A stretch of 64,000 bases of DNA, taken from an uncultured virus (IMG/VR IMGVR_UViG_3300027734_000054) (taxonomy: Duplodnaviria > Heunggongvirae > Uroviricota > Caudoviricetes). The position numbers were made by a program, and so were the translations under genes. The DNA lies in IMG/VR virus record IMGVR_UViG_3300027734_000054. The stretch is one strand, 5' to 3'. The notes beneath the pieces were generated by a model. That model had not been told where the DNA came from and did not search any database. It worked only from the letters and a program-made list of their open reading frames with translations. Below are positions 1-64,000 of this stretch, in pieces (position 1 is the stretch's first letter; every line of letters starts with the position of its first letter).

Positions 1-1408
1 ATCCACTAGTTCCATCTATTCCACTTGTTCCTGATGATCCACTAGTTCCATCTATTCCACTTGTTCCTGATGATCCACTAGTTCCATCTATTCCACTTGT
101 TCCTGATGATCCACTAGTTCCATCTATCCCGCTAGTTCCAGAAGAACCACTGGTTCCATCTATTCCTGAAGTTCCTGATGATCCACTAGTTCCATCTATC
201 CCGCTAGTTCCAGAAGAACCACTGGTTCCATCTATTCCTGAAGTTCCTGATGATCCACTAGTTCCATCTATTCCACTTGTTCCTGATGATCCACTAGTTC
301 CATCTATTCCACTTGTTCCTGATGATCCTGAAGTTCCTGAGCTACCACTAGTTCCTGCCGATCCGGACGATCCAGATGATCCCGAAGTTCCGTCCACTCC
401 ACTTGTTCCAGATGATCCGCTTGTTCCAGATGATCCACTAGTTCCAGATGATCCTGAACTACCACTAGTTCCTGAAGATCCGTCTACACCACTAGATCCT
501 GATGTTCCCGAAGAACCTGATGTTCCTGATGATCCACTAGATCCTGATGATCCTGATGTTCCACTTGATCCTGATGATCCTGATGTTCCACTTGATCCTG
601 ATGTTCCTGAAGATCCAGATGTTCCACTAGATCCTGATGTTCCTGATGTTCCACTTGATCCTGATGAACCACTTGATCCTGATGTTCCACTTGATCCTGA
701 TGTTCCTGAAGATCCACTTGATCCTGATGTTCCACTTGATCCTGATGTTCCCGAAGTTCCATCTACTCCGCTCGTTCCAGATGATCCTGAAGTTCCAGAT
801 GATCCTGAAGTTCCTGAGCTACCACTAGTTCCAGATGATCCCGATGATCCCGAAGTTCCTGATGATCCGCTAGTTCCTGATGATCCTGAACTACCACTAG
901 TTCCTGACGATCCGTCTACACCACTTAGTCCTGATGTTCCTGATGATCCACTAGTTCCATCTATTCCACTAGTACCTGATGATCCACTAGTTCCATCTAT
1001 TCCGCTAGTTCCAGATGTCCCTGAAGATCCATCTATTCCGCTAGTACCTGAAGATCCATCTATTCCGCTAGTGCCAGATGTTCCAGAAGATCCATCTATT
1101 CCTGATGTTCCAGAAGATCCGTCTGTTCCTGATGTTCCAGAAGATCCATCGGATCCCGAAGTTCCTGATGTCCCTGAAGATCCATCTATTCCGCTAGTAC
1201 CTGAAGATCCATCTATTCCGCTAGTACCAGATGTTCCAGAAGATCCATCTATTCCTGATGTTCCAGAAGATCCGTCTGTTCCTGATGTTCCAGAAGATCC
1301 GTCTGTTCCAGATGTTCCAGAAGATCCATCGGATCCCGAAGTTCCTGATGTCCCTGAAGATCCTGACGAACCAGATGAACCTGAAGTTCCGCTTGATCCA
1401 TTTTTCCC
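1..1408 (-). repeat. Coding tandem repeat with 9-nt period (Gly-X-Y), higher-order 27/36-nt units
   Basis: Repeated units such as ccactagttccatctattccacttgttcctgatgat encode GTS-GSS-GTS-GID on the minus strand. Confidence 0.9.
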
Positions 1409-2707
1409 GTTTATAATATAAGAAATAGAACATTCATCTAAATTGCCTAATGTTCCGGAACCACTAACAAAATTTAATGAAAAATCATAAAGAACTGGTC
1501 CGCCTGTAATAGAAGATATTTCATAAATAGCAATTATTGAAGGATTTCCAACTTTAGCTATCTGTAATATTGCTGTATATCCAGAGGTTAAACTATTTTT
1601 TAATGAATTAAGCCAGCTGTAATAAGAAGAACCATTAGAAGCTGTTGAATTAATAGATAATTTTTGAACAAGTGTTAAATTTGAATTATCTAATAAAAAT
1701 AAACCAGTACCTCCGGGATTACTCCAAGCAGTATTTGTACTGTTAAATAGCCATCTTCCGCTATTAGCGCCATCGTTACCTGAAAGACCCGATGATCCAG
1801 AGCTTCCACTAGTACCGTTACTTCCTGACGTTCCAGATGCTGATCCTTGTGCAGGATACAAATAGGAAGCCGTATAGTCATTTATTTTAATATAGACAGG
1901 TACAACACCAACTGCGGGTTTAACGTTCGTTACAAATGACGGTGAAGCGCTAGAATCAAAGTATAATACCTCTCCTATAGAGCCAGGAAGTAAAAAATCC
2001 GTTGTTACTATTCTACCAAAGGGTCTAACTGTTATATTTCCTTGTTCCGGCTCGTTTAATGAAGTAATAACACCAAAAGCTCTCTCTACTTCAACTGCAT
2101 TTGTTGTATCAACTAATGTAAAAACTCCATAAGAATCTAAATAAACTACTTCACCTACAGAGTTAATACTATATGATGGGTTTGGTGAATAAAATGTAGT
2201 ATAACTAGCTTTAAGTATATTTCTATATTGAAATCTTGCTAAAGCATCATCTATCCAATATCCAGAATCATCTAAATTAGGCGCTAAAGCAGTTGCAATT
2301 AAAGCTGTAATAGGAGCTCCGTCTTCAGAAACCTCAAAACTTACACCATTTATTCCTTCTACTGGATAATTATTACCTGTTGCTGTATAATCACTTACTA
2401 AATTATAAAGATCTATATCTTTTAATGTTACAGTTGCCTCGAAATCGCTAGATGAAGAAATCCCAGTGATGAGATAAGCATTTCCGTTGGGCTGTAAAAT
2501 AAACATTCCAACTTTAAGGTCGTTTCCGTTTATGTTGAAATTTGGCTCTTGTGAAGTTGGTGTGGGGATTATATCTAAAATACAATCAAAAGATGAAGGA
2601 TAATTGTCCCACACACTTGCATTATTTTCATATAAGCTACTAACTATAACTGATCCCGGCCTTACGGAAGCGATCATTGTTATAGGTAGTTCTGGTATTT
2701 GGGCCAT
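1..2707 (-). CDS. Large G-X-Y repeat (GTS/GSS/GID) fibre-like virion protein, runs off the window start (partial)
   Basis: ATG at 2707 (MAQIPELPITMIAS...). The frame matches the GTSGSSGTSGID repeats at position 1. Absent from the ORF track, presumably because it has no stop in the window. Confidence 0.85.
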   Translation of the reverse strand, partial: MAQIPELPITMIASVRPGSVIVSSLYENNASVWDNYPSSFDCILDIIPTPTSQEPNFNINGNDLKVGMFILQPNGNAYLITGISSSSDFEATVTLKDIDLYNLVSDYTATGNNYPVEGINGVSFEVSEDGAPITALIATALAPNLDDSGYWIDDALARFQYRNILKASYTTFYSPNPSYSINSVGEVVYLDSYGVFTLVDTTNAVEVERAFGVITSLNEPEQGNITVRPFGRIVTTDFLLPGSIGEVLYFDSSASPSFVTNVKPAVGVVPVYIKINDYTASYLYPAQGSASGTSGSNGTSGSSGSSGLSGNDGANSGRWLFNSTNTAWSNPGGTGLFLLDNSNLTLVQKLSINSTASNGSSYYSWLNSLKNSLTSGYTAILQIAKVGNPSIIAIYEISSITGGPVLYDFSLNFVSGSGTLGNLDECSISYIINGKNGSSGTSGSSGSSGSSGTSGTSGSDGSSGTSGTDGSSGTSGTDGSSGTSGIDGSSGTSGTSGIDGSSGTSGIDGSSGTSGTSGSDGSSGTSGTDGSSGTSGIDGSSGTSGTSGIDGSSGTSGIDGSSGTSGTSGIDGTSGSSGTSGIDGTSGSSGTSGLSGVDGSSGTSGSSGSSGTSGSSGTSGSSGSSGTSGSSGTSGSSGTSGSSGTSGVDGTSGTSGSSGTSGSSGSSGTSGSSGTSGSSGSSGSSGTSGTSGSSGTSGSSGTSGSSGTSGSSGSSGTSGSSGSSGSSGTSGSSGTSGSSGVDGSSGTSGSSGSSGTSGSSGTSGSSGTSGVDGTSGSSGSSGSAGTSGSSGTSGSSGTSGIDGTSGSSGTSGIDGTSGSSGTSGIDGTSGSSGTSGIDGTSGSSGTSGIDGTSGSSGTSGIDGTSGSSGTSGIDGTSGSSGTSGIDGTSGSSGTSGIDGTSG

Positions 2708-2775
2708 TTAATTTAATTTTATCTTATTTTATCATTAGTATTTATCTCTAAAAAATATTATCCTCTAATGAAAAA

Positions 2776-5301
<2,526 letters not shown>

Positions 5302-5349
5302 TCCGGACTATTTTGTTTATTTATATATCCGGACTTAGGAATATGAATC

Positions 5350-5751
5350 CTAACTGAGCAGAGTTTCTATCTCTTTATAGAATTGTTTGAATTTAGATGG
5401 GAAAAAATCTTTCATTTCTTGTATTTCCCTATTCGATATTTGATATTTTTCTTTGATAAAATCTAATATTTCCTCCTTATAATTATCTTGCGATTTTTCC
5501 TTCTCTTTCTTTATAGTTTTAGTCCAAATCCAAGATGGAGTTTTTTTATTATGATGTGTTACGAACACTTTCCAGAAATCCACTACTTTTTCAGGTTGGA
5601 TTTTAATATTATTGAAAGAATTAGCCTGTAATGGATATGCAATAGAGCATGTTCGATTAATCATAAAGAGATTTCTTGCTTTATCTCTATCTCTTACCTT
5701 CCCCCAACTCTTCGTGTGAAAAGATTTAATTATTTCGAAAGGATTATCCAT
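5350..5751 (-). CDS. Probable clamp loader small subunit (T4 gp62-like)
   Basis: PFEII..FMINR..WIWTK..ILDFIKEKY pattern, size, and proximity to the clamp loader large subunit. Confidence 0.6.
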   Translation of the reverse strand: MDNPFEIIKSFHTKSWGKVRDRDKARNLFMINRTCSIAYPLQANSFNNIKIQPEKVVDFWKVFVTHHNKKTPSWIWTKTIKKEKEKSQDNYKEEILDFIKEKYQISNREIQEMKDFFPSKFKQFYKEIETLLS

Positions 5752-6881
5752 TATTTAAAAAGATCAAAAGGATCGAATCCTCTAGGTGGAGTAGTATCTT
5801 TATACCATGGTGATTTTTCGATCATTATTTTTTTATCAATTAAAACTGGAGATTTTTCTTTAGCATTAAGTTCTATAACGTGATTTTTTAATCCTTCCAC
5901 CATGTTATGTGGTATAGATTCAGAATTAAGCCAAACTAATCTTGCATTCTCTTCGTAGAACTGCTTGAATAAATCTCTGTTTTCTTTATTGTCTGTTTGA
6001 GATATAAGTCTGAGAGAAAGACCTGCTAGCCAACCTAGAAAATCTTCATTCTGCCATATATCTTCCAATTTATATTCCGCCCAGGGTGATTGTTGATATA
6101 AATCCCATATTTTTTGTGATTTTCCCTCTGCAATATTTGAATTCTTACCATTCTTGGTTTGGTAAGGAAAAACACCAGGTACATCGTCTTTTTTATCTCC
6201 CATTAGTATTTTCTTAAAAATAAATTCTTTCGTATCTATTTTTTCCACAATACAAGAGGATACAAGTTTTTCTATTTTTGAATTATTAGATCCCGATACT
6301 GGAGTAACATCAAATATAGTTGGCTGTTTTTTATCTTCTATACTCCAATCGTTGTGTACTACGAGTTTATTGTTTTTAGAATTGCTATTCCAGATCCCAG
6401 TCCAAGTTTTACCATTATATTCAACCAGCTGGTTCATATCCTTATCACCGCTAAGAACTATAACACAGTCATCTGAATCTTTTAAATAATCACACCATGC
6501 CCAAATTAAGTCGTCGCCCTCTGCTCCTTGATAAGAACTATAGATAAAACCGTTTTCTTCTAAGAAATCTCCAAACTCGTCCATGAGCTTAAAAAAAGAT
6601 CCCCAGTCAACTCCTTCACTCTTAACCCTGCTTTCTTTATAGACACTACGGGTTATTTTATAATCTTTTCTCCAAGATCTTGAATCTTTACAAAAGATTA
6701 TTTGATTAATTTCTGGTATTTGATTTAATGAATAACATAAATCTGTTATCACCTTTCTCATAAACATATTTCTCTCCGCCTCTGATGATAATACATCACC
6801 TGGATTTTTACTTCCAAAACCCGAGAATATTCCAAAGGTCTTATGGAAAATATAGTTGCCATCACACAGGACAGTTATCAT
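5751..6881 (-). CDS. rnh: 5'-3' exonuclease / T4 RNase H-like flap nuclease
   Basis: DGNY, SWRK..YK..R, EGDDLI, SGDKD and GDKKDDVPG motifs. Confidence 0.9.
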   Translation of the reverse strand: MITVLCDGNYIFHKTFGIFSGFGSKNPGDVLSSEAERNMFMRKVITDLCYSLNQIPEINQIIFCKDSRSWRKDYKITRSVYKESRVKSEGVDWGSFFKLMDEFGDFLEENGFIYSSYQGAEGDDLIWAWCDYLKDSDDCVIVLSGDKDMNQLVEYNGKTWTGIWNSNSKNNKLVVHNDWSIEDKKQPTIFDVTPVSGSNNSKIEKLVSSCIVEKIDTKEFIFKKILMGDKKDDVPGVFPYQTKNGKNSNIAEGKSQKIWDLYQQSPWAEYKLEDIWQNEDFLGWLAGLSLRLISQTDNKENRDLFKQFYEENARLVWLNSESIPHNMVEGLKNHVIELNAKEKSPVLIDKKIMIEKSPWYKDTTPPRGFDPFDLFK

Positions 6882-6929
6882 GGGAATTACTTTTTGTATT
6901 ATAGATATATAAACATATTATGTTTCGGT

Positions 6930-7769
6930 ATGAATGAATACTACGTTTATGTTTATTTAGATCCAAGAAAAAATGGAAAATACCAATATGATGATCTATT
7001 TTTTGAATTTGAGCCTTTTTATGTCGGTAAGGGAACTAGACATAGATGTTTTAGTGGTATAAGAGATAAAAAAAAATCTTATAAAGTAACTAAAATATCA
7101 TCAATAATAAAATCTGGTAGATTTCCGATAATTCTTAAAATTTACGAAGGTCTTACAAATATTGAATCGTGTGAAAAGGAGATTGAAACAATAATAAAAA
7201 TAGGAAGAAAGGATAAAAATCTAGGTCCACTTACTAATATGACCGATGGTGGAACTGGCGGAACTGGACTAAAACATAAACCTGAATGGAAAAAAGTACT
7301 CAGTAAACCTGTTGTACAAATAAAAGATGGTTTAGAAATTATAGAATATAATTCTGTAAAAGAGGCTTCAGAAAAAACAGGAATAATAAAGCAAAATATT
7401 TCTTCCGCTTTAACAGGAAGATATAAAACTGCAGGAGGATTCCAATGGAGATATAAAAACGAATCTGATAAATTACAGGGGCATTTAAAAAATAAGTTTA
7501 AAATGCCTAACCATTCGGAAGAAACCAGAATGAAAATGTCCTTATCTGCTAAAAGAGGCGATGATCATCATATGAAGAAAAAAACAGGAAAGAATAACCC
7601 AAGGGCTAGAAAGGTTAATCAGAAATCAATTAATGGCGATCTAATTAAAACATGGGATTCTTTTCAGGATATAAAAATGGAACTGGGATTCAGTCCCTCG
7701 AATATATGTAGATGTTGTAAGGGGGAAGTTAAAAGAATCGGTGGATTTCTTTGGGAATATAATGATTAA
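6930..7769 (+). mobile_element. Free-standing GIY-YIG homing endonuclease with NUMOD DNA-binding repeats
   Basis: YYVYVYLDPR..FYVGKG..R and LTNMTDGG, plus NUMOD3 (HSEETRMKMS) and NUMOD1-like repeats. Inserted opposite to its neighbours. ATG at 6930 preferred because it follows a GATATATA motif. Confidence 0.85.
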
Positions 7770-8236
7770 AAATTTTCATTGGTTATCATTATATCATAAT
7801 CGGAAAAATCAAAAAAATCCTTCCTGTCGGCAATTAATCTTCTCTCCACATTGTCAGCATCATTTCTTTCTCGTAATCTTTTAACCCTAACATCCTCTTC
7901 GGGATTCAAATAGATAACAAAAGAATCATTTCTAAAATCACTTGGCAAGCTTCTAAGACCGGCAGGACTAAGGATAAAAAGATTCTTTATTGAAAATTCT
8001 CCTTTTGATATTCCATACTTCCACCCATTAAATTCCTGTAATTCTAGGAATAGATCTGAATTTAATGAGAAAAAATCCTCGTCTCTATAATAATAATCGA
8101 CACCTTCTTCTTCACCTTCCCTAGGTGGTCTACTTGTAAAAGAAACCCCGTATTCAAATCCTCTGCTGACCATTTTTTTTCTTAAGTAATCCTTTCCTGA
8201 TCCACCAGGGCCAACTATTATAATTTTGCCTCTCAT
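7766..8236 (-). CDS. gmk: Guanylate kinase-like protein
   Basis: GPGGSGK P-loop, TSRPPREGEEEGVDYY, and YG motif. Confidence 0.88.
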   Translation of the reverse strand: MRGKIIIVGPGGSGKDYLRKKMVSRGFEYGVSFTSRPPREGEEEGVDYYYRDEDFFSLNSDLFLELQEFNGWKYGISKGEFSIKNLFILSPAGLRSLPSDFRNDSFVIYLNPEEDVRVKRLRERNDADNVERRLIADRKDFFDFSDYDIMITNENF

Positions 8237-8303
8237 AATATTATTTTTTGTATAGTATACTACGCATTAGCAATGAATCCAAGCATAATGCCTAGTATAA
8301 TGG

Positions 8304-9251
8304 TCATTTATTAAACATCTGCTGTAATTCGAAAATCAAAGCCAAAAGACTGACTATAGGATCGATTACTTGACTTCTTTGAGATTGATACTTAGCAACA
8401 GTAATTATAGTTACTGGGATAAGATTTAATTTAGATGGATTTTTTTCTTCCAACCATTTAATAAAGTCAGAACTCAAAGAAGCCATAACTTCATCCACTC
8501 TTCCTGAATATTGTCCAACAATATATTGGTAATTACTAATACTGTCAGGTTTAGAAAGAATCATACTGAAAATAGACTCGTGGTCGAAAGTTATTTCGTT
8601 GATTTTACTTTCAGTTAGATCTGTTACCCCATCAATCTGCCATCTTTGAATTGTATTCAATGCAGATCTCATATCTGGGAAATATTTCTTAGAAAAAAGA
8701 TCTAAGCTTTTTTCATCATGATTTATTTCCATTAACGAAAGTATTTTAGAAACCCTTTCCTGCCATTCAATCTTTATTTCGTTTTCCTCTTCTTTATTTA
8801 CAGGATCAAAGTCATACACCTCGAATCTAGATTTAATAGCATCTGGGATCTTGCTTAAATAGTTGCACGTGGCAACAAATCTTGTTGTCTTAGCATATTT
8901 CTCAATTGTGCCTCTTAAAGCCTTGTAGAACTGCTCTGATGCACCATCAAACTCATCTAGTACAACAATCTTAATGTGATTTTCTCCATCAAGAATAGAA
9001 ACTGTAGAACAGAAGTCGTGTACTTTAGTTCTGATTGTCTCAACCGAGCTCTCGTCAGATACGTTTATAAAAATATATGGGTGATTCTTTATTAGAATTT
9101 TAGCCATACTGGTCTTACCTGATCCAGGGGATCCTGAAAGTAAGACATTTTGTTGTAATCCATTTTCGAAAGATCCCTTGATCCTTTGTGGAAGGATCAT
9201 ATGTTTTAATTCCTTTGGCCTTAATTTTTCTGTTAATAATTCTTGTATCAT
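8304..9251 (-). CDS. Clamp loader large subunit (gp44/RFC-like AAA+)
   Basis: EKLRP, GSPGSGKT, LDEFD, SRF and DMR motifs. Confidence 0.92.
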   Translation of the reverse strand: MIQELLTEKLRPKELKHMILPQRIKGSFENGLQQNVLLSGSPGSGKTSMAKILIKNHPYIFINVSDESSVETIRTKVHDFCSTVSILDGENHIKIVVLDEFDGASEQFYKALRGTIEKYAKTTRFVATCNYLSKIPDAIKSRFEVYDFDPVNKEEENEIKIEWQERVSKILSLMEINHDEKSLDLFSKKYFPDMRSALNTIQRWQIDGVTDLTESKINEITFDHESIFSMILSKPDSISNYQYIVGQYSGRVDEVMASLSSDFIKWLEEKNPSKLNLIPVTIITVAKYQSQRSQVIDPIVSLLALIFELQQMFNK

Positions 9252-10576
9252 TTACATTTATCTTTTAAATCGTCCGCAAAATCTTTATCGTTTCTTATCT
9301 CTACAAATCTAGGTAAAAATAATGACCAGTTTCCGTTCTTGTCACTTATTATTACATTATACTGTACTGAACATATTTTGTTCACGTGTGAATCCGGATT
9401 TTCACTTAATTCTTTTAAATCTCGATCTGTGAATCCTGATCCGATTTTCACTTTTAAAGTTCCAGATTTATCTTCGCAAATAAATCCTCCAATGAACCCT
9501 TCTCTCTTTCCTTCCCCGGGATACCAGCCAGTAATTGTAAGATCGCATTCATTTACTTCTTTTAACTTGATCCAATTCTTAGATCTTTTACATTCGTAAA
9601 CGTGATCTGGATTTTTTAAAATTACACCCTCACCTCCTGCATCTACGATTTTCTTATAGTAAGCGTAGATGTCTTCTTTTTCTTTAGTTAAGAAAGAATC
9701 TGCTAGAGTGACCGAAGATGTCGTATACGTCTTAAAAACCCCCTCTAACGATTGTCTTCTAATATCAAAAGGAATAATGCCTTTGCCTGTTTTAAGAGTA
9801 TCTGTATCTTCTAAATCAAATACGTTAAATATAAGCTCGTCACCTATTGAATTCATAGGTTTTCCTTTTAGCATTTGATTAACTTTACCAGATACACTCT
9901 TTCTATCTAGATCTGTAAGCTCCCCGTCAAAAAACCAATCCCCTTGTAATTGTGAATTCTTAATCATGCCTAAACATTCTACTGCTATTTTTTCTAGGTA
10001 GTGATTTGGTATTTCATTAAATGCCCTTGTGTAGAATTTAACTTCCTTACCAGAAACGAATGCAATTACTCTAACACCATCGTATTTTTCTTCGCATATT
10101 ATTGAATCCCATTTTTTTATCTCGTCCTCGTCATCTTGTGCTAACATTAGACTAGGATCTGGTATAACTTCTTTACCGAAAGCTTTGTTGATTAGCTTAG
10201 CACCTATCCCTATGTTTAATCTTTTAGTAAGTATCTTTCCTAGAATCTTTCTTTCATCAAATGAAAGATCTATACAATTAACTAATTCAAATGCTTCCTC
10301 CCTAAATTTATCATTCGGTGCAGGAGCTATAAAAAGTCTTGACGTTAAATCCTTAAATTTTTCAAATGGATTGTAGTCATCATCGACTAAATATGGTGAC
10401 CCCTCTATTACATCAAGCTTATGTAACTTTGTTGTAAGAAATGGATCTAAGGCAACTTTTAGAAAATACTCCAAAATCGGAGAATAGTTATCCTTTATAA
10501 GGTCCTGTTTAATTTTTTGAGATCCGTTACCTGTCGACGATTCAATCTCTAATAAGATTCTGAGTTCTTTTTTCAT
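9248..10576 (-). CDS. ATP-dependent DNA ligase
   Basis: KYDGVR (motif I), DGEL, EGVILK, WIKLK and PRF motifs. Confidence 0.95.
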   Translation of the reverse strand: MKKELRILLEIESSTGNGSQKIKQDLIKDNYSPILEYFLKVALDPFLTTKLHKLDVIEGSPYLVDDDYNPFEKFKDLTSRLFIAPAPNDKFREEAFELVNCIDLSFDERKILGKILTKRLNIGIGAKLINKAFGKEVIPDPSLMLAQDDEDEIKKWDSIICEEKYDGVRVIAFVSGKEVKFYTRAFNEIPNHYLEKIAVECLGMIKNSQLQGDWFFDGELTDLDRKSVSGKVNQMLKGKPMNSIGDELIFNVFDLEDTDTLKTGKGIIPFDIRRQSLEGVFKTYTTSSVTLADSFLTKEKEDIYAYYKKIVDAGGEGVILKNPDHVYECKRSKNWIKLKEVNECDLTITGWYPGEGKREGFIGGFICEDKSGTLKVKIGSGFTDRDLKELSENPDSHVNKICSVQYNVIISDKNGNWSLFLPRFVEIRNDKDFADDLKDKCK

Positions 10577-10665
10577 TGGAAGATTTTAAGCAAATGTAGA
10601 AATTCCTACTTAATAATAAAAAGGATTCTATTATTATACTCTACTTAAAATGCTAAGTTCCGATA

Positions 10666-12309
10666 TTATGCCCCTTCTGCGGGTGCTTCACCTTCTGCTG
10701 GTGCTGCTTCTGCTGGTGCTGCTTCTGCTGGTGCTTCTGCTGGTGCTGCTCCGGTAGCTGCTCCTTGGCCCTCTTCCTTGTCCTTTTCTAGATATGTTCT
10801 ATTCATTTGGATATCATCATTAGGAAGTCCTAGCCATCTTTCAATAAGGAAATTCTGATCAAAATATTGTACCTCTTCGTCGTTAACTGTTTCTTTAATC
10901 TCCCCTAGTGAAGTTACAAAATCTATCTTCTTAATTAATTGTTCTATTTCTCTAGATTCACCGAATGTGTTATCGCTTTCAAACTTAATACCTATTTGGC
11001 TTCTAAATTCAGTATCATTTTTTAGGTGAGGAAATTCAAGACACATTTGAATCCATAATGGCTTAACCATTATTTCTTGGAATATTGATCTTAATCGTGT
11101 AATGAACTTAGAGAATCTAACCTCGTCTCTTTCTGCACCATCTGCAGCAGTATGGAATGTGTTGTTAGCACCTACACCAAATCGAGATGAGAACCTATTG
11201 TATGGGATTTTAGAATCTTGTCTTAGCTTATTGTAGAAATAAAGAACCGAATCCATTACGTTTAAGTTTGGACCTTGTGCATTTATAGTTTCAACTTTAA
11301 CCGAATCTCCTCCTTGTTGGGGAAATAGGTAATTCTTATAGAATTGTAAATCTGGTCTACCGTTAATAGCAAGCTCACCTGATGATGTATCTAGTTTAAT
11401 GTCCTCTTTATAAACAGACATAAGCTCTCCTAAAGTTTCTTTTGCCTTCTGTGGAGACTTACTACCAATAGGAACTGTCATCTTAATTCTGTACTGAGCA
11501 TTCATAACGTTCCAAATAATTCTGGAATGCTCCATGATCTTCAATAAGTTATAAGATCTAATAAGACGTTCAACGTAGGAAGTTCTAGAAACAGTATTTG
11601 CTTTAGCATAAGAGATATAAATAACCTGTGCATCTAGCAATCTTCTTTGTCTAGTAGTTTCTCCGTAATATTGCCACCATATAGTTTCTCTAGTCCCGTC
11701 AGCTTTTTTCTCTACTGCTGGAGTAAGACTTATAGCATCTAATTCTTTAAAACCTACGATTTCTTTACCGTCGCTAGAATATATTATTTCAAATGCTAAG
11801 AATCCTTCAACTAATAATTGTCTAAAGTATTGCCATCCAGTTAAACCGTTTGCAAAATTATGTAGTACGTATAATTTTCTAAAATTCTTTCTAAGAGCTT
11901 TTATTACATCATCCTGTAAATCCATACTAAGCATCGCATTGTGACAAAAGAAGTTCTTTTCATCGTATACTATGCCCTCATCACAAATAGTGTCTAAAAT
12001 GTATTCTACTTCAGCATTTAATGCAAATGTTCTTAAGAAGTCCCTTTTGAAAGGATAATCTTTATCAAAGTATGCAATGTATTTTCTATTTGTAGTATCC
12101 TGTGCAGCTATACTATAGATAAAGTCCTCATCATCAGCACTGAATCCAAATCTTTCTCTAAGATCAGCTTCGGATATACCAATAGCCATAGAGTCTTGAA
12201 TTACCATGTCTTTGTAATCCATACCAAATGATCCAAGTCCACTAATTGTTTTTAGTATTCTTGATACGTTTGGGTTAAATTTACCTATGTTATCTAAAAA
12301 TCCAGCCAT
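10666..12309 (-). CDS. Portal protein (T4 gp20-like), paralog 2
   Basis: IDTICDE-like motif, SYVERLIRSYNLLKIME, KIPYNRF and RDEVRFSKFITRLR. Confidence 0.88.
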   Translation of the reverse strand: MAGFLDNIGKFNPNVSRILKTISGLGSFGMDYKDMVIQDSMAIGISEADLRERFGFSADDEDFIYSIAAQDTTNRKYIAYFDKDYPFKRDFLRTFALNAEVEYILDTICDEGIVYDEKNFFCHNAMLSMDLQDDVIKALRKNFRKLYVLHNFANGLTGWQYFRQLLVEGFLAFEIIYSSDGKEIVGFKELDAISLTPAVEKKADGTRETIWWQYYGETTRQRRLLDAQVIYISYAKANTVSRTSYVERLIRSYNLLKIMEHSRIIWNVMNAQYRIKMTVPIGSKSPQKAKETLGELMSVYKEDIKLDTSSGELAINGRPDLQFYKNYLFPQQGGDSVKVETINAQGPNLNVMDSVLYFYNKLRQDSKIPYNRFSSRFGVGANNTFHTAADGAERDEVRFSKFITRLRSIFQEIMVKPLWIQMCLEFPHLKNDTEFRSQIGIKFESDNTFGESREIEQLIKKIDFVTSLGEIKETVNDEEVQYFDQNFLIERWLGLPNDDIQMNRTYLEKDKEEGQGAATGAAPAEAPAEAAPAEAAPAEGEAPAEGA

Positions 12310-12312
12310 TTT

Positions 12313-13932
12313 TTATAATTTGAATTCTTCGCCTCCGCCTTCTTCTTCAGTAGCTCCTTCTGCTCCTGTAGCTCCTTCTGCTCCCGTAGCTCCCTCTGCT
12401 TCTTTTTTTGCTTCTGCAGCTTTTTCTTTAGCTTTTTTGTTATCTAATAAATCCTGATTAGTCATACCTAAGAATCTATCTATAAGGAAATCCATACTGA
12501 AGTAGTTTTTCCCTTCAGAATTTTTAAGTCCTGATATTTTAATAACCTGATCTTTTCTTGCAGTCATTACTTCCATATCCTTGGATTCCCTAAACATGTT
12601 CTCCTTAACATAGTCTAGTCCAAATTCGGATTTAAGAATGTAATCTTTTTTTAATTCAGGGAAATCTAAACAGAATTGAACCCATAGAGGCTTCATAAGT
12701 ATATCCTGGTAAATAGATCTTAATCTGTTAATAAATTTACCAAACCTGATTTCCTCTTGATCTACCCCTTCTGCAGCAAATGTAATTGTACCCTCTGATC
12801 CAGATTCTTCTCTTCCGAATCGTGTTACGGGAATTTTGGAATCCATTCGGAGCTTATTAGCAAAATATTTTAATGCTGTCGTGTCGCTAAATGCTGTTGC
12901 ATCACCAGCTCCTGCTAAAGGTTGTATATCAGGAGTTCCGTTAGGAGACGAAGGCATTAAATAGTTTTTGAAGAATTGTATTTTTGGTCTTCCGTCTACT
13001 GTTAATTCTCCACTGTCCGTATTTAATCTTATATCCTCTTTGTAGATAGACATAAGTTCTCCAAGTGTTTGTTTAGCTTTTTGCGGCGATTTAGTACCAA
13101 TAGGAACGGTCATTGCCATACGATATGATGAATTCATCACGTTCCATATGATTCTTGTGTGTTCCATAATTCTAAGAAGGTTAAAAGATCTAATCATTCT
13201 TTCAACGTAGCTTACTCTAGATGATGTACCGCCTCCTTTTGCATAACTTATATAAATTATCTGAGAATCGTAAAGCTTTCTAGTTAATGCTGGATTGTCC
13301 GGATATTGTATCCATATATCAATGTAGCTTCCATCTGGTTGTTGTTCTACTGTTGGTACGAGAGATGCAGGATCTAATTCTTTAAATCCTACGATATTCT
13401 TACCTTTCTTATCAAAAACTATTTCAAATGATAAAATACCTTCTACTAAAAATTTTCTATAAAGATGCCAAGCTAAAATATCTTGGTTAAATCCGAATAG
13501 ATTGTATATCTCCCTATATCTTTTCTGTACTTTCTTGTATGTTTCCTCATCAACATCTTCGTGTTGCATGAAAGAGAAATAAGCCCAGAAGTTTTTTTCG
13601 TCGTATACAATAGATTCGTCACATATTGTATCTAAGATAAATTCAATCTCTGGGTTCTGTCCAAATCCTTGTAAATAATGTCTTTTGTTTTTGTAATCCT
13701 TATCGAAATAAGCTATGTATTGCTTGGTAGACGTATCAGCTCTTCTTAATCCGAAAAGGAAAGCCTCGTCTTTAATTCCACCCTTTTGTAAGAATTGAGC
13801 TTCAGAAACACCTACAGCCTGAGAATTCTTTATAACAAGATCCTCATAAGCCATTCCGAAGCTACTAACCTTTTTAATACTATCAACGATAGAGCTAAAA
13901 AATGTTTTATTTCCGTCTGTAAATCCAGCCAT
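12313..13932 (-). CDS. Portal protein (T4 gp20-like), paralog 1
   Basis: Same gp20 motifs (SYVERMIRSFNLLRIME, EEIRFGKFINRLR). Colinear with the adjacent paralog. Confidence 0.88.
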   Translation of the reverse strand: MAGFTDGNKTFFSSIVDSIKKVSSFGMAYEDLVIKNSQAVGVSEAQFLQKGGIKDEAFLFGLRRADTSTKQYIAYFDKDYKNKRHYLQGFGQNPEIEFILDTICDESIVYDEKNFWAYFSFMQHEDVDEETYKKVQKRYREIYNLFGFNQDILAWHLYRKFLVEGILSFEIVFDKKGKNIVGFKELDPASLVPTVEQQPDGSYIDIWIQYPDNPALTRKLYDSQIIYISYAKGGGTSSRVSYVERMIRSFNLLRIMEHTRIIWNVMNSSYRMAMTVPIGTKSPQKAKQTLGELMSIYKEDIRLNTDSGELTVDGRPKIQFFKNYLMPSSPNGTPDIQPLAGAGDATAFSDTTALKYFANKLRMDSKIPVTRFGREESGSEGTITFAAEGVDQEEIRFGKFINRLRSIYQDILMKPLWVQFCLDFPELKKDYILKSEFGLDYVKENMFRESKDMEVMTARKDQVIKISGLKNSEGKNYFSMDFLIDRFLGMTNQDLLDNKKAKEKAAEAKKEAEGATGAEGATGAEGATEEEGGGEEFKL

Positions 13933-14525
13933 TAGATCTTTGAGTTTTTAGTATATATCTCTTCTATCGGGGTCCCTTGAATTGACCGAGTATGTAGATA
14001 TATTATTCTAGTCCAATCTTCGTAGGGAATTTCCATTACATCGCGAACTTTTTTTAAATCCCATACTCTATATGTATTTTTATAAGGTATCCCCTTCATA
14101 ATAACATCAAAAGTTTCGTAATCGGTTTTAAGCGGGATCTGTCCCCTCGATTCTCCGCTTTCTATTTTTTTCATATTAGATTCTATTAAATCCTGATAAA
14201 CAGATTGTATCCTTGAAAAAAATGCTAATCTAAAAATAGGAGGCATTAATATTATATCTACACCACTAAAAGCCTGCTTATTCTCATAATTCATAAATCC
14301 AGTAAAAAATATAACTGGTCTTTTATTTATGAATTTCTTATTCTTCTCCAATACGTCATCGTACTCAAAAGAATAAAATTTACCGGGTAAAAAACCTTGA
14401 GGATTGAATTGACTCTTTTGGTTTACAAAATTTTTAAACCAGAACATAAAAGATTCCTCCGCTAGCGATGATAATCCCGAAACATTTAATTTATAATCTT
14501 CAAATTGATCTTTAAAAGGCTTCAT
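13932..14525 (-). CDS. DNA end protector protein (T4 gp2-like)
   Basis: PGKFYSFEYD..P.IF..F.G pattern and IP.EDW near the C-terminus. Adjacent to a gp4-like gene. Confidence 0.7.
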   Translation of the reverse strand: MKPFKDQFEDYKLNVSGLSSLAEESFMFWFKNFVNQKSQFNPQGFLPGKFYSFEYDDVLEKNKKFINKRPVIFFTGFMNYENKQAFSGVDIILMPPIFRLAFFSRIQSVYQDLIESNMKKIESGESRGQIPLKTDYETFDVIMKGIPYKNTYRVWDLKKVRDVMEIPYEDWTRIIYLHTRSIQGTPIEEIYTKNSKI

Positions 14526-15010
14526 CTCATTATAAAGTTTTCGTTTATAGCTCCAAATTTATAACCCCTTGCTTCTGCAAATCTTGTTGCTGCCTCAAAC
14601 TTTGATCTATTTATTATCCATGTCTTAAGCTTCTCGTTGTAATTTCTAATTTTCTTTTCAGTTAAATTACCTATCGGTTCTTGTGGACGTTTTGTTATAT
14701 CATATTGATTTTCGGGTTTGATCTCTATAAACCAATTTTCTATGGTTTGATCGGCTTTCTTAACCTGAATATAATAATCAACGAAATATTTATGCTCTTT
14801 CTTATCGATAGGACTCCAATAAGGTATCGAAAGAGGCTCAGAACTCCATTTTAATATATTGGGATTCGTGTCGCAGTATTGACAGAATTTTCTTTCCCAC
14901 GAGCTTCTGTATATTATATTGTGTATATCACCGATGTACTTTTCAGGGTTGTTTGGAAAATATTTACCAGACTGCCACTTACCATTCGGTTTTAACTTTT
15001 TAATGTCCAA
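14522..15010 (-). CDS. Head completion nuclease (T4 gp4 / TnsA N-terminal-like)
   Basis: PEKYIGD..IIYRSSWERKF..WSSE..IPY..YFVD..IEIKP. Confidence 0.9.
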   Translation of the reverse strand: MDIKKLKPNGKWQSGKYFPNNPEKYIGDIHNIIYRSSWERKFCQYCDTNPNILKWSSEPLSIPYWSPIDKKEHKYFVDYYIQVKKADQTIENWFIEIKPENQYDITKRPQEPIGNLTEKKIRNYNEKLKTWIINRSKFEAATRFAEARGYKFGAINENFIMR

Positions 15011-15012
15011 AA

Positions 15013-15369
15013 TTAAACGTTATAGACAGAGTTCTCTTCTCTTACTATTCTAGAAAAAGGTATAGTTTTAATTGATTTTGGTGGGTGGATTTTTTTCCAT
15101 CCTTTTTTCATACCGTTGTGTGCGATTTGAGATATGAATGCAAAAGGGTTATCGGATTTTGCAGGATCGTAACGATTCCAGTATTTAACTAGATCCTCTA
15201 GCCCTGACGACATACAGTCTTCTCTGTCTTCGCTATCTCTATATGAATGTGTTTTTGACATACCGTTTACTATAAGGGTAAACATTTCAACGGTTTCTCT
15301 TGTGAGCTGGCCTTTTTCTTTGCTTTCTAAAAGTGCTCTTTTTAATTCTTTGTTTTTTACGTAGATCAT
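15013..15369 (-). CDS. Late transcription sigma factor (T4 gp55-like, short)
   Basis: YVKNKEL..REDCMS.GLE..KY..YDP.KS.NPFAFISQI pattern typical of gp55. Confidence 0.8.
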   Translation of the reverse strand: MIYVKNKELKRALLESKEKGQLTRETVEMFTLIVNGMSKTHSYRDSEDREDCMSSGLEDLVKYWNRYDPAKSDNPFAFISQIAHNGMKKGWKKIHPPKSIKTIPFSRIVREENSVYNV

Positions 15370-15617
15370 TGTTCTTCAGGGAGATTATTTTGGAGCTTTT
15401 GTAGCTGATTTTCTAAATTTACTTTCAATTGTTCCAAATTTTTCCTAGAATTTCTAATTGTGTCTATACCTATCTTACCATGTTCTTTACTAGAAGTTTC
15501 CAATTCTTCTATTTTTGCTAGACAATCTTTCAAATCGTCTAAAATAAAATTGAGTCTGTTACCAAGCCCCTCTTCAGGATTGCCAGTAACAGACTCAATT
15601 ATTTTTTGTGTATTTAG
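15366..15617 (-). CDS. ATG-less 83-codon coiled-coil frame; probable -1 frameshift extension of the 776-aa protein
   Basis: Open frame LNTQKIIESVTGNPEEG...NNLPEEQ* starts at slippery A_AAA_AAC and ends in an ATGA overlap with the next gene. Confidence 0.65.
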   Translation of the reverse strand, partial: LNTQKIIESVTGNPEEGLGNRLNFILDDLKDCLAKIEELETSSKEHGKIGIDTIRNSRKNLEQLKVNLENQLQKLQNNLPEEQ

Positions 15618-17944
15618 TTTTTTTTTGATTTAGAAGCAGGTGCTTTAGAAAGTCCTGCTCTATTGATATCTTCTACGAATTTAGAACCATTTTTTTTGCT
15701 GTTACCGTGAGCATCAGCTAAATTAGCATCATCTTCATCTTCGATGAATTTTTTTGGCTTTTCAGTTTTTCCTTTAGGAGCCTTTTCAATATGTGAATTT
15801 TTTTGATTCTCCTTTAAAGCTAAATTCATGCTTTTAAGATCCTGTATGAATTTACCTGGTGTTTTGATCTTAGATCCAGGTGCATCAGCTAAATCTGCAT
15901 TTGATGGGTTATCGATAAAGTTTTTACCTTTACCTGCACTTCCTTTAGGGGAATTAGCCATTCCTGCATTGTTCTTAATTCCTCTTCCTGTTAACGGTGA
16001 TTGTTTTCCAGAATTAGAAACAGAAGCTAAATTAGAATTTTTTGAATCATCAATAAACTTAGATGAAGATCCAGTTTTTTTATTAGGAGCAGCTGATAAA
16101 TGTTTTTTGTACATACTCATAAAAACTTTATCGTAGTGACTAGCAGCTGCTTTATCCGGTGCAGATGCAAAGTTTTGACTAGATTCATTTGCAGTGTCAT
16201 CGCTAAATTCAAGATCTAATTCTGGTGCTTGAATATCATAATTATCTACTTCGTCGGTAAGATCTTCTACGTCAGAGAAAAAATATTCTCCTGTCTTACC
16301 TTCCTTAAAAAGCACTGTGTAAGTTTTTGAACTACCATCAACGCCTATTACTTTACCTTTAACACCATTTCTTTTTACTCTAATCTCAGTGTCGATTGGA
16401 TATCCCATATCTTCATTAACTGAATCGATCACCTTTGCTTTATTTTCAAATCTAGATATCTCAACGTTAATTTGATTCCATCTATCTTTAAGAGATTCGA
16501 TCTCATTTTCGATCCCTTCTGTTAAAGAAATTAATTCTTGTGAATTTACAAGTAAAGGATTTTGTTCTTTAGCCTGATCGATTTTTCTTAATTCACTTTC
16601 TAATATTTCTATATTATTAACGATCTCTTTTTTATCGTTTTTCATAATGCTTAAGAAAGCTTTTTCTCCATCTAAGAATTCTGTAAGAGATTCTGAGATA
16701 TCATATTTAAGAAAATCTTGTACGATGTTAATAGCTTGTGTTGCATTAGCTTCGTACATTTTGTTAAGTCTCATAGAAGGATTAACAGTTTGTACGTAGA
16801 TTTTACCTTCGATTTTAAAAATGTTAGCTTCTACTCCTTCGTAGATTTTAGATTTAATTTTCTTGCCAAAGTCAAGATCAACTAATTCTTCAGCTACATT
16901 AGAAACAAACATCGCTTTTGCAATCTTGTGGTTTGAACCTTCTAATAGATTATTGGTTGAAACACTAACTACTGCTGGAAGATCTTCTTCGCTTATTTTT
17001 TTACCATCAAAGTAAATATTTTTAGTTTCGTTTTCGAATACGATCTCTATTCTATTGTTACCTAGATTTAAAGATATCTTATTGTTGCCAATTTTAATAT
17101 CTCTATCAGCTAATACCTGAGCTTTATCAGCAAGTTCAGCAGGAACCTCTTCCATTTCACATTCGAAGATGCTGTTAGTATCTCCGTCTAATTTGAAGAA
17201 TTTGCCAGAAGCATAGAATATAGATTCGTTTTCATTTACATGAACAGGAGAATAGATGTTAGTAACTTCACAAACATCATTATCGTATCCTACATTAAAT
17301 TTACCAGTTTCGTTATTTTCATAGATAGAAAGGAAACTAACTAAATTTCTAACCATTGGATTAAATCCAAATCTTTTAAGTCCATGAATTAAAGTGTCTG
17401 ATGTTCTTTTTTCTGATACTAACCAATTTTTCATTTGAGATGTTGCATCAGAAAATAATTCTTTTCCTGAAGCTCCTTTGATAGTTTCGTATGTTTTTAA
17501 AACCTCAACCTCTCTTCTATTTTTTTCGTATGTGTCAGATAAGTTTTCTAAAACCGGTGCAACTGAATTTTCCCAAGAAAAAGATCTAAGGTCTTCGATT
17601 AATCCCTCAATTAAGAAAGCTTCAGATATTCCCTTATTAAAAAGAAGGTGTTCGTATTTTTCAAGAAGAATTTTACCTGCTGGTAATTCATAAATACTTG
17701 AATTTTTAAGTGCTGAAACTGTGTTAGTAAGACCGAAACTAAAAGATGTATTTCCTTTTGATTTTGGTGAAAAATCGTTGTTATTTGATTCTTTAAGCAT
17801 TTGTGAAGTCGATCCATTAAGGAAAGAAGAAGCAACAGGAGCTTTAGTAGCATCTAGACCTGCCCACTCTCTTAAGGAGTCTGCAGCATTCTTAGATGTT
17901 TCCATGTTTAATCTGTTGATCTCTGGATTAATATTTTTTTCCAT
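15614..17944 (-). CDS. Large uncharacterised protein, possibly head core/scaffold
   Basis: 776-aa ORF with a coiled coil and repeated C-terminal A(D/K)AP..K..F motifs. Preceded by GATATATA. Lies in the head module. Confidence 0.75.
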   Translation of the reverse strand: MEKNINPEINRLNMETSKNAADSLREWAGLDATKAPVASSFLNGSTSQMLKESNNNDFSPKSKGNTSFSFGLTNTVSALKNSSIYELPAGKILLEKYEHLLFNKGISEAFLIEGLIEDLRSFSWENSVAPVLENLSDTYEKNRREVEVLKTYETIKGASGKELFSDATSQMKNWLVSEKRTSDTLIHGLKRFGFNPMVRNLVSFLSIYENNETGKFNVGYDNDVCEVTNIYSPVHVNENESIFYASGKFFKLDGDTNSIFECEMEEVPAELADKAQVLADRDIKIGNNKISLNLGNNRIEIVFENETKNIYFDGKKISEEDLPAVVSVSTNNLLEGSNHKIAKAMFVSNVAEELVDLDFGKKIKSKIYEGVEANIFKIEGKIYVQTVNPSMRLNKMYEANATQAINIVQDFLKYDISESLTEFLDGEKAFLSIMKNDKKEIVNNIEILESELRKIDQAKEQNPLLVNSQELISLTEGIENEIESLKDRWNQINVEISRFENKAKVIDSVNEDMGYPIDTEIRVKRNGVKGKVIGVDGSSKTYTVLFKEGKTGEYFFSDVEDLTDEVDNYDIQAPELDLEFSDDTANESSQNFASAPDKAAASHYDKVFMSMYKKHLSAAPNKKTGSSSKFIDDSKNSNLASVSNSGKQSPLTGRGIKNNAGMANSPKGSAGKGKNFIDNPSNADLADAPGSKIKTPGKFIQDLKSMNLALKENQKNSHIEKAPKGKTEKPKKFIEDEDDANLADAHGNSKKNGSKFVEDINRAGLSKAPASKSKKN

Positions 17945-17994
17945 TTTTAATTCGCTTTTTTAGTATATATCATCATCTACAAAGATTTTCCTAG

Positions 17995-18495
17995 TTATGT
18001 TATAGTAGAAAACCCTCCGGCTAATATCACCTCAACATTTACTCTAACACTATGAGGATTATAGAGTAACATACCTCCCTGGCTAAAGAAAGGAGACTCG
18101 ATATCACTACCATTAGGATCTAAGTCCCATCCCCTTCCTGGGAAATTGGGTGAATAGTCACTAGGATTACCTGTTAATATAGTTAAATTTGCCATTGGAA
18201 GGTAAGCTCCATTGTAAATTATATTTATAAATCTACTAGCTACTGGTAGTGTTGTTGGATATGTTGCTTTTATCATTACAAAAGAAAGTTCTCCTAGTCC
18301 TTCCGAATTTAACAAAAGAGTGGAGTTACCGTAAACACATCCAGTAAAACTTGAAAAGTTATTTATTGTTATATCTGTATCACATAAAGATATTTCTCTA
18401 ATTACAGTTGTTCCATTAATAATCTGTAGATTACATCTTTGGAAAATTGCTCCTTCAAAAGGAATAGTATTACATACTAGAGGTGGTGTAGCCAT
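17995..18495 (-). CDS. Hypothetical virion protein (paralog of next gene)
   Basis: Shares FQ.CNL.I..G...ISLCD, GWDL and GG...NP motifs with 18495..19079. Confidence 0.75.
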   Translation of the reverse strand: MATPPLVCNTIPFEGAIFQRCNLQIINGTTVIREISLCDTDITINNFSSFTGCVYGNSTLLLNSEGLGELSFVMIKATYPTTLPVASRFINIIYNGAYLPMANLTILTGNPSDYSPNFPGRGWDLDPNGSDIESPFFSQGGMLLYNPHSVRVNVEVILAGGFSTIT

Positions 18496-19079
18496 TAGTT
18501 AAAAACAAATATTTCTAGTTCAGTATCATAATACTGATTAGGGTTGGTAAACATAATACCTCCGAAAGTTAAATCTGGTGAAGCAACTGGAGGAAATATC
18601 TGTGGTGAAAAATCAGGTGAGGGTGGATTGTTAGAATAATAGCTTAAATCCCACCCGTGCCAAGGTATTCCTGGTTCAGTTCTACCAGTTAAAGCCATCA
18701 TTGAATTTATAGGATAAACATTTCCTTTATATTCCCATGTTAAGTATCGATCAATAGGTTCTATTTTACTATCATATTTAACTTTAATGATAATTAACTG
18801 AACCTCCCCTTGTTCTTGTCCTACTTCAGGAGCTGTTAATATATAATTAGAAGAAGCTTTTAAGGTTACACTTCTTTTTAATGATCCCCCACATCCTCCA
18901 AGATCCCCACTACCTAATGATTCTAGCTTGAAGTCACATAAAGATATAGTAGACAGAACATTTGAACCCTGTTTTATATCTAAATTACACGATTGGAATG
19001 CTACTCTTCGGTAGACTCCAGGATTACAATCTAAAAATTTTATATAATCCGGATTTGTTGTATAAACTGTTTTTATCAT
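18495..19079 (-). CDS. Hypothetical virion protein (paralog of previous gene)
   Basis: 194-aa ORF with the motifs shared with 17995..18495. Confidence 0.75.
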   Translation of the reverse strand: MIKTVYTTNPDYIKFLDCNPGVYRRVAFQSCNLDIKQGSNVLSTISLCDFKLESLGSGDLGGCGGSLKRSVTLKASSNYILTAPEVGQEQGEVQLIIIKVKYDSKIEPIDRYLTWEYKGNVYPINSMMALTGRTEPGIPWHGWDLSYYSNNPPSPDFSPQIFPPVASPDLTFGGIMFTNPNQYYDTELEIFVFN

Positions 19080-20233
19080 TTTAATCGTCCTTGTCCTCCA
19101 GGATTATTTCTAAACTTATTTCTTTTCCTCTTGTATTCTTCTATATCCCTATTGTATTTATCCTCTTCGCTCTCTTTAATCCCATCTACTTGGATATTAT
19201 CCGTAGTTTCTTCTTTTATAATATCAGAAACTGAGATAATTGGTGATTCTTTTTGTGGCGAGATGTAATCTGTTATAGAGACACTTTTATTTTTATCCTG
19301 TGTCTCCTCTTTCACCTTTCTTCTAAATCTAGGTATTAATGCCCATATTTTTTTAACTAATTCTTTCATCTCCTCTTTTTTATTTTCTTCTTTAGATTTT
19401 TTTTCTGGTTTTTTATTTTCGATGTCACCGTCATCATCTTTTAATTTTTCAAATGCAAAGTTTGCAGCAATAACTAAAGCTATTGCAAGAGGATCAAAAA
19501 CTAACATTAGAACTATAATGTACCAATTCACAACTTCTCCTAAGCTTTTACCGGTCAGTTCTGCAATATATTTAAGGGGTCCGACTTCCTTAGCAAGATC
19601 TGAATCTGATGATACATGAAGTTTGTTACCTTCTATCGAGGAGATCTTATTATTTTTAGATGATATAGAGTCATTAAGAACAGAAACTTCAGAATCTACC
19701 CTTTTAATTTCAGAATCAACATCTTTGATTTGTTGTCTAACTGAATTAGTAGATTTACCTTTCTCAATCAGAACATCTTGTGTTGATTGTAAATTTGTTC
19801 TTATTGTAGTCAATTGCAAAACACGGTCATTCTTTTGTTTAACCTGTGATTCGTAATTGTTTATCTCAGTTTTAATTGTTGATATATTTCTATCTAAAAT
19901 CTCTATGTTTTTGTCCTGATTTTCAACTTTAAAAGCAGTCTCTTGGTAAGCAGATGAAAGGAACCCGTAAATCCCAGCAGACGTTATTAAAATCAAAATT
20001 AGAGTGGCTATAGAAAGATATATCTTGAGTCCTTTATTGATTGAGCTCCAATATTGATACAACAATGAAGCTGTTACTAATTTTGCAAACTCTAGACTCC
20101 CTGCAAGAACCATTACCTGCAAAGAAGCTCCTGCAAACATCTTACCTAAACCTGATACGGAATAAAAAGCTGCAGATCCAGAAACAGATAAAGCTGAAAG
20201 TGCAATCAACCAGGGAAATAATTTCTTTTTCAT
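19076..20233 (-). CDS. Membrane protein with coiled coil (3 TM, coiled coil, 1 TM)
   Basis: Hydrophobic helices, TSAGIYGFLS, EVGPLKYIA and VFDPLAI motifs. Confidence 0.8.
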   Translation of the reverse strand: MKKKLFPWLIALSALSVSGSAAFYSVSGLGKMFAGASLQVMVLAGSLEFAKLVTASLLYQYWSSINKGLKIYLSIATLILILITSAGIYGFLSSAYQETAFKVENQDKNIEILDRNISTIKTEINNYESQVKQKNDRVLQLTTIRTNLQSTQDVLIEKGKSTNSVRQQIKDVDSEIKRVDSEVSVLNDSISSKNNKISSIEGNKLHVSSDSDLAKEVGPLKYIAELTGKSLGEVVNWYIIVLMLVFDPLAIALVIAANFAFEKLKDDDGDIENKKPEKKSKEENKKEEMKELVKKIWALIPRFRRKVKEETQDKNKSVSITDYISPQKESPIISVSDIIKEETTDNIQVDGIKESEEDKYNRDIEEYKRKRNKFRNNPGGQGRLK

Positions 20234-20250
20234 ACTCTAGTATATATCCA

Positions 20251-20282
20251 CAAAAAAAAGACTGGATTTAAATCCAGTCTTT
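20251..20282 (-). terminator. Intrinsic terminator
   Basis: AAAGACTGGATT-TA-AATCCAGTCTTT hairpin followed by a U-tract on the minus strand. Confidence 0.75.
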
Positions 20283-20306
20283 AATATTATAGTAGGTAAA
20301 ATTTAA

Positions 20307-20816
20307 TTATTCAATCACTACCCCTTGCTCTGCAGCAGCTAACTGTTGCTCTAAGTCTTTAACTACAGCGTTATCTTGTTGGATAAGAGCTAAAGTTTCT
20401 TCGAATGTCTTCCATAAAGAAATAAAATCCTTAACTTCAGAAGCACCTTTTCCTGACCATTTCATAAGAAAATAGTGAGAAGCTTCAACTTCAAGATTTG
20501 TTAGATATGCTACACCATCCTTAATTCCTTCTTTTTTAACGGCTTCGATTCTTTTGAGAATTTCAGTAACACCCAATGCTTCCTTGGATCTCCATTCCAC
20601 TTCTTCGTTCATAAAGTTGTCGAATCTTTTCAATAATTTAGCATCCATTGAAACTGCATACTCCTTATTAGTAAGACTTTTTTTGAAGTCCTCTAGATCT
20701 TTTCTGATTGAAGCAACTTTTTCTTGATCAACATTACTGATAAACTTATCAAGGATTTCTTCGTTTTGCGCCTCTGTAATAGCTGGTGATGTTTCTTTAA
20801 ATTTAGTCTTTGCCAT
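20307..20816 (-). CDS. Hypothetical protein
   Basis: 169-aa ORF with its own GAAAC-N17-TATAA promoter and a terminator. Confidence 0.75.
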   Translation of the reverse strand: MAKTKFKETSPAITEAQNEEILDKFISNVDQEKVASIRKDLEDFKKSLTNKEYAVSMDAKLLKRFDNFMNEEVEWRSKEALGVTEILKRIEAVKKEGIKDGVAYLTNLEVEASHYFLMKWSGKGASEVKDFISLWKTFEETLALIQQDNAVVKDLEQQLAAAEQGVVIE

Positions 20817-20864
20817 TTTAAATATTTTTTATGTTTGTTATACTTAGAAATTGTAGGAAGTTTC

Positions 20865-21623
20865 CTAGATAGAGTGCATTTTTCTGAATTTTTGAGCTAA
20901 TTCAATAAACTGAGAAAGATATTCTTTTAGTTCGTAATCGTGCACTTCAAATATTTGCAAATCTGACGTCTGTTCATTTGCTATCCTTATTTTACCAACC
21001 TTTGGAACCTCTCCATATTTTTCCGCACACATAAACATATAAGCAGCTATCTGTAATTTGTAATTTAATATGTCTTCTTCATCTTTAGGAGACGTTGAAG
21101 ATTTAAAATCATCTACTATTAGGTTTCTTTCTAAATCTCTGTAAACAAAGTCACAAGCTCCTGCCCATCCTCCTTTGAATGTAGTATAAAGAAATGCTTC
21201 GTTGTCTACAACTTCTGAGATATTTTCCCAGAACTTAGCATGATAGAAATTCCAGAATAGATTTCTCCCTTTCTCAACATATTTTAAGAATTTTCCGCCT
21301 TCCCTTCTAGCTTCTTCGATTGCAAAGATCTGTGCTTTCTTCAATGATCTGTCCACGTCTTTTTCTTTTGCCCACTCTAAAAGAAAAAGCTCCAGCATTG
21401 TGTGCATGACAGTTCCTCTTTCTGCAGCATCATGTAGTATCTTTTCCCATCTTTTCTCGCCGAATTCCTTCTTAAGCTTTTCGTATTTTTTGTTTTCTAC
21501 TAGCTTTAATATAGTAGTAACTGATGGTAAAATTAAAGGAGCCTCAGAGGCTCCTTCTATTATGTAAGCTCTACCCCAAGGGTATGCTTGTCTTGTTATG
21601 TTTATATCAGAAGATAAATTCAT
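20865..21623 (-). CDS. PD-(D/E)XK exonuclease
   Basis: LPSVTTIL, RGTVMH, AGACD, DFKSS and YKLQIAAY motifs. Confidence 0.88.
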   Translation of the reverse strand: MNLSSDINITRQAYPWGRAYIIEGASEAPLILPSVTTILKLVENKKYEKLKKEFGEKRWEKILHDAAERGTVMHTMLELFLLEWAKEKDVDRSLKKAQIFAIEEARREGGKFLKYVEKGRNLFWNFYHAKFWENISEVVDNEAFLYTTFKGGWAGACDFVYRDLERNLIVDDFKSSTSPKDEEDILNYKLQIAAYMFMCAEKYGEVPKVGKIRIANEQTSDLQIFEVHDYELKEYLSQFIELAQKFRKMHSI

Positions 21624-22068
21624 AGAGATTAATTAGTTGTGATGCTATCCATCCTAAAAATCCAAATTTTGCTTGGGACCAAATAAGTACTAGAATTAAT
21701 AATATTCGATAGATAACCCATCTTAATGATAGTCTTTGGAAATATGGAGTATACGTTAATAGATATGATAGAGATCCTGGTATTGGATTAATACTGGGTA
21801 GTATAATCTCGTGAAGGTTTAAGCTTGTTAAATATTCATTTAAAGGCTTGGATTCTTCAATTACAAAAGCGGGTCTAATTTCTTCTGGCGTATCGGGGGA
21901 ATAAATAACTTCAGGAGGTAAATTTACTACTGTGTATATTCTTCCCACCCAATCCACTCTTAATTTAAACTTTTTCCATTCTATACTATTCTCGTTATTC
22001 TTTATGATCCTACGGATATAAAGATAATTTTTAATATCTATTACGATTCTTTTGAAAGGATAATTCAT
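21607..22068 (-). CDS. Hypothetical protein with C-terminal TM segment
   Basis: 153-aa ORF with a hydrophobic C-terminus. Confidence 0.7.
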   Translation of the reverse strand: MNYPFKRIVIDIKNYLYIRRIIKNNENSIEWKKFKLRVDWVGRIYTVVNLPPEVIYSPDTPEEIRPAFVIEESKPLNEYLTSLNLHEIILPSINPIPGSLSYLLTYTPYFQRLSLRWVIYRILLILVLIWSQAKFGFLGWIASQLINLYEFIF

Positions 22069-22116
22069 AAATCTTTTCTATTTTTAGATTAAACTGAAGG
22101 AAAAGTTACAAAACGA

Positions 22117-22734
22117 TTAATCGTTAAAAGTTAAATTAACTCCAGGAAACATCTCCCTAACTTTTAATCTCGCTCTTCTTATTCTAGTAGCAATAGCTCT
22201 TTTTTTCATACCATGTTTATCTGCTATTTCTTGGTATTTCATTCTTAGTATCTCTCTATCAAAGAGTATATCCTTATAGATGTCAGGCAGATCCTTCATT
22301 CTTTCTAACACATTTTCGTATAGATCTTCCATTTCGTCAGTATCACTACTAATATAATCGCAATTGTATATGTTATCCTTATAATGACTTACCTTTTGTA
22401 CTGGATTATCGCCATCATCGTTATTTCTAACTATTTCTTGTATGATTGGCATATATCGGTCCTCACTCTTTTTTATTACTAAAGATTCGTTTCTTGCTAT
22501 ATTGTATACCCATGTAGAAAAGTTACCCCTTTGTGGATCATACTGTGATATCTTGGTCCATATCTTAGCCATTGTATTTGACACTGCATCTTCTGCTGCA
22601 TCTGTATCCATTAATATGGATTTACAATGATTTAATAATCCCGGTTTAATTCTTTTATACAATTCCACGAAGTCTTTATCTGAGGACGTCCTCATAAAGC
22701 TTTCTGCTAATTCCTGAATGTTTTTTACTGCCAT
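22117..22734 (-). CDS. ECF-type RNA polymerase sigma factor
   Basis: Region 2 (AEDAVS...FSTWVYNIARN) and region 4 (YQEIAD..ATRIRRAR). Confidence 0.92.
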   Translation of the reverse strand: MAVKNIQELAESFMRTSSDKDFVELYKRIKPGLLNHCKSILMDTDAAEDAVSNTMAKIWTKISQYDPQRGNFSTWVYNIARNESLVIKKSEDRYMPIIQEIVRNNDDGDNPVQKVSHYKDNIYNCDYISSDTDEMEDLYENVLERMKDLPDIYKDILFDREILRMKYQEIADKHGMKKRAIATRIRRARLKVREMFPGVNLTFND

Positions 22735-22748
22735 TTTTTCTAATTTTT

Positions 22749-23186
22749 TTAAATTTCCATTTGTTTTATTTCTATACCTGCTTCTTGAAAAAGTTTAAAG
22801 GAATCTGTTTTTCTATAAACTTCTGAGTATACTATTCTTTTAATTCCTGCCTGAATTATAAGTTTAGCACAATCGAAACATGGGGAGAGAGTCACGTAAA
22901 GTGTTGAACCTTCTGCACTGTTTGTACTTTTAGCTATTTTGGTAATAGCATTGGCTTCAGCGTGTAATACTGTGGGTAATGTGTTGTTGTCACAATCTTC
23001 ACAATTGTTGGAAAATCCGGATGGTGTTCCGTTGTATCCATCAGATATAATTTGTCGATTATTAACAATAAGACATCCGACCTGACTTCTCTTACAATGA
23101 GAATTCTCGGCCCATATCTTAGCCATTTTTAAGTATAAACGATCGACCTTATTCTGCTTGTCCTGTGGTAGGCTCTGATTGCTCAT
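22749..23186 (-). CDS. dCMP deaminase (ComEB-like)
   Basis: GYNGTP, HAEANAI and SPCFDC zinc motifs. Confidence 0.93.
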   Translation of the reverse strand: MSNQSLPQDKQNKVDRLYLKMAKIWAENSHCKRSQVGCLIVNNRQIISDGYNGTPSGFSNNCEDCDNNTLPTVLHAEANAITKIAKSTNSAEGSTLYVTLSPCFDCAKLIIQAGIKRIVYSEVYRKTDSFKLFQEAGIEIKQMEI

Positions 23187-23421
23187 CAGCTTGAGATTTT
23201 AAAGGTGTAACTTCAACTTTATATCTTTCTACGATGTTGAATACATCCCTTAATCTGAATGAGCCCAATAGATTCAATATTTCATTAACTTCTTCCTCGG
23301 TAAATTCTAATTTTTTTTCATCGCTTAAAATTTCTAGACATTTTTGATAATTCCCAAACTCCTTTAGGAATTCTAATGAAGCCTGCCTTAGCTCCTTAGT
23401 GATCTCATAATTTTTACTCAT
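23149..23421 (-). CDS. Hypothetical protein
   Basis: 90-aa ORF, first gene after a TATATTTG box. Confidence 0.65.
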   Translation of the reverse strand: MSKNYEITKELRQASLEFLKEFGNYQKCLEILSDEKKLEFTEEEVNEILNLLGSFRLRDVFNIVERYKVEVTPLKSQADEQSEPTTGQAE

Positions 23422-23483
23422 TTTTATTTATTTAGTTTTGGTTTTTTACAAATATATTACATTGTTCTCAAAAAGTAAACCCC

Positions 23484-25142
23484 CTAGTCGATTTTTTTTG
23501 ACATTGATGTTACTAATAAAGGTCCTTGCATAGTATTATTTAGTTGAGTCAGTAGCGTAACCATAGTTTCCATTGTTTTGTTTAAGTCTTCATTACCCGT
23601 AGAACTAACGGTTTCTTTTGGAGATTCGCCTTTGTTTTGTTCGTTTCCTGATGTGGAATTGAGACTTGCCGTTTCTGCCGATACCTTAGTTACTGTCTCA
23701 GAACTCACTGGCGTTGTAGTAGCGGGCTTAGGTTCTTCTGCTGGTTTATTTTCTGCAGGAGGAGTCACACTACCTAACTTTTGTGTTTCTGTTTCTTTTA
23801 TACCAGTAGATTGCGAAGAAGTTTCATTCTTAGCTGATAAATTTTCTACAGTGCTAGTAGAAGTTCCTCCCGGTGAAGCTTTCGTAGTAAATCCAAGGGA
23901 TTCTAAATTTTTATCTATCGCTGAAGATACATCTGTACTTGTTGGAGCTGTGGAGGATATTTTACTTTCTAAAGATTGTGCTGCTCCAGTTGTTCCTGCT
24001 CCAGTTCCGCCTGCTCCAGTTCCACCTGCTCCAGTTCCCCCAGTTCCCCCTGCTCCTGATTTTACTCCAAAAAGATTTGATATTAAGCTATCAATCTTAG
24101 AAGATGCTTCAGCAGACGCAGGCCCTGTTGTAGTGGCTGGTGTATTGCCTCCAGCTGCTCCCTCAACCTTTTTAGATTCCTCTGTTGGTTTATTTAGGGT
24201 AGTTTCTTGTGTGCTTCCTTGTGTAGCTGTATTAGCTCCTCCAGTAGTTCCTGCAGTTGATGTAGTTTCTGTTTTAGCTGGTTCTACAGGGGTTCCTCCA
24301 GTTTCTCCCTTGGGTCCTTCTTTTTTCTCCCCCATCTTTTGTTCCTCAGCAGCTGTAGTGGAAGGGGTTTCTGCTTTTTTTTCTTCAGTTGGAGCTTTAG
24401 CACCTTCAACAGATCCCTTTTGATCTATTTCTAAAAGTTTAGCTAAACTTTCGTCGTATTTTTTAGACATAGCTAAAACGCTTTCGCTATTGAATCCTTC
24501 AGATTCTAGAATTTTAGCTATAGCGGACAGCATTGCACTATTCTCCGGATTATTTAGATATTGTAATGTTTGTGCTGGAATTGACTCTTTGCTATTAAAA
24601 TCATTTAATAAAAGCCAAAATCCGTCTAATACTGAATCAAACTTAAACTTATCCTCTTTGATCTTACTATCAAAATCGCTTTTTACGTCTTCGTAAGCAT
24701 CAAAATCCTTAAAGCTGTCAAATCCAACATTTTCTAAAATCTCAGTAACTTTACCAGTTTTAAGTATTGCTGCATTAGCAATCTTTTTCTCTGCATATTT
24801 CTTAGACATTTCGAAAATTTCTTTTCCGTCTACTGCTTCACCTTTGTCTATTTGATTCTGTAGAGATTTCGAATATAATCCTGAAGGCGAACGAGCTTCT
24901 CTATAAAATACACTTTTAGGATCATAAGCAGGATCTAATGCTTTTAAATTTTGTTCAAAAGAACCTTTGAAAAATTTCTTTGCTGCATCTCCTACACTAT
25001 TTGCTTCTTTTAAAGTATCAGCAGTTTCTGGGTTTATATTAGCACCCATGCTAGACTGTAGATCCGCATTAAATTTAGCTCTGTCAAAAGCACCGCCTTC
25101 AGTTTTAAAAACTGGAAATCCTGATCCTGTTTCTCCTGCCAA
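23484..25142 (-). CDS. Low-complexity tail-associated protein (position typical of tape measure/hub), TTG start
   Basis: 552 aa, helical N-half and S/T/G/E-rich C-half, downstream of tube and hub genes. Function inferred from position only. Confidence 0.6.
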   Translation of the reverse strand: MAGETGSGFPVFKTEGGAFDRAKFNADLQSSMGANINPETADTLKEANSVGDAAKKFFKGSFEQNLKALDPAYDPKSVFYREARSPSGLYSKSLQNQIDKGEAVDGKEIFEMSKKYAEKKIANAAILKTGKVTEILENVGFDSFKDFDAYEDVKSDFDSKIKEDKFKFDSVLDGFWLLLNDFNSKESIPAQTLQYLNNPENSAMLSAIAKILESEGFNSESVLAMSKKYDESLAKLLEIDQKGSVEGAKAPTEEKKAETPSTTAAEEQKMGEKKEGPKGETGGTPVEPAKTETTSTAGTTGGANTATQGSTQETTLNKPTEESKKVEGAAGGNTPATTTGPASAEASSKIDSLISNLFGVKSGAGGTGGTGAGGTGAGGTGAGTTGAAQSLESKISSTAPTSTDVSSAIDKNLESLGFTTKASPGGTSTSTVENLSAKNETSSQSTGIKETETQKLGSVTPPAENKPAEEPKPATTTPVSSETVTKVSAETASLNSTSGNEQNKGESPKETVSSTGNEDLNKTMETMVTLLTQLNNTMQGPLLVTSMSKKID

Positions 25143-25181
25143 AATGTTTTTTTTATTTATATACCTAAAAAGCCAAAAAGT

Positions 25182-25400
25182 TTAACTTTTTGGCTTTGAA
25201 AATGAAAATGCTTCAACTAAATCTCCTTGTTCAGATTTTTTGTTATCTCTTTCTATCTTTTCGTTTAGCTTATCTATATAGATTTGATATTCGTAGAAAG
25301 GTAAAGCTTCTAAAGAATCTATTGATAGCTTAAACTCTTCCCATAATCTAAATTTGATATCAAAGTAATTGGCTAAGGATATCTGAAATAACGAAAAGGG
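25182..25400 (-). CDS. Small baseplate/tail assembly chaperone-like domain, possibly reached by frameshift
   Basis: NYFDIKFRL..F.LS...LE.LPFYEYQIY...L pattern. No ATG outside the overlap with the upstream gene. Confidence 0.6.
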   Translation of the reverse strand, partial: PFSLFQISLANYFDIKFRLWEEFKLSIDSLEALPFYEYQIYIDKLNEKIERDNKKSEQGDLVEAFSFSKPKS

Positions 25401-26424
25401 ATCTGTATCCTCTGGGAAATGATATTTCTGCTGTGACCTCCCCATCACAGCTAGAACATTTACTATAGATTCTTGATTTAGTTGCAAAATTTATTTTTTC
25501 GCTAATCTGATCCGCAATTGAAAATTGTAAAGGAGACCATTCATTAGATGCTCTTTCATATTGATCGTAAAGAATTTCATCTAGATTTCTCCAATCCGGA
25601 ATAATAAAACTTGCAACCTTTGAGAAGCTCTCATCGAATTTTTTTCCTTTCTTTCTTTTTTCCGAAAGTATTTTTCTACATAAAGTAGTAACACCTACAG
25701 TAGGAATATAAAGATCCATTTCTGGGCTTCCGTCTTTTGGAATAAATCTAAAAGAATAGGTATCTTTATTATATCTTTTTAGCAGCTCTGGATCTATTAC
25801 AAAGCTATCTAGAAGATTAGATTTTAATTCTATCTGATCTGCTATATTACAATCAGGTTTTGTACAATTTTTAGTTAATGGAAGAAGTATTCTATTTTCA
25901 CCTTTAATAAATGTTAGATCTCTTATAGACATTATAATGAAAAATCTATCTTCATACCATAGATCATAATTTTCAAGGAATCCACCGTCCCATCTTATCT
26001 TCATACATTTAGATAGTATAGTATTTAGCTTGTCGTCTAAATCTATTCTATCGTCATCATCTACTGTGGAAAAATGTCTAATCTCTTTAACAGATGCAGG
26101 TTTAATAGCAATTTCGAATCCTTCTGGATACCCAAATCCTTTAGAAGGTAAAGATTCTGGTGGAAGATTCTTCCATTCACTTTCCATGCCCATTGGAACT
26201 CTAGTAGATTTTCCTAGATTAAGATTGTTATTTTGATCTGCTTTTTCTATTAATTGCTCCGCTGAAGGCTTTTGATAATCTTGTGGGATCCAAGATGGGA
26301 TATTTACATTATCTACATCCGGATCTGGTGTAGATTCTTGTTGTAATTGATCGTACTCAAATTTTGAACCTTCTTCCCTTTTGCTAAGTTCATTTAATAA
26401 TTCGTCGTCTATATTGTCAGCCAT
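25360..26424 (-). CDS. Baseplate hub assembly protein (T4 gp26-like)
   Basis: LPSKG..YP, DRFFIIMSIR and two CxxC-like pairs. Follows the tail tube genes. Confidence 0.7.
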   Translation of the reverse strand: MADNIDDELLNELSKREEGSKFEYDQLQQESTPDPDVDNVNIPSWIPQDYQKPSAEQLIEKADQNNNLNLGKSTRVPMGMESEWKNLPPESLPSKGFGYPEGFEIAIKPASVKEIRHFSTVDDDDRIDLDDKLNTILSKCMKIRWDGGFLENYDLWYEDRFFIIMSIRDLTFIKGENRILLPLTKNCTKPDCNIADQIELKSNLLDSFVIDPELLKRYNKDTYSFRFIPKDGSPEMDLYIPTVGVTTLCRKILSEKRKKGKKFDESFSKVASFIIPDWRNLDEILYDQYERASNEWSPLQFSIADQISEKINFATKSRIYSKCSSCDGEVTAEISFPRGYRSLFVISDILSQLL

Positions 26425-26484
26425 TTCATTTGCTTATATTTCTTTTACTACTTTTTATCGTTAAGTTTCCTAATCGATTAAAAT

Positions 26485-26512
26485 AAAAAATGGAGACTCA
26501 GGGTCTCCATTT
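26485..26512 (-). terminator. Intrinsic terminator after tail tube genes
   Basis: AAATGGAGAC-CCTGA-GTCTCCATTTTT. Confidence 0.75.
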
Positions 26513-26551
26513 ATATATTTATTTTAAGAAAATGCTAAGAAATGCTAAGAA

Positions 26552-27130
26552 TTAATTGAATACATCTTCAAAATAGTCTGCTCTAAATGATAGTGATATT
26601 TTGTAAGGTGTTGTTCCGTTTGTGTAATCTAAGTCCATTGCTTTAATTTGATCTACTGGGAAGCAATTAACTAATTTAACTCTTCTAAATACATCTCCTT
26701 GTTTATTGAAGATAGAGACAAGTATGTAAGTTCCTCCAGCATAGGTAGATTTTATACCAGTAGCACCAGTTAAAGGATTATAAACTAAGTCAGACCATTG
26801 TCTAAGTGTTTTGAACACATAGTTACTGTTGTTATCGTCTAAGTTAGTTTCAAAATCAATTCTAACTTTTACACCAGTATCATCAACAGCTGCTGCTGCA
26901 TATCTTCTTTTAGAGAACTTGTATCTTTGTTCTGCTATTCCTGGGTTTTTATCAACTGCAAGACCAGCTACTGATAGAACGTTTTCTACTAGTAGTGTTC
27001 TTCCGCCGTTTCCTTGCGGATTTCCTACACCAACTGGAGGTTGAATAATAACCTCGAACTGGTTAAGATAAACTGGTTCGTATAATTGAACCGCTGCCTT
27101 TGAGGAGCTAAAATGTGGTAATCCTGCCAT
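26552..27130 (-). CDS. Tail tube protein (gp19-like), paralog 2
   Basis: EPVYLNQFEV, RQWSDL.YNPLTG, CFP, DYF. Downstream of the sheath. Confidence 0.85.
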   Translation of the reverse strand: MAGLPHFSSSKAAVQLYEPVYLNQFEVIIQPPVGVGNPQGNGGRTLLVENVLSVAGLAVDKNPGIAEQRYKFSKRRYAAAAVDDTGVKVRIDFETNLDDNNSNYVFKTLRQWSDLVYNPLTGATGIKSTYAGGTYILVSIFNKQGDVFRRVKLVNCFPVDQIKAMDLDYTNGTTPYKISLSFRADYFEDVFN

Positions 27131-27140
27131 TTCTTTTTAA

Positions 27141-27713
27141 TTATATAAATACGTCATCAAAGTAATCAACTGCCCAAGTAACATTTAATTTGTAAATAGA
27201 CGTTTGAGTGTAATTTAAAGCCATCTCAGGAATAGGTGTACTAGGAAAGCAATCTCTAAGGTTAATCTTTCTATAAACATCTCCTTGTTTATTGAAGACG
27301 TTGATTAGGATATTACCCGCATAGTTTGCTTTTAATCCCATTGCACCTGTTAGAGGATTGTAAATTAAATCTGACCACTGACGAAGTACTTTAAAAACAT
27401 ACATTGAATTGTCATCATTTAAGTTGACTTCAAACTCTATATCACAATCTAAACCAGTTCTTTGAGGAGCTGCTCCCGCGTAATATCTTTTAGCAAATTT
27501 ATATTGCTGTGTTATTTCTCCAGGGTTTTGATCTACCTGTAATCCAGAAACTCTAGTTACTTGTTCTAAAAGTATATTATTACTTCCAGGATTTCCTTGC
27601 GGAATAGCCACACCTGTAGGTGGACTTATAGTAACCTCAAACTGGTTGAGGAAAACTGGTTCGAACTTGTTAATAGAAGCCTTCGAACTTGAATAGTGTG
27701 GTAATCCTGCCAT
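27141..27713 (-). CDS. Tail tube protein (gp19-like), paralog 1
   Basis: Same motifs as paralog 2, directly after the sheath gene. Confidence 0.85.
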   Translation of the reverse strand: MAGLPHYSSSKASINKFEPVFLNQFEVTISPPTGVAIPQGNPGSNNILLEQVTRVSGLQVDQNPGEITQQYKFAKRYYAGAAPQRTGLDCDIEFEVNLNDDNSMYVFKVLRQWSDLIYNPLTGAMGLKANYAGNILINVFNKQGDVYRKINLRDCFPSTPIPEMALNYTQTSIYKLNVTWAVDYFDDVFI

Positions 27714-27758
27714 GTTTTTATTTTATATATTTAACATTCTTTTTGATCATCAAATTTA

Positions 27759-30700
27759 TTAACTAAATTGGATAAATCCTCCAGAAGCAATACCACCTGT
27801 TCTAGTAACGGTCATTCTATTAATAAACTTATGAATTCCTCTTGCAGGCTCGATAATAACGTCGATGATACCGATATTTTGATCGATGATTGCAGGAGTA
27901 TTGTTCGAAGAGTCCATAATAGTTAAGTAGTTATAAATACCTCCTACTGATCTTACTCCAGTTAAGTAGTTGTCTACTAAAGTTTTAATCTCAAGTCTTA
28001 CTGAATCTTCGTTGAAATCGAAAACGTAGTTTGCTAAGATCTCTTCAATTGCAGATTCTACTGTGATTAATAAATCTCTAACGTGTAAGTTATTAAATGC
28101 TGAGTTAGTTCTTTGGTAGCTTGTTTGGTTACCGTAGATAACTACACCAACTCCTCTTTTACGGATGATTGGGTTGATACCAAATGGCTCTAAGTATTCT
28201 CTATCTTGAAGATCGAAGTCATACTCAAGTCCAACTAAGTTACCAGCTGAAATAATACCTCTTTTAACACCTGCTACGATTGAATAAGGTTCACCTGTGA
28301 TAAACTTACGGATGAAGTTATTAGATACGTATGGTGCTGGTGGAACGTTTAAGTTTTTACCGTTATCTCTAATCGTTAAGAACGGAGAGAAGAATCCAGA
28401 GAATTTAGCTCCTTGATCTTCGTCAGGAAGAGAGAATGTGAATGAAGGATTTAAACTTAAATTACCTCCGTCTGCGATATATCTAGCTTGTAAAATTGGT
28501 GCTGGATCTGTTGCAGTAGGTGCAGAAGTAAATCTAGGATCTTGTGATTCTGAGAATTTCTGCATTGAGGGTACGTTACAGATTGCCATACATTTTTGTC
28601 TGTTCTTAGCAAGTCTTGTAAGTTGGTATTTACAGTTTGGTTGAATACCTCCGTCAAATGTATCTACCACATATCTGAATGTAATAACGTCAGTGTCTGC
28701 AAGAGTTCTAGCTAAGTTAGTATTGTAAAGTACATCTAAAATAGCATTCATTCTTACATCTGTTCCATTTGGAACTGAAGCTGCTTTAATAGCTGCTCCT
28801 GGTAGATACGTAAAGTTGAATGATGTAACAAACTCTTGTACAGATTTGAACTTCCATACTCTTGTGGTTGTACCAGGATAAAGCTGAATAGGTCTTTCTG
28901 TCTTAACTTGGATTGTATAAACTCCAGGTGAAGAAGCAGAAGCTACAGTTTTAACTTCAAGTACTCTTGTTAGTCTAGACTGTAAATTTTCAGTTAACGG
29001 ATTATCATAAGTCTGAGTGTCAGTAGAAACTAATAGATCTCCTACTTTAATACCCGATGAATTAGCCTCAGCAACTGTCATTTCAATAATGTTAGGTGCT
29101 AACTGAGTAATAATATCAACATAATCGCTAAGATTACCGTTAGTTGAAACGACATTAAAGCTTAAACCTGTTGTTAAGTTTGTACCTATAGGAAGCGAAC
29201 TAACATAAGTTGTGTTCCAAGTTGCAATAACTTCTGGTGTTGTAAATGTATCATCAGCATACGCTCTGCATACTAGGATATTAAATCCGTCTCTATCAAC
29301 GTTATTTTCAAACTTAAGATATTGAAGAAGTGATCCTGTATCATCTTTCCAATCAATATCACCATCGCTGATATTACCTTTTACCCAGTCTCTGTACATT
29401 GCGGAGTTTTCGTAAGCTAAATAGCTATCAGTTCCTATTGGAATATCAGGTGAGAAGAAAACGTCATCATTATCAAAGTAGTCAGGACTACCAATTTGGT
29501 AAGCATCTAATGTACTTTTGTTTGTTTCGTACCAAGGCTCAACGTATGTTATAGATGCAGTAGAACCAACAAGAGGATGTGATAATCTTAATCTTATTTG
29601 TGTTCTTTGTCCTACAGGTAATGTTGAATTAGTTATTGTTTTAGCTTCTACTACTTTTAATTTAACAAGATCTCCAGCATAGAATCCTAAATATCCAGGA
29701 GTTGGTAGGTTAGATGTAACTTTACCAAGTACCCATCTAGCTCCAGGAGCATCATTATCAGTAGTAACAAATGAGCTTAATGTAGTAATCTGAGCGTCAT
29801 GATTTACAGAGTTAGTAAATAATGTATCGATATAAATAGCTCCGCCATCTCTATTAGAAGCATTGTAAGTGTCCCATAGAGTTGTAGGTATACCAGCATC
29901 TCCAGTAGCATTAAATAATGTATCTTCTGCTAAAGTTCCTGTTTCTGGTAAGATATCAAATCCAGTAGAAGGAGAAACTCCAGTATCTGTAATCTCTGTA
30001 CCTCCAGTAGATCCTGCAATGTTCTTATAATATGTGAAATCTGCAAATAGATTTTGGCTATACGATAAGAAATTAAGATTCTTAGGATTTGTTGTGATAT
30101 CTGCATCCGGTCCAATCTCGTCAACTAAGTGGTGACCAACTAAGTCAATTACTGAAGAGTTGTTTTCTAAATCATCTAAAGCTTCTTCGTTAACTGCACA
30201 GAAGATACCAGTTGTTTGAGCTTGGTTATTAATCAATGTCTGAATGTATCTAAGAGTACCGTTTTGATCTACGAAGTTAGGAATAAGTGTACCAGTTACT
30301 GTTGTAACGATATTAATTCCGTCTTGTGCTAAGAAGTTATCAATTTGTGCCTTAATGAATCCTTTTGAAGTGAAATATGCACTGTAAACTGGGTCATTTG
30401 CTAAAGCTTGGTAATCTGTCCAGTTACCGCTAATTGCAATTACATCAATAAACCAATCAGAAAGATAATCGTACTGATTCATGAAAGAAGGCACGTTATC
30501 TGCTCCAAAATATTCTCTAGCAGTAATATCGAATCCTTTTAAAGGGAAAGGTGAGTCAAGAGATTTTCTAACAATAACACTTACAGGATTTTGTCCTATA
30601 TTAACTAAGCTAAATAGCTTTCTAGAATCTGGTTTTGATCCTGATGTATCTTCAGTTGCTAAGAAATAATTAGTATCAGGGAACCAGAATTTCTCCTTGT

Positions 30701-31160
30701 TGTAATAAGAAGATACTAATTTGTCTTGTTTTGTTAATGGATCTGAATATCCTCCTGTTGCATTATTACCATTTTGCTCTTCCGTATCAACAGATAATGC
30801 ACGATATCTAGCAACATCAGCACCAGCAGCAAAATCAGGATCTCCGTTTACATCTACTGTATTATTAAGTATTCTAAGATTTAATGCAAATACAGGTCCA
30901 CTTCCTAAACATGTTAGTACAGATCTATGGAAAAAAGATCCTTTTTTCTCTAGGGCTTTATCAATTCCTCCAAAAACTGCTTGAAAAGTTGTGATGTCCG
31001 GGCAGTATACTGGAGTATTAAAAGGTCCAATATTAGAATAACCAACAACCAAACGAATTGTTTGTGGATTGATTATAATATTTTCCGAAGCATCAAACTC
31101 CAAAGTGTAAACACCAGATGCTTTGAATTGTGATAAGTCAAGTTTAACTTGTTTGGCCAT
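27759..31160 (-). CDS. Tail sheath protein (gp18-like)
   Basis: SGVYTLEFD N-terminus. C-terminal AGVKRG, INPI, GNQT, LHVRDLLI, NNTPAIID. Confidence 0.93.
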   Translation of the reverse strand: MAKQVKLDLSQFKASGVYTLEFDASENIIINPQTIRLVVGYSNIGPFNTPVYCPDITTFQAVFGGIDKALEKKGSFFHRSVLTCLGSGPVFALNLRILNNTVDVNGDPDFAAGADVARYRALSVDTEEQNGNNATGGYSDPLTKQDKLVSSYYNKEKFWFPDTNYFLATEDTSGSKPDSRKLFSLVNIGQNPVSVIVRKSLDSPFPLKGFDITAREYFGADNVPSFMNQYDYLSDWFIDVIAISGNWTDYQALANDPVYSAYFTSKGFIKAQIDNFLAQDGINIVTTVTGTLIPNFVDQNGTLRYIQTLINNQAQTTGIFCAVNEEALDDLENNSSVIDLVGHHLVDEIGPDADITTNPKNLNFLSYSQNLFADFTYYKNIAGSTGGTEITDTGVSPSTGFDILPETGTLAEDTLFNATGDAGIPTTLWDTYNASNRDGGAIYIDTLFTNSVNHDAQITTLSSFVTTDNDAPGARWVLGKVTSNLPTPGYLGFYAGDLVKLKVVEAKTITNSTLPVGQRTQIRLRLSHPLVGSTASITYVEPWYETNKSTLDAYQIGSPDYFDNDDVFFSPDIPIGTDSYLAYENSAMYRDWVKGNISDGDIDWKDDTGSLLQYLKFENNVDRDGFNILVCRAYADDTFTTPEVIATWNTTYVSSLPIGTNLTTGLSFNVVSTNGNLSDYVDIITQLAPNIIEMTVAEANSSGIKVGDLLVSTDTQTYDNPLTENLQSRLTRVLEVKTVASASSPGVYTIQVKTERPIQLYPGTTTRVWKFKSVQEFVTSFNFTYLPGAAIKAASVPNGTDVRMNAILDVLYNTNLARTLADTDVITFRYVVDTFDGGIQPNCKYQLTRLAKNRQKCMAICNVPSMQKFSESQDPRFTSAPTATDPAPILQARYIADGGNLSLNPSFTFSLPDEDQGAKFSGFFSPFLTIRDNGKNLNVPPAPYVSNNFIRKFITGEPYSIVAGVKRGIISAGNLVGLEYDFDLQDREYLEPFGINPIIRKRGVGVVIYGNQTSYQRTNSAFNNLHVRDLLITVESAIEEILANYVFDFNEDSVRLEIKTLVDNYLTGVRSVGGIYNYLTIMDSSNNTPAIIDQNIGIIDVIIEPARGIHKFINRMTVTRTGGIASGGFIQFS

Positions 31161-31239
31161 CTCTAATTTTTATTTTTTTTATATATCGAAGAAGTTCGCT
31201 TCTTTAGACTTCTTTTTCTATGTATATATCATTCTTTCT

Positions 31240-33042
31240 TTAGGAATCAAGGAGGCCATTCAAGAAAGTATAGTTTGACATCTCATTATTTCTATTTTGT
31301 ATCTCTTCTACTGAATCGTTTAGTCTTTCCTCTATAAGATTTCTAAATTTTTCAGGAATAACATCATATAGTTCTGATACTGTTTCTTGAAAATCCCCAT
31401 TGTCGAATACACAGTTGAGATTAACTAGTGTCATTGCTATATCATCCTTACCTATTTGGCTAGAGAAACTTCCATTAGAGTTTATACCAAAATTCGTTAA
31501 TTCATGGATCGTATTTTTTTCTGAAGGGATTATTTTATATGATCTTGTGTTTATTTTAAGATCGTAGCAGAATTTTTCTTTATTTCTTACCGTAAGCTTT
31601 ACCCCTGGTCTTAATTTAGATGTAGCCTCTGAATGTTTAGTGTAAACAAACATCTCATCATAAAAATCTTCACCATCAAGTAATTTACTCATTAGTAATT
31701 CACCTTTATAATCCATCTCCAATACGATCCTTGTATTTTCTTCCCCTAATATATGAAGTACTAAGATTTCAACAAATGCTTTAAGCTCGTCTATTTGAAC
31801 AGTATTAGATCTATAAATGCCTACCTGAAGTAAACAGAAGAAGTCACTTTCATCCTCGAAGAATTTTTTATTCTTTATGCTGGTGGTTGGCATAGGAGTA
31901 ACTTTAAAAATATTAACTACAGAAAAGTCACCCCCACCTCCACCTGCTGTATCTATAGAGATATAAAATTTTTGAGCATCCTTTTCAAATATTGAAGCGG
32001 GATCGAATTTAGGATGCCACACTAGACTTGTATAATCTATAGGACTCATCTCAAAAGAAGATAGCTCGTGAAAAACAAAACTCTCTTCGTTTGTTTTTAA
32101 TCTTTTAAGCGTCGGCGAATCTAATAGTAACCTAGATGAAGAAAGAAATTGACACCCGTATTCTTGATTGAAGTCTTCTTCTGATCCTAATGCTGCTATC
32201 TCCTTTTTCTTCCATTCCTCATCTCTATTGGGAATCTGCCACCATTCAACTCTAATTGGGTTAAATTCATTCTCCCCATCAATTGCGCCTTTATACAATT
32301 CCCAGAATTTATTCATCCCATTTGGGGTCGATGTAATAATAACCCTTGCAATCTGTGATGAGGATATTGTGGGATAAACCGATTTGAAGAATTGATTAAT
32401 GAAGTTAGGATTAATGTGAGCGAACTCATCCATGTATAACATATGGATTGTATAACCGATAGACGATGTTTTAGTCGTCGTCTTAGCCATTATTCTACAT
32501 CCGTTATCAAACTTCATGGTCATCACATTATAAACGATTAGACCAGGCTTTAAGAAGAAAGGTAGTCCTTTCATAATAACTTTGATCTTATCCATTAACT
32601 CTGCAGCTGTATCCCCGATATTTGCCATAATCATGGCATTTTTCTCGTAGTTAAATAGTAGGAACCAAAGAAGAAATATAGATGATGTAATAGTTTTACC
32701 AGATTGTCTAGGAGAAACGAAAACGTTTTTCCTGTGGAACTGGTATTGATTTAGAATTTGTATTTGATAATCTCTAAGCTGTATTTGTCTAATGCCCTCA
32801 TCAGTCATAACGTGACAATACTTGTTAGCAAAATAAACAACATCAGCGGCGCATCTTTGCATTTCCTCTAATTCCCATTCGGTATATTCAAAAAGAATAT
32901 TACCCTTTCTAAGCTCAGGATCATTCTCGTGAAACGGATTGTCCACATCTTTATAGTCTACCCCGTGCTCTTCTGCATTATAGATAAGAGTACCAACTTT
33001 TTCCGTCGACCAATAATTATTACCTGATTTATCTTCAGCCAT
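31240..33042 (-). CDS. terL: Terminase large subunit (gp17-like)
   Basis: LRDYQ, PRQSGKT, DEFAH, STPNG, FNQEY, D.AGG.GGD.S and DDIAM motifs. Confidence 0.96.
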   Translation of the reverse strand: MAEDKSGNNYWSTEKVGTLIYNAEEHGVDYKDVDNPFHENDPELRKGNILFEYTEWELEEMQRCAADVVYFANKYCHVMTDEGIRQIQLRDYQIQILNQYQFHRKNVFVSPRQSGKTITSSIFLLWFLLFNYEKNAMIMANIGDTAAELMDKIKVIMKGLPFFLKPGLIVYNVMTMKFDNGCRIMAKTTTKTSSIGYTIHMLYMDEFAHINPNFINQFFKSVYPTISSSQIARVIITSTPNGMNKFWELYKGAIDGENEFNPIRVEWWQIPNRDEEWKKKEIAALGSEEDFNQEYGCQFLSSSRLLLDSPTLKRLKTNEESFVFHELSSFEMSPIDYTSLVWHPKFDPASIFEKDAQKFYISIDTAGGGGGDFSVVNIFKVTPMPTTSIKNKKFFEDESDFFCLLQVGIYRSNTVQIDELKAFVEILVLHILGEENTRIVLEMDYKGELLMSKLLDGEDFYDEMFVYTKHSEATSKLRPGVKLTVRNKEKFCYDLKINTRSYKIIPSEKNTIHELTNFGINSNGSFSSQIGKDDIAMTLVNLNCVFDNGDFQETVSELYDVIPEKFRNLIEERLNDSVEEIQNRNNEMSNYTFLNGLLDS

Positions 33043-33052
33043 ATTTTTATAT

Positions 33053-33814
33053 TTATTCGAAGATGTCGTCCTCTATTTCAAAGTACTCGTCATCGTCGCC
33101 ACCCAAAAGGTCGGAGGTTCCCCCGTCTTTAGTCTTGGGATTTATTAGATTGTCTTTCGGCATTACTATTTCTGCCTCCTTAACCATACTACCATTTTTC
33201 ATGATATTCTGTAGATTTTCCATTAAAGATTTGTTACCTCTAACTTTAAGGGCATCCATATTATCTTTAGATTGTATTAGATTACCGTCTGAATCAAATT
33301 CTATATTTTCTTTGTTTATCTCTGCAGATTCGCTTTTTAATTGCTTATAGTTCTTTTCCATTTGAGTCATATAATTGGAAAAGTTTTTAGGCATTTGCAT
33401 TATCTGATTTTGTAGCTGTGCTAGAACCTCGAATAATCTTGGCTCCATTCTTCCTGAATCTATCTCCTCAACTAATTTTGATATAGCATGTTGAGCAGTT
33501 CTTATCTGAAAAGCCATTGTTGAAATATTTAATGCGTCTATCTTTTGTTTGTGTCTAATATAGTTATCAGCAGGAAGATTTTCCATATCATTATAAAACT
33601 TTGATAGCGAGTCTAGTATTGCTCTAGCTTCCACTTCGACCTCAGTTTTAACTGTATCTACATTTATAAACCTTTGAGGCTTCATTGGCGGTATATCAGG
33701 AGCACTTAATCCTGCAAGCATTTCGTCCGCCAAAATGATACCATCGAGCTTATCCTTGAGGTTAAGCTCTTGTTCCTTTGAAAGATTCTGTTTTTTAGGT
33801 TTTCTTCTTGGCAT
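33053..33814 (-). CDS. Probable terminase small subunit
   Basis: Helical protein with PRLFEVLAQL, immediately upstream of terL. Confidence 0.55.
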   Translation of the reverse strand: MPRRKPKKQNLSKEQELNLKDKLDGIILADEMLAGLSAPDIPPMKPQRFINVDTVKTEVEVEARAILDSLSKFYNDMENLPADNYIRHKQKIDALNISTMAFQIRTAQHAISKLVEEIDSGRMEPRLFEVLAQLQNQIMQMPKNFSNYMTQMEKNYKQLKSESAEINKENIEFDSDGNLIQSKDNMDALKVRGNKSLMENLQNIMKNGSMVKEAEIVMPKDNLINPKTKDGGTSDLLGGDDDEYFEIEDDIFE

Positions 33815-33817
33815 AAA

Positions 33818-36010
33818 TTATCTGTTTCTGGCAACTTTTGGAAGTTTCAGTACTGGTTTAGCATTGTCTATAATAATACCCAACTGAGCATCATCTATTA
33901 TATTTTGATTTAGAATTGTTGACTGTTTTTCCTCTTCTACCATATATTTAAAAAATCTAAAGTTCGTTGCCCATAAAGGACAAGATCTAGTTTTGTAAGC
34001 ATAATTATTAGTTCCATAAAAAGGACTATCATAATTTTCTTCTATAACAGGCGGTATATTAAATGTATATGCCTGAGTTGTTACCCCATCCAAAGAATGG
34101 ACTAAGCTCAAATCCGAAGTTTGAGTTGTTGGATTCTCTGGATCATAAGTTAACTTCCACACCTTTATTGAGTATTGTCTAAAAACGTTAGAAAAATTAA
34201 AAACGAATCCAAACCAATCATCAACGCTAGGTATAAAAGAACCTAATGTGCTTGCTATACCTTCTCCAAAAGGAGAAGATATCTCTAAGTTATTTATCCT
34301 TATTCTAAAACTACCTGTTTGTAGGTAGTTATTAGTAGTTGGGCTTCCAACAGAATTTGATCCGCTCCAAATGAAATCTAGATATAATCCCTGCCCATTA
34401 TAATAACCATCAAACAATATTCTAGACTGTGCTTTCTGTGCTTTCCATCCAGCAGTAGTAACTGGTGATGCTGCGCCTCCGTCCTTAACAGTAAATCTAA
34501 ATCCATCTACAATATTTAGTATTTCAAAACCACCAGATCTGATTGAGTCTCCTAGGATAGAAACATAACCATTAGGATTAGGCCTAATGTGAAAATTGTG
34601 AGGTATAGGATATGTTGTATAAGTTATTTCTCCACTTCCTATGTTATCTATTGAAATTGGTAATTTAGGTGAAGGCTTAGGAACTAATTTACTTCTGTCC
34701 AGATAATTTCTAGTTCTAAACCAGCACATAAATGATCTTTCATCTGCATCAGTAAGAACAGGATCTGCTTTCCATCTAACAGCATCTCTTTCTTCGTCAG
34801 TCCATCCAGAAGCAGGAGACACAGGATCTATAGTGTTTGGATCATCTACAAATATCTTATCTAGATCATAATAATTATTAAATACTATTGTCCAGTTGTT
34901 ATTTAGATCATATTCGATAATAGGTAGATCTTTATTTATGTATGATCTTGTAGGATCTTCTAATCTTCTCTGTGATGTAACCGCATATTGCTGTGGCTTA
35001 GTTGCGTCAGTTTCTTGATTTTTCACTTCTTCGCCAAATAAATCCTTTGTGTTTACTGTGTAATCGAGTAATCCAGTTCCATCCACAGCATCAGTAAATG
35101 TTGTGTTCTTTTGAACATCGTATTTTACTAATTGTATTTTAAAATATACTGGATAGTTATTTATGTCTCTAAAAACGTACATTGAATCTATACGGTAGAT
35201 TCTATTAGTTCTAGGAAAATAAATAATATCCCTCTTTCTTGGCTGAGATCCCTTACCAAAAATCCCTTCAAAATATTTTCTATCTATATGAATTTCAAAA
35301 GGCTGGTTAAAATTTAATCCCCAGGTTTCAAATGTTAAAGCTGCATCCGGGAATTGGTTATTAGGCACCATTACCTTCACGCATTTCTCATCAACAACGT
35401 CAAATAATGTATACTCTTTTAATAGAACATCTTTTCCTCTACCTTGTGGTTGTACTGAATAATACACCACCTCGTGGCCAAAAACATTATTTACAACCTT
35501 ACTTAGATCCTGATAGAGATTTATTGCTCTGTTTATATCATAAGGTCTAAATGTAAAATCACAATCGCTAAAAACTATAGGATAGTTAGTTAGCTCTCTT
35601 CCACAAATTGGTGCAGGCGGTGCTGTCATTAGATCTCTAGGATCCACAGTAGCATAAGTTAAATCCAGCTCAAAATCATTTAATATTATTGGAGGACTTA
35701 AATTAGTTCCTGGGGGAAAATAAGGGCTAGAATTTTCATCTGAAGCAGCAGTTAATCTTATTTCTATCCATAGGGGATTTGCCGGAGATATAGGAAGAGC
35801 CTGTACTGCTTGTTCTGTTAGCTCACTCCACAATGACCAGTTATCTCCATTAATACTCCATCTGAATTCCAGATAAAGAAAAATACTAGGAGGATTCTCT
35901 CCACTAGCATCTATAATCCATCCATTAAAACTTTGTACGTTCTTAAATGAATCGTTGTAGGAGATTATCCTATAATTGCCGATTGATGTAAATTCTATTA
36001 GTTCTGCCAT
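33818..36010 (-). CDS. Neck protein (gp14-like) with N- and C-terminal extensions
   Basis: FGHEVVYY, WGL....EIHI....FE..FG....P...DIIYFP..NR.Y pattern. Confidence 0.7.
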   Translation of the reverse strand: MAELIEFTSIGNYRIISYNDSFKNVQSFNGWIIDASGENPPSIFLYLEFRWSINGDNWSLWSELTEQAVQALPISPANPLWIEIRLTAASDENSSPYFPPGTNLSPPIILNDFELDLTYATVDPRDLMTAPPAPICGRELTNYPIVFSDCDFTFRPYDINRAINLYQDLSKVVNNVFGHEVVYYSVQPQGRGKDVLLKEYTLFDVVDEKCVKVMVPNNQFPDAALTFETWGLNFNQPFEIHIDRKYFEGIFGKGSQPRKRDIIYFPRTNRIYRIDSMYVFRDINNYPVYFKIQLVKYDVQKNTTFTDAVDGTGLLDYTVNTKDLFGEEVKNQETDATKPQQYAVTSQRRLEDPTRSYINKDLPIIEYDLNNNWTIVFNNYYDLDKIFVDDPNTIDPVSPASGWTDEERDAVRWKADPVLTDADERSFMCWFRTRNYLDRSKLVPKPSPKLPISIDNIGSGEITYTTYPIPHNFHIRPNPNGYVSILGDSIRSGGFEILNIVDGFRFTVKDGGAASPVTTAGWKAQKAQSRILFDGYYNGQGLYLDFIWSGSNSVGSPTTNNYLQTGSFRIRINNLEISSPFGEGIASTLGSFIPSVDDWFGFVFNFSNVFRQYSIKVWKLTYDPENPTTQTSDLSLVHSLDGVTTQAYTFNIPPVIEENYDSPFYGTNNYAYKTRSCPLWATNFRFFKYMVEEEKQSTILNQNIIDDAQLGIIIDNAKPVLKLPKVARNR

Positions 36011-36049
36011 TTTGGCTTTCTGTTTGTAATATATATCAGTAAAAATGTT

Positions 36050-36373
36050 ATGAAAAAATTAAGAGCAGCAATGGACAGGTTTAGCTTCGGTCAACTTACT
36101 TCAAATTCCGACGGTAAAACATCAGGAAGTGGTACGGCGGGACTTTATATTGTATTTATTGGAGGTGTTTGTTTTTTTCTTGGATGTATAGATAAAATGT
36201 TTCTTGATAAGAGTGTAGATATTTTAACACAATCTATTATTATGATATCTATAGGAGCAACACTTTTAGGATACAGAAAATCTAAAGATTCTGGTATTGA
36301 GGAGATAGAACCTGAAAAAATAAAAGAAACTGAAGAAACTCCTAATAACGAGGATCAGATGCTAAATTCTTAA
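36050..36373 (+). CDS. Small two-TM membrane protein (holin-like)
   Basis: Two hydrophobic helices and a charged C-tail. Confidence 0.55.
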   Translation: MKKLRAAMDRFSFGQLTSNSDGKTSGSGTAGLYIVFIGGVCFFLGCIDKMFLDKSVDILTQSIIMISIGATLLGYRKSKDSGIEEIEPEKIKETEETPNNEDQMLNS

Positions 36374-37206
36374 GGATTATAAGGAGCTTGACCCGTTGCT
36401 CCAGTCACACCTGTGATGTCCTTATTAATATCATAAATTCCAAGTCCACTTATAATTGTACTATTGTCTGGCGGAGCAGTACCTAATTCAACATTTAATT
36501 TTATTCCTCCTTGCATTAAGTTTCCTCTAAATCTTTCTGTCGTAAGATCTAACTGTGGAAGATAAGTCTCTAGGTCCATAGAGAAACTAAGTGTTATTGC
36601 TTCACCTCTCTGTGATCCGTAAGACATTTGAAAATTGTTAGGCTGTTTATCTGGAGGAGAATCTTGTAAGCTAACCTGAACAGGTACTCTAAATCCTTTG
36701 TAATAGAAGAAATATTGGAATCTTTTATAAAGTATTTCTAGAACGCTCTGTTGTATTTTAAAAGCATCCACTGTGGTATCTGCTTTTATTTTTGCACTTA
36801 TCTGTATTCCTAAAGGTATAGGATTTAAGTAAGAAGAATAAGTAACCATTTCGCTACCACTTCCTTTTTCGACTTCTTTTACATAAGAAGCCCTTACATA
36901 TTTAGTAGTCGCTCCTCCTGTGTCTATTCTTATTGCACCCATTTCCAATATTCCCCTAGGTACAACATCGTAGTTACCTTCAGCAAAAGCAGGATTACCG
37001 TCGCAATCTTCATAAGATAAATAGAAATCCTGTAAGAATGGCTCATCTCCTACCATAGAGTAGAAAAAAGGGATGTATATAGTACTACTGCTTTGGTCTG
37101 AATTGACCTGAGTATAAGTTATAGTCTCGTTCAGTTTACTAAGTAACCCTAAGATAATACCTCTAAAGAATACGTCGTCCGTATTAAATTTTTCTAAAAA
37201 ATTCAT
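36370..37206 (-). CDS. Tail terminator / sheath stabiliser (gp15-like)
   Basis: IPFFY, VPRG, PIP and LSFSMDLETYLP patterns, in the neck region. Confidence 0.7.
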   Translation of the reverse strand: MNFLEKFNTDDVFFRGIILGLLSKLNETITYTQVNSDQSSSTIYIPFFYSMVGDEPFLQDFYLSYEDCDGNPAFAEGNYDVVPRGILEMGAIRIDTGGATTKYVRASYVKEVEKGSGSEMVTYSSYLNPIPLGIQISAKIKADTTVDAFKIQQSVLEILYKRFQYFFYYKGFRVPVQVSLQDSPPDKQPNNFQMSYGSQRGEAITLSFSMDLETYLPQLDLTTERFRGNLMQGGIKLNVELGTAPPDNSTIISGLGIYDINKDITGVTGATGQAPYNP

Positions 37207-37207
37207 A

Positions 37208-37627
37208 TTAATTATTGTCTAATATTACGGAAGTACTATCGATAATGATTGGTTTGCTTCCATATTGGTATGGATCTTTATTAAGATTTATTATACCTAC
37301 TGCTGATTGTAAATAGATTGGAATATCTCTCATCTTAAATGTTAGAGGAGTCATGTTGCTGTTAGTGTAATCTGGATGTTGAAAATTACCAGTTGCATAT
37401 TCTACATCGGATAAAGATCTACACTCTATTAAAGATACTCCTATAAAATAAGATTTTAAATATCTTACCCCATCACTCGAAGAAACAGATACTTTAAATC
37501 TGTAAACAAAATACTCTTTTTGTGGAATATCGTCTACTAATGAATCAGGTTTTACTACCAGGAAGTAATTGTATCTTGGTGTAAGATTTCTAATCGATGT
37601 GGTACCTGCTGGATATACTTCTGCCAT
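37208..37627 (-). CDS. Hypothetical protein
   Basis: 139-aa ORF directly after GATATATA. Confidence 0.7.
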   Translation of the reverse strand: MAEVYPAGTTSIRNLTPRYNYFLVVKPDSLVDDIPQKEYFVYRFKVSVSSSDGVRYLKSYFIGVSLIECRSLSDVEYATGNFQHPDYTNSNMTPLTFKMRDIPIYLQSAVGIINLNKDPYQYGSKPIIIDSTSVILDNN

Positions 37628-37649
37628 GTTTTATATATCCGAAGGGGAT

Positions 37650-39317
37650 TTAAGATAACTTTTCAAAAGCAATATCCGAGAAATTGTTCTTCTTTGATAT
37701 TTCTATTTTGTAATCGAATATCTCTGTGGGCATCGGAGCATGATTAATTACAAAAATGTTCATACTTAAATCATCAGATAATTTTCTTAATGTATTTAGT
37801 ATGCTGTGAACTCCATCAGGATCTACAGAGCTAAATATCTCGTCAAGGAATAATATATTAACTGACGAGAATCTGATTTTCATCAACTTGATGATTGCTA
37901 CAAGTACTGCAAAGTCAACTTTTTTCATTTCTCCAGTTGATAATGTCTGTGAAGATATCTCTTCCCCCATATGAAATATCTGAGCATTAAATTCCTCGTT
38001 AAATACCACTTTATAAGGCAAATGAAGCGATAGAAGTGTATTAAGTATCTCATTATTAAGCGAGGGGAGAATAGACTTAATAGCGAGCTGCTTAACGCCC
38101 TTCTCGCTTAATACTTCATCTAAGGTCTTAACCCATATTTGTCTTTCTTCCCATACGGTTTTTTCCTGACTAAAATTTGATAGATCATCATTAGCAGAAT
38201 TTAATAGTTTACGTATAGAATTTAACTGATCATTATTCTTGGCAGTCTTAAGTGTTTTTAATTTATCTTGTAAAGTTCTTATTGCACTCTCAATCTTTCC
38301 TCCCTTGGTAAATAAATCATTTTTAATAGTTGCTAAATCTGATTGTACCTTTTTAGCATCCTCGTAATTCTTCTTTAAATCCTTGAGATCGTCTGTGTAT
38401 TTTTCCCTTGTATTTGATAGATCGTCAAATACGTTTTTATGAAAATCTGTAGAAAGATCCGATTTACATGTGGGGCATTTTTCATTGTTATACAGATTCA
38501 TTTTAGAATCTAGTTCTTTTATTTTAGAGGAAAGATCACTTAAAATCTCGTATGATTTTGTTACGTTCCTCTGAGCTTCATTTTCTTTACTTCTAAAATC
38601 TTTAAGCTTGTCTGAATGCAGTTTAAGTAGCTCTCTGTAATTTTCTAAATTTTCCTCTGCACTTCCTATTTCAGATCCTGCGTTTTCTACTATTCTTTGT
38701 TGTAGCTCATCTAGTTCTTTTTGAGAAGCTGCTATAGATCTTCCTGTTGCAAATATCTCACCAGATAACCTGTCTATTGATGATTTAATATTCTTTGTTT
38801 CTTCTTTGAGAATATCTCTCATTTCGTTTAGAATATAAAACCCAAAGATCTTATCAATAATTAATTTCTTATCAGCTGTGCTCATCTTGAGAAAGCTTTT
38901 AAAATCGTTAATTGATAATGATATAGTGTTATTAAATACGTAGTATGGTATCTTTAATATGTCATTAGATAGAAAGTCCTGTACATTATCCTTACCTGCT
39001 TGATCATAGATATTCCCATCTATCGAAAGCTGAAAAAGAGATGGGTCTAAACCCCTCTCAACCTCATATATTCTACCATCCTGCTCGAATGTTATTTTCA
39101 TCCATGCAGATTTATTAGATCTATTGGGAATATCCTTTAGTTTTTTCCCTTCTAATTTACCATATAGACCGAAAGTAATAACATCGGAAATAGTTGATTT
39201 ACCAACACCATTTTCACCTACAACCTGTATAAGTCCAGATTTTTCCGGTAATTCTAAAATCTGGGTCTTATTACCATAAGAGGCAACGTTTCTCCACTCA
39301 ATCTTCTGTATCTTCAT
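37650..39317 (-). CDS. Recombination ATPase (gp46/SbcC/Rad50-like)
   Basis: GENGVGKS, CPTC zinc hook, LSTGE signature, LDE. Confidence 0.95.
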   Translation of the reverse strand: MKIQKIEWRNVASYGNKTQILELPEKSGLIQVVGENGVGKSTISDVITFGLYGKLEGKKLKDIPNRSNKSAWMKITFEQDGRIYEVERGLDPSLFQLSIDGNIYDQAGKDNVQDFLSNDILKIPYYVFNNTISLSINDFKSFLKMSTADKKLIIDKIFGFYILNEMRDILKEETKNIKSSIDRLSGEIFATGRSIAASQKELDELQQRIVENAGSEIGSAEENLENYRELLKLHSDKLKDFRSKENEAQRNVTKSYEILSDLSSKIKELDSKMNLYNNEKCPTCKSDLSTDFHKNVFDDLSNTREKYTDDLKDLKKNYEDAKKVQSDLATIKNDLFTKGGKIESAIRTLQDKLKTLKTAKNNDQLNSIRKLLNSANDDLSNFSQEKTVWEERQIWVKTLDEVLSEKGVKQLAIKSILPSLNNEILNTLLSLHLPYKVVFNEEFNAQIFHMGEEISSQTLSTGEMKKVDFAVLVAIIKLMKIRFSSVNILFLDEIFSSVDPDGVHSILNTLRKLSDDLSMNIFVINHAPMPTEIFDYKIEISKKNNFSDIAFEKLS

Positions 39318-40407
39318 CTTCTTCTACTTTGACTGAAACCTTGTGTAAAAGTTTTTCTATTGCTTTATAAATCTTAGTTTTCTTATCGTCCTCGTAATTA
39401 CATTTATCTAGATATAACTGTGTAAGATCTAATATAGAAAAGCTCTTACCCTCTAGATCGTGAAATCCTTCGTCTACAACTTCATGATCGTTGCTAGTAA
39501 TAGGAGTGAAAGAAATTTTAAGCGGGGGATTTACATATTCTGTTAATAATCCAAGTGGTGCTTTAACTGCAACTTCTGGATCTACTAATATGTCGATAAA
39601 ATTATTTTTAAAAATTGGATTTAGCTCTGAAGGCGTAGAATTCAATATTTGTTCGAATGACATCCTAACAAATCTTGGAGAATAATTGTTTTCGTAGTAT
39701 TCTTCAAATCCTGTCTCTAGGTCCAAAACAGTTATACCTTTAGCATTATCTGTATCAGATCTTGTTAGTTGATACGGGGATCCTAGCATTCTCATTTTAC
39801 CAAATGTCTGAGAGAAATGAATATGCCCAGAATAAACTCTTTCAAATTTATCCATATCTGAATATTCAAGCCCTGCTTCAATTCTAACAAACTTATTGAA
39901 CATAAGCCCTTTTAGATCTGTATGGCAGAACATATAATCATGGGTTTTCGCTTGAGATAATGTTTCCCTTTCTGCTTCGTGATCCTTTCTCCATGGCATT
40001 AGAAAAACTTTCTTAGGACCCATTTGTATTGTCTCTGGTTCCTCGAATATTTTAATCTTTGGTATCCATTTTAAAGATTTTAAAGAGTTGACCTCGTTGG
40101 TATTTTTACCATAGATGTCGTGATTTCCGCATATTATAAAGATACCATCTTTAAAAATGCCGGATAATTCCTCGAAAATTTCTATTCCAAGATTAAGTAC
40201 CCTAAGATTTAATGATTGTCTACTATCGTAAACATCGCCAAGATGAACTAAACAATCACCCGGTCTATAAATCTTCTTACATAATGGTATAAACCAGTTC
40301 TTAAAATAGTCCTCGTGTATTTCGATCCAATCGTTAGAATTGTTTCTTACACCTAAGTGAGTATCGGTAATAAAAATTACTCTCTTTATTTTTGGAAAAT
40401 CTAGCAT
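39298..40407 (-). CDS. Recombination nuclease (gp47/SbcD/Mre11-like)
   Basis: DTHLG, GDVYD, GNHD, GHIH, GSPYQ. Confidence 0.95.
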   Translation of the reverse strand: MLDFPKIKRVIFITDTHLGVRNNSNDWIEIHEDYFKNWFIPLCKKIYRPGDCLVHLGDVYDSRQSLNLRVLNLGIEIFEELSGIFKDGIFIICGNHDIYGKNTNEVNSLKSLKWIPKIKIFEEPETIQMGPKKVFLMPWRKDHEAERETLSQAKTHDYMFCHTDLKGLMFNKFVRIEAGLEYSDMDKFERVYSGHIHFSQTFGKMRMLGSPYQLTRSDTDNAKGITVLDLETGFEEYYENNYSPRFVRMSFEQILNSTPSELNPIFKNNFIDILVDPEVAVKAPLGLLTEYVNPPLKISFTPITSNDHEVVDEGFHDLEGKSFSILDLTQLYLDKCNYEDDKKTKIYKAIEKLLHKVSVKVEEDEDTED

Positions 40408-40880
40408 TAAAATATTTTTTTAATACCTTTCTTACTTAGAATACCATATTTTTTGTCCATTTCTTGAACTATAATCTCTTTATATTTCATATGGATAGAT
40501 TCATAAGCTTTCTGGTAATTAATAGCTGTATAGTCACATATTGCAACAAATTTCTCTACCATTGAGAATTCTGTTTCCTCTAATTCCTTAAGAATATCCT
40601 GAAATATTAAAGGGATAAGATCTTTGGGAATCTTTTTACTTGGACTAATAATTGTCCACCTAGATCTTAAAAATATCTCATCTATCTTGGAATTTAGCTT
40701 AACTGAATGTAAATATTCCTCGTCCTCGTAAGTGACCGTAGATTGTAAACTTCTATAGTCTAGGTTGGGATCAACTTCGAATTCTTCTAGCTCTACGTTT
40801 TTGGATTCTATATCCTCAATCTCAGGGTTTAGGTCAAGATCTTTCGCATCATCTTCAATCAGTTTTTTTTGTTTTTTCAT
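40407..40880 (-). CDS. Hypothetical acidic protein
   Basis: 157-aa ORF overlapping both neighbours by 1 nt. Confidence 0.7.
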   Translation of the reverse strand: MKKQKKLIEDDAKDLDLNPEIEDIESKNVELEEFEVDPNLDYRSLQSTVTYEDEEYLHSVKLNSKIDEIFLRSRWTIISPSKKIPKDLIPLIFQDILKELEETEFSMVEKFVAICDYTAINYQKAYESIHMKYKEIIVQEMDKKYGILSKKGIKKIF

Positions 40881-42181
40881 TAATCGTTCATTATTTGAGA
40901 ATTAGGATCCTCTGAGATTCTCATAAAATTGTAATCAACTAGGAATTTCCTGTATGAGTTTTTATATCCCTCGTCCCTGTTTGCTAGTAGCTTCAATTTA
41001 TATTCTCCTGCCGTATACATTAACGGATCTTGAATAATACCAAACATTCCATCAACTGTAGCCACTAAGCCAGAAGATTCAGATGCTGAATTCATACTTA
41101 AATCAGTAGCATCAAATTCGCTTTGTTTTGTTTGTGTTGCAGTTACTATAGCCCATTCATTTCTTTGTGCAGCAGCTCTAAGATCTTCTGCAATCTGTTT
41201 GATCTTCATATAAGTATTCTCAGAATTTGGATTTCTCCAGTTCTTCATAATATTAATGTAGTCTATAATAACAATCTTAAATTTTATTCCCATTATCTGC
41301 TCTGTTTTAGAAAGCCAGTTTTCCACGTCTATTGCAGATGCTTGCGATGTTGGAAATTCCTTAACGACTAATTGACCAGGGGTTGCTAAATTGTCAAATC
41401 CAATGTTTCTAATTTTTTTCTTTAGTAACTCGTCATTGTCAGCAGTATTCTTATATTCTGACATTCTAATACCTAGAAGATTAGATCCTAATCTTTTCAT
41501 ATATTTTCTGTCACCTAACTCGAGAGTAATAATAGCAACATTATTAGAAGCTCTTACAGCTTGTGATGCTATATTTCCTAGCCATAGTGTTTTACCAACT
41601 TTAGGTTGTCCCAACAAAACATATAATGATTTAGCAGAAAACCCTCCTCCTAAGCAGTAGTCAATATATTCATATCCGCTGGAGAATGTGCTGTTAGCGT
41701 ATTGTTTATGAGCTTCCGGATCATTAAAGTTTAATCCCATATCAAATGAGAAATCCACTTTGTTTCTATCAACAACAATTGATTTGTAAGTGTTAATTAC
41801 ATCCTTAATATTGTCAGGAGTTACATCGGTACTTTTAATATAATTAATAGAGTCAACCGCACTTTTTTCTAGTGTCTTCCACTCTATCCAAGATTCGGTA
41901 TTTTGTTGTAACCAATCTAGATCGTAATCGCTTAATGATATAGACCACATAGATTCCAATAAGGAATCAGTAAGTTTGTCTTCAATCTTTAAAAGCTTGG
42001 CAGATTCTCTAACCTGATTTTTGCTCGGGATTTGCTGATATTTTTTCCAAAAAGATTTTACAACTTTAAAAGCCTCTTGATAATCCGTGTTCTTGAAGTA
42101 GTTAGATTCCGTTGCTTCAATATAAGCAGGATTATCGATCACTGCTTTAAACCAAATATTTTCTAAGTGTTGATTCTGCAT
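40880..42181 (-). CDS. Replicative DNA helicase (gp41/DnaB-like)
   Basis: GQPKVGKT, ITLE, IDYINIM, TATQT, SESSG. Confidence 0.93.
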   Translation of the reverse strand: MQNQHLENIWFKAVIDNPAYIEATESNYFKNTDYQEAFKVVKSFWKKYQQIPSKNQVRESAKLLKIEDKLTDSLLESMWSISLSDYDLDWLQQNTESWIEWKTLEKSAVDSINYIKSTDVTPDNIKDVINTYKSIVVDRNKVDFSFDMGLNFNDPEAHKQYANSTFSSGYEYIDYCLGGGFSAKSLYVLLGQPKVGKTLWLGNIASQAVRASNNVAIITLELGDRKYMKRLGSNLLGIRMSEYKNTADNDELLKKKIRNIGFDNLATPGQLVVKEFPTSQASAIDVENWLSKTEQIMGIKFKIVIIDYINIMKNWRNPNSENTYMKIKQIAEDLRAAAQRNEWAIVTATQTKQSEFDATDLSMNSASESSGLVATVDGMFGIIQDPLMYTAGEYKLKLLANRDEGYKNSYRKFLVDYNFMRISEDPNSQIMND

Positions 42182-42184
42182 TTT

Positions 42185-42478
42185 TTAATAATGTGGGTTA
42201 TCCTTTATTTTGTACCAATTTTTATTTCCTAAAGTTTTTTCAGTTTTCTCGAAAATCTCCGTTTCTATTAATTCTTTTACAGCATCTCCAAATTTTTCAC
42301 TTTCCCAATTCTCCGGTAAAAATGAATTGAAAGTCTGATCTGAGAATTCCCCATCAGGTCTTCCATCTTTAATTAGATAAGAATTAAGCTCGTATATAAC
42401 ATCTTCTTTTGTTGGGTATTCTGGAAGATCTCTCCATATACCTAGAAGATATTTCATTTTAAGTTTACTCTTCTCCAT
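42185..42478 (-). CDS. Hypothetical protein
   Basis: 97-aa ORF between uvsX and the helicase. Confidence 0.7.
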   Translation of the reverse strand: MEKSKLKMKYLLGIWRDLPEYPTKEDVIYELNSYLIKDGRPDGEFSDQTFNSFLPENWESEKFGDAVKELIETEIFEKTEKTLGNKNWYKIKDNPHY

Positions 42479-43628
42479 CTTCTCCTTCAGTATCTAATTC
42501 AGGCTCAGCTAATATTGCTAATTCGTTTTCATCAAAAAGATCTGGCAATAAGAAATGAGGTTTAATTACTTTTTCGTCAATCATATGTAGAACCTCATCT
42601 GTGAATATTTCACCAGAGAATAATTGTGACGAAGTAACGGTTTTACCTAAGTGCTTGATTGCCCATCTCGTTGACGAAGCATTAGGAGTAAATTCCATTT
42701 CTCCTGTTTTCTTGTCAACCTCTAATTTACCTCTTTCGATCCCGCAAATTTCCCAAGAAGTAAAATCTTGTAATCCCACGTAAGGATTCATACCATTCAT
42801 GAATGAGATATGGAATTTAACTGGATAGGGTCTAGTAAATCTTGCTTTCTTAGGCGTTGATGTTACAATAATTCCTGTTTTTGTGTCATTCTCTTTTAAT
42901 TGTGCTTTAGAAAGCATAATAACATTACTCATTGAAAAAATAGGACCGTCACCACCAGATGCTTCTTTCGTTGGCATAAATCCACCTATTCCTCCTGTTG
43001 TCGTGTGATTAGTGCATATCAATGGAATTCTAACCCCTGTTAGGTCTAGTGTTATAACACGGAAAAGAGATCTCATTTCTTTAGATCTTAATCCCATGTC
43101 CATTGCGCTCTTACCTTTGACTGCATCTCCTGTTTCTTTATCGGTACTAAGCATACCAAGAGAATCTAAAATGATCATGATTTTAGGTTCTGCTCCTTCT
43201 TTTCTTGCATTCTTAACTTTTTCTAAAATATTTGTTGTGAATATTTTAAAGTCATTAATAGTCTTAATAGGCTGGTATCGAACTCTAGTTGGATCGACTC
43301 CAAATTTTTTGGCTGAGCTTTTATCTATAGCACCTTCAGTGTCACAATAAATAACATCATAATCTTGCTTCTGAGCTTCTCTTGTAATATTCATTGCAAG
43401 AAATGTTTTACCTGTAGAAGGATCGCCTGCAATTCCTATTGATCTGTTATTTGCTATACCTCCAAACAAACTTCCTGAAAGCTGAGCATTTAAAAGATAA
43501 TTACCCGTCGAAATCCATTCTGTTGTTTTTGAAAACTCATTGGTTTCTAAAATTGATCCCATTTCAAATCCATCGATCTTTGAAAGGGCTTTGTCTAATT
43601 CTGTAAACGAAAATTCTTTTTTTGCCAT
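42465..43628 (-). CDS. uvsX: RecA-like recombinase
   Basis: STGNYLLN, GDPSTGKT, DTE, DSLG, SGG.G motifs. Confidence 0.93.
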   Translation of the reverse strand: MAKKEFSFTELDKALSKIDGFEMGSILETNEFSKTTEWISTGNYLLNAQLSGSLFGGIANNRSIGIAGDPSTGKTFLAMNITREAQKQDYDVIYCDTEGAIDKSSAKKFGVDPTRVRYQPIKTINDFKIFTTNILEKVKNARKEGAEPKIMIILDSLGMLSTDKETGDAVKGKSAMDMGLRSKEMRSLFRVITLDLTGVRIPLICTNHTTTGGIGGFMPTKEASGGDGPIFSMSNVIMLSKAQLKENDTKTGIIVTSTPKKARFTRPYPVKFHISFMNGMNPYVGLQDFTSWEICGIERGKLEVDKKTGEMEFTPNASSTRWAIKHLGKTVTSSQLFSGEIFTDEVLHMIDEKVIKPHFLLPDLFDENELAILAEPELDTEGEDGEE

Positions 43629-43638
43629 ATTATTTTTA

Positions 43639-43944
43639 TTATTTAGTTATCTTACATCTTGCTTTAGTAATAATTTCAGAATCCTTTAATTCCTCATTTC
43701 CAAATCTTCCATCCATTTCACTAAGAATGTATAGATCTTTCCCTATTTCTCTTGCTACGTTTTCCAATTGCTCTTTTTCTTTAGTTACATCAATATCACC
43801 ATACCAAATTTTACCCTCTCCTAAAACAAAAATATTTGAATTAAAATAAACTTCATTGTCTGGAAATCTATCTCGGTAGGATGATTTAGAAGAAGAAATC
43901 ATTCTTCCACGGAGCAATTTTTCACTTTCAAAAATTTCTTCCAT
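43639..43944 (-). CDS. Hypothetical protein
   Basis: 101-aa ORF in the strand orientation of its neighbours. Confidence 0.7.
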   Translation of the reverse strand: MEEIFESEKLLRGRMISSSKSSYRDRFPDNEVYFNSNIFVLGEGKIWYGDIDVTKEKEQLENVAREIGKDLYILSEMDGRFGNEELKDSEIITKARCKITK

Positions 43945-43980
43945 AAGTTGTTTTCTTTATTATACCCCTATTAAACCGTT

Positions 43981-44259
43981 TTAATTCAACGGTTTTGAAT
44001 TATTTTTAAAACTTCTCTTAAGATTAAGAAGTTTAGAACAAGCTTCAAAGTTCTGGGATTCCTCGTTCCATTCAATAAGGGTATCTAGAGTTTTTTCTGC
44101 CTCAATTGGATTATCATCCAATGCCTCAGAAAACAAAAAAGGAGAAGAAAGCCATAGCTTTGTTTTCTTCTCCTTATCAATAATATATTCAGGTTTTTCT
44201 ATATAAATAAAATATCTACCGTCGGGAGATCTTTTAATATATTTTTTGCCCTTTTCCAT
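43981..44259 (-). CDS. Hypothetical protein with UVR-like motif
   Basis: E..QNFEACSKL pattern and an upstream promoter. Confidence 0.6.
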   Translation of the reverse strand: MEKGKKYIKRSPDGRYFIYIEKPEYIIDKEKKTKLWLSSPFLFSEALDDNPIEAEKTLDTLIEWNEESQNFEACSKLLNLKRSFKNNSKPLN

Positions 44260-44301
44260 ACTATATTTATAGTAGAAAAAGACAAATAAGTTTCCAAGTT
44301 C

Positions 44302-44577
44302 TTAGACCAGACTTCCCAGTATAGATTTTTTAATACTCCAAGACGATTTTACTAAAAATGCACACTTTTCGTATTCTTCTAATTCTTCAAAATGGCTAAT
44401 CAATCTTTCAAAAAGATCTGAGTCTCTAAATTTGTATAATGGGCTTCCTTCTTCGAAAGCTTTTTCGCCCATGGTTTCTATATAATTATAGAGTTTTCTT
44501 GATTGCTCATCATAGAGTTCATCAATCTGATCTTCTAAATCTTGGAGTTTTTTCATGTTTCCCATATCCATATCCAT
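44302..44577 (-). CDS. Hypothetical protein with UVR-like motif
   Basis: FEELEEYEKCAFL pattern. Confidence 0.6.
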   Translation of the reverse strand: MDMDMGNMKKLQDLEDQIDELYDEQSRKLYNYIETMGEKAFEEGSPLYKFRDSDLFERLISHFEELEEYEKCAFLVKSSWSIKKSILGSLV

Positions 44578-44629
44578 TATTTATTAATTGTAAATATAAC
44601 TACTATTTTTGTTTAAAAAAAATGATTCC

Positions 44630-44986
44630 TTAGATGTTTCCCGGTTTTTGATAATTTGTAAATATCTCCTCTCCTATTGATATTTCTCTAAGAGCAAAAA
44701 ATATTATTTTGTTTTTCTGTGTATCAGTTTCCCAGTCAGCATTAAATTCTTTATCTGAATGATTAAATATACTTCCAAATCCTAAGCATATACATAATCC
44801 TTCCCCCTTTTTAGGCCAGCTAAAAAAATGGTCATGTAGAATCTTAGGATATTCCAATTCTCGGGGAACTATAAAAAAATGGCATTCTTCAATAATTTCC
44901 CCTTGCTTTATTATTTCCGAGCAAAAAACTCCTCTCCCGTGAATGGAAGAATCGTCGACATAAATCTTATTTGATCTGTATAACAT
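44630..44986 (-). CDS. SET-domain protein (putative lysine methyltransferase)
   Basis: HGRGVF, SIFNHS, ALREI..GEE.F.NY motifs. ATG at 44986 preferred over the longer ORF-track start. Confidence 0.85.
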   Translation of the reverse strand: MLYRSNKIYVDDSSIHGRGVFCSEIIKQGEIIEECHFFIVPRELEYPKILHDHFFSWPKKGEGLCICLGFGSIFNHSDKEFNADWETDTQKNKIIFFALREISIGEEIFTNYQKPGNI

Positions 44987-45047
44987 ATTATTTATAGTGT
45001 ATCTAAATGTAAAAAATTCGAAATGTAGATATATAAAATAAAAATTC

Positions 45048-45836
45048 ATGGAGAATTTATTGTCTATAGAACAATTTATAACAGAGGGAAAACTACAGTT
45101 TTCCCCTCAACAGATAAGGGAATCATTAGAATATCTTAATTCTGATGATCCACAATTACTAGAGGCTTGGTATAATACAATATTAGATTTTGCAGCGCTT
45201 CTTCCAGTAGTAGGATCTGCAGCAGAGGGTATTAACTTAGTATCTTATGCTAAACAAGGTGAATATCTTTTAGCAGGACTTTGTGCTATCGGATTAATTC
45301 CAATCTTCGGGCAATATATTGGAGCAGGTGGTACATTGCTAGTTAAAGCTTTAGGAAAAGGAGCTGGTTTAGGAGCTAGCATATTAAGGCCTTTAGTTAA
45401 TTTAGTAGCTAAATTTTTCCCTAAAATTGCAGCTTTCTTTAAGAGCGCTAAATTTACTTCTAAGTTTGCTGGTATAGCACCTTATACAAGTAAAATGATG
45501 GGATCTCTTAAAAATTTCGTTACGAACGGAGGATCTCAGATTGCTAATTTAGCTAAGGACACTTCTAAAATAAAATCACTTAAGAGAGAAGCTAGAAACT
45601 TAAAAAGCGGAGTTAAATTTACTGAATGGATTTTTGGGGATAAAACATCATCAATGCCGTCTACTGCTTCAGCTAGTGCATATGGAGGATACGGGTCAGC
45701 CCCACAATATCAAATGCCGGTTCCTAAAGATGCCTATATGTCTTACCAAGGAACACCACTACAAAATATTAGGCCTTATACTGATATGGAGATATCTCAA
45801 GCTGAAATGGCTAACGACTGGTCACAATACCTATAA
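45048..45836 (+). CDS. Putative head-packaged protein with pre-toxin TG-like hydrophobic hairpin
   Basis: LDFAALLPVVGSAAEGIN...GEY..AGL.AIGLIP.FG motif and N-terminal FITE. Confidence 0.65.
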   Translation: MENLLSIEQFITEGKLQFSPQQIRESLEYLNSDDPQLLEAWYNTILDFAALLPVVGSAAEGINLVSYAKQGEYLLAGLCAIGLIPIFGQYIGAGGTLLVKALGKGAGLGASILRPLVNLVAKFFPKIAAFFKSAKFTSKFAGIAPYTSKMMGSLKNFVTNGGSQIANLAKDTSKIKSLKREARNLKSGVKFTEWIFGDKTSSMPSTASASAYGGYGSAPQYQMPVPKDAYMSYQGTPLQNIRPYTDMEISQAEMANDWSQYL

Positions 45837-45844
45837 AAACTACA

Positions 45845-45870
45845 AACCCAAGATTTCTCTTGGGTTTTTT
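45845..45870. terminator. Terminator between convergent genes
   Basis: AAACCCAAGA-TTTC-TCTTGGGTTTTTT. Confidence 0.75.
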
Positions 45871-45882
45871 GTGTAGTAAGAT

Positions 45883-46647
45883 TTAGATTTTTTCCCCGCA
45901 ATTTGGACAGAATTTCCAAGATTGCTTTTTAGCTCTTGTACCACAGTTTGTACAGTAGTTTCTAAGAGTAGAAACCTCAACTGGTTTTTGTGACTCAGGA
46001 AGTAATTTAATGATAATAGAACTTGTAGGAAATGAGCTAAAATTTCCGTTTACTGTTTCGAATAATTGATTGCTCGAATCACCTTTTTCTATCCTACCTG
46101 TTTCAACACTTTTAGATACACTAGCATTAACTCCTATAGAACCGCTAGTAACGCTGGACACAGTAAAAGTATTATTTACAGTGGTACCACCGAATGGATA
46201 GCTATAAGTATCATACAATGTACCGGGGATGTATCCTGTATTACTACTAGAAGTCAATGTAAGAGATCCAGGAAATGACGAGTAAGTGGAAGTTGTAATC
46301 TCAGTATAAAAAGAAACTTCTACACCTCCATTATTTCTGATAGCATTTAAAGCTTCATTTGATCCTTCGACTTCATACGTTTCAAAAACAAATTTGTTGT
46401 TCGAATCGATAAATCTTTCCAGATAAACTCTCTCACCTGGTTTTAGTACAATCCCTGAATTAGAAATACTATTACCGTTGATAGTGATTTTTGCAAGTAC
46501 CCTTGACGTTGTTGGATTGAATAATTCAATCTCGAAATTTTCACCGTCTTTTAGATAGACGGAATTCTCATAGATCTTAGATCTATTTCTGTTTTTTGTG
46601 ATGTTCGCAGTACACTGCGACGTCACGCTTGGCGTTGAATAATACAT
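45883..46647 (-). CDS. Hypothetical protein with C-terminal double zinc ribbon
   Basis: YCTNCG...FCPNCG. Confidence 0.8.
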   Translation of the reverse strand: MYYSTPSVTSQCTANITKNRNRSKIYENSVYLKDGENFEIELFNPTTSRVLAKITINGNSISNSGIVLKPGERVYLERFIDSNNKFVFETYEVEGSNEALNAIRNNGGVEVSFYTEITTSTYSSFPGSLTLTSSSNTGYIPGTLYDTYSYPFGGTTVNNTFTVSSVTSGSIGVNASVSKSVETGRIEKGDSSNQLFETVNGNFSSFPTSSIIIKLLPESQKPVEVSTLRNYCTNCGTRAKKQSWKFCPNCGEKI

Positions 46648-46774
46648 AAAGACTATTTTATTTGGCCCCTTCCTTTGTTTCCATTTCTGAAAACTCTACG
46701 GTTTGTTGACCGGGAAGTGACTAGAAACCTCTAGTTCTACTATTATATAACCAACTTATAAAAAGTTACAAAAA

Positions 46775-47041
46775 TTACTCTGATTTTTTCTTTCTCGTTT
46801 TTTTAACGGGAGCTTCTTTTACTTCTTCCACTTTCTTAGATTTAGGTTTAGTGGGTTTTCTCTTTTTGGGCTTTTCCTCTACTTCACTTTTTTGATGCTC
46901 ATCTCTAATCTCCTGGTAGATCTCAACATTTTTTGGTGGATCCCAAAGACTCATATTCATCTTAAAATCTATATCGTAGTTTTCAAGATTTTTTTCAGTT
47001 TTACTAAACAGATTTTTAAAAAAATTAATGATGGCTTTCAT
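46775..47041 (-). CDS. Hypothetical Lys-rich protein
   Basis: 88-aa ORF. Confidence 0.6.
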   Translation of the reverse strand: MKAIINFFKNLFSKTEKNLENYDIDFKMNMSLWDPPKNVEIYQEIRDEHQKSEVEEKPKKRKPTKPKSKKVEEVKEAPVKKTRKKKSE

Positions 47042-47058
47042 AGAGGATTGTTTTATTT

Positions 47059-47871
47059 TTAGTTGTCGTTTTGCTTAAATTTTTCTGTCTCCTGTTGGTC
47101 TTGTAGTTGTGCTTGTGATTGCTGGCTAAGAACTGGATCTTCTATACTAGTAAGAAGTTCTCTGTAATATTCAAGTGGTTTTTTATTTTCATATTCCCCC
47201 GGCTCAGCTATAGCTCCCGTAAAATTACCTAGTAGATGATTATTTGAATCATCATGTTCTCCTTCATTCCCGAAAATCTGATCTATGTACTCGTAGTAAT
47301 CCTTTTTAGTCTTACCCCCACCAGAAGGGAACGATTTAAACATCTGATTATTTTTCTCTACTATATAATCTGGAAATTCCCATTCCCAATCTTTTTTTAT
47401 TACTGCAGGATAGAAAGTAATTGCTGCAAAATCGCCAGCTACTATTGGTTTTTTTAACTTCATTCTCTGAAACCAAGTCTTGTAGAAAGACCTGATAAGA
47501 TCAAGTTGATCAATATTGGACATTTGTAAAACGTCGTTAGGAGTTAATGTTTTTCCACTCTCTGTATCTATGAATTTTTCTATAACTAAAGGCATAAATG
47601 ATAGAAGTCCTACTGCTCCTGACATTCTGTCATTTTTCTTAGAATCAAATCTACTCTCGTGAAAAATAGTGTGCATAAGCCATAATGGATCAATTCCTAA
47701 ATCGTCTGATATCCTGACTATTTTTTTAAGAAATGCTTGTCTATTTTCTTCTATTAGTTTTGGATAAGGTAAAGCAGTAACAGTCTCGTCTTGATAAGAT
47801 TCAGGATCTACTTTATCTATTCTTATAGATTCGTTTAAAAAGTTTTTGAAGTCTCTTAGATGTTTTAGCAT
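47059..47871 (-). CDS. Lytic transglycosylase-like virion protein
   Basis: LGIDP.WLM..I.HES.F and SGAVGL..FMP motifs. Confidence 0.7.
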   Translation of the reverse strand: MLKHLRDFKNFLNESIRIDKVDPESYQDETVTALPYPKLIEENRQAFLKKIVRISDDLGIDPLWLMHTIFHESRFDSKKNDRMSGAVGLLSFMPLVIEKFIDTESGKTLTPNDVLQMSNIDQLDLIRSFYKTWFQRMKLKKPIVAGDFAAITFYPAVIKKDWEWEFPDYIVEKNNQMFKSFPSGGGKTKKDYYEYIDQIFGNEGEHDDSNNHLLGNFTGAIAEPGEYENKKPLEYYRELLTSIEDPVLSQQSQAQLQDQQETEKFKQNDN

Positions 47872-47884
47872 TTATTATATATCC

Positions 47885-48685
47885 TTATAATAAATTCTTA
47901 AGCATAGGTTTTTCAGAAGCCCAAGCATGTAAAGAAGTAATGTGCATTGTAAGCATACCTGGTTTTACATCTTTCCAGTTTTCTGGATCTTTTTTCTTAC
48001 ATTCTTCGATAAGCCAAAATACCTTCTTAGCACATAAATATATGTCATCTCTGAAGTGTCTGAAGAAATCACACGATCTAATATAATAAACAACGTGTAC
48101 CCACTCTGCCCTTCTAATAAAGTGATATCCTATCGTACAAGGAACTCTTTCCCCGTGAACTGATCCTGTATCTTCTGGAAACCAAATAGGAAGAAATGCT
48201 TGTCTTGTAAAAGGTTCTCTAACCATAAGATTAATAACGTCTGCAAAATCACCGTAGTGATATCTTATTCCTTTTAGGGTTACACCAGATTTCCTAGTTG
48301 CTGAATCATCCTCTCCGTATTTCCCCCATATTCTTTCTGGATAAGTATGTGAGAATTTCTCTTCTCCTCCAAATTCTGAATTGTTCTTTTGAGCATATGG
48401 CCAACGAACATGAGAAGGAGGGGGATTAAGAGGTGAACCACTAACCCTTTCTTCGAAGTGTTCGTCTGCCCATAAAAAATTTGGTTTGATCTGCTCACCA
48501 ATAACTTTAATGTCAGGAGACATCTGACATGAGAATGAAAGATTTAATGTTTCTATCATGGCATATTTGGGATCATCTTTGATCTCTTTGCCTTGCCATC
48601 TTTCAGTGTGAACAATATATGAATAATCGTACATCTGTTGTGCAGTCCAACGGATCACATCATTAAATCTCCCAAACTTTTTCAT
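47885..48685 (-). CDS. Thymidylate synthase superfamily enzyme (dCMP-type Asp variant)
   Basis: TRQA, RVPCT (catalytic Cys), RSCDFFRHFRDD and SLH motifs. Confidence 0.8.
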   Translation of the reverse strand: MKKFGRFNDVIRWTAQQMYDYSYIVHTERWQGKEIKDDPKYAMIETLNLSFSCQMSPDIKVIGEQIKPNFLWADEHFEERVSGSPLNPPPSHVRWPYAQKNNSEFGGEEKFSHTYPERIWGKYGEDDSATRKSGVTLKGIRYHYGDFADVINLMVREPFTRQAFLPIWFPEDTGSVHGERVPCTIGYHFIRRAEWVHVVYYIRSCDFFRHFRDDIYLCAKKVFWLIEECKKKDPENWKDVKPGMLTMHITSLHAWASEKPMLKNLL

Positions 48686-48727
48686 TAAACTTTTTCTTTA
48701 TTATACTAAAAAACCTGATCTAGTTTC

Positions 48728-49792
48728 CTATTTGGAGTATCTTTCCATAGAATTTTTAGAAATTTTATTGAACTTTACTTTGCCAATAAATTCCCCGATC
48801 GTTAGACAATCAGTATAACTCATAGCAGATTTTAAATAATCTTTAAAATTTTCAGCCCATCCTCCAAGCGTGTATTCGACGGGTTGCATTTTACTAATTC
48901 CTTCGGATGTTTTCAAATCTTTTTTTCCTAGACTCTTTTGTACTTCCTTAGTTGACATACCTCTAAACTTCTTATAGAATTTCTTTCCTGCTTCAAATTG
49001 GATTAGTGTATCAAAAGAGTATTGATCTACTTTATCTCCTGGCTCTGTCCAAGAATCATATTTTTTATTAGCTTCGAATGTTTCACCGCAGCTTTCTAGA
49101 GCTTTATTAAAAATACTTCCAAGCATCACGTAATCAGCTCCTAAAGCTAATGCCTTAATCACGTCAGCATATTTTTTAAATCCACCGTCTGCTACGATCT
49201 TGGCTGAAAGATTTCTTTCCTGCTGGATTTTTGCAGTTTCGTGAATCAAAGAAGCCATAGGATAACCAACACCCGTTTGTACAGTTGTTAAACATCCTGC
49301 TCCGTTTCCTATTCCCATTCTAACATAATCAGCTCCTGATTGTGCTAAAGAAAGATATGTTAAAGGGTTAGCACAATTGCCAACCATAATAACTAGATTT
49401 CTTCCGTAGATTTCCTTAGATTGTTCTAGCAATTCCTTTACAATCCTCATGTGTCCGTTCGCTATATCAATTAAGGCGTACGCTTTTCGACCTAGAGGTA
49501 TGTTAGCCTGATTATCAATAAAAAGTCTCTTAAAATCATCTAAACCATAAGAGAACCAGACATTATGATCTAATGAGATATCTGTTAATTCGTATTCTAT
49601 TTTTCTAGGAATAATGCTGTATATTTTATGAGAGTTAAAAACTTCATAATTATCCATACTGATTACTGTGTCCATTGGAGCTGTAAAAAGGGGAAGCATT
49701 TGTTTCTCGTCGAAAGGATCTACTTTCTTTCTTGAAAGTATTCCCGTGTGCATTTCTGGTTCGATAAGAATATCGTCAAAGTCAAATAGCAT
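48728..49792 (-). CDS. GMP reductase / IMP dehydrogenase family protein
   Basis: APMDTV, DIANGH, GIGNGAGCLT, ADGG, VMLGS, FRGMS. Confidence 0.88.
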   Translation of the reverse strand: MLFDFDDILIEPEMHTGILSRKKVDPFDEKQMLPLFTAPMDTVISMDNYEVFNSHKIYSIIPRKIEYELTDISLDHNVWFSYGLDDFKRLFIDNQANIPLGRKAYALIDIANGHMRIVKELLEQSKEIYGRNLVIMVGNCANPLTYLSLAQSGADYVRMGIGNGAGCLTTVQTGVGYPMASLIHETAKIQQERNLSAKIVADGGFKKYADVIKALALGADYVMLGSIFNKALESCGETFEANKKYDSWTEPGDKVDQYSFDTLIQFEAGKKFYKKFRGMSTKEVQKSLGKKDLKTSEGISKMQPVEYTLGGWAENFKDYLKSAMSYTDCLTIGEFIGKVKFNKISKNSMERYSK

Positions 49793-49831
49793 ATCTTTTA
49801 TTATTTATAAATCTTATAGATATAAGATTCA

Positions 49832-49860
49832 CAAAAAATCCCAGTAATACTGGGATTTTT
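49832..49860 (-). terminator. Intrinsic terminator
   Basis: AAAATCCCAGTA-T-TACTGGGATTTTTT. Confidence 0.7.
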
Positions 49861-49864
49861 AAAA

Positions 49865-50359
49865 TTAATCAGGAAGATATGCTGTCCAAACATCGATCCC
49901 TTTGGAAAAATTCCTTATGAAATAACCATAGCCTGGTTTAAATGGCTTTTGTCTCATTTTCATACCAGCTTCCTCAGGTGTTCTATCGCCCTTTCTACCG
50001 TTACATTTTGAACAGCAAGTAGCTAGATTTTCCCATGTGTTACCACCACCCCTAGATCTTGGGATAACGTGATCTAGCGTGAGATTCTTATTGGATTCAC
50101 ACCCTAAATAAATACATTTCATTCCATCTCTTTTAAAGATATTTTCCCTTGTAGGCTTTAACTTCTTAAAAGGTAAAACAACATACTTTAGAAGCCGAAT
50201 TACTGACGGTCTTTTGTAAGTGCTTTGATCAGTAACAATTGGATTTTGTTCGTCATGCTCTAAAACCTCAGCTTTACCTTTGTATACAAGCTTAAATCCC
50301 CGGGCAAAATCGGTAACGCTTATAGGCGTAAAGTCATTATTTAGTACTAGCACTTTCAT
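49865..50359 (-). CDS. HNH endonuclease (McrA-like)
   Basis: IFKRD..C.Y..C, TLDHVIPRSRGG..WENL..CC..CN..K. Confidence 0.9.
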   Translation of the reverse strand: MKVLVLNNDFTPISVTDFARGFKLVYKGKAEVLEHDEQNPIVTDQSTYKRPSVIRLLKYVVLPFKKLKPTRENIFKRDGMKCIYLGCESNKNLTLDHVIPRSRGGGNTWENLATCCSKCNGRKGDRTPEEAGMKMRQKPFKPGYGYFIRNFSKGIDVWTAYLPD

Positions 50360-50391
50360 AACTACACTTTTTTACATACTGGATTTTTAAT

Positions 50392-51120
50392 TTATAATTT
50401 ATCTTCTTCGATAATAGAATACCAAAAGATTTGTTGTTTTGAATTTTTTACTAAATTCCAAAATTCGTTCCATTTTTTTTCTGTCGGAATTACTTGACAT
50501 CCAGCAGAATATCCACCAACACAGGGTATACCAGAAGATCCATCTACACCTTTAGGAGATAACCCATAATGAAAATTTGTACCAGTTCCTATATCTTTTT
50601 TTGGTGGATCATATGTTTTTACCACGTTGTCTTTTGCTGAAAATCTATTTACTGGTATTTCCTTTGGAGATAATCCATCAATACTAGGAACCAAAGCAGG
50701 TATTGTTTTATTCGACGATCCAAAAGTGTGAGTTCCGATCTTAAATTTATATTCAGAATCATCCAAAATTGCTACATCGGTATCGAACCAAGCGACAGAA
50801 GGAACTGTGGTGGCTTGGAATGGTGTAATATTAGGATTTTCTTTTTTTGCATTCTTTGGTATAAAATAAATACTGTCAATATATTTTTCTTGACCATTCT
50901 TTCTAGCTTCCAATTTTCTTCTTATTCCTACTATTACTGCATCACCATTATCAATAGATTTTAACGTCTCTTTGTATTTTCCCACTTTAATTAGATCACC
51001 ATGTATTTTTTTAAAAGACACAGGAACCTGTGGAATAACAGGGGATTCTTTGCAATAATTTTTTATGTATTCTTCCCTATTACTCTCGTTAATAAATTCA
51101 GAATATTTTAGGATCATCAT
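50392..51120 (-). CDS. Hypothetical protein with H...SAGCQV motif (possible peptidoglycan peptidase)
   Basis: GTNFH and SAGCQV motifs; N-terminal EFINES. Confidence 0.6.
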   Translation of the reverse strand: MMILKYSEFINESNREEYIKNYCKESPVIPQVPVSFKKIHGDLIKVGKYKETLKSIDNGDAVIVGIRRKLEARKNGQEKYIDSIYFIPKNAKKENPNITPFQATTVPSVAWFDTDVAILDDSEYKFKIGTHTFGSSNKTIPALVPSIDGLSPKEIPVNRFSAKDNVVKTYDPPKKDIGTGTNFHYGLSPKGVDGSSGIPCVGGYSAGCQVIPTEKKWNEFWNLVKNSKQQIFWYSIIEEDKL

Positions 51121-51143
51121 GACCTATATATCTTATTTTTTAG

Positions 51144-51216
51144 ATGTCCCGCCAGGGCTCGAACCTGGACTCTTCTGAACCAAAATCAGACGTGTTGCCA
51201 ATTACACCACAGGACA
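51144..51216 (-). tRNA. tRNA-Gln(TTG)
   Basis: Cloverleaf, anticodon arm TCTGA-TTTTGGT-TCAGA. Confidence 0.95.
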
Positions 51217-51222
51217 TTATAG

Positions 51223-51295
51223 AGCCTTTGACAGGGATCGAACCTGCGACATCTTCATTACAAATGAAGCGCTCTACCAGCTGAGCTACAAAGGC
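51223..51295 (-). tRNA. tRNA-Thr(TGT)
   Basis: Cloverleaf, CTTCA-TTTGTAA-TGAAG. Confidence 0.95.
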
Positions 51296-51296
51296 A

Positions 51297-51373
51297 TGGG
51301 GTGACAGAGGAGAATCGAACTCCCGACCTTCTGAACCACAATCAGACGCTCTAACCAACTGAGCTACCGTCAC
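51297..51373 (-). tRNA. tRNA-His(GTG)
   Basis: Cloverleaf, TCTGA-TTGTGGT-TCAGA, C73, encoded CCA, no encoded G-1. Confidence 0.95.
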
Positions 51374-51375
51374 AG

Positions 51376-51448
51376 TAGCGAGTGGCAGGTTCGAACTGCC
51401 GACCTTCGGGGTATGATTCCGACGCTCTACCAACTGAGCTAACTCGCC
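51376..51448 (-). tRNA. tRNA-Met(CAT), probably elongator
   Basis: Cloverleaf, TCGGA-ATCATAC-CCCGA. Lacks the initiator 1:72 mismatch and the GGG/CCC anticodon stem. Confidence 0.85.
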
Positions 51449-51457
51449 ATATAAAAG

Positions 51458-51531
51458 TGGAGGATAACGGATTCGAACCGTTGACCCCTTGCGTGCAAGG
51501 CAAGTGCTCTAGCCAGCTGAGCTAATCCCAC
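51458..51531 (-). tRNA. tRNA-Ala(TGC)
   Basis: Cloverleaf with G3:U70 and a U2.C71 mismatch. Confidence 0.93.
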
Positions 51532-51606
51532 TGGAGCAGGTACCCGGAATCGAACCGAGATCTTCTGATTGGAAGTCAGAAGTAATGACCGTTATACGAT
51601 ACCTGC
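51532..51606 (-). tRNA. tRNA-Gly(TCC)
   Basis: Cloverleaf, TCTGA-CTTCCAA-TCAGA, encoded CCA. Confidence 0.95.
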
Positions 51607-51609
51607 ATT

Positions 51610-51694
51610 TGGTCGGAGCGGAGGGATTCGAACCCCCAATGCCGTAAGGCGGCTGATTTACAGTCAGCTGAGCAACCAATTGCTCAACACTCCG
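51610..51694 (-). tRNA. tRNA-Tyr(GTA) with C1:G72 and long variable arm
   Basis: Acceptor CGGAGTG/CGCTCCG, A73, CCA; anticodon arm GCTGA-CTGTAAA-TCAGC. Confidence 0.95.
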
Positions 51695-51699
51695 AAGTG

Positions 51700-51772
51700 C
51701 GGGGATGATAGGATTCGAACCTATGACCTACTGATTAACAGTCAGTTGCTACTACCGCTGAGCTACATCCCC
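51700..51772 (-). tRNA. tRNA-Asn(GTT)
   Basis: Cloverleaf, ACTGA-CTGTTAA-TCAGT. Confidence 0.95.
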
Positions 51773-51777
51773 AGTTT

Positions 51778-51866
51778 AGATTAGAGAATATTTGAACGGG
51801 GTGGTTTTTTTGGTCAAAAAATTACAAGGTTTTGATCGAAGTAACCCCTTTCACCGCTTCTAATCT
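51778..51866 (-). ncRNA. Y-RNA-like RNA (copy within tRNA operon 1)
   Basis: Terminal stem AGATTAGA/TCTAATCT enclosing GAAGCGG...GTTACTTC...TATTCTC, the same motif as three RNAs upstream of the Ro60 gene. Confidence 0.75.
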
Positions 51867-51868
51867 TG

Positions 51869-51941
51869 TAGTCCCTGAGGGATTCGAACCCCCGACATTT
51901 TGGATGTAAACCAAACGCTCTACCAACTGAGCTAAGAGACT
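51869..51941 (-). tRNA. tRNA-Val(TAC)
   Basis: Cloverleaf, TTTGG-TTTACAT-CCAAA. Confidence 0.95.
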
Positions 51942-51946
51942 AAATG

Positions 51947-52023
51947 TGGTTGACATAGAAGGATTCGAACCTTCGGCCTTTGACGTATCAGATCAACGCT
52001 CTAACCAACTGAGCTATATGTCA
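51947..52023 (-). tRNA. tRNA-Ile(GAT)
   Basis: Cloverleaf, loop CTGATAC, encoded CCA. Confidence 0.93.
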
Positions 52024-52029
52024 ATGTTG

Positions 52030-52115
52030 CGGAAAGAATTGGAATCGAACCAAATACCAATTAAAGTACGCTTCGCTTAGCAGGCGAGCCCCGTCACCAT
52101 CTGAGATTACTTTCC
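52030..52115 (-). tRNA. tRNA-Ser(GCT), atypical acceptor/T/D junction
   Basis: GGAAAG/CTTTCC, G73, loop CTGCTAA, long variable arm, TTGG-TTCGATT-CCAA. Confidence 0.8.
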
Positions 52116-52244
52116 TTTTTTAATTAACCTTCTGATTCTTTTTATCAATCTTTCGGTGTGTTTAAATTTTATTGTTTCTCTTCTTAAGTTTTCTTTACTA
52201 GAGGGGAAACTTCCTCTTGCTACTATTCTGCTTTCTATCGTCAT
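52107..52244 (-). CDS. Possible small basic protein (45 aa)
   Basis: MTIESRIVARG...LIKKGK* fills the gap between tRNAs. Its stop overlaps the 5' end of tRNA-Ser. Confidence 0.35.
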   Translation of the reverse strand: MTIESRIVARGSFPSSKENLRRETIKFKHTERLIKRIRRLIKKGK

Positions 52245-52261
52245 ATTTTTAAATTTTTTTG

Positions 52262-52333
52262 AGGTCGTGACTGGAATCGAACCAGTATAACTAGTTTTGC
52301 AGACTAGTGCCTAAACCACTCGACCACACGACC
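52262..52333 (-). tRNA. tRNA-Cys(GCA)
   Basis: Cloverleaf, CTAGT-CTGCAAA-ACTAG, U73. Confidence 0.95.
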
Positions 52334-52344
52334 TTATTTATTTG

Positions 52345-52417
52345 AGGCTCCACCTGGATTCGAACCAGGATCAGATCATCCGTAGTGATCTATTCTAATC
52401 CATTGAACTATAGAGCC
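52345..52417 (-). tRNA. tRNA-Arg(ACG)
   Basis: Cloverleaf, GATCA-CTACGGA-TGATC. Confidence 0.95.
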
Positions 52418-52425
52418 TTATTTTG

Positions 52426-52498
52426 CACAAAGGGTAGGACTCGAACCTACGACACCCAGTTTTGGAGACTGGTGCTCTACCAACTGAGCTACCGATGT
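52426..52498 (-). tRNA. tRNA-Trp(CCA)
   Basis: Cloverleaf, CCAGT-CTCCAAA-ACTGG, two acceptor-stem mismatches. Confidence 0.9.
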
Positions 52499-52504
52499 GT
52501 ATAG

Positions 52505-52577
52505 TGATCCCGGAGGGGCTCGAACCCTCGACTCCCGCATTAAAAGTGCGGTGCTCTACCAGCTGAGCTACGAGATC
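52505..52577 (-). tRNA. tRNA-Lys(TTT)
   Basis: Cloverleaf, CCGCA-CTTTTAA-TGCGG. Confidence 0.95.
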
Positions 52578-52648
52578 ATTGTTACTAAACTTGTTTTTGT
52601 AATACTAAACATGATTAGTTTAGTGAGACAATTTCTTGTTTAGTATTG

Positions 52649-52721
52649 TGGTACCGGCCGGAATCGAACCGGCGACACCTAGATTTTCAGTCTAGTGCTC
52701 TACCAACTGAGCTACGGTACC
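52649..52721 (-). tRNA. tRNA-Phe(GAA)
   Basis: Cloverleaf, CTAGA-CTGAAAA-TCTAG. Confidence 0.95.
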
Positions 52722-52735
52722 ATTTTTTTCCAGTA

Positions 52736-52747
52736 TGTCAAAGAACA
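52736..52747 (-). promoter_or_regulatory. boxA antitermination element, operon 1
   Basis: TGTTCTTTGACA, resembling rrn boxA, between the terminator and the first tRNA. Confidence 0.75.
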
Positions 52748-52781
52748 AAAAAAAAGGCTTTGATGTGAATCAAAGCCTTTT
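52747..52781 (-). terminator. Attenuator terminator, operon 1
   Basis: AAAAGGCTTTGAT-TCAC-ATCAAAGCC followed by T9. Confidence 0.9.
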
Positions 52782-52809
52782 CCGAAATATCTAAATATGA
52801 TTTTCTGTA

Positions 52810-52917
52810 TTAGCTTCGATCGGGTTCTTTCCCCTTTGCCCAAAACGCCACCGTTTGATAGCAGCCATTAATCTGACTGATCATGCGATTGATGTTATGT
52901 TTACTACAGTTTTTCAT
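52810..52917 (-). CDS. Leader peptide 1 (35 aa, MKNCSKHNINRMISQINGCYQTVAFWAKGKEPDRS)
   Basis: ATG just downstream of GATATATA. Codons 1-30 use only, and all of, the 16 amino acids of the downstream tRNAs. The 3' end can pair with the terminator 5' arm. Confidence 0.85.
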   Translation of the reverse strand: MKNCSKHNINRMISQINGCYQTVAFWAKGKEPDRS

Positions 52918-52998
52918 TTTTCTTTATTATATATCCTGTTTCCAGAATAGTTTCGTAAAAGTACAATATCTTTTTTAAATAAAAAAATGTTTTTCAAA

Positions 52999-53568
52999 TT
53001 ATTTCAAAAATTTTAAAACTTTTTCTTTTATTCCTGATTGCTTAATCCCTTGCATAATGCTAGGAGTGTGTACAAAGTTTGTTAATCCCCATCCAGTACC
53101 GCTTCTATTATTAGATACTTCTTTAAAGCTCATATCTAAATCATCTATTGCTACCCAATGAGTAACTCCGGAATGGGCCTTTAACCATTCTTGGATTTCT
53201 AAAGTTCTTGATGCTTCTAAATCCCAGTCTGGATGCCATTCTTGGTTTTCTGTGTAAGGATATTCTCTTGGTGTGAAATCTATAGGTTTTTTAATTATTC
53301 CTTGTTGTTCATAGTATTCTCCCATTTCCTCTATTGTTGCCCAGACCTTCCAATCTGAAGAAACAACTATTTCAGCTCCAGTCTCTTCTAGAATTAAATT
53401 TAAAACCTTTATTGCTTTCTTGTCGAAGTTATCAAATCTAGCTCCTACATGAAAACTCATTACATCCTGCGAAAGCTTTTTTCTAGCTTTAGCCTGCTTT
53501 TTGTAACGTCCTCCAAATTGTTGGGAAAGACAAATTACTCCATCATGATCTAAAAATATAATTTTCAT
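52999..53568 (-). CDS. HAD-family phosphatase (Swiss-Army-Knife RNA repair-like HAD domain)
   Basis: IIFLDHDGV, IVVSSDW, R..EI..WL and VAIDD motifs. True ATG at 53568, just after tRNA-Leu. Confidence 0.8.
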   Translation of the reverse strand: MKIIFLDHDGVICLSQQFGGRYKKQAKARKKLSQDVMSFHVGARFDNFDKKAIKVLNLILEETGAEIVVSSDWKVWATIEEMGEYYEQQGIIKKPIDFTPREYPYTENQEWHPDWDLEASRTLEIQEWLKAHSGVTHWVAIDDLDMSFKEVSNNRSGTGWGLTNFVHTPSIMQGIKQSGIKEKVLKFLK

Positions 53569-53570
53569 AG

Positions 53571-53649
53571 TACCCAGGGAGGGACTCGAACCCTCACGCT
53601 TTCGCACTAGATCCTAAATCTAGCGTGTATACCATTTCACCACCTGGGC
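53571..53649 (-). tRNA. tRNA-Leu(TAG)
   Basis: Cloverleaf, CTAGA-TTTAGGA-TCTAG, variable arm. Confidence 0.95.
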
Positions 53650-53653
53650 TTAG

Positions 53654-53726
<73 letters not shown>

Positions 53727-53731
53727 ATATA

Positions 53732-53806
53732 TGGCGGTCCCGCGGAGAATCGAACTCCGAACTCTGCCGTGACAGGGCAGCATTATAGCCGTTTAACTAC
53801 GGGACC
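53732..53806 (-). tRNA. tRNA-Asp(GTC)
   Basis: Cloverleaf, CTGCC-CTGTCAC-GGCAG, G73, CCA. Confidence 0.95.
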
Positions 53807-53817
53807 TTAATTTTTTG

Positions 53818-53889
53818 TACTGCCACGGAGAATCGAACTCCGATTTTATGGATGAAAACCATAGGTCCTAACCGTTAGACGATGGCAGC
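53818..53889 (-). tRNA. tRNA-Glu(TTC)
   Basis: Cloverleaf, TATGG-TTTTCAT-CCATA. Confidence 0.95.
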
Positions 53890-53893
53890 GTAA

Positions 53894-53905
53894 TTTCAAA
53901 GAACA
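53894..53905 (-). promoter_or_regulatory. boxA antitermination element, operon 2
   Basis: TGTTCTTTGAAA. Confidence 0.75.
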
Positions 53906-53913
53906 TATAAAAC

Positions 53914-53942
53914 AAAAAAACCTCTGAGGTTATCAGAGGTTT
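53914..53942 (-). terminator. Attenuator terminator, operon 2
   Basis: AAACCTCTGA-TAACC-TCAGAGG followed by T7. Confidence 0.9.
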
Positions 53943-53963
53943 AAATTATATCGTTATATAAAT

Positions 53964-54053
53964 TTATTTCCTCTGACACTTAATTGTATCCTCTAGAAGG
54001 TCATCTTCTTTATGAAGTTGAAAATCTATTGCGATATTTAAAAAGTGTTTCAT
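53964..54053 (-). CDS. Leader peptide 2 (29 aa, MKHFLNIAIDFQLHKEDDLLEDTIKCQRK)
   Basis: Run GAA GAT GAC CTT CTA GAG GAT matches the downstream Glu/Asp/Leu(TAG) tRNAs. TGTCAGAGG can pair with the terminator 5' arm. Confidence 0.85.
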   Translation of the reverse strand: MKHFLNIAIDFQLHKEDDLLEDTIKCQRK

Positions 54054-54192
54054 TGAAAGCTTTGTTCTTTTTTTATTATATACCTCAAAAGTACAAAAAA
54101 GTTTCTATTAAAAAAAATAAAAATGTGAAATCATCTGGAATTATCTATATTTCTGATCTATATTTGAATCTGTAACAATAATACAATGATCT

Positions 54193-54705
54193 ATGAAAAA
54201 TCTAAAATTAGCATTTATTTTCCTATTCATACTAGGAACAAGTGTAACCGCTTTATCGCAGAATGAAGGCATAGAATCTTTCAACAACACAATGGCTGGA
54301 GCTAGCAAATTGAGAGGCGATGCTTACTATCCATTTTACGATCAACCGGAACTAAGAGGTAAATTCTTAAGCGTAGTAGGGAATCCTAAGCTATGGAAAA
54401 AATTTATTACTAAGAAGGATGAAAGCTATATTGGAGTTTTTGCTCCCGGTGTGGAATGGGATCTTTATACAGAAGACGATATGCTATATGAGCCAATTAT
54501 GATAAAGAGCACAGTAGATTCATATTACGATAGTTTCCTTAAACAGGTAAGATACGACAGATATGAATATGAGGTTCAAACTCAGGACGATGGAACTGTC
54601 CAAGAGATTTATACTCTATTCAAAGATGGCGTATTCTATAGAGAATATATGGTTGGATGGCATTATAACAAGATATGCTCCATATCTGAATATAAAGAGC
54701 AATAA
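54193..54705 (+). CDS. Hypothetical exported protein
   Basis: N-terminal signal peptide MKNLKLAFIFLFILGTSVTALS-Q. Confidence 0.75.
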   Translation: MKNLKLAFIFLFILGTSVTALSQNEGIESFNNTMAGASKLRGDAYYPFYDQPELRGKFLSVVGNPKLWKKFITKKDESYIGVFAPGVEWDLYTEDDMLYEPIMIKSTVDSYYDSFLKQVRYDRYEYEVQTQDDGTVQEIYTLFKDGVFYREYMVGWHYNKICSISEYKEQ

Positions 54706-54733
54706 AAAAAGCCAGCTATATAGCTGGCTTTTT
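54704..54733. terminator. Bidirectional intrinsic terminator
   Basis: A7-GCCAGCTA-TA-TAGCTGGC-T5 between convergent genes. Confidence 0.85.
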
Positions 54734-54752
54734 AGTTTAATGTTTCACACCC

Positions 54753-55448
54753 TTATGCTTTTTTAGGGGAAAGAGCAGCATAACTTTTTGGAAATTCTTC
54801 TACGAATGATTTCATTCCTGGATCTTGTTTAGTTCCGCTATCACCAAACTGTTTGGCCATTTTAGGAATGAATCCTTTTATTGTAATTTCTTTACTGATC
54901 TTCTTCGCGAATTTTTTAAATGTATCAGTTACCGTAGTATTATAAGTAGGAGACAATAGAAGAGTAGTTATAACTTTTGCTAGATTTGTGCCTGCAGTAG
55001 AATCGATGCAAATACCGGATCTTTCCATAAAATTTGCAAGTAGATCTATAGAATTTGAAGCATTATATAATTGACCGCTGGATTTATCTGCGTCAAAATC
55101 TTCCATTTTAGTAATTGCTGCAGGATACCTATCATCCCCATCGACTCTTTCATATATGTAAGCGTATGATTTTCCCTGCTTTAATTCAGGGGGAGTCTTC
55201 TTATCAGCATAATTAGAGGAAGGAAAGTAAATTGATACACTTTTAGGACTTTCACCACCTTTACTAAAGCCAATAATTGTGTCATTACTATTTGTATCAA
55301 CCGTCATTATATTAGCTTTCATGTTACCTAGCTTATCAGATCTATCGGTACCCAAATTATAAGGTACACCTGGTACGATATCGGATTCGTTAATAGGATT
55401 GTAATATTGATTTTCTAGAATAAAATCGTTGAATCTTTTAATTTTCAT
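54753..55448 (-). CDS. Hypothetical protein with capsid-targeting-like N-terminus
   Basis: MKIKRFNDFILEN. Confidence 0.7.
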   Translation of the reverse strand: MKIKRFNDFILENQYYNPINESDIVPGVPYNLGTDRSDKLGNMKANIMTVDTNSNDTIIGFSKGGESPKSVSIYFPSSNYADKKTPPELKQGKSYAYIYERVDGDDRYPAAITKMEDFDADKSSGQLYNASNSIDLLANFMERSGICIDSTAGTNLAKVITTLLLSPTYNTTVTDTFKKFAKKISKEITIKGFIPKMAKQFGDSGTKQDPGMKSFVEEFPKSYAALSPKKA

Positions 55449-55466
55449 TTTTTTATATTTAATTTT

Positions 55467-55745
55467 TTACATGCTCCAAGCTGGATTAGCTACAATTAAC
55501 ATATCTCCTTCTACTCTTGGTATTTGTTTAGTTGAATAAGCATCATCATATTGAATTTGCTCTGGATAAAATTTTTGTCCCTGGAACATGATATAGTTTT
55601 CTTCGTCCTTACCCCTGTGGCTCCATCCTTGACCTCTAAGAGAATCGTGAGCAGCATCGTCAACTGTGGGTTTTCCGAAAAGTGAATCCCAAAATCCTTC
55701 GTTAATTTTGGAATTGTTATCTTGATATTTTTTAAGGTGTTTCAT
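55467..55745 (-). CDS. Hypothetical protein with capsid-targeting-like N-terminus
   Basis: MKHLKKY...INEG, preceded by GATATATA. Confidence 0.7.
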   Translation of the reverse strand: MKHLKKYQDNNSKINEGFWDSLFGKPTVDDAAHDSLRGQGWSHRGKDEENYIMFQGQKFYPEQIQYDDAYSTKQIPRVEGDMLIVANPAWSM

Positions 55746-55779
55746 TTCTTTTTTTTATTTAATCTATATATCTAATATT

Positions 55780-56622
55780 TTATCCACTATAAGGCATTCC
55801 TTCTCCATCTTCAATAGTGATCTCAGAATACATACCAGTTACTATATTAATTAGCTTGTTAATAGTGTCTAATCTTTTATATTCAACATCTAAATTTAAT
55901 TTTTCAGCATGAGATAATCCTGGTAGTAATGTCCCTTCTTGAAACTCAAGTAAGCGTGTAATTACTTGTGAAAATGAAGCAGGCTCATATACAGCACTTA
56001 TTGGTAATTCTAAGTCTGTAGTACTGGCTAATAATTCAGAATCGTATCTTTTTTTAATCAAAAGATAGCTCTCCTCAGCTGTTTTTAAAGTTGAACGAAG
56101 TTGTACAAAGTCAACGATATTATTTCCCGCCGACTCCAGATATATGTCGTCATTGTATTCTGAGTAATTGATTGAATCAAATTGTAAATATTTAGAAACA
56201 GTCCATTCAACTAATATATTATCTGAAGTAATTGAAGAAGCATATATTTCACTTTTTGGTACTTCGATAACAATTTTAAGTGCTATTGTATACTTTTGAT
56301 AATAGTTTTGGTAGAATCTATATGCTTCAGTAGAAAGAAAAGTTTTATCTAAGTTAATAACAGCTTGTCCTTGTTCATTTACCCTTGAGGACTGTTTTGA
56401 TAAATAATCAGTTGAATCTATTATACTAGGTGTTTTAGAATTAAGTACTGGTTCCGCTTCATTTAAACCACTCCTAGATAATAAAGCTACCAACCCAACC
56501 ATAACAGTTACACCTGTCTCTGGGTTAGCAGGTTGTGTGGTAGTGCTACCGTATTCATCAGTTACATCAATTACAAAATTAATTAATAACTCATTGTATT
56601 CATTTAATTTATACTCTTCCAT
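55780..56622 (-). CDS. Hypothetical protein
   Basis: 280-aa ORF. Confidence 0.7.
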   Translation of the reverse strand: MEEYKLNEYNELLINFVIDVTDEYGSTTTQPANPETGVTVMVGLVALLSRSGLNEAEPVLNSKTPSIIDSTDYLSKQSSRVNEQGQAVINLDKTFLSTEAYRFYQNYYQKYTIALKIVIEVPKSEIYASSITSDNILVEWTVSKYLQFDSINYSEYNDDIYLESAGNNIVDFVQLRSTLKTAEESYLLIKKRYDSELLASTTDLELPISAVYEPASFSQVITRLLEFQEGTLLPGLSHAEKLNLDVEYKRLDTINKLINIVTGMYSEITIEDGEGMPYSG

Positions 56623-56725
56623 TATTTTATTAAGTTATAATACTCCTTAAAGTGATCTATTCTATCAGGTACCCCAATAATATCTTCCAAGGTTTTTTAT
56701 CCATTCTATATATCTAATTATCCAA

Positions 56726-57577
56726 TTAGAATCCATTAGTTGATGTATTATAGAAAACCAATCCAGTTACATTAGTCGTTTTAGTAATAGTAGGAGTTGA
56801 GTAATTAAATGTCATTACGTCACCACCACTCAACTCTCCAAATTGTATTCTTATAGGATAATAAACACCCGAAGTTAAAGCGATTGTCCCAGATTTTTCG
56901 ATTGTACCGTGTAATCCACCGTTATTAACTGTTGAGTTTGTTGTAGTGAATCCACTAACAGCATTACTACCAACCCAAACATAGGAGGCATCATCAGATG
57001 AAGTAAAGAATGTGTAGGTTTCTGTGGTGGTTGGTTTGAAATATCCTAACCATTGACAACTGAAATTTTCTCCATCATTCTGAGAAGGTTCAAATATAGA
57101 AGTGGTTTGTACTGATGTTGCCGGATTTCCACCTACCGATGCGGGAGTCGCAGTTGCAAAGAAACTAACATTATCAGCAAAATACCCAGAGTAAGTCGTC
57201 TTATATAAACCTGCAAGATATGGATTTCTGTTAGTCCAATAGTTATTTGCTGTTAACCAATCATTAGCTGCTGAAGCAGATGCTTGTGTAGTACCGCTTA
57301 TTATTTGTACTGTAATTCGAAAAGCTTCATCTGTATTAGTACATCCCCAGAATTGTACAGTGCCTATATTACCTACTTGAGTTGGAAAGTTTCCAGAGGG
57401 TACATCTTTAGCTATTATATAAGAATTATCCTCGTCTGGACCCATCCACCAAGTTAATCCCCCGGGTTTTGCACCATAGTTTAAAGCAGATACACCTACA
57501 CATAATGTACCTACGTTTGTAGTTCCTGAAATTGTTGCTTGTGTTGGATTATATGCGAAAGGTCTTGATGTTGGCAT
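56726..57577 (-). CDS. PA14-domain protein (putative virion carbohydrate-binding)
   Basis: NFS.QW.GYF.P...TYTF...SDD.S.VW, G.YYPIRIQFGE..GG. ATG at 57577 follows GATATATA. Confidence 0.8.
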   Translation of the reverse strand: MPTSRPFAYNPTQATISGTTNVGTLCVGVSALNYGAKPGGLTWWMGPDEDNSYIIAKDVPSGNFPTQVGNIGTVQFWGCTNTDEAFRITVQIISGTTQASASAANDWLTANNYWTNRNPYLAGLYKTTYSGYFADNVSFFATATPASVGGNPATSVQTTSIFEPSQNDGENFSCQWLGYFKPTTTETYTFFTSSDDASYVWVGSNAVSGFTTTNSTVNNGGLHGTIEKSGTIALTSGVYYPIRIQFGELSGGDVMTFNYSTPTITKTTNVTGLVFYNTSTNGF

Positions 57578-57599
57578 ATAGTATATATCAACAAAAAAG

Positions 57600-57704
57600 T
57601 ACAAGAGATTGGACTTGCACCAATATGAACTTTCATTCTCGGGTAGATTACCCTAGCGTCTATCTATCGGATCATTGCAATGATCACACTTCCGCCACTC
57701 TTAT
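57600..57704 (-). ncRNA. tRNA-like RNA with D-loop hairpin insertion and no canonical anticodon loop
   Basis: Acceptor ATAAGAG/CTCTTGT-A; TGGCGGAA...AGACGC D arm with an inserted GATCATT/AATGATC hairpin; GGGTA-ATC-TACCC; T arm ATTGG-TGCAAGT-CCAAT. Confidence 0.7.
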
Positions 57705-57709
57705 ATATG

Positions 57710-57793
57710 TACCCGGGACGGGAATCGAACCCGTACAACCAAATGGTTACAGCATTTTAAGTGCTGCGTGACTACCAATTCCACCACCCGGGC
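57710..57793 (-). tRNA. tRNA-Leu(TAA)
   Basis: Cloverleaf, CAGCA-CTTAAAA-TGCTG, variable arm. Confidence 0.95.
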
Positions 57794-57809
57794 GAATGTG
57801 TAATTTTTG

Positions 57810-57883
57810 TGGTCCCTCACGGGCTCGAACCGTGGACCTACTGATTATGAGTCAGTTGCTCTAACCTACTGAGCTAAAGGACC
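57810..57883 (-). tRNA. tRNA-Ile2(CAT), lysidine type reading ATA
   Basis: GGTCCTTTAGCTCAG...GACTCATAATC resembles bacterial Ile2. Separate Met and fMet tRNAs are present elsewhere. Confidence 0.8.
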
Positions 57884-57887
57884 TAAG

Positions 57888-57961
57888 TAGAGACTATGGG
57901 AGTCGAACCCATGACCGCATGCGTATAAGGCATGTGCTCTAACCAATTGAGCTAAGCCTCT
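57888..57961 (-). tRNA. tRNA-Ile(TAT)
   Basis: Cloverleaf, CATGC-CTTATAC-GCATG, A73. Confidence 0.9.
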
Positions 57962-57969
57962 TGGGGCTG

Positions 57970-58042
57970 TCGGGATACCAGGACTCGAACCTGGGGCCTC
58001 CTGGTCCCAAACCAGGCGATCTACCAACTGATCTACATCCCG
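57970..58042 (-). tRNA. tRNA-Pro(TGG)
   Basis: C1:G72, CCTGG-TTTGGGA-CCAGG. Confidence 0.95.
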
Positions 58043-58045
58043 AAA

Positions 58046-58204
58046 TTGTATGTCTTTAAATATCCCCAGAACATACAAACTGTGCTAACCCACGATTTAG
58101 AGAATAAGTGTGCATATCATTAAAGAATACCGAAATATTCTAACTGTCTACGTTGTAGAGGCATATTCTATCTTCGATCCATACCCAGCGCTAGGCAGAG
58201 GGCT
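58046..58204 (-). ncRNA. Unassigned structured RNA within tRNA operon 3
   Basis: Nested helices: AGCCC/GGGTT, TGCCTAG/CTGGGTA, AGAATA/TATTCT, TCTAC/GTAGA, AGAATAT-TTCG-GTATTCT, TTGTATGT/ACATACAA. Confidence 0.55.
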
Positions 58205-58217
58205 TTTTATTTTTTAG

Positions 58218-58289
58218 TACCCCCGGCGGGAATCGAACCCACATTGACGGTTTAGAAAACCGCTGTTCTATCCGTTGAACTACGGAGGC
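58218..58289 (-). tRNA. tRNA-Arg(TCT)
   Basis: Cloverleaf, GCGGT-TTTCTAA-ACCGT. Confidence 0.95.
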
Positions 58290-58292
58290 AAT

Positions 58293-58382
58293 TGGAGGAG
58301 AGTGAGGGATTCGAACCCCCGGTAGCTTTCACTACGTCAGTTTTCAAGACTGGTGCATTAAACCGGGCTCTGCCAACTCTCC
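58293..58382 (-). tRNA. tRNA-Ser(TGA)
   Basis: Cloverleaf, loop CTTGAAA, long variable arm, CCA. Confidence 0.95.
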
Positions 58383-58399
58383 AATTTGATAATCCAACA

Positions 58400-58411
58400 T
58401 GTCAAAGAACA
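58400..58411 (-). promoter_or_regulatory. boxA antitermination element, operon 3
   Basis: TGTTCTTTGACA. Confidence 0.75.
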
Positions 58412-58412
58412 C

Positions 58413-58445
58413 AAAAAAACCGGGACTTTTTGAAGGTCCCGGTTT
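58413..58445 (-). terminator. Attenuator terminator, operon 3
   Basis: AAACCGGGAC-CTTCAAAAA-GTCCCGG followed by T7. Confidence 0.9.
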
Positions 58446-58478
58446 AGTTAATGATTATTTTTTATTAACACAGGACCT

Positions 58479-58538
58479 TTAGGATCGTCTTATCGACGGT
58501 CTTAATATTGAAGGTGATATGTTAAATATTGTTTTCAT
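58479..58538 (-). CDS. Leader peptide 3 (19 aa, MKTIFNISPSILRPSIRRS)
   Basis: Run ATA TCA CCT TCA ATA TTA AGA CCG TCG ATA AGA matches the downstream Ile(ATA)/Ser(TGA)/Pro/Leu(TAA)/Arg(TCT) tRNAs. AAGGTCCTG can pair with the terminator 5' arm. Confidence 0.88.
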   Translation of the reverse strand: MKTIFNISPSILRPSIRRS

Positions 58539-58588
58539 TTGAACTTTATATATCGTATTTGTTGTTTTGTTTCACAAATATAGATATT

Positions 58589-58870
58589 TTATCTTATATA
58601 AAAAAATGATTTTCTGAAATCTTGAAGATTTATTTTTTTAGACTTACCTAAGTAAGAAGCGATATCTTCTGCAGTCTCTTCATCTTCGAGATCACATAGT
58701 ATGTAGAAATCTGCATCATCTCTAAAATCTATTTTAGATTCTGTATAGAAAAATACATCATCAGATTCTTCTCCTTGATTTGGATCTGAAAAATCTGATT
58801 CTAAATATTCGCAGATCTCTTCTTCCTCAAATTTAAATTCTTCGTATCCTGTATAGACTTTAATTGACAT
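58589..58870 (-). CDS. Hypothetical acidic protein
   Basis: 93-aa ORF. Confidence 0.65.
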   Translation of the reverse strand: MSIKVYTGYEEFKFEEEEICEYLESDFSDPNQGEESDDVFFYTESKIDFRDDADFYILCDLEDEETAEDIASYLGKSKKINLQDFRKSFFYIR

Positions 58871-58872
58871 AA

Positions 58873-59223
58873 TTAGATTTCTTCTACTAATACTTTTTTA
58901 AGTTCGTATGCGCCGTCCTGTCCAGGTACTTCATCATAATATCCAACGATTGAATATCTTCTTCCGTCAGAGCTTGAATCTTCTATCATCTCGATATTGC
59001 TTACCATTGAACTTCCAACGTATTCTGGTTCAGAAGCGCCAGCAATTTCTATTGTTGTATCTTCCCCGTCTGCATTTTGAAAGTTAACAATGTAATTACC
59101 TTCGCTATTTCCGTCGGTAGGTCTAAAATCTGTAGTTTCTGCTTCAAAATGAACATCACTCATAGTGTCTTCCATAGGCATAGCCTCAGTGGAATATTGT
59201 TCGTAAATTCTTAGATATTTCAT
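58873..59223 (-). CDS. Hypothetical acidic protein with capsid-targeting-like N-terminus
   Basis: MKYLRIYEQY, preceded by GATATATA. Confidence 0.7.
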   Translation of the reverse strand: MKYLRIYEQYSTEAMPMEDTMSDVHFEAETTDFRPTDGNSEGNYIVNFQNADGEDTTIEIAGASEPEYVGSSMVSNIEMIEDSSSDGRRYSIVGYYDEVPGQDGAYELKKVLVEEI

Positions 59224-59249
59224 CTTTTTTTTTATTTTATATATCCTTA

Positions 59250-59396
59250 TTATTTACCTTGACCAACGTAAGCTTTCTTGTAGTTCTTAGAATTCTTACT
59301 TACACTACTTTTACACTTGGAATGAATTCCTGGTCTTTTTTTCTTAGAGCTGCGCTTGTGGTTCTTGCTAGAATCTGTAGTTTTAGGTTTAGCCAT
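59250..59396 (-). CDS. Small basic protein (48 aa) ending YKKAYVGQGK
   Basis: ATG with an A-rich upstream region. Fills the gap between co-oriented genes. Below the ORF-track length cut-off. Confidence 0.7.
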   Translation of the reverse strand: MAKPKTTDSSKNHKRSSKKKRPGIHSKCKSSVSKNSKNYKKAYVGQGK

Positions 59397-59405
59397 TTTT
59401 TATTT

Positions 59406-59684
59406 TTATTTGAGCTTAGCTGGGGTATCTTTTTTAGAGATGAATCCTCCTTTGTTAAACATATTTTGGTTTACAGTAAATCTTTTTGAGTTTTGATTTA
59501 GGTTCTGTAGGGTGATAATAGTATCAGATACTTCATAAACTTCACAAGGAGCTCCCATATAAACTAATTTGTCACCTACTGATAAATTTGAAAATGGAAA
59601 TTCTTCTCCGTATCCTTTTAATATATTAGAACCAGAAGTATAAACCTCGTAACTGTGATTCTCAAATGTCTTTAAATTTTTCAT
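59406..59684 (-). CDS. Hypothetical protein with capsid-targeting-like N-terminus
   Basis: MKNLKTFENH. ATG at 59684 preferred because the longer start overlaps a terminator. Confidence 0.65.
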   Translation of the reverse strand: MKNLKTFENHSYEVYTSGSNILKGYGEEFPFSNLSVGDKLVYMGAPCEVYEVSDTIITLQNLNQNSKRFTVNQNMFNKGGFISKKDTPAKLK

Positions 59685-59721
59685 ACAAGTATATTTATCC
59701 AATATCTTACTAGAAACCCAC

Positions 59722-59750
59722 AAAAAAATCCCTAGCATTGCTAGGGATTT
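59722..59750 (-). terminator. Intrinsic terminator after Ro60 gene
   Basis: AAATCCCTAGC-AAT-GCTAGGGA followed by T7. Confidence 0.85.
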
Positions 59751-59766
59751 AAAATAATGGTTTTAT

Positions 59767-61413
59767 TTAGGCTTCTACTGAATCCCAAATGTCTATAATT
59801 GCTTTAGCAAATATTGGTTCTTTACCTGTCCATCCTGCTAATATTCCTCCTCTATAAAGAGCTTCAGGAAGCACGGTGTTATTGTAGCCACCCACCTGTA
59901 CAGTAAATAAATTAACTTTAGGATTAACCTTTTCCCTGTATTCCTGAGCCATAGCAAGTACGTCTACGTGTGTTCCCCCTCCTTTCGGGTGGATAAATTT
60001 ACTTGATCCTACTGTTTCTCTGTGTCCAAAAAGACCTCCGTGCCCTGCCTGCATATCTGAATAGATAAAGATGTTGTCGTAATGGACTTTATTTTTAATA
60101 GCTTCATCAAAGAATACCCAAATACCATTTTCTGTACCACCTCCTTGAGCTTTACCTCTTTTAGATGTTTCATCCAATTGAGTAAGAAGACCGTTTCTTT
60201 TAGATACACCTTTTAATGAAAGGTTATCTCCAAATACTCCAACCTCTCCAGAATCGGATTGTAGTGAGGTAATTAAAGAAGACAAGTTAGCAATTTCTGC
60301 CACGGTAACTGTTCCATATTCGCTATTGAAAGCTCCCCATGCAGATCCGGAGTTATCTGAAAGACAAACTGTTTTACCTTTTAACTTAGGCATATTCTCA
60401 ACAGAGATATCTAAACATTCCTCTAAAGTATCCAAAACAAGTTGTTTGTGGTGGATCTGAGAATCTGTTACTGCTCTATAAGCAGACCAATATCTAAAAG
60501 GAAATTGTTTTCCCTTAACAACACCCGATTTTAATTGTGTTAAAATTCTAGCAGTAATTGTAGGATCTTCAACTTCAGTAAAAATACCTCTAAGGTTTCT
60601 CAAAAGAGCCATGTGAGGGATTAAGATAGTATTTGTGATCTCTTCCCAAGATTTCTTTTCAGATCTTAAATTCTCCCAAGTTTTTTCCCGTTCTGTTATT
60701 TTTAATGTACCAGTTGACATTAGTTCGTTAATGTCCTCGCTTTTACCGTGGGAAATACGAACAAGATCTATTAATCTTTTACCTTTGTACTTATTCAATT
60801 GGTATCTAGAGAATTCAGAAAGTCTTTCTGCCCAAGTTCTTTTTACTAGTGAGGAAAGTCCTTTTTTGCTTCCGTTCTTATACATGTAGTATTCAAACTG
60901 ATTTGTTAAATCATCTGGACGTAGAGCAATTGACTTGCCTATCATTTTCATATATCCCGGATTTTCTTCGTTAAACTTCTGACGTCCTTCGTGCATACTC
61001 GCTTTCATGAATATTACAGCAGGATTTAAACGCATATAGTACTCGTTACGAAGTTCTAATGCTAAATCCAAGGTTGATTTAAAGTCGAAGTCCAATGATG
61101 CTTGTATGGCTTCCTCAAATATATCTACAACGCTCATATCGTCTTTTAAAGCTCCGGATTCGGATTTGAACATAGGAGCTAATATAGAATAGTCAAGGAT
61201 AGTGATAAGATTCTTAGGAGCACCTAATCCGTCTCTATAGTATTGTGGTTCACCAAAGATCGAAGACGCAGCAACAATCTTTAAAGTGTTTAGAGGCGAT
61301 AAAACATAAGATGTTCCTCCCATGAAGTTCTCCACTCCTAGTGCTCCGTAAGTGGAGTTTTGTAAAATTTGCATTGCTGTTTTTTTGTCAGCAAATTCGC
61401 TTATTCTTGACAT
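59767..61413 (-). CDS. rsr: Ro60 / TROVE-domain RNA-binding protein with C-terminal vWA
   Basis: N..GG.SY, R.E..MR..P, YQLNKY, L.DLVRISH, TWE, MALLRNLR, QFPFRY.SAY, D.SGS MIDAS and SDMQ motifs. Confidence 0.92.
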   Translation of the reverse strand: MSRISEFADKKTAMQILQNSTYGALGVENFMGGTSYVLSPLNTLKIVAASSIFGEPQYYRDGLGAPKNLITILDYSILAPMFKSESGALKDDMSVVDIFEEAIQASLDFDFKSTLDLALELRNEYYMRLNPAVIFMKASMHEGRQKFNEENPGYMKMIGKSIALRPDDLTNQFEYYMYKNGSKKGLSSLVKRTWAERLSEFSRYQLNKYKGKRLIDLVRISHGKSEDINELMSTGTLKITEREKTWENLRSEKKSWEEITNTILIPHMALLRNLRGIFTEVEDPTITARILTQLKSGVVKGKQFPFRYWSAYRAVTDSQIHHKQLVLDTLEECLDISVENMPKLKGKTVCLSDNSGSAWGAFNSEYGTVTVAEIANLSSLITSLQSDSGEVGVFGDNLSLKGVSKRNGLLTQLDETSKRGKAQGGGTENGIWVFFDEAIKNKVHYDNIFIYSDMQAGHGGLFGHRETVGSSKFIHPKGGGTHVDVLAMAQEYREKVNPKVNLFTVQVGGYNNTVLPEALYRGGILAGWTGKEPIFAKAIIDIWDSVEA

Positions 61414-61441
61414 ATATTTTATTTTTTAATTTTTACGCAAT

Positions 61442-61474
61442 AAAAAAGGGTTTAAACCGTAGTTCAAACCCCTT
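61442..61474 (-). terminator. Intrinsic terminator between Y-RNA array and Ro60 gene
   Basis: GGGTTTGAAC-TACG-GTTTAAACCC followed by T6. Confidence 0.8.
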
Positions 61475-61481
61475 AAAGTTA

Positions 61482-61556
61482 TATCCTGAGTATTTTGACA
61501 AAGAGCGTTGTTTCGTGTAATTGTAGTGAAGTAACTCTTTATCCCGCTTCAGAATA
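61482..61556 (-). ncRNA. Y-RNA-like RNA, short
   Basis: TATTCTGA/TCAGGATA stem, GAAGCGG, GATAAAGAG/CTCTTTGTC stem, GTTACTTC. Confidence 0.78.
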
Positions 61557-61565
61557 ATAATTTAA

Positions 61566-61651
61566 AAACCGAGAATAAATAAACAAGGATGTTTTTCGTT
61601 TAAATTGATAAGAATGTAAATGATGTAATCCTTGTTCCCGCTTCGGAGTTT
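61566..61651 (-). ncRNA. Y-RNA-like RNA, short
   Basis: CCGA/TCGG stem, GAAGCGG, AACAAGGAT/ATCCTTGTT stem, ATTACATC, TATTCTC. Confidence 0.78.
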
Positions 61652-61667
61652 ATTTTATTAATAATAC

Positions 61668-61894
61668 TTTCTTGAGAAATCTTTAAAAGGTGGTTCCTCC
61701 TTATGGGAGGTAATCATTCCCGCATTTCTAGTCAGGAGAATAAAACCGAGCTACTGTAATTCTTCTTTTAAATCCTTACGAAAATAAAAGCGCCTCATCT
61801 ATAGCAGTACTGAGACCTGGTGTAGATTAGAACCGGAGAACTAATCCTTTCGACGTTTATTGTATGGAGTAACCATTTAAACCGCTTCAAGAAA
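61668..61894 (-). ncRNA. Y-RNA-like RNA, long, with multi-hairpin insert
   Basis: TTTCTTGA/TCAAGAAA stem, GAAGCGG, TTTAAA/TTTAAA, TGGTTACTCC...GGAGGAACCA, TTTCTC. About 160-nt insert. Confidence 0.75.
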
Positions 61895-61901
61895 ATAAGT
61901 A

Positions 61902-61939
61902 TGTGAAAGAACTTTTTTTTAATAATACCTGCAAATATA
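61902..61939 (-). promoter_or_regulatory. Bacteroidota-type -7 box (TATATTTG) and boxA-like AGTTCTTTCACA upstream of the Y-RNA array
   Basis: TATATTTG at 61932-61939 and GTTCTTT at 61906-61912. Confidence 0.6.
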
Positions 61940-61948
61940 CTAAAAGTT

Positions 61949-62266
61949 TCAAATAGGATTGTGCTCCTGTAAGAAATTTTTTATTTGCTCCTCGTTTTTT
62001 ACTCCTGAAAATCTTGCAACTTCTTCGCCGTCTCTAGTTAAAACACAAGTTGGTATGTTTCTAATATTAAATCTTTTTGTGGTTTCTTCTGCTGTACCAA
62101 CCTCGGCTTTTATAAAATTATAACTCTCTGCAAGTTCAGTAGAAATTTTCTCAATAGTTGGCTTTAGCATCTTGCAAGGTCCGCACCATTCAGCTGAAAA
62201 CCATACAAGGGTTGTTTTTTTGCTATTTATTGCTTCGTTTAATTTTTCATCGCTGATAGAATCCAT
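61949..62266 (-). CDS. trxA: Thioredoxin
   Basis: WCGPC active site and cis-Pro IPT motif. Confidence 0.93.
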   Translation of the reverse strand: MDSISDEKLNEAINSKKTTLVWFSAEWCGPCKMLKPTIEKISTELAESYNFIKAEVGTAEETTKRFNIRNIPTCVLTRDGEEVARFSGVKNEEQIKNFLQEHNPI

Positions 62267-62332
62267 TAGTCTTTGATTATTTGATATGGTATATAACCAT
62301 TTAAAGGATCAGTAAAGATGTGTTTTGTGGAA

Positions 62333-62686
62333 TTATTCCACATCACTAGATACCGGACCTTCCTCAATATCAGCTTGAGGAGCTTCTAAGATTTCTTCAG
62401 GCTGCGCTTCGTTCTCCTTTTCATCTTTAATATCGGATAATCCTGGTCCTTCTAAAATTTCAGCCGCTGAATTCACGTTTAGCTTTTTAGTAAATTCTGA
62501 ACCGATTAAAAGCTGTCCTTCGCCTTCTCTAATTTCTGGAGTTTCTGTTGATTGGGTTTGCATTAATTCTTGTTGCTTTGCAATCAACTCCATCAGGTGT
62601 TTCATTTTAGTTTTTGATATTCCCTGAGGCTTCGGAGTATATTTAACCGGTTTACCTTTTTTCTTTCTTACTCTACTTTTAGGCAT
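62333..62686 (-). CDS. Hypothetical protein (basic N-terminus, acidic tail)
   Basis: 117-aa ORF with an upstream GAAAC promoter-like motif. Confidence 0.7.
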   Translation of the reverse strand: MPKSRVRKKKGKPVKYTPKPQGISKTKMKHLMELIAKQQELMQTQSTETPEIREGEGQLLIGSEFTKKLNVNSAAEILEGPGLSDIKDEKENEAQPEEILEAPQADIEEGPVSSDVE

Positions 62687-62758
62687 ATAAATTCTTTTAT
62701 TATCATACCTAAAGGGGGATGCATAGTTTCGGAATAACCCGTTTATTCTTGGATTTTC

Positions 62759-63385
62759 TTAGACAATCTCTAGATTTTTCCAGTCATCTAGCCAATCGCC
62801 TTCAAAAGATTCTAGAACTTCGGATTTTAATTGTATGTCTTTATCCTGGTTTTTAAAATGTACCTGTCCTTCCTCGAAAATATCATTAACTAGAACTGTC
62901 GGTACATTTAAAATATATGCTAGTCTTTCAGCAATTCCAACAAGATCACAAGGTTTTTCTCCTTCCGTTCTTACAAATATCCCAGATGGATTGTGTCGAT
63001 AAAATCCGGAAGTTAGTATATCTTCAACATAAATACGATTCTCTGTCTTATAAAGATCCATCTCAGGATTTTCTGCCTTGACTAATATAGTGTTATTTAG
63101 ATACCACCAATTATTAGTTGATTCCTCGCATATCCAAACTGGTATTACTTGAGACATCTTTTGTAGAAAAGATGATTGTAGATTATTGGAGTGATAAAAA
63201 GATTCTATAAAGTTACCTCTATCTACACTTGCCATTTTGAATTTGCCTTCATAAATAGCACAGGGTTCTCCTGTTCCGTCTAACATAAAACCGTCTACGT
63301 CCCACAAACAAAAATTTCCAGGAAGACATCTTCTATGTGCTTCTGAAAAAACATTTGATACCCCCCAATTTCTTTTTCTTACCAT
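62759..63385 (-). CDS. Hypothetical protein, possible PD-(D/E)XK fold
   Basis: DVDG...IYEGK pattern, weak. Confidence 0.6.
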   Translation of the reverse strand: MVRKRNWGVSNVFSEAHRRCLPGNFCLWDVDGFMLDGTGEPCAIYEGKFKMASVDRGNFIESFYHSNNLQSSFLQKMSQVIPVWICEESTNNWWYLNNTILVKAENPEMDLYKTENRIYVEDILTSGFYRHNPSGIFVRTEGEKPCDLVGIAERLAYILNVPTVLVNDIFEEGQVHFKNQDKDIQLKSEVLESFEGDWLDDWKNLEIV

Positions 63386-63443
63386 CTCAAATTACAATAA
63401 CCTTTGTTTTTTATAGATTAAACTAAGGTTTTGTTTCGTAAAT

Positions 63444-63698
63444 TTAATAATTATTAGGTAGAATACCAGATTCGTATCTAGATTTTCCGTTTTTAAGTAG
63501 AAATTCTAATTCAATCCACTGTTTGTTTGATAGTGATTTTTTTGTCTTTACTTTATCCCAAAGACCAGAGAAGAATTTATTGTATCTGTACTTCTCATGA
63601 AGCCAATCCCATAATTTCTGGTAATATTGAATTTCAGAATCAGTAAATTCCTTTCTCATCCCCTGGTTAAAATTCTCGAATAATTGGATATGATTCAT
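63444..63698 (-). CDS. Hypothetical protein with capsid-targeting-like N-terminus
   Basis: MNHIQLFENF, directly after GATATATA. Confidence 0.7.
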   Translation of the reverse strand: MNHIQLFENFNQGMRKEFTDSEIQYYQKLWDWLHEKYRYNKFFSGLWDKVKTKKSLSNKQWIELEFLLKNGKSRYESGILPNNY

Positions 63699-63720
63699 GA
63701 CTTATATATCTTAAATATTA

Positions 63721-63999
63721 TCAAAGCTTATGTATAATAAACTGTGTATTCAAATCTCCTCTAATGTACTCACCGGATAGAGCTGTGGTGGTACTTAATG
63801 TTCTAATTTTAACGTCTATCGTAGATGCTGTATCGTATATCATATCAAGAGTGGCATCACTGGTATTATAACTACCGGAGGTTGGCTGTATCTGTTCAAC
63901 AGTTGGACCCAATTGATTGTTTGAGGTGTCAAACAAAGAAAACTGTAATAAATAATTAGCAGCCATACTCCAAGATAGTCTTGCTGTTATTCTATAGGT
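63721..63999 (-). CDS. C-terminal part of a gene entering from beyond the window (beta-rich, fibre-tip-like)
   Basis: The frame is open from the window edge (TYRITARLSWSMAANY...) to the stop at 63721. Confidence 0.6.
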   Translation of the reverse strand, partial: TYRITARLSWSMAANYLLQFSLFDTSNNQLGPTVEQIQPTSGSYNTSDATLDMIYDTASTIDVKIRTLSTTTALSGEYIRGDLNTQFIIHKL

Positions 64000-64000
64000 T

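Follow-up and report, generated by a model that had tools for sequence, protein, structure and literature searches.

Leader-peptide attenuators of the trp and his type operate through a stalled ribosome. E. coli trpL exemplifies the region 2/3/4 logic, and the trp operon terminates when its leader is not translated. Enterobacterial leaders can be multivalent, as for thrL (Thr/Ile) and ilvL of ilvGMEDA (Ile/Leu/Val), and the pheST attenuator, with its pheM leader, controls phenylalanyl-tRNA synthetase by sensing one amino acid. T-box riboswitches work without a ribosome, by direct binding of a single uncharged tRNA. At attenuators such as that of pyrBI, the terminator can be suppressed by ribosomes following close behind the polymerase. 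In the openly accessible literature, we found no description of leader-peptide control of tRNA genes or of phage tRNA arrays, and passages of PMC3082878 and PMC5331693 have no bearing on such control of tRNA genes.

The locus described here belongs to an uncultured freshwater phage which, like T4, T5 and the Cellulophaga phages phi4:1 and phi17:2, is a large phage with a tRNA array. In the 64,000 nucleotide stretch of DNA that was analyzed (hereafter, the window), three tRNA blocks, A, B and C, are located on the minus strand, as are all attenuator features for which coordinates are given below. If wobble is allowed generously, the 26 tRNAs of the phage, divided into these three non-overlapping blocks, suffice for all 61 codons. 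Each block is preceded by a short 5′ ORF rich in codons tied to the genes that it would regulate, with an intrinsic terminator placed between the ORF and the tRNAs. We put the probability at roughly 80% that ribosome-mediated (leader-peptide) attenuation gates each of the three tRNA blocks as a feedback on tRNA supply, a reading drawn from sequence and folding models. The design resembles thrL and ilvL in that codons for several amino acids in a short leader, here predicted to be translated, would determine whether the antiterminator or the intrinsic terminator forms. It differs in being phage-encoded, in its late-type phage promoter, and in regulating tRNAs rather than biosynthetic enzymes; while thrL and ilvL carry long runs for one to three amino acids, the phage leaders sample up to 16 tRNA species, mostly one to three times each. 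With pheST, it would share leader-peptide attenuation acting on a translation-apparatus gene, though pheST controls a synthetase and not tRNA genes.

In the proposed mechanism, a late-type phage promoter would furnish a transcript that starts with a short ORF written in the codons of the block's own tRNAs. By default, the 5′ arm of the terminator would pair with an upstream copy of the 3′ arm before the real 3′ arm is made; this copy, located at the last codons or the stop codon of the leader, would act as the antiterminator and permit read-through into the tRNAs. A ribosome already at the leader end would cover the antiterminator, the terminator would form, and the tRNA block would not be made. 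The leader would thus serve as a transit-time test: slow decoding of any sampled codon, caused by a scarcity of charged cognate tRNA from host and phage combined, would delay the ribosome and the block would be transcribed. The net effect would be negative feedback on tRNA supply, exerted separately for three codon sets that jointly cover the code. The sequence parts, the match of codons to tRNAs, the alternative pairings, and the way these recur and co-vary in other phages are demonstrated below; leader translation, a kinetic switch, and a response of read-through to tRNA supply are what we infer from them.

Along the minus strand, attenuator 1 consists of a late-type promoter motif, leader 1, an antiterminator/terminator pair, a conserved box, and block A. 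The promoter-like motif GGATATATAAT (52926..52936), of the late-type phage class, is positioned 9 nt 5′ of the leader 1 ATG. Leader ORF 1 (52810..52917) comprises 35 codons plus stop and encodes the peptide MKNCSKHNINRMISQINGCYQTVAFWAKGKEPDRS. The first-pass annotation had claimed that this leader samples all 16 amino acids of a 16-tRNA operon, and for the leader, this is confirmed: the ORF, read from 52917 to 52810, has the sequence quoted there, codons 1–30 encode the 16 amino acids listed, Leu, ATA, TCN and AGR codons are absent throughout, and Glu, Pro and Asp are confined to codons 31–33. Codons 2–30 are all read by block A tRNAs. Block A itself (51143..52721) encodes, in order, tRNAs for Phe, Lys, Trp, Arg-ACG, Cys, Ser-GCT (a weak candidate), Ile-GAT, Val, Asn, Tyr, Gly, Ala, Met, His, Thr and Gln. 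The size claimed for the operon holds in large part, with 15 tRNAs called by ARAGORN and Rfam at default thresholds; the 16th, Ser-GCT (~52116..52030), is a low-scoring candidate with a poor D arm and a T·T mismatch, called by ARAGORN at the relaxed ps80 setting only, its sole Rfam match being to the tRNA-Sec model (36.6 bits, gathering score 47). Its positional counterparts (homologous genes) in two relatives, L012 and L013, are called at default. Terminator-like sites were not found within block A on the minus strand. The antiterminator 5′ strand GATCGAAGCT (52812..52821), a near copy of the terminator 3′ arm, overlaps the last three codons of leader 1 and the first base of its stop codon. 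Downstream, intrinsic terminator 1 (52747..52783; hairpin core 52780..52753) ends in nine T residues, and the conserved box GTTCTTTGACATACTGGAAA (52727..52746) lies between this T-run and tRNA-Phe.

The codon content of leader 1 was evaluated against 200,000 random ORFs of 35 codons generated with the phage's own codon usage. Sampling of all 16 block A tRNA species, as in codons 2–30 of leader 1, had a probability of 5e-5, a cognate run of at least 29 codons, as in leader 1, occurred in 0/200,000 random ORFs (P<5e-6), and at least 31 cognate codons in 34, the leader 1 count, had a probability of 1.3e-4. Among small ATG ORFs actually present in the window and no shorter than leader 1 (n=80), leader 1 alone reaches 16/16 coverage or a run of 29. 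A frame control, performed on relative L007 whose leader is identical to leader 1, gave 25/34 and 17/34 cognate codons in the +1 and +2 frames, as compared to 31/34 in frame; bare cognate enrichment is thus modest, and the signal resides in coverage and run length. The synonymous codons of leader 1 are also rarer than those in phage genes (0/20,000 simulations as low); this bias was rejected as a general leader property, as it is found for leader 1 only (P=0.37 and 0.12 for leaders 2 and 3, respectively). A point against attenuation is that most tRNAs are sampled by one to three codons only, perhaps too few for sensitivity.

The same arrangement is found at the two other blocks. Attenuator 2 begins with the promoter-like motif GGTATATAA (54076..54084), followed by the 29-codon leader ORF 2, MKHFLNIAIDFQLHKEDDLLEDTIKCQRK (53964..54053), in which block B tRNAs read every one of codons 16–22 (EDDLLED, Leu being CTN). 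The antiterminator strand (53975..53966), terminator 2 with its T-run (53911..53942; hairpin 53942..53918), and box core (53904..53896) precede block B (53570..53889), for which ARAGORN and Rfam identify Glu, Asp, Met and Leu-TAG tRNAs. In attenuator 3, the promoter-like motif GATATATAA (58546..58554) precedes the 19-codon leader ORF 3, MKTIFNISPSILRPSIRRS (58479..58538), with codons 7–17 (ATA, TCN, CCN, TTA, AGA) all read by block C tRNAs. Its antiterminator strand (58476..58467) lies directly 3′ of the leader 3 stop codon, upstream of terminator 3 with its T-run (58411..58445; hairpin 58445..58417), the box core (58410..58402), and block C (57709..58382), which encodes Ser-TGA, Arg-TCT, Pro, Ile-TAT, Met and Leu-TAA tRNAs by ARAGORN and Rfam. 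All three terminators, followed by T-runs, are located 28–34 nt 5′ of the first tRNA. For leader 3, 13/18 codons are cognate (P=9e-6), and its cognate run of 11 is found in 0/200,000 random ORFs (P<5e-6). For leader 2, the cognate run of seven codons is improbable among random ORFs (P=1.4e-4), and the overall cognate enrichment is weak (9/28, P=0.067); the versions of this leader in L012 and L013 have 4/29 cognate codons.

Cross-comparison of leaders and blocks demonstrates their correspondence. Blocks A, B and C read 31/34, 3/34 and 2/34 codons of leader 1, 16/28, 9/28 and 3/28 codons of leader 2, and 5/18, 0/18 and 13/18 codons of leader 3, and the observed/expected codon match peaks at the cognate block in 3/3 leaders. 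The correspondence extends to isoacceptors: the Ser, Arg and Ile codons of leader 1 are exclusively AGY, CGN and ATY, leader 3 contains TCN, AGA (plus one CGA), ATA and TTA, and within the regulatory run of leader 2, Leu is encoded by CTN. This split bears on whether the attenuators, though real, instead monitor amino-acid supply or translation capacity at large and are tied to the tRNA block only indirectly. In favor of such a reading, a stalled ribosome cannot distinguish a missing tRNA from an uncharged one, and physically the process would be that of the trp- and his-type attenuators; nevertheless, we regard it as unlikely, since Ser (AGY/TCN), Arg (CGN/AGR), Ile (ATY/ATA) and Leu (CTN/TTR) codons are divided between leaders exactly like the tRNAs, while starvation is blind to isoacceptors and extra tRNA offers no relief for an amino-acid shortage.

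Direct sensing of tRNA by a T-box-like riboswitch, without translation, would likewise couple tRNA status to the antiterminator/terminator choice. We consider this hardly credible: one specifier cannot account for a match to 4–16 tRNAs, the leaders are 110–180 nt, and the reading frame is kept across indels, that of leader 1 being preserved in L012 and L013 despite two 3-nt deletions. A permissive Rfam scan of 50900–58700 returned no T-box or other riboswitch match, with no match to the T-box model at E≤1; what the design shares with T-box riboswitches is the tying of tRNA status to antitermination. Among the Rfam leader families (Thr_leader, Trp_leader, Phe_leader, His, Leu), none reached the gathering threshold in attenuators 1–3, and attenuator 1 was without any match; the best score, 25.7 bits for Thr_leader on attenuator 3, falls short of the gathering score of 55. 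Weak Phe and Trp leader matches fell on an unrelated bidirectional terminator (54706–54733).

Returning to ribosome-mediated attenuation, we queried how the ribosome position would affect pairing of the terminator 5′ arm. Counting against the model, the terminators are more stable than the antiterminators in all three attenuators (−14.1 vs −12.1, −12.5 vs −10.8, and −15.0 vs −7.2 kcal/mol for attenuators 1–3), and equilibrium folds of the full leaders contain the terminator in almost every state, with attenuator 2 alone flipping at some ribosome positions; antitermination must therefore be kinetic. Transcripts cut at the terminator loop were hence folded, with the ribosome footprint, assumed to reach from −15 to +12 nt relative to the first base of the A site, masked. 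In these truncated transcripts, the probability of the 5′ arm being paired was 0.92–1.0 without a ribosome or with the ribosome on upstream codons, and 0.1–0.5 with the ribosome on the last codons or stop. This drop exceeded that in 300/300, 297/300 and 300/300 dinucleotide shuffles for attenuators 1, 2 and 3, respectively. For attenuator 1, constrained folding of this kind had been put forward as a check in the first-pass annotation; it gave 0.98, falling to 0.4–0.5 with the ribosome on codons 31 to stop. The pairing proposed there between GATCGAAGCT (52821..52812) and GGCTTTGATT of terminator 1 was recovered by folding, GATCGAAGCT being the minimum free energy partner of the terminator 1 5′ arm in the truncated transcript (stem-loop ΔG −12.1 kcal/mol). 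Masked folds, shuffles, and the cross-family permutation described below thus characterize computationally an antiterminator that is mutually exclusive with the terminator and dependent on ribosome position. Among seven relatives, the attenuator 1 antiterminator strand is unchanged except for one C>T, and the terminator 1 hairpin bears compensatory T>C/A>G changes in L008, L012 and L013. The final codons of the cognate runs are 30, 22 and 17, and the last stall codons that leave the antiterminator free are 29–30, 22 and 17, an agreement that depends on the assumed footprint; in leader 1, codon 30 is thereby both the end of the cognate run and the position at which a stalled ribosome begins to hide the antiterminator.

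In the predicted folds, the logic is akin to that of trpL, in that region 2, which is similar to region 4, is masked once a ribosome sits on the stop codon. Unlike trpL, the folds of the three window leaders contain no effective 1:2 hairpin, so that read-through is the predicted outcome when a leader is not translated. The attenuation proposed in the first-pass annotation is accordingly to be amended in one respect: every element that can be queried in silico is present, but the predicted default without a ribosome is read-through and not termination. The reverse logic, wherein efficient leader translation melts the terminator and good translation turns the tRNA blocks on in a positive feedback, would have its precedent in pyrBI-like suppression by closely following ribosomes. 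We judge it very improbable, because the stop codons are positioned 29, 21 and 33 nt 5′ of the hairpins in attenuators 1–3; these distances exceed the assumed footprint, so that a ribosome terminating on the leader leaves the terminator untouched and covers the antiterminator strand instead.

The elements flanking the switch were examined for promoter character. GATATATAA occurs at 10 sites in the window, against 2.2 expected, a count reached by 0/100 shuffles. Its degenerate form, G[GA]TATATAA, has 13 sites, 10 of which are situated 3–22 nt 5′ of an ATG, belonging to seven ORFs (84–1133 aa) and the three leaders; tail sheath, tail fibre and baseplate-hub-like genes are among these seven, and the leaders share the promoter-like motif with its short A-rich spacing with the tail sheath and tail fibre genes. 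At the other end, the box at 52727..52746 is invariant in 7/7 relatives, its core GTTCTTTGA is found 3′ of all three window terminators, and at least 118 IMG/VR contigs carry an 18-mer of the box. As a general promoter, the box was rejected: the exact 9-mer occurs only four times in the window, the fourth copy falling within a gene on the opposite strand, and with one mismatch 27 sites were found against 29 expected.

The box could still be a second or independent promoter, possibly alongside the attenuator, and the attenuator switch would then carry lesser weight. Taken furthest, the hairpins would be ordinary terminators of tiny late transcripts, the tRNAs would be transcribed from the box, and the small ORFs would be non-regulatory. 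The invariant box GGTTCTTTGACATAYTGG contains TTGACA and ends 5–13 nt 5′ of the first tRNA in 42/80 loci examined, no hairpin is present upstream of the box in 23/80, the TTTG of the attenuator 2 box is 7 nt from the 5′ end of tRNA-Glu, and some relatives have tRNA blocks behind plain gene terminators without a leader, all of which would suit such an arrangement. No −10-like element was seen at a fixed distance from TTGACA, however, and the codon-tRNA match, the copy of the 3′ arm at the stop codons, and the co-variation over 20 families would be left unexplained. Moreover, phi4:1 lacks the box, and only 9 nt separate its T-run from the first tRNA; its tRNAs can hence be reached only through the terminator. 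Together, these observations make the box as sole driver of the tRNAs quite unlikely.

Cultured Cellulophaga phage phi4:1 and uncultured relatives share the same design, with other tRNA groupings. Three tRNA blocks with matched leaders are present in phi4:1, exemplified by the leader run QRLHLQELEQP ahead of Pro, Glu, Gln, His, Leu, Leu and Arg tRNAs, and two in L071; across these two phages and the window phage, the cognate block is the best codon match for 8/8 leaders. Folding of phi4:1 block 1 yields a trp-like three-state profile, the block 2 leader needs a GTG start, and folding of block 3 revealed no clear structural switch. Among 20 leader families (<50% identity), the cognate operon ranks first by codon match in nine and within the top three in 15, a score reached by 0/20,000 leader-operon permutations. 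Pairing between leader end and terminator arm ranks first in 9/20 families, with a mean excess of −3.7 kcal/mol that, again, 0/20,000 permutations reach. Every tRNA of its own block is sampled in 32/37 leader/operon combinations. The L018 leader deviates from its clade consensus at eight residues, in every case (8/8) towards an amino acid represented in its reduced block (W, I, F, G, D, Q). In L031, L073 and L082, the clade leader is kept though the block has shrunk, with 9–11 of 36 codons cognate. Five of 42 terminator-preceded tRNA blocks have no ATG leader; three distinct cases (one Phe block shared by L024, L031 and L082; L084; and L013 position 8742) lie behind the plain terminators of ordinary genes.

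Taken together, a broader model is suggested, which we hold to be somewhat probable: large phages of Bacteroidota may operate a closed-loop tRNA homeostat, in which non-overlapping blocks are each fronted by a transit-time leader that samples all tRNAs of that block, any limiting tRNA switches its block on, and leader and block co-evolve as tRNA genes are shuffled. Host tRNA loss during infection or via anticodon-nuclease defences is a possible trigger. If they act as proposed, the leaders would be the first reported case of tRNA genes under feedback from decoding speed, and would extend leader-peptide attenuation from amino-acid synthesis to adaptor supply, raising the number of sensed amino acids from one to three up to as many as 16. 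They would bear on why phages carry tRNAs and how the timing of tRNA production is decided, and would offer a natural, compact sensor of codon-specific decoding rate. The isoacceptor split between leaders is a built-in, easily tested prediction, and the presence of the design in the cultured marine pair phi4:1/Cellulophaga baltica makes direct testing practical.

Sequencing runs that share sampled words with the window number 23 for DNA and one for RNA; one run of each kind was mapped. The RNA run, in the form of contigs, contained 5% of the sampled words; apart from tRNA cross-matches, mapping gave only four short RNA contigs in protein-coding parts and none covering a leader. A near-identity search among named phages returned 13 records with tRNA-sized matches only, none covering 80% of the query. 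The nearest named relative is phi4:1, with 88% identity at tRNA-Glu. Small 'hypothetical' ORFs within phage tRNA arrays may, as an annotation rule, be leaders; in the phi4:1 record, leader gp075 carries no annotation beyond 'hypothetical protein', and its two companion leaders lack a CDS row.

Leader-peptide attenuation probably gates the tRNA blocks of this phage, a reading that we hold at about 80% and that draws on sequence comparison and modelled RNA folding. Twenty-six tRNA genes on the minus strand (51143–58382) can, under generous wobble rules, read all 61 codons. They form three blocks that share no anticodon except Met-CAT, present in one copy per block: block A (52721..51143, minus) with Phe, Lys, Trp, Arg-ACG, Cys, Ile-GAT, Val, Asn, Tyr, Gly, Ala, Met, His, Thr and Gln; block B (53889..53570, minus) with Glu, Asp, Met and Leu-TAG; and block C (58382..57709, minus) with Ser-TGA, Arg-TCT, Pro, Ile-TAT, Met and Leu-TAA. 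The 16th gene of block A, Ser-GCT (~52116..52030, minus), is a weak call; ARAGORN returns it at a relaxed threshold only, and in Rfam it matches nothing but the tRNA-Sec model, scoring 36.6 bits where the gathering cutoff is 47. Its counterparts in two related IMG/VR loci, L012 and L013, are normal calls. Blocks B and C are preceded by the same layout as block A: a promoter-like motif, an ORF starting ATG AAA, a hairpin, a T-run, a conserved box GTTCTTTGA and the first tRNA.

The first-pass annotation had proposed that the short ORF ahead of block A, leader 1, samples all 16 tRNAs of that block. The ORF (52917..52810, minus) is identical in sequence to the version proposed, and the codon match holds: codons 2–30 are all read by block A tRNAs and between them sample all 16 (the 16th, Ser-GCT, being the weak call), and the only foreign codons are GAA, CCC and GAT at positions 31–33. 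Ser is always encoded by AGY, Arg by CGN and Ile by ATY, codons that suit the isoacceptors found in block A and not those found in block C. In a null set of 200,000 random ORFs built on the codon usage of the phage itself, full coverage of 16 tRNAs arose with P = 5e-5, and an uninterrupted run of at least 29 cognate codons, that is, codons read by the leader's own block, arose in none; among the window's 80 real small ORFs of sufficient length, leader 1 alone attains its coverage and run values. Bare enrichment is modest (31/34 cognate codons in frame, P = 1.8e-4, versus 25/34 and 17/34 when read out of frame) because 62.5% of codon usage is read by block A. The synonymous codons of leader 1 are unusually rare (0/20,000 simulations as low), and its GC3 is 0.50 versus 0.24 for phage genes.

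Leader 2 (54053..53964, minus), upstream of Glu, Asp, Met and Leu-TAG, contains the run EDDLLED with Leu encoded as CTN; its cognate total is weak (9/28, P = 0.067), but for a run of 7 codons the probability is 1.4e-4. Leader 3 (58538..58479, minus) reads ATA TCA CCT TCA ATA TTA AGA CCG TCG ATA AGA before Ser-TGA, Arg-TCT, Pro, Ile-TAT, Met and Leu-TAA, a run of 11 that none of 200,000 random ORFs attained. When the three leaders were each compared with the three blocks, the observed-to-expected ratio peaked at the cognate block for every leader. The promoter-like motif G[GA]TATATAA has 13 sites in the window. Copies of GATATATAA alone number 10, where 2.2 would be expected, a count reached by 0/100 shuffles. 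Ten of the 13 sites lie 3–22 nt before an ATG, heading the three leaders and seven ORFs of 84–1133 aa that include the tail sheath, tail fibre and baseplate-hub-like protein encoded in the window (2779–5301, 27762–31160 and 47062–47871 among the sites). The motif is likely a late promoter with very short 5' leaders; since it and its A-rich, short spacing to the ATG are common to structural genes and leaders, the latter resemble the heads of late-type transcription units.

In equilibrium folds of full-length transcripts the terminator forms nearly always, and it is more stable than the antiterminator, so that any switch to the antiterminator must be kinetic. The state that counts is the transcript cut at the terminator loop, before the 3' arm exists. 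In this state the terminator 5' arm is predicted to pair with a near-copy of the 3' arm at the leader end, which for attenuator 1 agrees with the antiterminator of the first-pass annotation. This strand is AUCGAAGCU in attenuator 1, spanning the last codons and running into the stop codon; CAGAGGAAAU in attenuator 2, spanning the final three codons plus the stop's first base; and GUCCUGUGUU in attenuator 3, directly after the stop. With an assumed ribosome footprint masking −15 to +12 nt around the first A-site base, the probability that the arm is paired was 0.92–1.0 when the ribosome was absent or lay at any upstream position, and dropped to 0.1–0.5 with the ribosome over the last codons or the stop; an equal or larger drop was seen in 0, 3 and 0 of 300 dinucleotide shuffles of all sequence 5' of the arm for attenuators 1–3.

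Because the arm is paired with no ribosome or an upstream one and freed only at the leader end, the predicted default state is read-through into the tRNA block, and termination would require a ribosome that completes the leader in time. The quantity sensed would be the summed transit time across all sampled codons, and given such a default and such a requirement, a sampler design makes sense; one to three codons per tRNA may nonetheless be a weak sensor. Cognate runs stop at codons 30, 22 and 17 in leaders 1, 2 and 3, and the last stall codons that leave the antiterminator free under the assumed footprint are 29–30, 22 and 17, an agreement that fits the transit-time reading. The foreign codons of leader 1 sit within the antiterminator strand, where RNA pairing constrains them and past the point at which a stall could still signal.

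Between blocks B and A lies a gene for a HAD domain protein of the 'Swiss Army Knife' RNA-repair type (PF18143, E = 7.6e-22; 52999–53568, minus). Its relatives were confirmed on 299 stretches, and many of the best 80 of these adjoin tRNA arrays. Using this HAD_SAK_2 protein as query, we took the best 80 of the 299 IMG/VR loci, called tRNAs with ARAGORN, and sought a hairpin and T-run at most 90 nt before a tRNA, then the longest ATG ORF of 10–70 codons ending at most 110 nt upstream; operons were ended at the following terminator of this kind or at a gap above 1.5 kb. This gave 62 candidate terminators, 49 of them strong. Of the 42 distinct leader/operon combinations that resulted, five lacked a leader ORF, and in 32 of the other 37 the leader samples all tRNAs of its own block. 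Seven close relatives of attenuator 1 show two 3-nt deletions that keep the reading frame, compensatory terminator changes (GGCTTTGAT/ATCAAAGCC versus GGCTTCGAT/ATCGAAGCC), an antiterminator strand conserved but for one C>T, and an invariant box.

Locus L071 has a leader MNTMNLNTNTLPTTPNGDGGR... upstream of Pro, Asn, Asp, Gly, Thr, Leu, Arg and Leu (cognate run 17) and a second, ...EHMSFSTQQSICWYES..., upstream of Glu, Cys, Trp, Tyr, Gln, His, Ser, Ile and Ser; these are independent designs, also matched to their blocks. In a second large clade the leader MKQNSTHNVSNLPTNVGQSWFTIKGQDCRKFRVLNKM stands ahead of large blocks, and in its member L026, 33/36 codons are cognate and 19/19 tRNAs sampled. 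The L018 leader differs from the consensus of its own clade at 8 residues, 8/8 toward amino acids that its reduced block serves (Trp, Ile, Phe, Gly, Asp, Gln; a post hoc count), which suggests a leader actively tracking block content. Three observations count against the attenuator reading: in L031, L073 and L082 the block has shrunk yet the clade leader is retained, with 9–11 of 36 codons cognate; the leader 2 versions in L012 and L013 have 4/29 cognate; and the terminator of a plain protein-coding gene directly precedes some tRNA blocks.

In Cellulophaga phage phi4:1, which is in culture, the tRNAs form three blocks whose groupings are unlike the window's. One leader, MKIQRLHLQELEQPIISGGTGV, upstream of Pro, Glu, Gln, His, Leu-TAG, Leu-TAA and Arg-ACG, has an 11-codon run covering all 7 tRNAs. 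A GTG-started leader, ..QLTKTGITVIDKTKGARAYLGDTVIG, annotated in the record from an upstream TTG as hypothetical protein gp075, precedes Ala, Lys, Ile, Gly, Met, Asp, Thr, Val, Arg-TCT and Met, and a further leader, MKTNYCTYNNSNWSFSY..., stands before Tyr, Ser-GCT, Asn, Trp, Phe and an annotated pseudo-tRNA (Cys by eye). The best-scoring block is the cognate one for 3/3 leaders. As only 9 nt separate T-run and first tRNA in each, these tRNAs are reachable solely through the terminator. Cut-transcript folding with a masked ribosome gave no clear structural switch for phi4:1 block 3.

For partner-swap tests, leaders were grouped into 20 families at <50% identity, including families from a second collection scan by the box 18-mer; both sets retain a small number of spurious 'leaders' and of hairpins whose limits are poorly set. 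By codon match the cognate operon ranked first in 9/20 families and among the top three in 15/20, and the observed mean score was attained by 0/20,000 pairing permutations. For pairing between leader end and terminator 5' arm, the cognate partner ranked first in 9/20 (mean excess −3.7 kcal/mol; 0/20,000 permutations). We take the observation of the first-pass annotation as confirmed and its attenuator reading as supported.

The mechanism is like known leader-peptide attenuation, the nearest cases being the thr and ilv leaders, both multivalent, and the leader of pheST. It differs from these in its tRNA targets, in the many tRNA species sampled, in a match at the isoacceptor level, in a default predicted to be read-through and in being phage-borne. 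An Rfam scan placed the phage attenuators in no leader family at threshold, nor in the T-box family. Full-text searches of literature available without subscription found no description of leader-peptide control of tRNA genes.

The box GGTTCTTTGACATAYTGG (52727–52746, 53896–53904 and 58402–58410, minus) immediately precedes tRNA and tRNA-like genes, and its exact 18-mer occurs in at least 118 IMG/VR virus contigs. In 80 loci fetched from among these (L086–L165), the box ends 5–13 nt ahead of a tRNA in 42 and has an upstream hairpin in 57; ARAGORN found no downstream tRNA in 19, and in some loci where it calls none right behind the box, a tRNA-like or other folded-looking RNA follows by eye. 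Copies that lack a terminator or a detectable tRNA also occur. The box therefore marks an RNA-gene 5' flank and is not specific to attenuators. Candidate roles are those of promoter, processing site and recombination site. Were it a promoter, the attenuator would overlay regulated late expression on a basal level, and the leaders would still need explanation. In L012 an ARAGORN tRNA with anticodon TTA (8767–8838, plus), which would read the stop UAA, occupies the place of tRNA-Leu-TAA in L013, and a tRNA-like insert lies just upstream of it, between terminator and box.

The window (G+C 34.5%) matches an IMG/VR virus record of 68.7 kb judged about one-quarter complete, and freshwater and riverine metagenomes hold close relatives of the phage. 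Its nearest named relatives are phi4:1 and Cellulophaga phage phi17:2, with which it has only tRNA-Glu (88%) in common. Weak Rfam matches to Phe_leader and Trp_leader fall on a perfect bidirectional terminator between convergent genes (54706–54733) and are unrelated to the attenuators. A gene adjoining block C (56726–57604, minus) encodes a protein of 292 aa that carries two carbohydrate-binding domains, GLEYA (E = 1.5e-18) and PA14 (E = 1.8e-13). By eye, the Met-CAT copy of block B looks initiator-like (1:72 mismatch, GGG/CCC anticodon stem). Inside block A, between tRNA-Cys and the weak tRNA-Ser-GCT, lies a 45-codon Arg/Lys-rich ORF (MTIESRIVARGS...; 52107–52244, minus), and small ORFs occur inside the tRNA arrays of phi4:1 too.

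Follow-up and report, generated by a model that had tools for sequence, protein, structure and literature searches.

What is the role of a short open reading frame and an intrinsic terminator that separate a promoter from the phage tRNA operon behind it? The question is raised by the minus strand of a 64,000-nucleotide stretch of DNA from an uncultured Caudoviricetes virus (IMG/VR IMGVR_UViG_3300027734_000054), here called the window. Phage tRNA genes have been proposed to compensate for codon usage, to replace degraded host tRNAs and to permit escape from anticodon nucleases. To our knowledge, these explanations are silent on regulation, and the timing and dosing of phage tRNAs are an open question. 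We consider it quite probable that the locus is a ribosome-mediated (leader-peptide) transcription attenuator situated between promoter and tRNA operon. The start of transcription, the translation of the leader, the efficiency of termination and the response itself are parts of this model that we infer from the DNA sequence.

Parts of the leader region and how they would work together

All of the features described lie on the minus strand. The furthest upstream is a putative promoter block, GAAACTTTTTTGTACTTTTG (54086..54105), which is kept in 10/10 orthologues and has one exact match within the window. Its last 8 nt, TACTTTTG (54093-54086), fit TAnnTTTG, which we take to be the consensus of the Bacteroidetes-type -7 box. 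The leader ORF of 29 codons plus stop, MKHFLNIAIDFQLHKEDDLLEDTIKCQRK, occupies 53964..54053, with its ATG at 54053 and its stop at 53966-53964. Codons 16-22 (53988..54008), GAA GAT GAC CTT CTA GAG GAT, encode EDDLLED and are the candidate sensor codons; three further codons, ACA ATT AAG, separate them from TGTCAGAGG (codons 26-28; 53970..53978), the predicted 5' strand of an antiterminator that pairs with the 5' arm of the terminator. The intrinsic terminator is a hairpin with a 10-bp stem and a 5-nt loop, AAACCTCTGA-TAACC-TCAGAGGTTT (53918..53942), and a U-tract of 7 T (53920-53914); CCTCTGATA (53939-53931) is part of its 5' arm. The terminator is 28 nt upstream of tRNA-Glu, and a conserved block, GTTCTTTGAAAT (53893..53904), lies between the U-tract and this gene. 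Codons 16-22 and the 9-bp pairing partner, as given in an initial annotation made from the DNA alone, were found to be correct to the base, and these codons do cover both Glu codons, both Asp codons and CTN Leu codons, as it had stated.

The operon downstream (operon B) encodes tRNA-Glu (ttc; 53817..53889), tRNA-Asp (gtc; 53732..53806), tRNA-Met (cat; 53653..53726) and tRNA-Leu (tag; 53570..53649). In the Met(cat) gene there is a C1xU72 mismatch, and the anticodon stem is closed by three G-C pairs; we take these features to be the marks of a bacterial initiator tRNA. One nucleotide past tRNA-Leu begins the gene for a 189-aa HAD_SAK_2 protein (52999..53568; PF18143, E 7.6e-22). Nothing resembling a terminator was detected between the tRNAs and this gene, which relatives keep directly after tRNA-Leu(tag), and the HAD_SAK_2 gene, of RNA-repair type, is probably included in the transcript of the tRNA operon. 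A Ro/TROVE protein is also encoded near operon B. Two sister attenuators were located in the window. Attenuator A (58417..58538; 19-codon ORF 58538-58479, terminator 58445-58417) stands before a Ser Arg Pro Ile(tat) Met Leu(taa) operon, and attenuator C (52750..52917; 35-codon ORF 52917-52810, terminator 52783-52750) before a 15-tRNA Phe...Gln operon.

In the attenuator model, transcription would start a few bases past the -7 box at 54093-54086, and the 29-codon leader would be translated by a ribosome. Were decoding fast, the ribosome would reach the stop (53966-53964) and cover TGTCAGAGG, whereupon the hairpin at 53942-53918 would form and the transcript would end at the U-tract, before tRNA-Glu. 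A ribosome held at the Glu, Asp or Leu(CTN) codons 16-22 would leave TGTCAGAGG free to pair with the 5' arm of the terminator once this has been made. The terminator would thereby be blocked, and RNA polymerase would read into tRNA-Glu, tRNA-Asp, the initiator tRNA-Met, tRNA-Leu(tag) and the HAD_SAK_2 gene. Since the sensed codons are those read by the tRNAs of the operon, the design would amount to negative feedback on decoding capacity, with a shortage of usable tRNA turning the operon on and the new tRNAs turning it off. On this arrangement, production of these tRNAs by the phage is probably confined to times when ribosomes are slow to read the matching codons. It had also been proposed that loss of initiator tRNA, by leaving the leader untranslated, explains why tRNA-fMet sits in this operon. 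That explanation has no specific support: every one of the three leaders begins with ATG and one CAT tRNA is present in each operon, so that a shortage of initiator would open all of the attenuators alike.

Pairing of TGTCAGAGG with the 5' arm of the terminator involves 9 bp, of which eight are Watson-Crick and one is G-U. The energy of this antiterminator duplex (-14.1 kcal/mol) was reached by 0/300 dinucleotide shuffles of the upstream 70 nt, which averaged -6.7 (sd 1.9); that of leader A (-16.5 kcal/mol) was likewise reached by 0/300 shuffles. Equilibrium folds in which the bases under a ribosome were masked, which depend on the assumed footprint and are taken as illustration and not as proof, gave the antiterminator as the minimum-energy structure for stalls at codons 5-13, 17 and 19, and the terminator for stalls at codons 16, 18 and 20-23. 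As these folds alternate between the two structures, the attenuator model has to invoke kinetics. Only 9 nt lie between the last sensor codon and the antiterminator strand. For an untranslated leader the folding is equivocal: the antiterminator can form while the 3' arm of the terminator is still to be made, but the naked RNA, when folded at full length, preferred the terminator together with weak upstream pairing. The minimum-energy fold contains a weak 1:2-type pairing of the 5' end of the ORF with AAGTG/TCA/GAGG. The bases of this helix are neither kept nor compensated in L091, L093, L103 and L102 when the alignment is judged by eye, and the 1:2 helix was therefore left out of the model.

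Conservation of the leader and of the sequence after the terminator

The post-terminator pattern was found at 22 loci, of which 13, including the window's own sequence, are orthologues of the locus. The alignment comprised 10 distinct sequences; L090, L098, L100 and L101 were dropped, their leader peptides being identical to that of a kept row. The ORF, the terminator and the antiterminator are all conserved in the 10 sequences, and the positions of ATG and stop are kept throughout. Three indel events fall inside the leader ORF (12, 3 and 3 nt), all of them multiples of three, whereas indels in the flanks are of 1-2 nt. The homologous leader C contributes two more in-frame indels, again with indels of 1-2 nt outside the ORF. 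Substitutions in the ORF showed no third-position excess, the variable columns at codon positions 1, 2 and 3 numbering 7, 10 and 12 of 29. It is from the frame-preserving indels and the fixed start and stop, not from a coding substitution pattern, that we infer translation of the leader.

The same alignment bears on the alternative of a translation-independent RNA switch, in which a protein, a tRNA or another ligand would select between antiterminator and terminator and the ORF would be incidental. The absence of a coding-type substitution pattern would fit such a switch, as would the stronger conservation of the non-coding parts: 0/25 columns of the hairpin vary among the eight sequences of the window's lineage and 3/21 columns of the spacer, against 29-41% in the ORF. 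However, the fixed start and stop positions and the indels inside leader ORFs B and C, which keep frame in 5/5 events where those outside do not, speak for a translated leader, and the codon-class match of five other leaders (see below) would be inexplicable without decoding. Nor did a permissive Rfam scan give a hit at threshold to any family at the locus: at 53890-54105 there was no gathering-score match to Trp_leader, Thr_leader, Phe_leader, His_leader, Leu_leader or T-box. The leader-family hits obtained in 50500-59500 were sub-threshold and lay elsewhere, with Thr_leader (25.7 bits vs 55) at leader A and Phe_leader and Trp_leader near 54650-54800. We regard a switch of this kind as highly improbable.

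The structural prediction of the attenuator model was reflected in the diverged lineage. TGTCAGAGG is invariant in eight orthologues and is altered in step with the terminator in the remaining two, L102 and L089, in which CCTCTGA of the 5' arm has become CCTCGGT, TCAGAGG of the 3' arm has become ACCGAGG and TCAGAGG of the upstream partner has become GCCGAG. One position of the arm has thus been altered along with the two bases with which it can alternatively pair, a three-way covariation that represents one single evolutionary event. The antiterminator duplex of this lineage (-12.8) was reached by 10/300 shuffles. Column-wise counting of pairs was dropped for leader B because MAFFT shifts the L102/L089 arm by one base. 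In the homologous family D, both helices are paired in 98% and 97% of cells, through one-sided changes only; the shuffle control for this pair count was flat and uninformative. Close relatives sought in the named phage collection yielded only tRNA-sized matches. The sequence at 51000-59000 of the window was found in DNA metagenome runs only.

The region after the U-tract is also strongly conserved, 2/24 columns being variable, and the GTTCTTTGAAAT block has three matches in the window, all at the three tRNA operons. Such conservation might suggest a terminator-then-promoter cassette, whereby the ORF would be an independent mini-gene closed by the hairpin and transcription of the tRNAs would begin from a promoter at the U-tract or beyond it, which a phage sigma factor might read. 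The phage encodes sigma-70-family proteins, and the U-tract plus G resembles the -7 box, as we take it to be, with one mismatch. Nevertheless, scanning with a consensus gave no sigma-70-like promoter in the interval from the terminator to tRNA-Glu (53917-53890), the block is devoid of the TA of the presumed Bacteroidetes -7 box, and its distance varies from 6 to 22 nt to the 5' end of the tRNA and from -1 to 8 nt from the U-tract. In L068, L078 and L017 the block lies 5 nt downstream of a plain -7 box, which argues that it is transcribed sequence and not a promoter. The cassette would, in addition, leave unexplained both the overlap of the antiterminator with the end of the ORF and the operon-specific codons, and we judge it decidedly unlikely. 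With no sigma-70 match, no TA, variable spacing and transcription of the block in L068, L078 and L017, a promoter at this position was rejected as the main reading, although a phage-specific promoter may be present there. The block probably belongs to the 5' leader of the tRNA precursor. In the relative L068, a promoter block of the same type would drive tRNA-Glu directly, with neither leader ORF nor terminator, which indicates that leader and terminator are a module inside the tRNA transcription unit.

Codon content of the leaders

The 25 tRNAs of the window lie in three operons that partition the code, with only CGG, AGT and AGC unassigned when codon classes are assigned under our own wobble rules. 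Under these rules 7/7 of codons 16-22 are read by the Glu-ttc, Asp-gtc and Leu-tag tRNAs of operon B. By statistical tests that were chosen after the pattern was seen, 13/18 codons of leader A are of its operon's own class (background 0.208, p 4e-6), as are 27/33 in leader C (background 0.598, p 0.006) and 9/28 in leader B, the leader under study, where the enrichment is marginal (background 0.174, that is 17.4%; p 0.04). Random segments drawn from the window's own long ORFs reached the run of 12 in leader A in 0/20000 cases and the run of 24 in leader C in 14/20000, while the run of 7 in leader B was reached in 54/20000 segments of 28 codons. The codon match was lost when the leaders were read in shifted frames. 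Where the tRNAs for an amino acid are divided among operons, the choice of codon follows the operon in 7/8 cases in A, 5/5 in C and 3/8 overall in B; the Leu codons inside or just before the run of leader B are CTN in 3/3 cases. Leader B is the weakest codon match of the window's three leaders. For the initial proposal that the attenuator controls the Glu/Asp/fMet/Leu(TAG) operon, all sequence-level parts are in place and conserved, but enrichment over the whole leader is only marginal.

Conservation of the EDDLLED run holds for the cluster and not for the exact heptad. A Glu/Asp/Leu(CTN) cluster occurs in all of the orthologues, yet the heptad itself is present in only 3/10; the others carry an interrupted cluster of 7-10 such codons among 24-30, with longest runs of 2-7 (two in L089). 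In 10/10 orthologues the own-class codons are concentrated just upstream of the antiterminator.

These results leave some room for an attenuator that is real but not codon-specific. Its leader would report no more than that translation takes place and keeps up with RNA polymerase, the Glu/Asp/Leu cluster being incidental. The p value of 0.04 for the whole ORF and the interruption of the run in 7/10 orthologues are in keeping with this proposal, acidic stretches are common in proteins, and the peptide evolves fast at all codon positions. Against it, few segments of the phage's own genes reach a run of 7, 7-10 own-class codons stand just before the antiterminator in every orthologue, and the two paralogous leaders of the window and the three of a cultured phage are clearly operon-specific. 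Furthermore, the operon of L102 and L089 also holds Pro-tgg, and their leaders have 3 Pro codons, vs 0 in the other eight. We therefore consider a non-specific attenuator unlikely and favour one in which the identity of the codons matters.

The cultured phage is Cellulophaga phage phi4:1, whose three tRNA operons show the same design; its leaders contain 11 consecutive own-class codons, 21/26 own-class codons and 11/31. In the phi4:1 sequence (L001) the leaders are at 3714-3782, at 4674-4757 and before the tRNA-Tyr at 6575. In L097, an unrelated contig of 319 kb, Ser, Tyr and Phe account for 12 of the first 15 codons of a leader that stands before Tyr, Ser, Tyr, Ser and Phe tRNAs. Comparison of the L014 leader with that of L019 revealed that 8/8 amino-acid changes give codons read by the reduced tRNA set of L014. 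L027 and L078, however, retain the ancestral leader although their operons are without Asn and Lys tRNAs.

Known systems and a tentative link to counter-defence

Leader attenuators that sense several amino acids are known from enterobacteria, such as thrL (Thr and Ile codons) and the ilv leaders (Ile, Val and Leu), alongside trpL, hisL, leuL and pheL. The present locus shares with them a short ORF with a codon cluster tied to function, an intrinsic terminator after it, a mutually exclusive antiterminator whose 5' strand is next to or inside the 3' end of the ORF, and the sensing of several amino acids in one leader. It differs in that the enterobacterial attenuators regulate biosynthetic enzymes, whereas tRNAs and an RNA-repair-type gene would be regulated here. 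The leader enumerates the anticodon set of the operon itself, in A and C even at the level of isoacceptor codons; an anti-antiterminator (1:2) helix is not seen to be conserved; and the host sequence is that of a phage of probable Bacteroidota, with no sequence similarity found. Another known case is pheM, whose leader attenuates the E. coli operon for phenylalanyl-tRNA synthetase, pheST. There too leader-peptide attenuation acts on the translation apparatus and decoding capacity feeds back on its own supply, although the target of pheM is a synthetase, a single amino acid is sensed, and the system is cellular, not viral. The T-box likewise sets a choice between terminator and antiterminator by the state of a specific tRNA, but it binds uncharged tRNA directly, with no ribosome, by means of a specifier loop and a conserved T-box sequence.

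No description of leader-peptide control of tRNA genes was found in a full-text search of the openly accessible literature, including passages of PMC3082878 and PMC8860593. A leader that spells the codon set of its operon would mean that a phage measures decoding capacity per codon class and resupplies it on demand. Attenuation of the trp type, the oldest known RNA-based control logic, would thereby be extended from the supply of amino acids to that of tRNAs, and to viruses and Bacteroidota-type transcription units. The presence of the same design in the cultured pair Cellulophaga baltica and phi4:1 makes the idea directly testable, and such leaders might furnish synthetic biology with compact, codon-specific sensors of tRNA availability.

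More tentatively, the three attenuators could together form a codon-resolved sensor of tRNA damage or shortage that serves phage counter-defence, a possibility that we hold to be less probable than attenuation itself and on balance doubtful. Host anticodon nucleases, tRNA-cleaving toxins or phage-induced host shutoff would deplete particular tRNAs; ribosomes would then stall on the leader that lists the depleted codons, and only the operon with the replacement tRNAs would open. For operon B, the resupply would include the initiator tRNA and a predicted HAD-type RNA-repair phosphatase. If true, this would constitute a self-limiting repair-and-resupply regulon across large Bacteroidota phages.

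Two further phage arrangements invite comparison. In promoter-stem-loop cassettes of the T4 type, an early promoter comes after a terminator hairpin. The likeness is that, in a T4-like phage genome, a hairpin with its U-tract immediately precedes the next transcription unit; in contrast, the hairpin described here has no recognisable promoter after it and is linked both to an ORF upstream of it and to an antiterminator. In the tRNA region of phage T5, 14 small annotated ORFs were translated and the 70 nt past each stop inspected, and the ORF-terminator-tRNA design was present in none. T5.072 was the sole T5 ORF with a hairpin in that interval, and the annotated promoter P14a follows that hairpin.

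Architecture and setting of leader B

By sequence comparison, the reading of the window's tRNA leaders as leader-peptide attenuators is well supported at the level of the whole system and moderately supported for the specific codons of leader B, the minus-strand element preceding the tRNA Glu/Asp/Met/Leu(tag) operon. The initial annotation had placed an attenuator here (53894..54105), and every feature it described was recovered at its minus-strand position. A 29-codon ORF (MKHFLNIAIDFQLHKEDDLLEDTIKCQRK, read from the sequence) begins with ATG at 54053 and stops at 53966-53964. The proposed sensor codons, 16 to 22 (GAA GAT GAC CTT CTA GAG GAT, peptide EDDLLED), lie at 54008-53988; three codons past this run is the putative antiterminator strand TGTCAGAGG (codons 26 to 28, 53978-53970). 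A terminator-like hairpin with a 10-bp stem and a 5-nt loop follows at 53942-53918, then seven T, and tRNA-Glu starts 28 nt past this terminator. The genes for tRNA-Glu(ttc), Asp(gtc), Met(cat) and Leu(tag) occupy 53889-53570, also on the minus strand. The Met(cat) gene bears two marks of an initiator tRNA, a C1xU72 mismatch and an anticodon stem with three G-C pairs at its base, so its earlier label of 'fMet' holds. On the opposite strand, a gene at 54193-54705 diverges from the leader B intergenic region.

A minus-strand gene encoding a 189-aa protein (52999-53568) begins 1 nt past tRNA-Leu(tag), an order kept in relatives. The protein matches HAD_SAK_2 (E 7.6e-22), the HAD domain of "Swiss Army Knife" RNA repair proteins. 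As a scan for terminator-like sites found none between the operon B tRNAs and this gene, the two probably belong to one transcript. Just upstream of operon A lies a gene (59770-61413, minus) for a 548-aa protein with a TROVE (Ro60-like) domain; taken with the HAD gene, it hints that RNA quality control and repair are a theme around the tRNA region. Weak, sub-threshold YrlA-like Rfam matches overlap the window tRNAs.

The window is a fragment of a T4-like myovirus from freshwater metagenomes, encoding a T4-type portal, terminase, tail sheath, RecA-like protein, DnaB-like helicase and two sigma-70-family proteins (15016-15369 and 22120-22734). Two tandem T4-type portal (gp20-like) paralogues lie at 10669-12309 and 12316-13932. 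The 25 tRNA genes of the window, every one of them minus-strand, fall into three blocks, each headed by the same four-part unit: a promoter-like block, a short ORF, a hairpin with U-tract and the conserved block GTTCTTTGA(C/A)AT. The other two units, also on the minus strand, are leader A (ORF 58538-58479, hairpin 58445-58417) and leader C (ORF 52917-52810, hairpin 52783-52750). Between tRNA-Cys and tRNA-Ile of operon C lie a very basic 45-aa ORF (52244-52107, minus) and a class-II tRNA-like element (52030-52116), a sub-threshold match to tRNA-Sec (36.6 bits vs 47).

Upstream of leader B, the promoter block ends in TACTTTTG, fitting the Bacteroidetes -7 box consensus (TAnnTTTG); a sigma-70 scan flagged nothing at this block. 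The conserved block (TCTTTGA(C/A)AT; minus strand, 53893-53904, 52735-52746 and 58399-58410) lies between the U-tract and the first tRNA, and these are its only three matches in the 64 kb, one per leader. Among the fetched loci, 30 of the 65 distinct-context matches to GTTCTTTGA fall no more than 40 nt upstream of a tRNA. Such a position after the hairpin might suggest a separate promoter, for example one for a phage sigma factor. In three relatives (L068, L078 and L017), however, the block sits 5 nt past a regular -7 box (TATATTTG) with neither leader ORF nor terminator; in L068 the upstream promoter block is the same as that of leader B and, judged by sequence, drives tRNA-Glu directly. This arrangement argues against a post-hairpin promoter, though one for a phage sigma factor may yet lie there. 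The conserved block is thus probably transcribed, forming part of the 5' leader of the tRNA precursor, and we conclude from these comparisons that the ORF and terminator form a module inserted within the tRNA transcription unit.

Codon content and probable translation of the leaders

Codon match was scored as the number of leader codons read by the tRNAs of the leader's own downstream operon (own-class codons). Wobble was assumed to let U34 decode all codons of a family box, or those ending in A/G where the box is split; G34 was paired with C/U, A34 with U/C/A, and anticodon tat with ATA alone. The genetic code is then divided among the three operons with no codon shared, and only CGG, AGT and AGC are left over. 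With codon usage in the 45 long ORFs of the window as background, and in tests designed after the pattern had been seen, 13 of 18 codons are own-class in leader A (background 0.208, p 4e-6), 27 of 33 in leader C (background 0.598, p 0.006) and 9 of 28 in leader B (background 0.174, p 0.04). The own-class runs are 12 codons long in A (one mismatch allowed), 24 in C and 7 in B, reached by 0, 14 and 54 of 20000 random segments, respectively. In leaders A and B the match is lost in the two other frames.

The tRNAs for Ile, Leu and Arg are split among operons, and codon choice for these amino acids tracks the operon. In leader A, 7/8 such codons are own-class (ATA four times, TTA once, AGA twice), and in leader C 5/5, comprising ATC/ATT and the rare CGC/CGA. 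Leader B places CTT, CTT and CTA in or just before its run, with 3/8 own overall. Its codon match is the weakest of the three, and the sensor reading of leader B leans on its paralogues A and C.

Relatives were sought by two routes. Homologues of the HAD protein led to 80 viral-contig loci, which were scanned for tRNAs together with Cellulophaga phage phi4:1 (L001) and the window; 48 of these 82 sequences contain no tRNA. A 19-nt post-terminator pattern led to 22 loci, 13 with a leader B orthologue, one being the window's own sequence. Ten distinct sequences, which are not independent samples, were aligned; L090, L098, L100 and L101 were left out because their leader peptide is the same as that of a kept row. 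The ATG, stop position, antiterminator segment and terminator are kept in 10/10. The exact EDDLLED run occurs in only 3/10. All ten keep 7-10 own-class codons of 24-30, clustered ahead of the antiterminator, the longest run in each being 2-7 codons.

The main evidence that ribosomes read these ORFs is frame-keeping indels. Three indel events of 12, 3 and 3 nt separate the leader B ORFs, and the homologous leader C adds two more, both of 3 nt; outside the ORFs (in leader B, the 5' leader, spacer and loop) indels are of 1-2 nt. Variable columns at codon positions 1, 2 and 3 number 7, 10 and 12 of 29, a non-coding-like pattern of substitution that is expected if the leader peptide is itself functionless. 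The hairpin (0/25 variable columns), spacer (3/21) and U-tract plus block (2/24) are all more conserved than the ORF.

The proposed terminator/antiterminator switch

TGTCAGAGG is a copy of the hairpin 3' arm and can therefore pair with the 5' arm, forming 9 bp with one G-U. This pairing, already noted in the initial annotation, is borne out energetically: the duplex is predicted at -14.1 kcal/mol, compared with -6.7 ± 1.9 in shuffled upstream sequence, and 0/300 shuffles reach it. A ribosome finishing on the stop codon would cover TGTCAGAGG, allowing the terminator to form. Conversely, a ribosome held at codons 16-22 would leave TGTCAGAGG free to capture the terminator 5' arm ahead of 3' arm synthesis.

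A natural variant bears on this model. In two diverged relatives, L102 and L089, the terminator 5' arm reads CCTCGGT (elsewhere CCTCTGA), the 3' arm ACCGAGG (elsewhere TCAGAGG) and the upstream partner, where the ORF ends, GCCGAG (elsewhere TCAGAGG). One arm position has thus changed T->G and both alternative partners A->C, exactly what a terminator/antiterminator switch predicts, although this is a single evolutionary event. The antiterminator duplex of this lineage is weaker (-12.8 kcal/mol, reached by 10/300 shuffles). Its operon also includes Pro-tgg and its leaders carry three Pro codons, whereas the other eight have none; as a codon match this is only suggestive, since two of these codons belong to the antiterminator.

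In all other leader families examined, the partner of the terminator 5' arm likewise overlaps the ORF end. Predicted duplexes are -16.5 kcal/mol for leader A (0/300 shuffles), -14.6 for the L008 version of leader C (10/300), -19.9 and -21.2 for family D, a distant branch of the window's lineage (4 and 1 of 300), and -11.8 and -15.0 for phi4:1 leaders 1 and 3 (25/300 and 4/300). For leader C itself (-12.5 kcal/mol) the duplex is no better than chance against shuffles (57/300). Across seven aligned family D leaders the two helices are paired in 98.2% and 96.6% of cells, compared with 36-76% for a slid partner; this pairing is kept through one-sided changes only, and the shuffle control was flat.

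In nascent-RNA folds ending before the 3' arm, the 5' arm pairs with the upstream partner in 10/11 leaders, the sole exception being phi4:1 leader 1, where the arm is unpaired. Full-length leader B RNA free of ribosomes has its energy minimum in the terminator fold. When a 27-nt ribosome footprint was masked, stalls at codons 5-13, 17 and 19 favoured the antiterminator and stalls at 16, 18 and 20-23 the terminator. Equilibrium folding in these models is therefore not clean, and the attenuator model has to invoke kinetics, as is usual for such switches. Just 9 nt separate the last sensor codon from the antiterminator strand, so early-run stalls should work best.

A conserved anti-antiterminator was not evident; if none exists, any failure to translate the leader would lead to read-through. 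To that extent the earlier suggestion fits, namely that loss of initiator tRNA would free the antiterminator and so account for the tRNA-fMet gene in this operon. The same is equally true of leaders A and C, however, so the place of the initiator gene in operon B is left unexplained and the suggestion is not specifically supported.

Known attenuators and leaders in other lineages

Leader B has the same logic and parts as the multivalent leader-peptide attenuators of thr and ilv, and in purpose is closest to the leader attenuator that controls pheST. It differs in that it would control tRNA genes and an RNA-repair-type gene, in a design matched to the operon's anticodons at the codon level, and in its viral, Bacteroidota-type setting. 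In Rfam it falls within no leader family nor the T-box family. A full-text search of openly accessible literature found no description of leader-peptide control of tRNA genes, and the passages it led to in PMC3082878 and PMC8860593 held nothing relevant to it.

Cellulophaga phage phi4:1 (KC821632) is in culture, which makes the proposed mechanism open to test. Its tRNA genes form three blocks, and ahead of every block stand a Bacteroidetes-type promoter (TATGTTTG box), a short ORF and a hairpin; the leaders with their terminators lie at 3714-3782, at 4674-4757 and in the ORF before tRNA-Tyr at 6575, two of them unannotated. Leader 1 (…QRLHLQELEQP…) has 11 consecutive own-class codons for an operon of Pro, Glu, Gln, His, Leu, Leu and Arg. 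Leader 2 (gp075) has 21/26 (p 1e-4) for Ala, Lys, Ile, Gly, Met, Asp, Thr, Val, Arg and Met; it probably starts at GTG 4674, the annotated start being a TTG inside the promoter. Leader 3 (…NYCTYNNSNWSFSY…) has 11/31 at the codon level for Tyr, Ser, a gene called Asn, Trp and Phe.

On an unrelated 319-kb viral contig (L097), a leader (MSYLFSSYLYSSSSLF...) and terminator at about 1375-1520, in the locus orientation used here, precede tRNAs Tyr, Ser(gga), Tyr, Ser(gct) and Phe. Ser, Tyr or Phe occupies 12 of the first 15 leader codons, with both TCN and AGY Ser codons used (p 3e-8 at the amino-acid level for this 15-codon window chosen post hoc; 2e-6 for the whole ORF).

Within family D, the L014 operon has shrunk to tRNAs for Trp, Ile, Phe, Gly, Asp and Gln. 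Comparison of its leader (8857-9037) with that of L019 (7915-8093) revealed eight amino-acid changes, 8/8 giving codons read by L014's own set, as against 3/8 of the codons replaced. Counting against the codon-match reading, L027 and L078 have reduced operons and an unchanged, ancestral leader, in which 9 and 10 of 36 codons match.

In phage T5 (NC_005859, 10618-10893), T5.072 contains a Trp/Glu/Tyr/Phe-rich stretch (..SWEGWEGEIEWLYFY..), and downstream of this gene come a hairpin, promoter P14a and tRNAs Tyr, Glu, Trp and Phe. The stretch lies ~60 codons ahead of the stop, a geometry unlike an attenuator, and may be due to chance. Additionally, suppressor-like tRNAs occur in relatives, with anticodon TTA (L008, near 4767) and CTA (L086, a 214-kb contig, 2294-2368), a possible hint that some of these phages reassign stop codons.

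Follow-up and report, generated by a model that had tools for sequence, protein, structure and literature searches.

The third tRNA operon of this phage is probably gated by a ribosome-mediated leader-peptide transcription attenuator, which is one of three such units, one for each tRNA operon. Each of the three operons is preceded by a short open reading frame (ORF), an antiterminator strand which lies over the last codons of this ORF, a spacer hairpin, a terminator, a T run and a GTTCTTTGA(C/A)A motif. An attenuator in front of operon 3 had been proposed before, and that proposal is supported by the units in front of operons 1 and 2, by 13 related contigs, by covariation in leaders 1 and 2, and by a jumbo-phage contig (L035). 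The parts of the unit, their geometry, the codon match, the conservation and the covariation can be followed directly in the sequences compared. The coordinates are listed in Table 1.

The window (the whole stretch of 64,000 nucleotides that was analysed) is AT-rich with a GC content of 34.5%, and 64 of its 73 long ORFs are located on the minus strand. Matches to PHROG families include a tail sheath, portal proteins, a tail fibre and an SbcC-like protein, and the DNA is therefore assigned to a large tailed phage. The nearest record (G001) has a length of 68.7 kb and is rated about 24% complete. The DNA runs which contain the stretch are freshwater and riverine metagenomes. Shine-Dalgarno-like motifs were found for 3 of 64 ORFs versus 10 of 64 in the control, and the regions upstream of the ORFs consist of 50% A. 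The sequence TAnnTTTG shows no overall enrichment (31 occurrences on the coding strand versus 41 on the other strand), so that the assignment of the host is based on the near absence of Shine-Dalgarno motifs and on the A-rich upstream regions, which together point to a member of the Bacteroidota as the probable host. A gene for a Ro-like RNA-binding protein lies 1.2 kb upstream of the leader 3 region. When positions 57600-59400 were compared by blastn to GenBank phages, the tRNA sequence was the sole matching part, and none of the 1024 matching records covers 80% of the query.

Table 1. Leader units, tRNA operons and associated elements; positions are those of the window.
Feature	Positions	Strand	Description
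Promoter-like motif TATATTTG (TAnnTTTG form)	58575..58582	-	predicted promoter; about 37 nt upstream of the leader 3 ATG
Leader ORF 3	58479..58538	-	19 codons and stop; peptide MKTIFNISPSILRPSIRRS
Sensor codons 7-17 of leader 3	58488..58520	-	ATA TCA CCT TCA ATA TTA AGA CCG TCG ATA AGA; all read by operon 3 tRNAs
Small hairpin in codons 14-18	58486..58498	-	CGUC-GAUAA-GACG; ViennaRNA fold; no overlap with antiterminator strand
Antiterminator 5' strand AAGGTCCTG	58471..58479	-	begins at last base of stop codon
Spacer hairpin GTTAAT/ATTAAC	58447..58469	-	inside antiterminator; ViennaRNA prediction
Intrinsic terminator of leader 3	58413..58445	-	stem AAACCGGGAC/GUCCCGGUUU; run of 7 T at 58419-58413; -15.5 kcal/mol, z -4.3, 0/200 shuffles as good
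BoxA-like motif GTTCTTTGACA	58400..58410	-	between terminator and first operon 3 tRNA
tRNA operon 3	57709..58382	-	Ser-UGA, Arg-UCU, (174-nt spacer), Pro-UGG, Ile-UAU, CAU, Leu-UAA
tRNA Ser-TGA	58382-58293	-	first gene of operon 3
Terminator-like hairpin	57598..57621	-	3' of last operon 3 tRNA
Leader ORF 2	53964..54053	-	29 codons; run GAA GAT GAC CTT CTA GAG GAT; antiterminator strand 53978-53970
Terminator 2 and boxA-like motif	53894..53942	-	terminator 53942-53918; motif 53904-53894
tRNA operon 2	53570..53889	-	Glu-UUC, Asp-GUC, CAU (initiator marks), Leu-UAG
Leader ORF 1	52810..52917	-	35 codons, MKNCSKHNINRMISQINGCYQTVAFWAKGKEPDRS; antiterminator strand 52821-52812
Terminator 1 and boxA-like motif	52736..52783	-	terminator 52783-52750; motif 52746-52736
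tRNA operon 1	51143..52721	-	16 tRNAs including tRNA-Ser(GCU) missed by ARAGORN

Leader ORF 3 and its alternative hairpins

Leader ORF 3 extends from an ATG at 58538-58536 to a TAA at 58481-58479 and is located 97 nt upstream of the six-tRNA operon 3. The original prediction held that codons 7-17 match the six downstream tRNAs. The bases are exactly as claimed on the minus strand, and every one of these codons is readable by operon 3. Strict A/G wobble is sufficient for 10 of the 11 sensor codons, and CCT requires that U34 reads a codon ending in U. Under this strict rule the codons read by operon 3 account for 14.7% of the codons in the long ORFs of the window; under a relaxed rule, in which U34 also reads U in four-codon boxes, they account for 19.4%. 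In none of its six frames does the window hold a longer run of such codons than these 11 (the runner-up has 8), and the expected number of 11-codon runs in all six frames is 0.002. Taken over the whole leader, 11 of 18 codons (strict) or 12 of 18 (relaxed) match operon 3, with a binomial P of about 1e-5. The small hairpin within codons 14-18 is retained in the homologues of this leader despite altered loops, and it possibly serves as a pause or timing hairpin.

It had further been claimed that the strand at 58471-58479 starts in the stop codon and pairs over 9 bp with a strand of the terminator, and that a GTTAAT/ATTAAC hairpin brings the two strands together. Both could be confirmed. The stop codon of leader 3 overlaps the first base of AAGGTCCTG (58479-58471), and this strand pairs with CGGGACCTT (58441-58433) in the 5' arm of the terminator, one of the nine pairs being G-U. 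The hairpin is predicted by ViennaRNA at 58469-58447 and is enclosed by the antiterminator. If the 3' arm of the terminator is omitted from the fold, the antiterminator helix is predicted (-18.8 kcal/mol, z -3.8, 0 of 200 shuffles as good); if the 3' arm is included, the terminator is predicted instead. A ribosome terminating at the stop codon would presumably mask the strand, as judged from usual ribosome footprint sizes, whereas one stalled at the sensor codons would leave it free.

The tRNA operons and the specificity of their leaders

ARAGORN identified 25 tRNA genes which are arranged in three minus-strand operons, and Rfam adds a 26th. With respect to the codons they contain, the leaders are matched to different operons. 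Leader 1 matches operon 1 with 30 of 34 codons (P 5e-6), operon 2 with 3 of 34 and operon 3 with 0 of 34. For leader 3 the values are 5 of 18 for operon 1 and 0 of 18 for operon 2, next to the match to its own operon given above. Leader 2 matches operon 1 with 16 of 28 codons, operon 2 with 7 of 28 (strict) or 9 of 28 (relaxed), and operon 3 with 3 of 28. As 0.51 of the background codons are read by operon 1, the 16 of 28 of leader 2 and the 5 of 18 of leader 3 are about what is expected by chance. Taken alone, the match of leader 2 to operon 2 is not significant (P 0.2 for the strict and 0.07 for the relaxed count), and about 1.2 seven-codon runs of the type found in this leader are expected by chance per window.

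All 16 tRNA species of operon 1 are represented among the codons of leader 1. None of 50,000 random draws of 34 codons reached 16; one ordinary gene near 5727 on the minus strand also hits 16 species in a 34-codon window. The codons AGT, AGT and AGC were the only unexplained sensor codons of leader 1, and they pointed to a missed tRNA-Ser(GCU). Such a gene was found in a gap of operon 1 at 52116-52030. It gives a weak Rfam match, was missed by ARAGORN, and comprises an anticodon loop CU-GCU-AA as well as a long variable arm. The codons of leader 1 thus in effect predicted the tRNA-Ser(GCU) gene of operon 1.

The tRNAs with a CAU anticodon deserve separate treatment. That of operon 2 carries initiator marks: C1 forms a mismatch to position 72, and the anticodon stem is GGG/CCC. 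The CAU tRNA of operon 1 has the look of an elongator tRNA-Met. The one of operon 3 (57883-57809) is 64-66% identical to the two Ile tRNAs, and its identity to tRNAs for Lys or Asn is no lower. Its identification as Ile2 is plausible solely because the other two CAU tRNAs have other likely identities. According to the original prediction, this identity was independently supported by the Ile codons of leader 3, all four of which are ATA. The four codons (4, 7, 11 and 16) are indeed ATA, but the argument built on them was not borne out: the adjoining tRNA-Ile(UAU) already accounts for ATA, and the codons therefore have no bearing on the question whether the CAU tRNA is Ile2. An internal ATG is absent from every leader 3 homologue. 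The 174-nt spacer between the Arg and Pro genes of operon 3 folds no better than shuffled sequences (z 0.65).

Related loci

Relatives were collected by a search with the adjoining 548-aa Ro/TROVE-like protein, which yielded 48 viral contigs. A tRNA block of the operon 3 type is present in 13 of these contigs, and a homologue of leader 3 was found in all 13. The start ATG of the leader is retained in 12 of the 13 loci, L005 having ATA at this position. Nine sequences entered the comparison of sensor codons, from which L002 (identical to L001), L011 and L012 (other operon content) and L005 (no ATG) were dropped. Among these nine homologues, 98 of the 99 cells of the sensor codons are within the set read by the operon; the N-terminal codons 2-6 vary freely and are within the set in 5 of 45 cells. 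Six of the 11 sensor columns are variable, and Ser, Leu and Ile codons are interchanged in them (TCA/TTA/ATA/TCG/TCT). Nine of 10 distinct variant codons fall inside the set, versus a neutral expectation of 0.33 for one-nucleotide changes (P 4e-4); the TCC found in L004 requires extended U34 wobble. The confinement of the variants to the codon set of the operon indicates selection on which tRNA reads the codon and not on the peptide. L011 and L012 are without tRNA-Pro, and both Pro codons have been lost from their leader. The same leader has kept three Ser codons, yet their 175-kb record (63% complete) yielded no tRNA-Ser.

The RNA elements of leader 3 are conserved as well. The sequence AGGTCCT in the antiterminator strand is invariant in 11 of 11 homologues, and the alternative between antiterminator and terminator is predicted in all 11. 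At the position of the spacer hairpin the relatives contain different hairpin-forming sequences (TAAGAT/ATCTTA and TTTTGATAT/ATATCAAAA), and changes in the 3' arm of the terminator preserve pairing via G-U. In the homologues the stop codon has one of two positions: it overlaps the antiterminator strand at its first base, or a one-base insertion places it just behind the strand. A position just 3' of the antiterminator strand is found in 7 of 13 relatives (among them L004, L007, L008, L009, L010 and, by alignment, L005). Either position of the stop would allow a terminating ribosome to cover the antiterminator strand.

The competing strands of leader 3 are almost invariant, so that the evidence for covariation does not come from the leader 3 helix; leaders 1 and 2 and the spacer hairpin provide it. 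Leader 2 of L010 and L036 shows a joint change in both terminator arms and in the antiterminator strand. In leader 1, a change from U-A to C-G in the terminator also turns a G-U pair of the antiterminator into G-C. Leader 1 of L010 is reordered and still samples 16 of 16 species.

The contig L035 represents an independent lineage; it belongs to an unrelated jumbo phage, has a length of 386 kb and uses Shine-Dalgarno sites; its Ro-like protein is 50% identical. The three leaders of this contig are without similarity to the leaders of the window. Each of them matches its own operon, leader A with 24 of 32 codons (P 2e-5), leader B with 35 of 44 (P 5e-8) and leader C with 18 of 34 (P 6e-6), and for all off-diagonal comparisons of leaders and operons P is at least 0.8. 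The unmatched codons AGT, AGT, AGC, CAA and ATA of leader C correspond to three further tRNAs which are encoded just past the end of the locus, namely Ser-GCU, Gln-UUG and a tRNA whose anticodon is UAU. An antiterminator is clear for leader B only.

The design of leader and terminator in front of tRNA blocks is not general. A strict hairpin search in 13 more distant loci, which left out L029, L031, L034, L038, L039 and L046, found a terminator upstream of 3 of 73 tRNA-block starts, and all three are in L035. The closest named Ro-like protein (52% identity) is encoded by Bacillus phage G. In three stretches of the tRNA region of this phage, promoters directly precede the tRNAs and leader/terminator units were not found.

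Proposed mechanism, alternatives and known systems

We infer that the leader is translated, that its translation is coupled to transcription, that the switch responds to the level of tRNAs and that the boxA-like motif is functional. In the proposed course of events, the promoter just 5' of the leader would fire, and the 19-codon leader would be translated while RNA polymerase advances. Quick decoding of codons 7-17 would bring the ribosome to the stop codon, where it would cover AAGGUCCUG; the terminator would then fold, and the tRNAs would not be transcribed. If decoding is slow because Ser-UGA, Arg-UCU, Pro-UGG, Ile-UAU/CAU or Leu-UAA is scarce, be it from host or phage, the ribosome would stall upstream. 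The strand would thereby be freed and could pair with the 5' arm of the terminator to form the antiterminator, so that the polymerase would read through and the six tRNAs would be made. These new tRNAs would speed up the decoding of the leader and shut the switch, which would amount to a negative feedback on decoding capacity. The boxA-like element after the terminator would load Nus factors and thus allow the polymerase to cross the long untranslated tRNA array. As host tRNAs read the same codons, the sensor would be blind to the difference between phage and host tRNA as well as between amount and charging.

Leader-peptide attenuators are well known from amino-acid biosynthesis operons, and the thr, ilv, his, trp, leu and pheA leaders are multivalent examples. 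The units described here resemble them in the order of predicted promoter, short codon-enriched ORF and antiterminator sharing a strand with the terminator, and in the read-through which would follow a stall. They differ in their targets, which are tRNAs and not enzymes, and in their product, the tRNA, which itself would relieve the stall directly. In addition, the amino-acid leaders sample one to three amino acids, whereas the leaders described here sample up to 16 tRNA species. The trp leader also has a 1:2 anti-antiterminator. In contrast, no such element is apparent in the leader 3 unit, and an untranslated leader would therefore also lead to read-through. For a unit whose products serve translation, this outcome would make sense.

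In a different reading, the attenuator is real but signals the overall state of translation or amino-acid charging, and not the supply of the particular tRNAs of the operon; host shut-off, a lack of ribosomes, starvation or an early/late timer would be examples. Read-through follows any failure to translate the leader to its end, and a stalled ribosome cannot distinguish a missing from an uncharged tRNA. Such a device would, however, have no need for three leaders which match three different operons while avoiding the others, nor for the sampling of 16 species or the pattern seen in L035, and it does not call for substitutions that are confined to the codon set of the operon. We regard it as unlikely.

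The motifs on both sides of the leader are relevant for a second alternative. The relatives have a conserved promoter-like motif 5' of leader 3, and a separate one precedes each leader; the TAnnTTTG form of TATATTTG is taken by us to be a -7 element of the Bacteroidota type. After the terminators, the widened pattern GYTCTTTRANA has three matches in the window, one 3' of each leader terminator, and the GTTCTTTGA(C/A)A motif lies 18-30 nt before the first tRNA. The hairpin could serve to end upstream transcription, with the operon having its own promoter after the hairpin in the GTTCTTTGA motif and the small ORF being incidental. The -7 elements of Bacteroidota contain TTTG, as does the motif after the terminator at its short distance from the first tRNA, and L016 carries the motif before its tRNAs without leader or terminator. 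Yet the separate promoter-like motif already precedes each leader, and the codon match, the operon specificity, the conservation of frame and stop, the covariation of the antiterminator and the findings for L035 would be left unexplained, which makes an independent promoter very unlikely.

The position of the motif elsewhere argues in the same direction. A near-identical boxA-like motif is found just 3' of a promoter-like TATATTTG, where a non-coding stretch of about 460 nt before the Ro-like gene begins; it thus sits 3' of TAnnTTTG and within what is presumed to be the transcript, which is the location expected for a boxA. BoxA-like motifs also precede tRNA blocks in leaderless relatives such as L016. 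Both kinds of sites speak for an RNA element that belongs to untranslated operons and against a second promoter. In PMC5725501 the boxA consensus is given as GYTCTTTAANA, and GTTCTTTGACA fits 10 of its 11 positions (position 8 is G instead of A). Likeness to the antitermination of rRNA operons by boxA and Nus factors, as covered there, further extends to the location, which is where an untranslated RNA operon begins; the motif described here differs in being a predicted accessory part and not the switch itself. The boxA-like element probably serves to load Nus factors.

An RNA-only or protein-mediated switch which uses the same hairpins by T-box-like tRNA binding or by a phage RNA-binding protein, the ORF being untranslated, would fit the conservation at the nucleotide level including the small hairpin within the ORF, and the Ro-like protein encoded nearby, but is highly improbable, as no T-box or other Rfam family was found at threshold, the variation obeys rules of the codon set and not of base pairing, and the stop, although it moves in frame, always ends at the antiterminator strand or directly behind it.

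T-boxes act without a ribosome, by direct binding of uncharged tRNA. In positions 50500-59500 no T-box was matched in Rfam at E values up to 1, and no leader or riboswitch family reached its threshold. The best match to a leader family is Thr_leader (RF00506) at 58410-58532 with 25.7 bits versus a gathering score of 55; with a score that far below, leader 3 is not a member of that family.

Leader-peptide and T-box attenuators have been described for aminoacyl-tRNA synthetase genes, and according to PMC2965389 the His leader precedes hisS paralogues in bacilli. Like the leaders of the tRNA operons, such attenuators sense a shortage in the supply for decoding and raise a translation component, which in their case is a charging enzyme. 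A spare tRNA operon that is turned on in translational trouble is also known, since the tRNA gene array of Anabaena is induced under translational stress (PMC8421152, available part). A codon-matched leader is not described in that part, which does not contain the terms attenuat-, leader or terminator. Likewise, neither tRNA genes nor tRNA operons came up as targets in a term search of the accessible part of a broad attenuator survey, and in the literature searched no published account of leader-peptide attenuation of tRNA genes was found. The proposed mechanism is a known one, attenuation, with a new target, tRNA genes, and with a multi-tRNA sensing logic.

The role of tRNA genes in phages and their control are debated; the genes may compensate for codon usage, replace host tRNAs that have been degraded, or help the phage to evade defences which cut tRNAs. 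A codon-matched attenuator would directly link decoding speed to tRNA synthesis in a self-correcting manner, a logic which is known for amino-acid operons. As a tentative generalization, which at present we would not favor over its negation, large phages may run their tRNA supply as independent homeostats, the leader of each block test-reading every species in the block, and the block being induced specifically when its codons slow and shut once decoding is restored. If this is true, the triggers could for example be the degradation of host tRNAs after infection or anticodon-nuclease defences. Leader codons and tRNAs match so strictly that unannotated tRNA genes can be predicted from the codons, which happened twice (operon 1 and L035). 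This offers a route to missed tRNA genes, and for synthetic biology the leaders would provide a naturally occurring sensor of tRNA availability with several inputs.

The RNA runs consist of contigs, most of them short tRNA look-alikes of other organisms, in which start, end, strand and level of a transcript are unreadable and a lack of coverage carries no information. One 231-nt contig from an RNA library, of low depth and from a library that may contain DNA, spans the tRNA-Ser, the terminator and most of leader 3 (58297-58525, 2 differences) and gives a weak hint that read-through molecules exist.

Non-coding stretch upstream of the Ro/TROVE-like gene

The gene for the Ro/TROVE-like protein is preceded by a non-coding stretch, which contains a promoter-like sequence, a boxA-like motif, three copies of a GAAGCGG...TTAC module and a terminator (see table). 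Stretches resembling this region were also identified in L004 and L030, two of the viral contigs found by searching with the Ro/TROVE-like protein. As a possible role, the non-coding stretch may supply the Ro-like protein with a Y-RNA-like partner.

Features of the window and of L035, an unrelated jumbo-phage contig
Feature	Location	Strand	Remark
Ro/TROVE-like gene	61413-59767	-	
Non-coding stretch	61445-61939	-	range spanning all its elements; stretch itself ~460 nt
Promoter-like TATATTTG	61939-61932	-	
boxA-like GTTCTTTCACA	61912-61902	-	
GAAGCGG...TTAC modules	61888, 61644, 61550	-	
Terminator	61474-61445	-	
Two neighbouring ORFs	10666-13932	-	547 and 539 aa
Leader 1	52810-52917	-	
tRNA-Ser(GCU)	52030-52116	-	long variable arm
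tRNA-Arg/tRNA-Pro spacer	58043-58216	-	174 nt
GOLLD-like RNA	L035 14629-15088		embedded tRNA
tmRNA	L035 276-644		

Leader codons and the tRNA complement

Leader 1, the short ORF upstream of tRNA operon 1, favours codons that the genes of the phage itself seldom use, for example CGC (0.1 per 1000) and GCG (2.1 per 1000), and furthermore GTG, ACG, GGC and TGC. Many of these rare codons end in G and are wobble-read by U34 tRNAs. The preference may tune the sensitivity of the leader. The tRNA-Ser(GCU) gene was not called by ARAGORN and gives a sub-threshold match to the Rfam tRNA-Sec family (36.6 bits). With this gene counted the phage encodes 26 tRNAs, which cover all 20 amino acids.

Spacers and insertions around the tRNA genes

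The spacer between tRNA-Arg and tRNA-Pro is found in some of the relatives, where it measures 166-174 nt, and is missing from L004, L010 and L036. Folding of the 174-nt spacer is no better than that of shuffled sequences (z 0.65), and part of it is matched without any difference by a contig from an RNA library. In L002 (5308-5983) a coding-like insertion of ~680 nt separates the boxA-like motif from tRNA-Ser; this contig is a nearly identical relative, and its tRNA-Ser differs in sequence. In unit 2 of L004 and L007, an additional element of ~90 nt is inserted after the boxA-like motif and ahead of tRNA-Glu; it has a T run and is closed by a long helix (AGGAATAAGG...CCTTATTCCT).

RNAs of L035 and portal-like genes

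The GOLLD-like RNA of L035 scores 96 bits, which is below the gathering score of 150, and is located directly upstream of leader B, one of three codon-matched leaders of that contig. The two neighbouring ORFs of the window are portal-like paralogues in tandem: each of them matches phrog_213, a portal family, with E values of 7e-59 and 5e-54.
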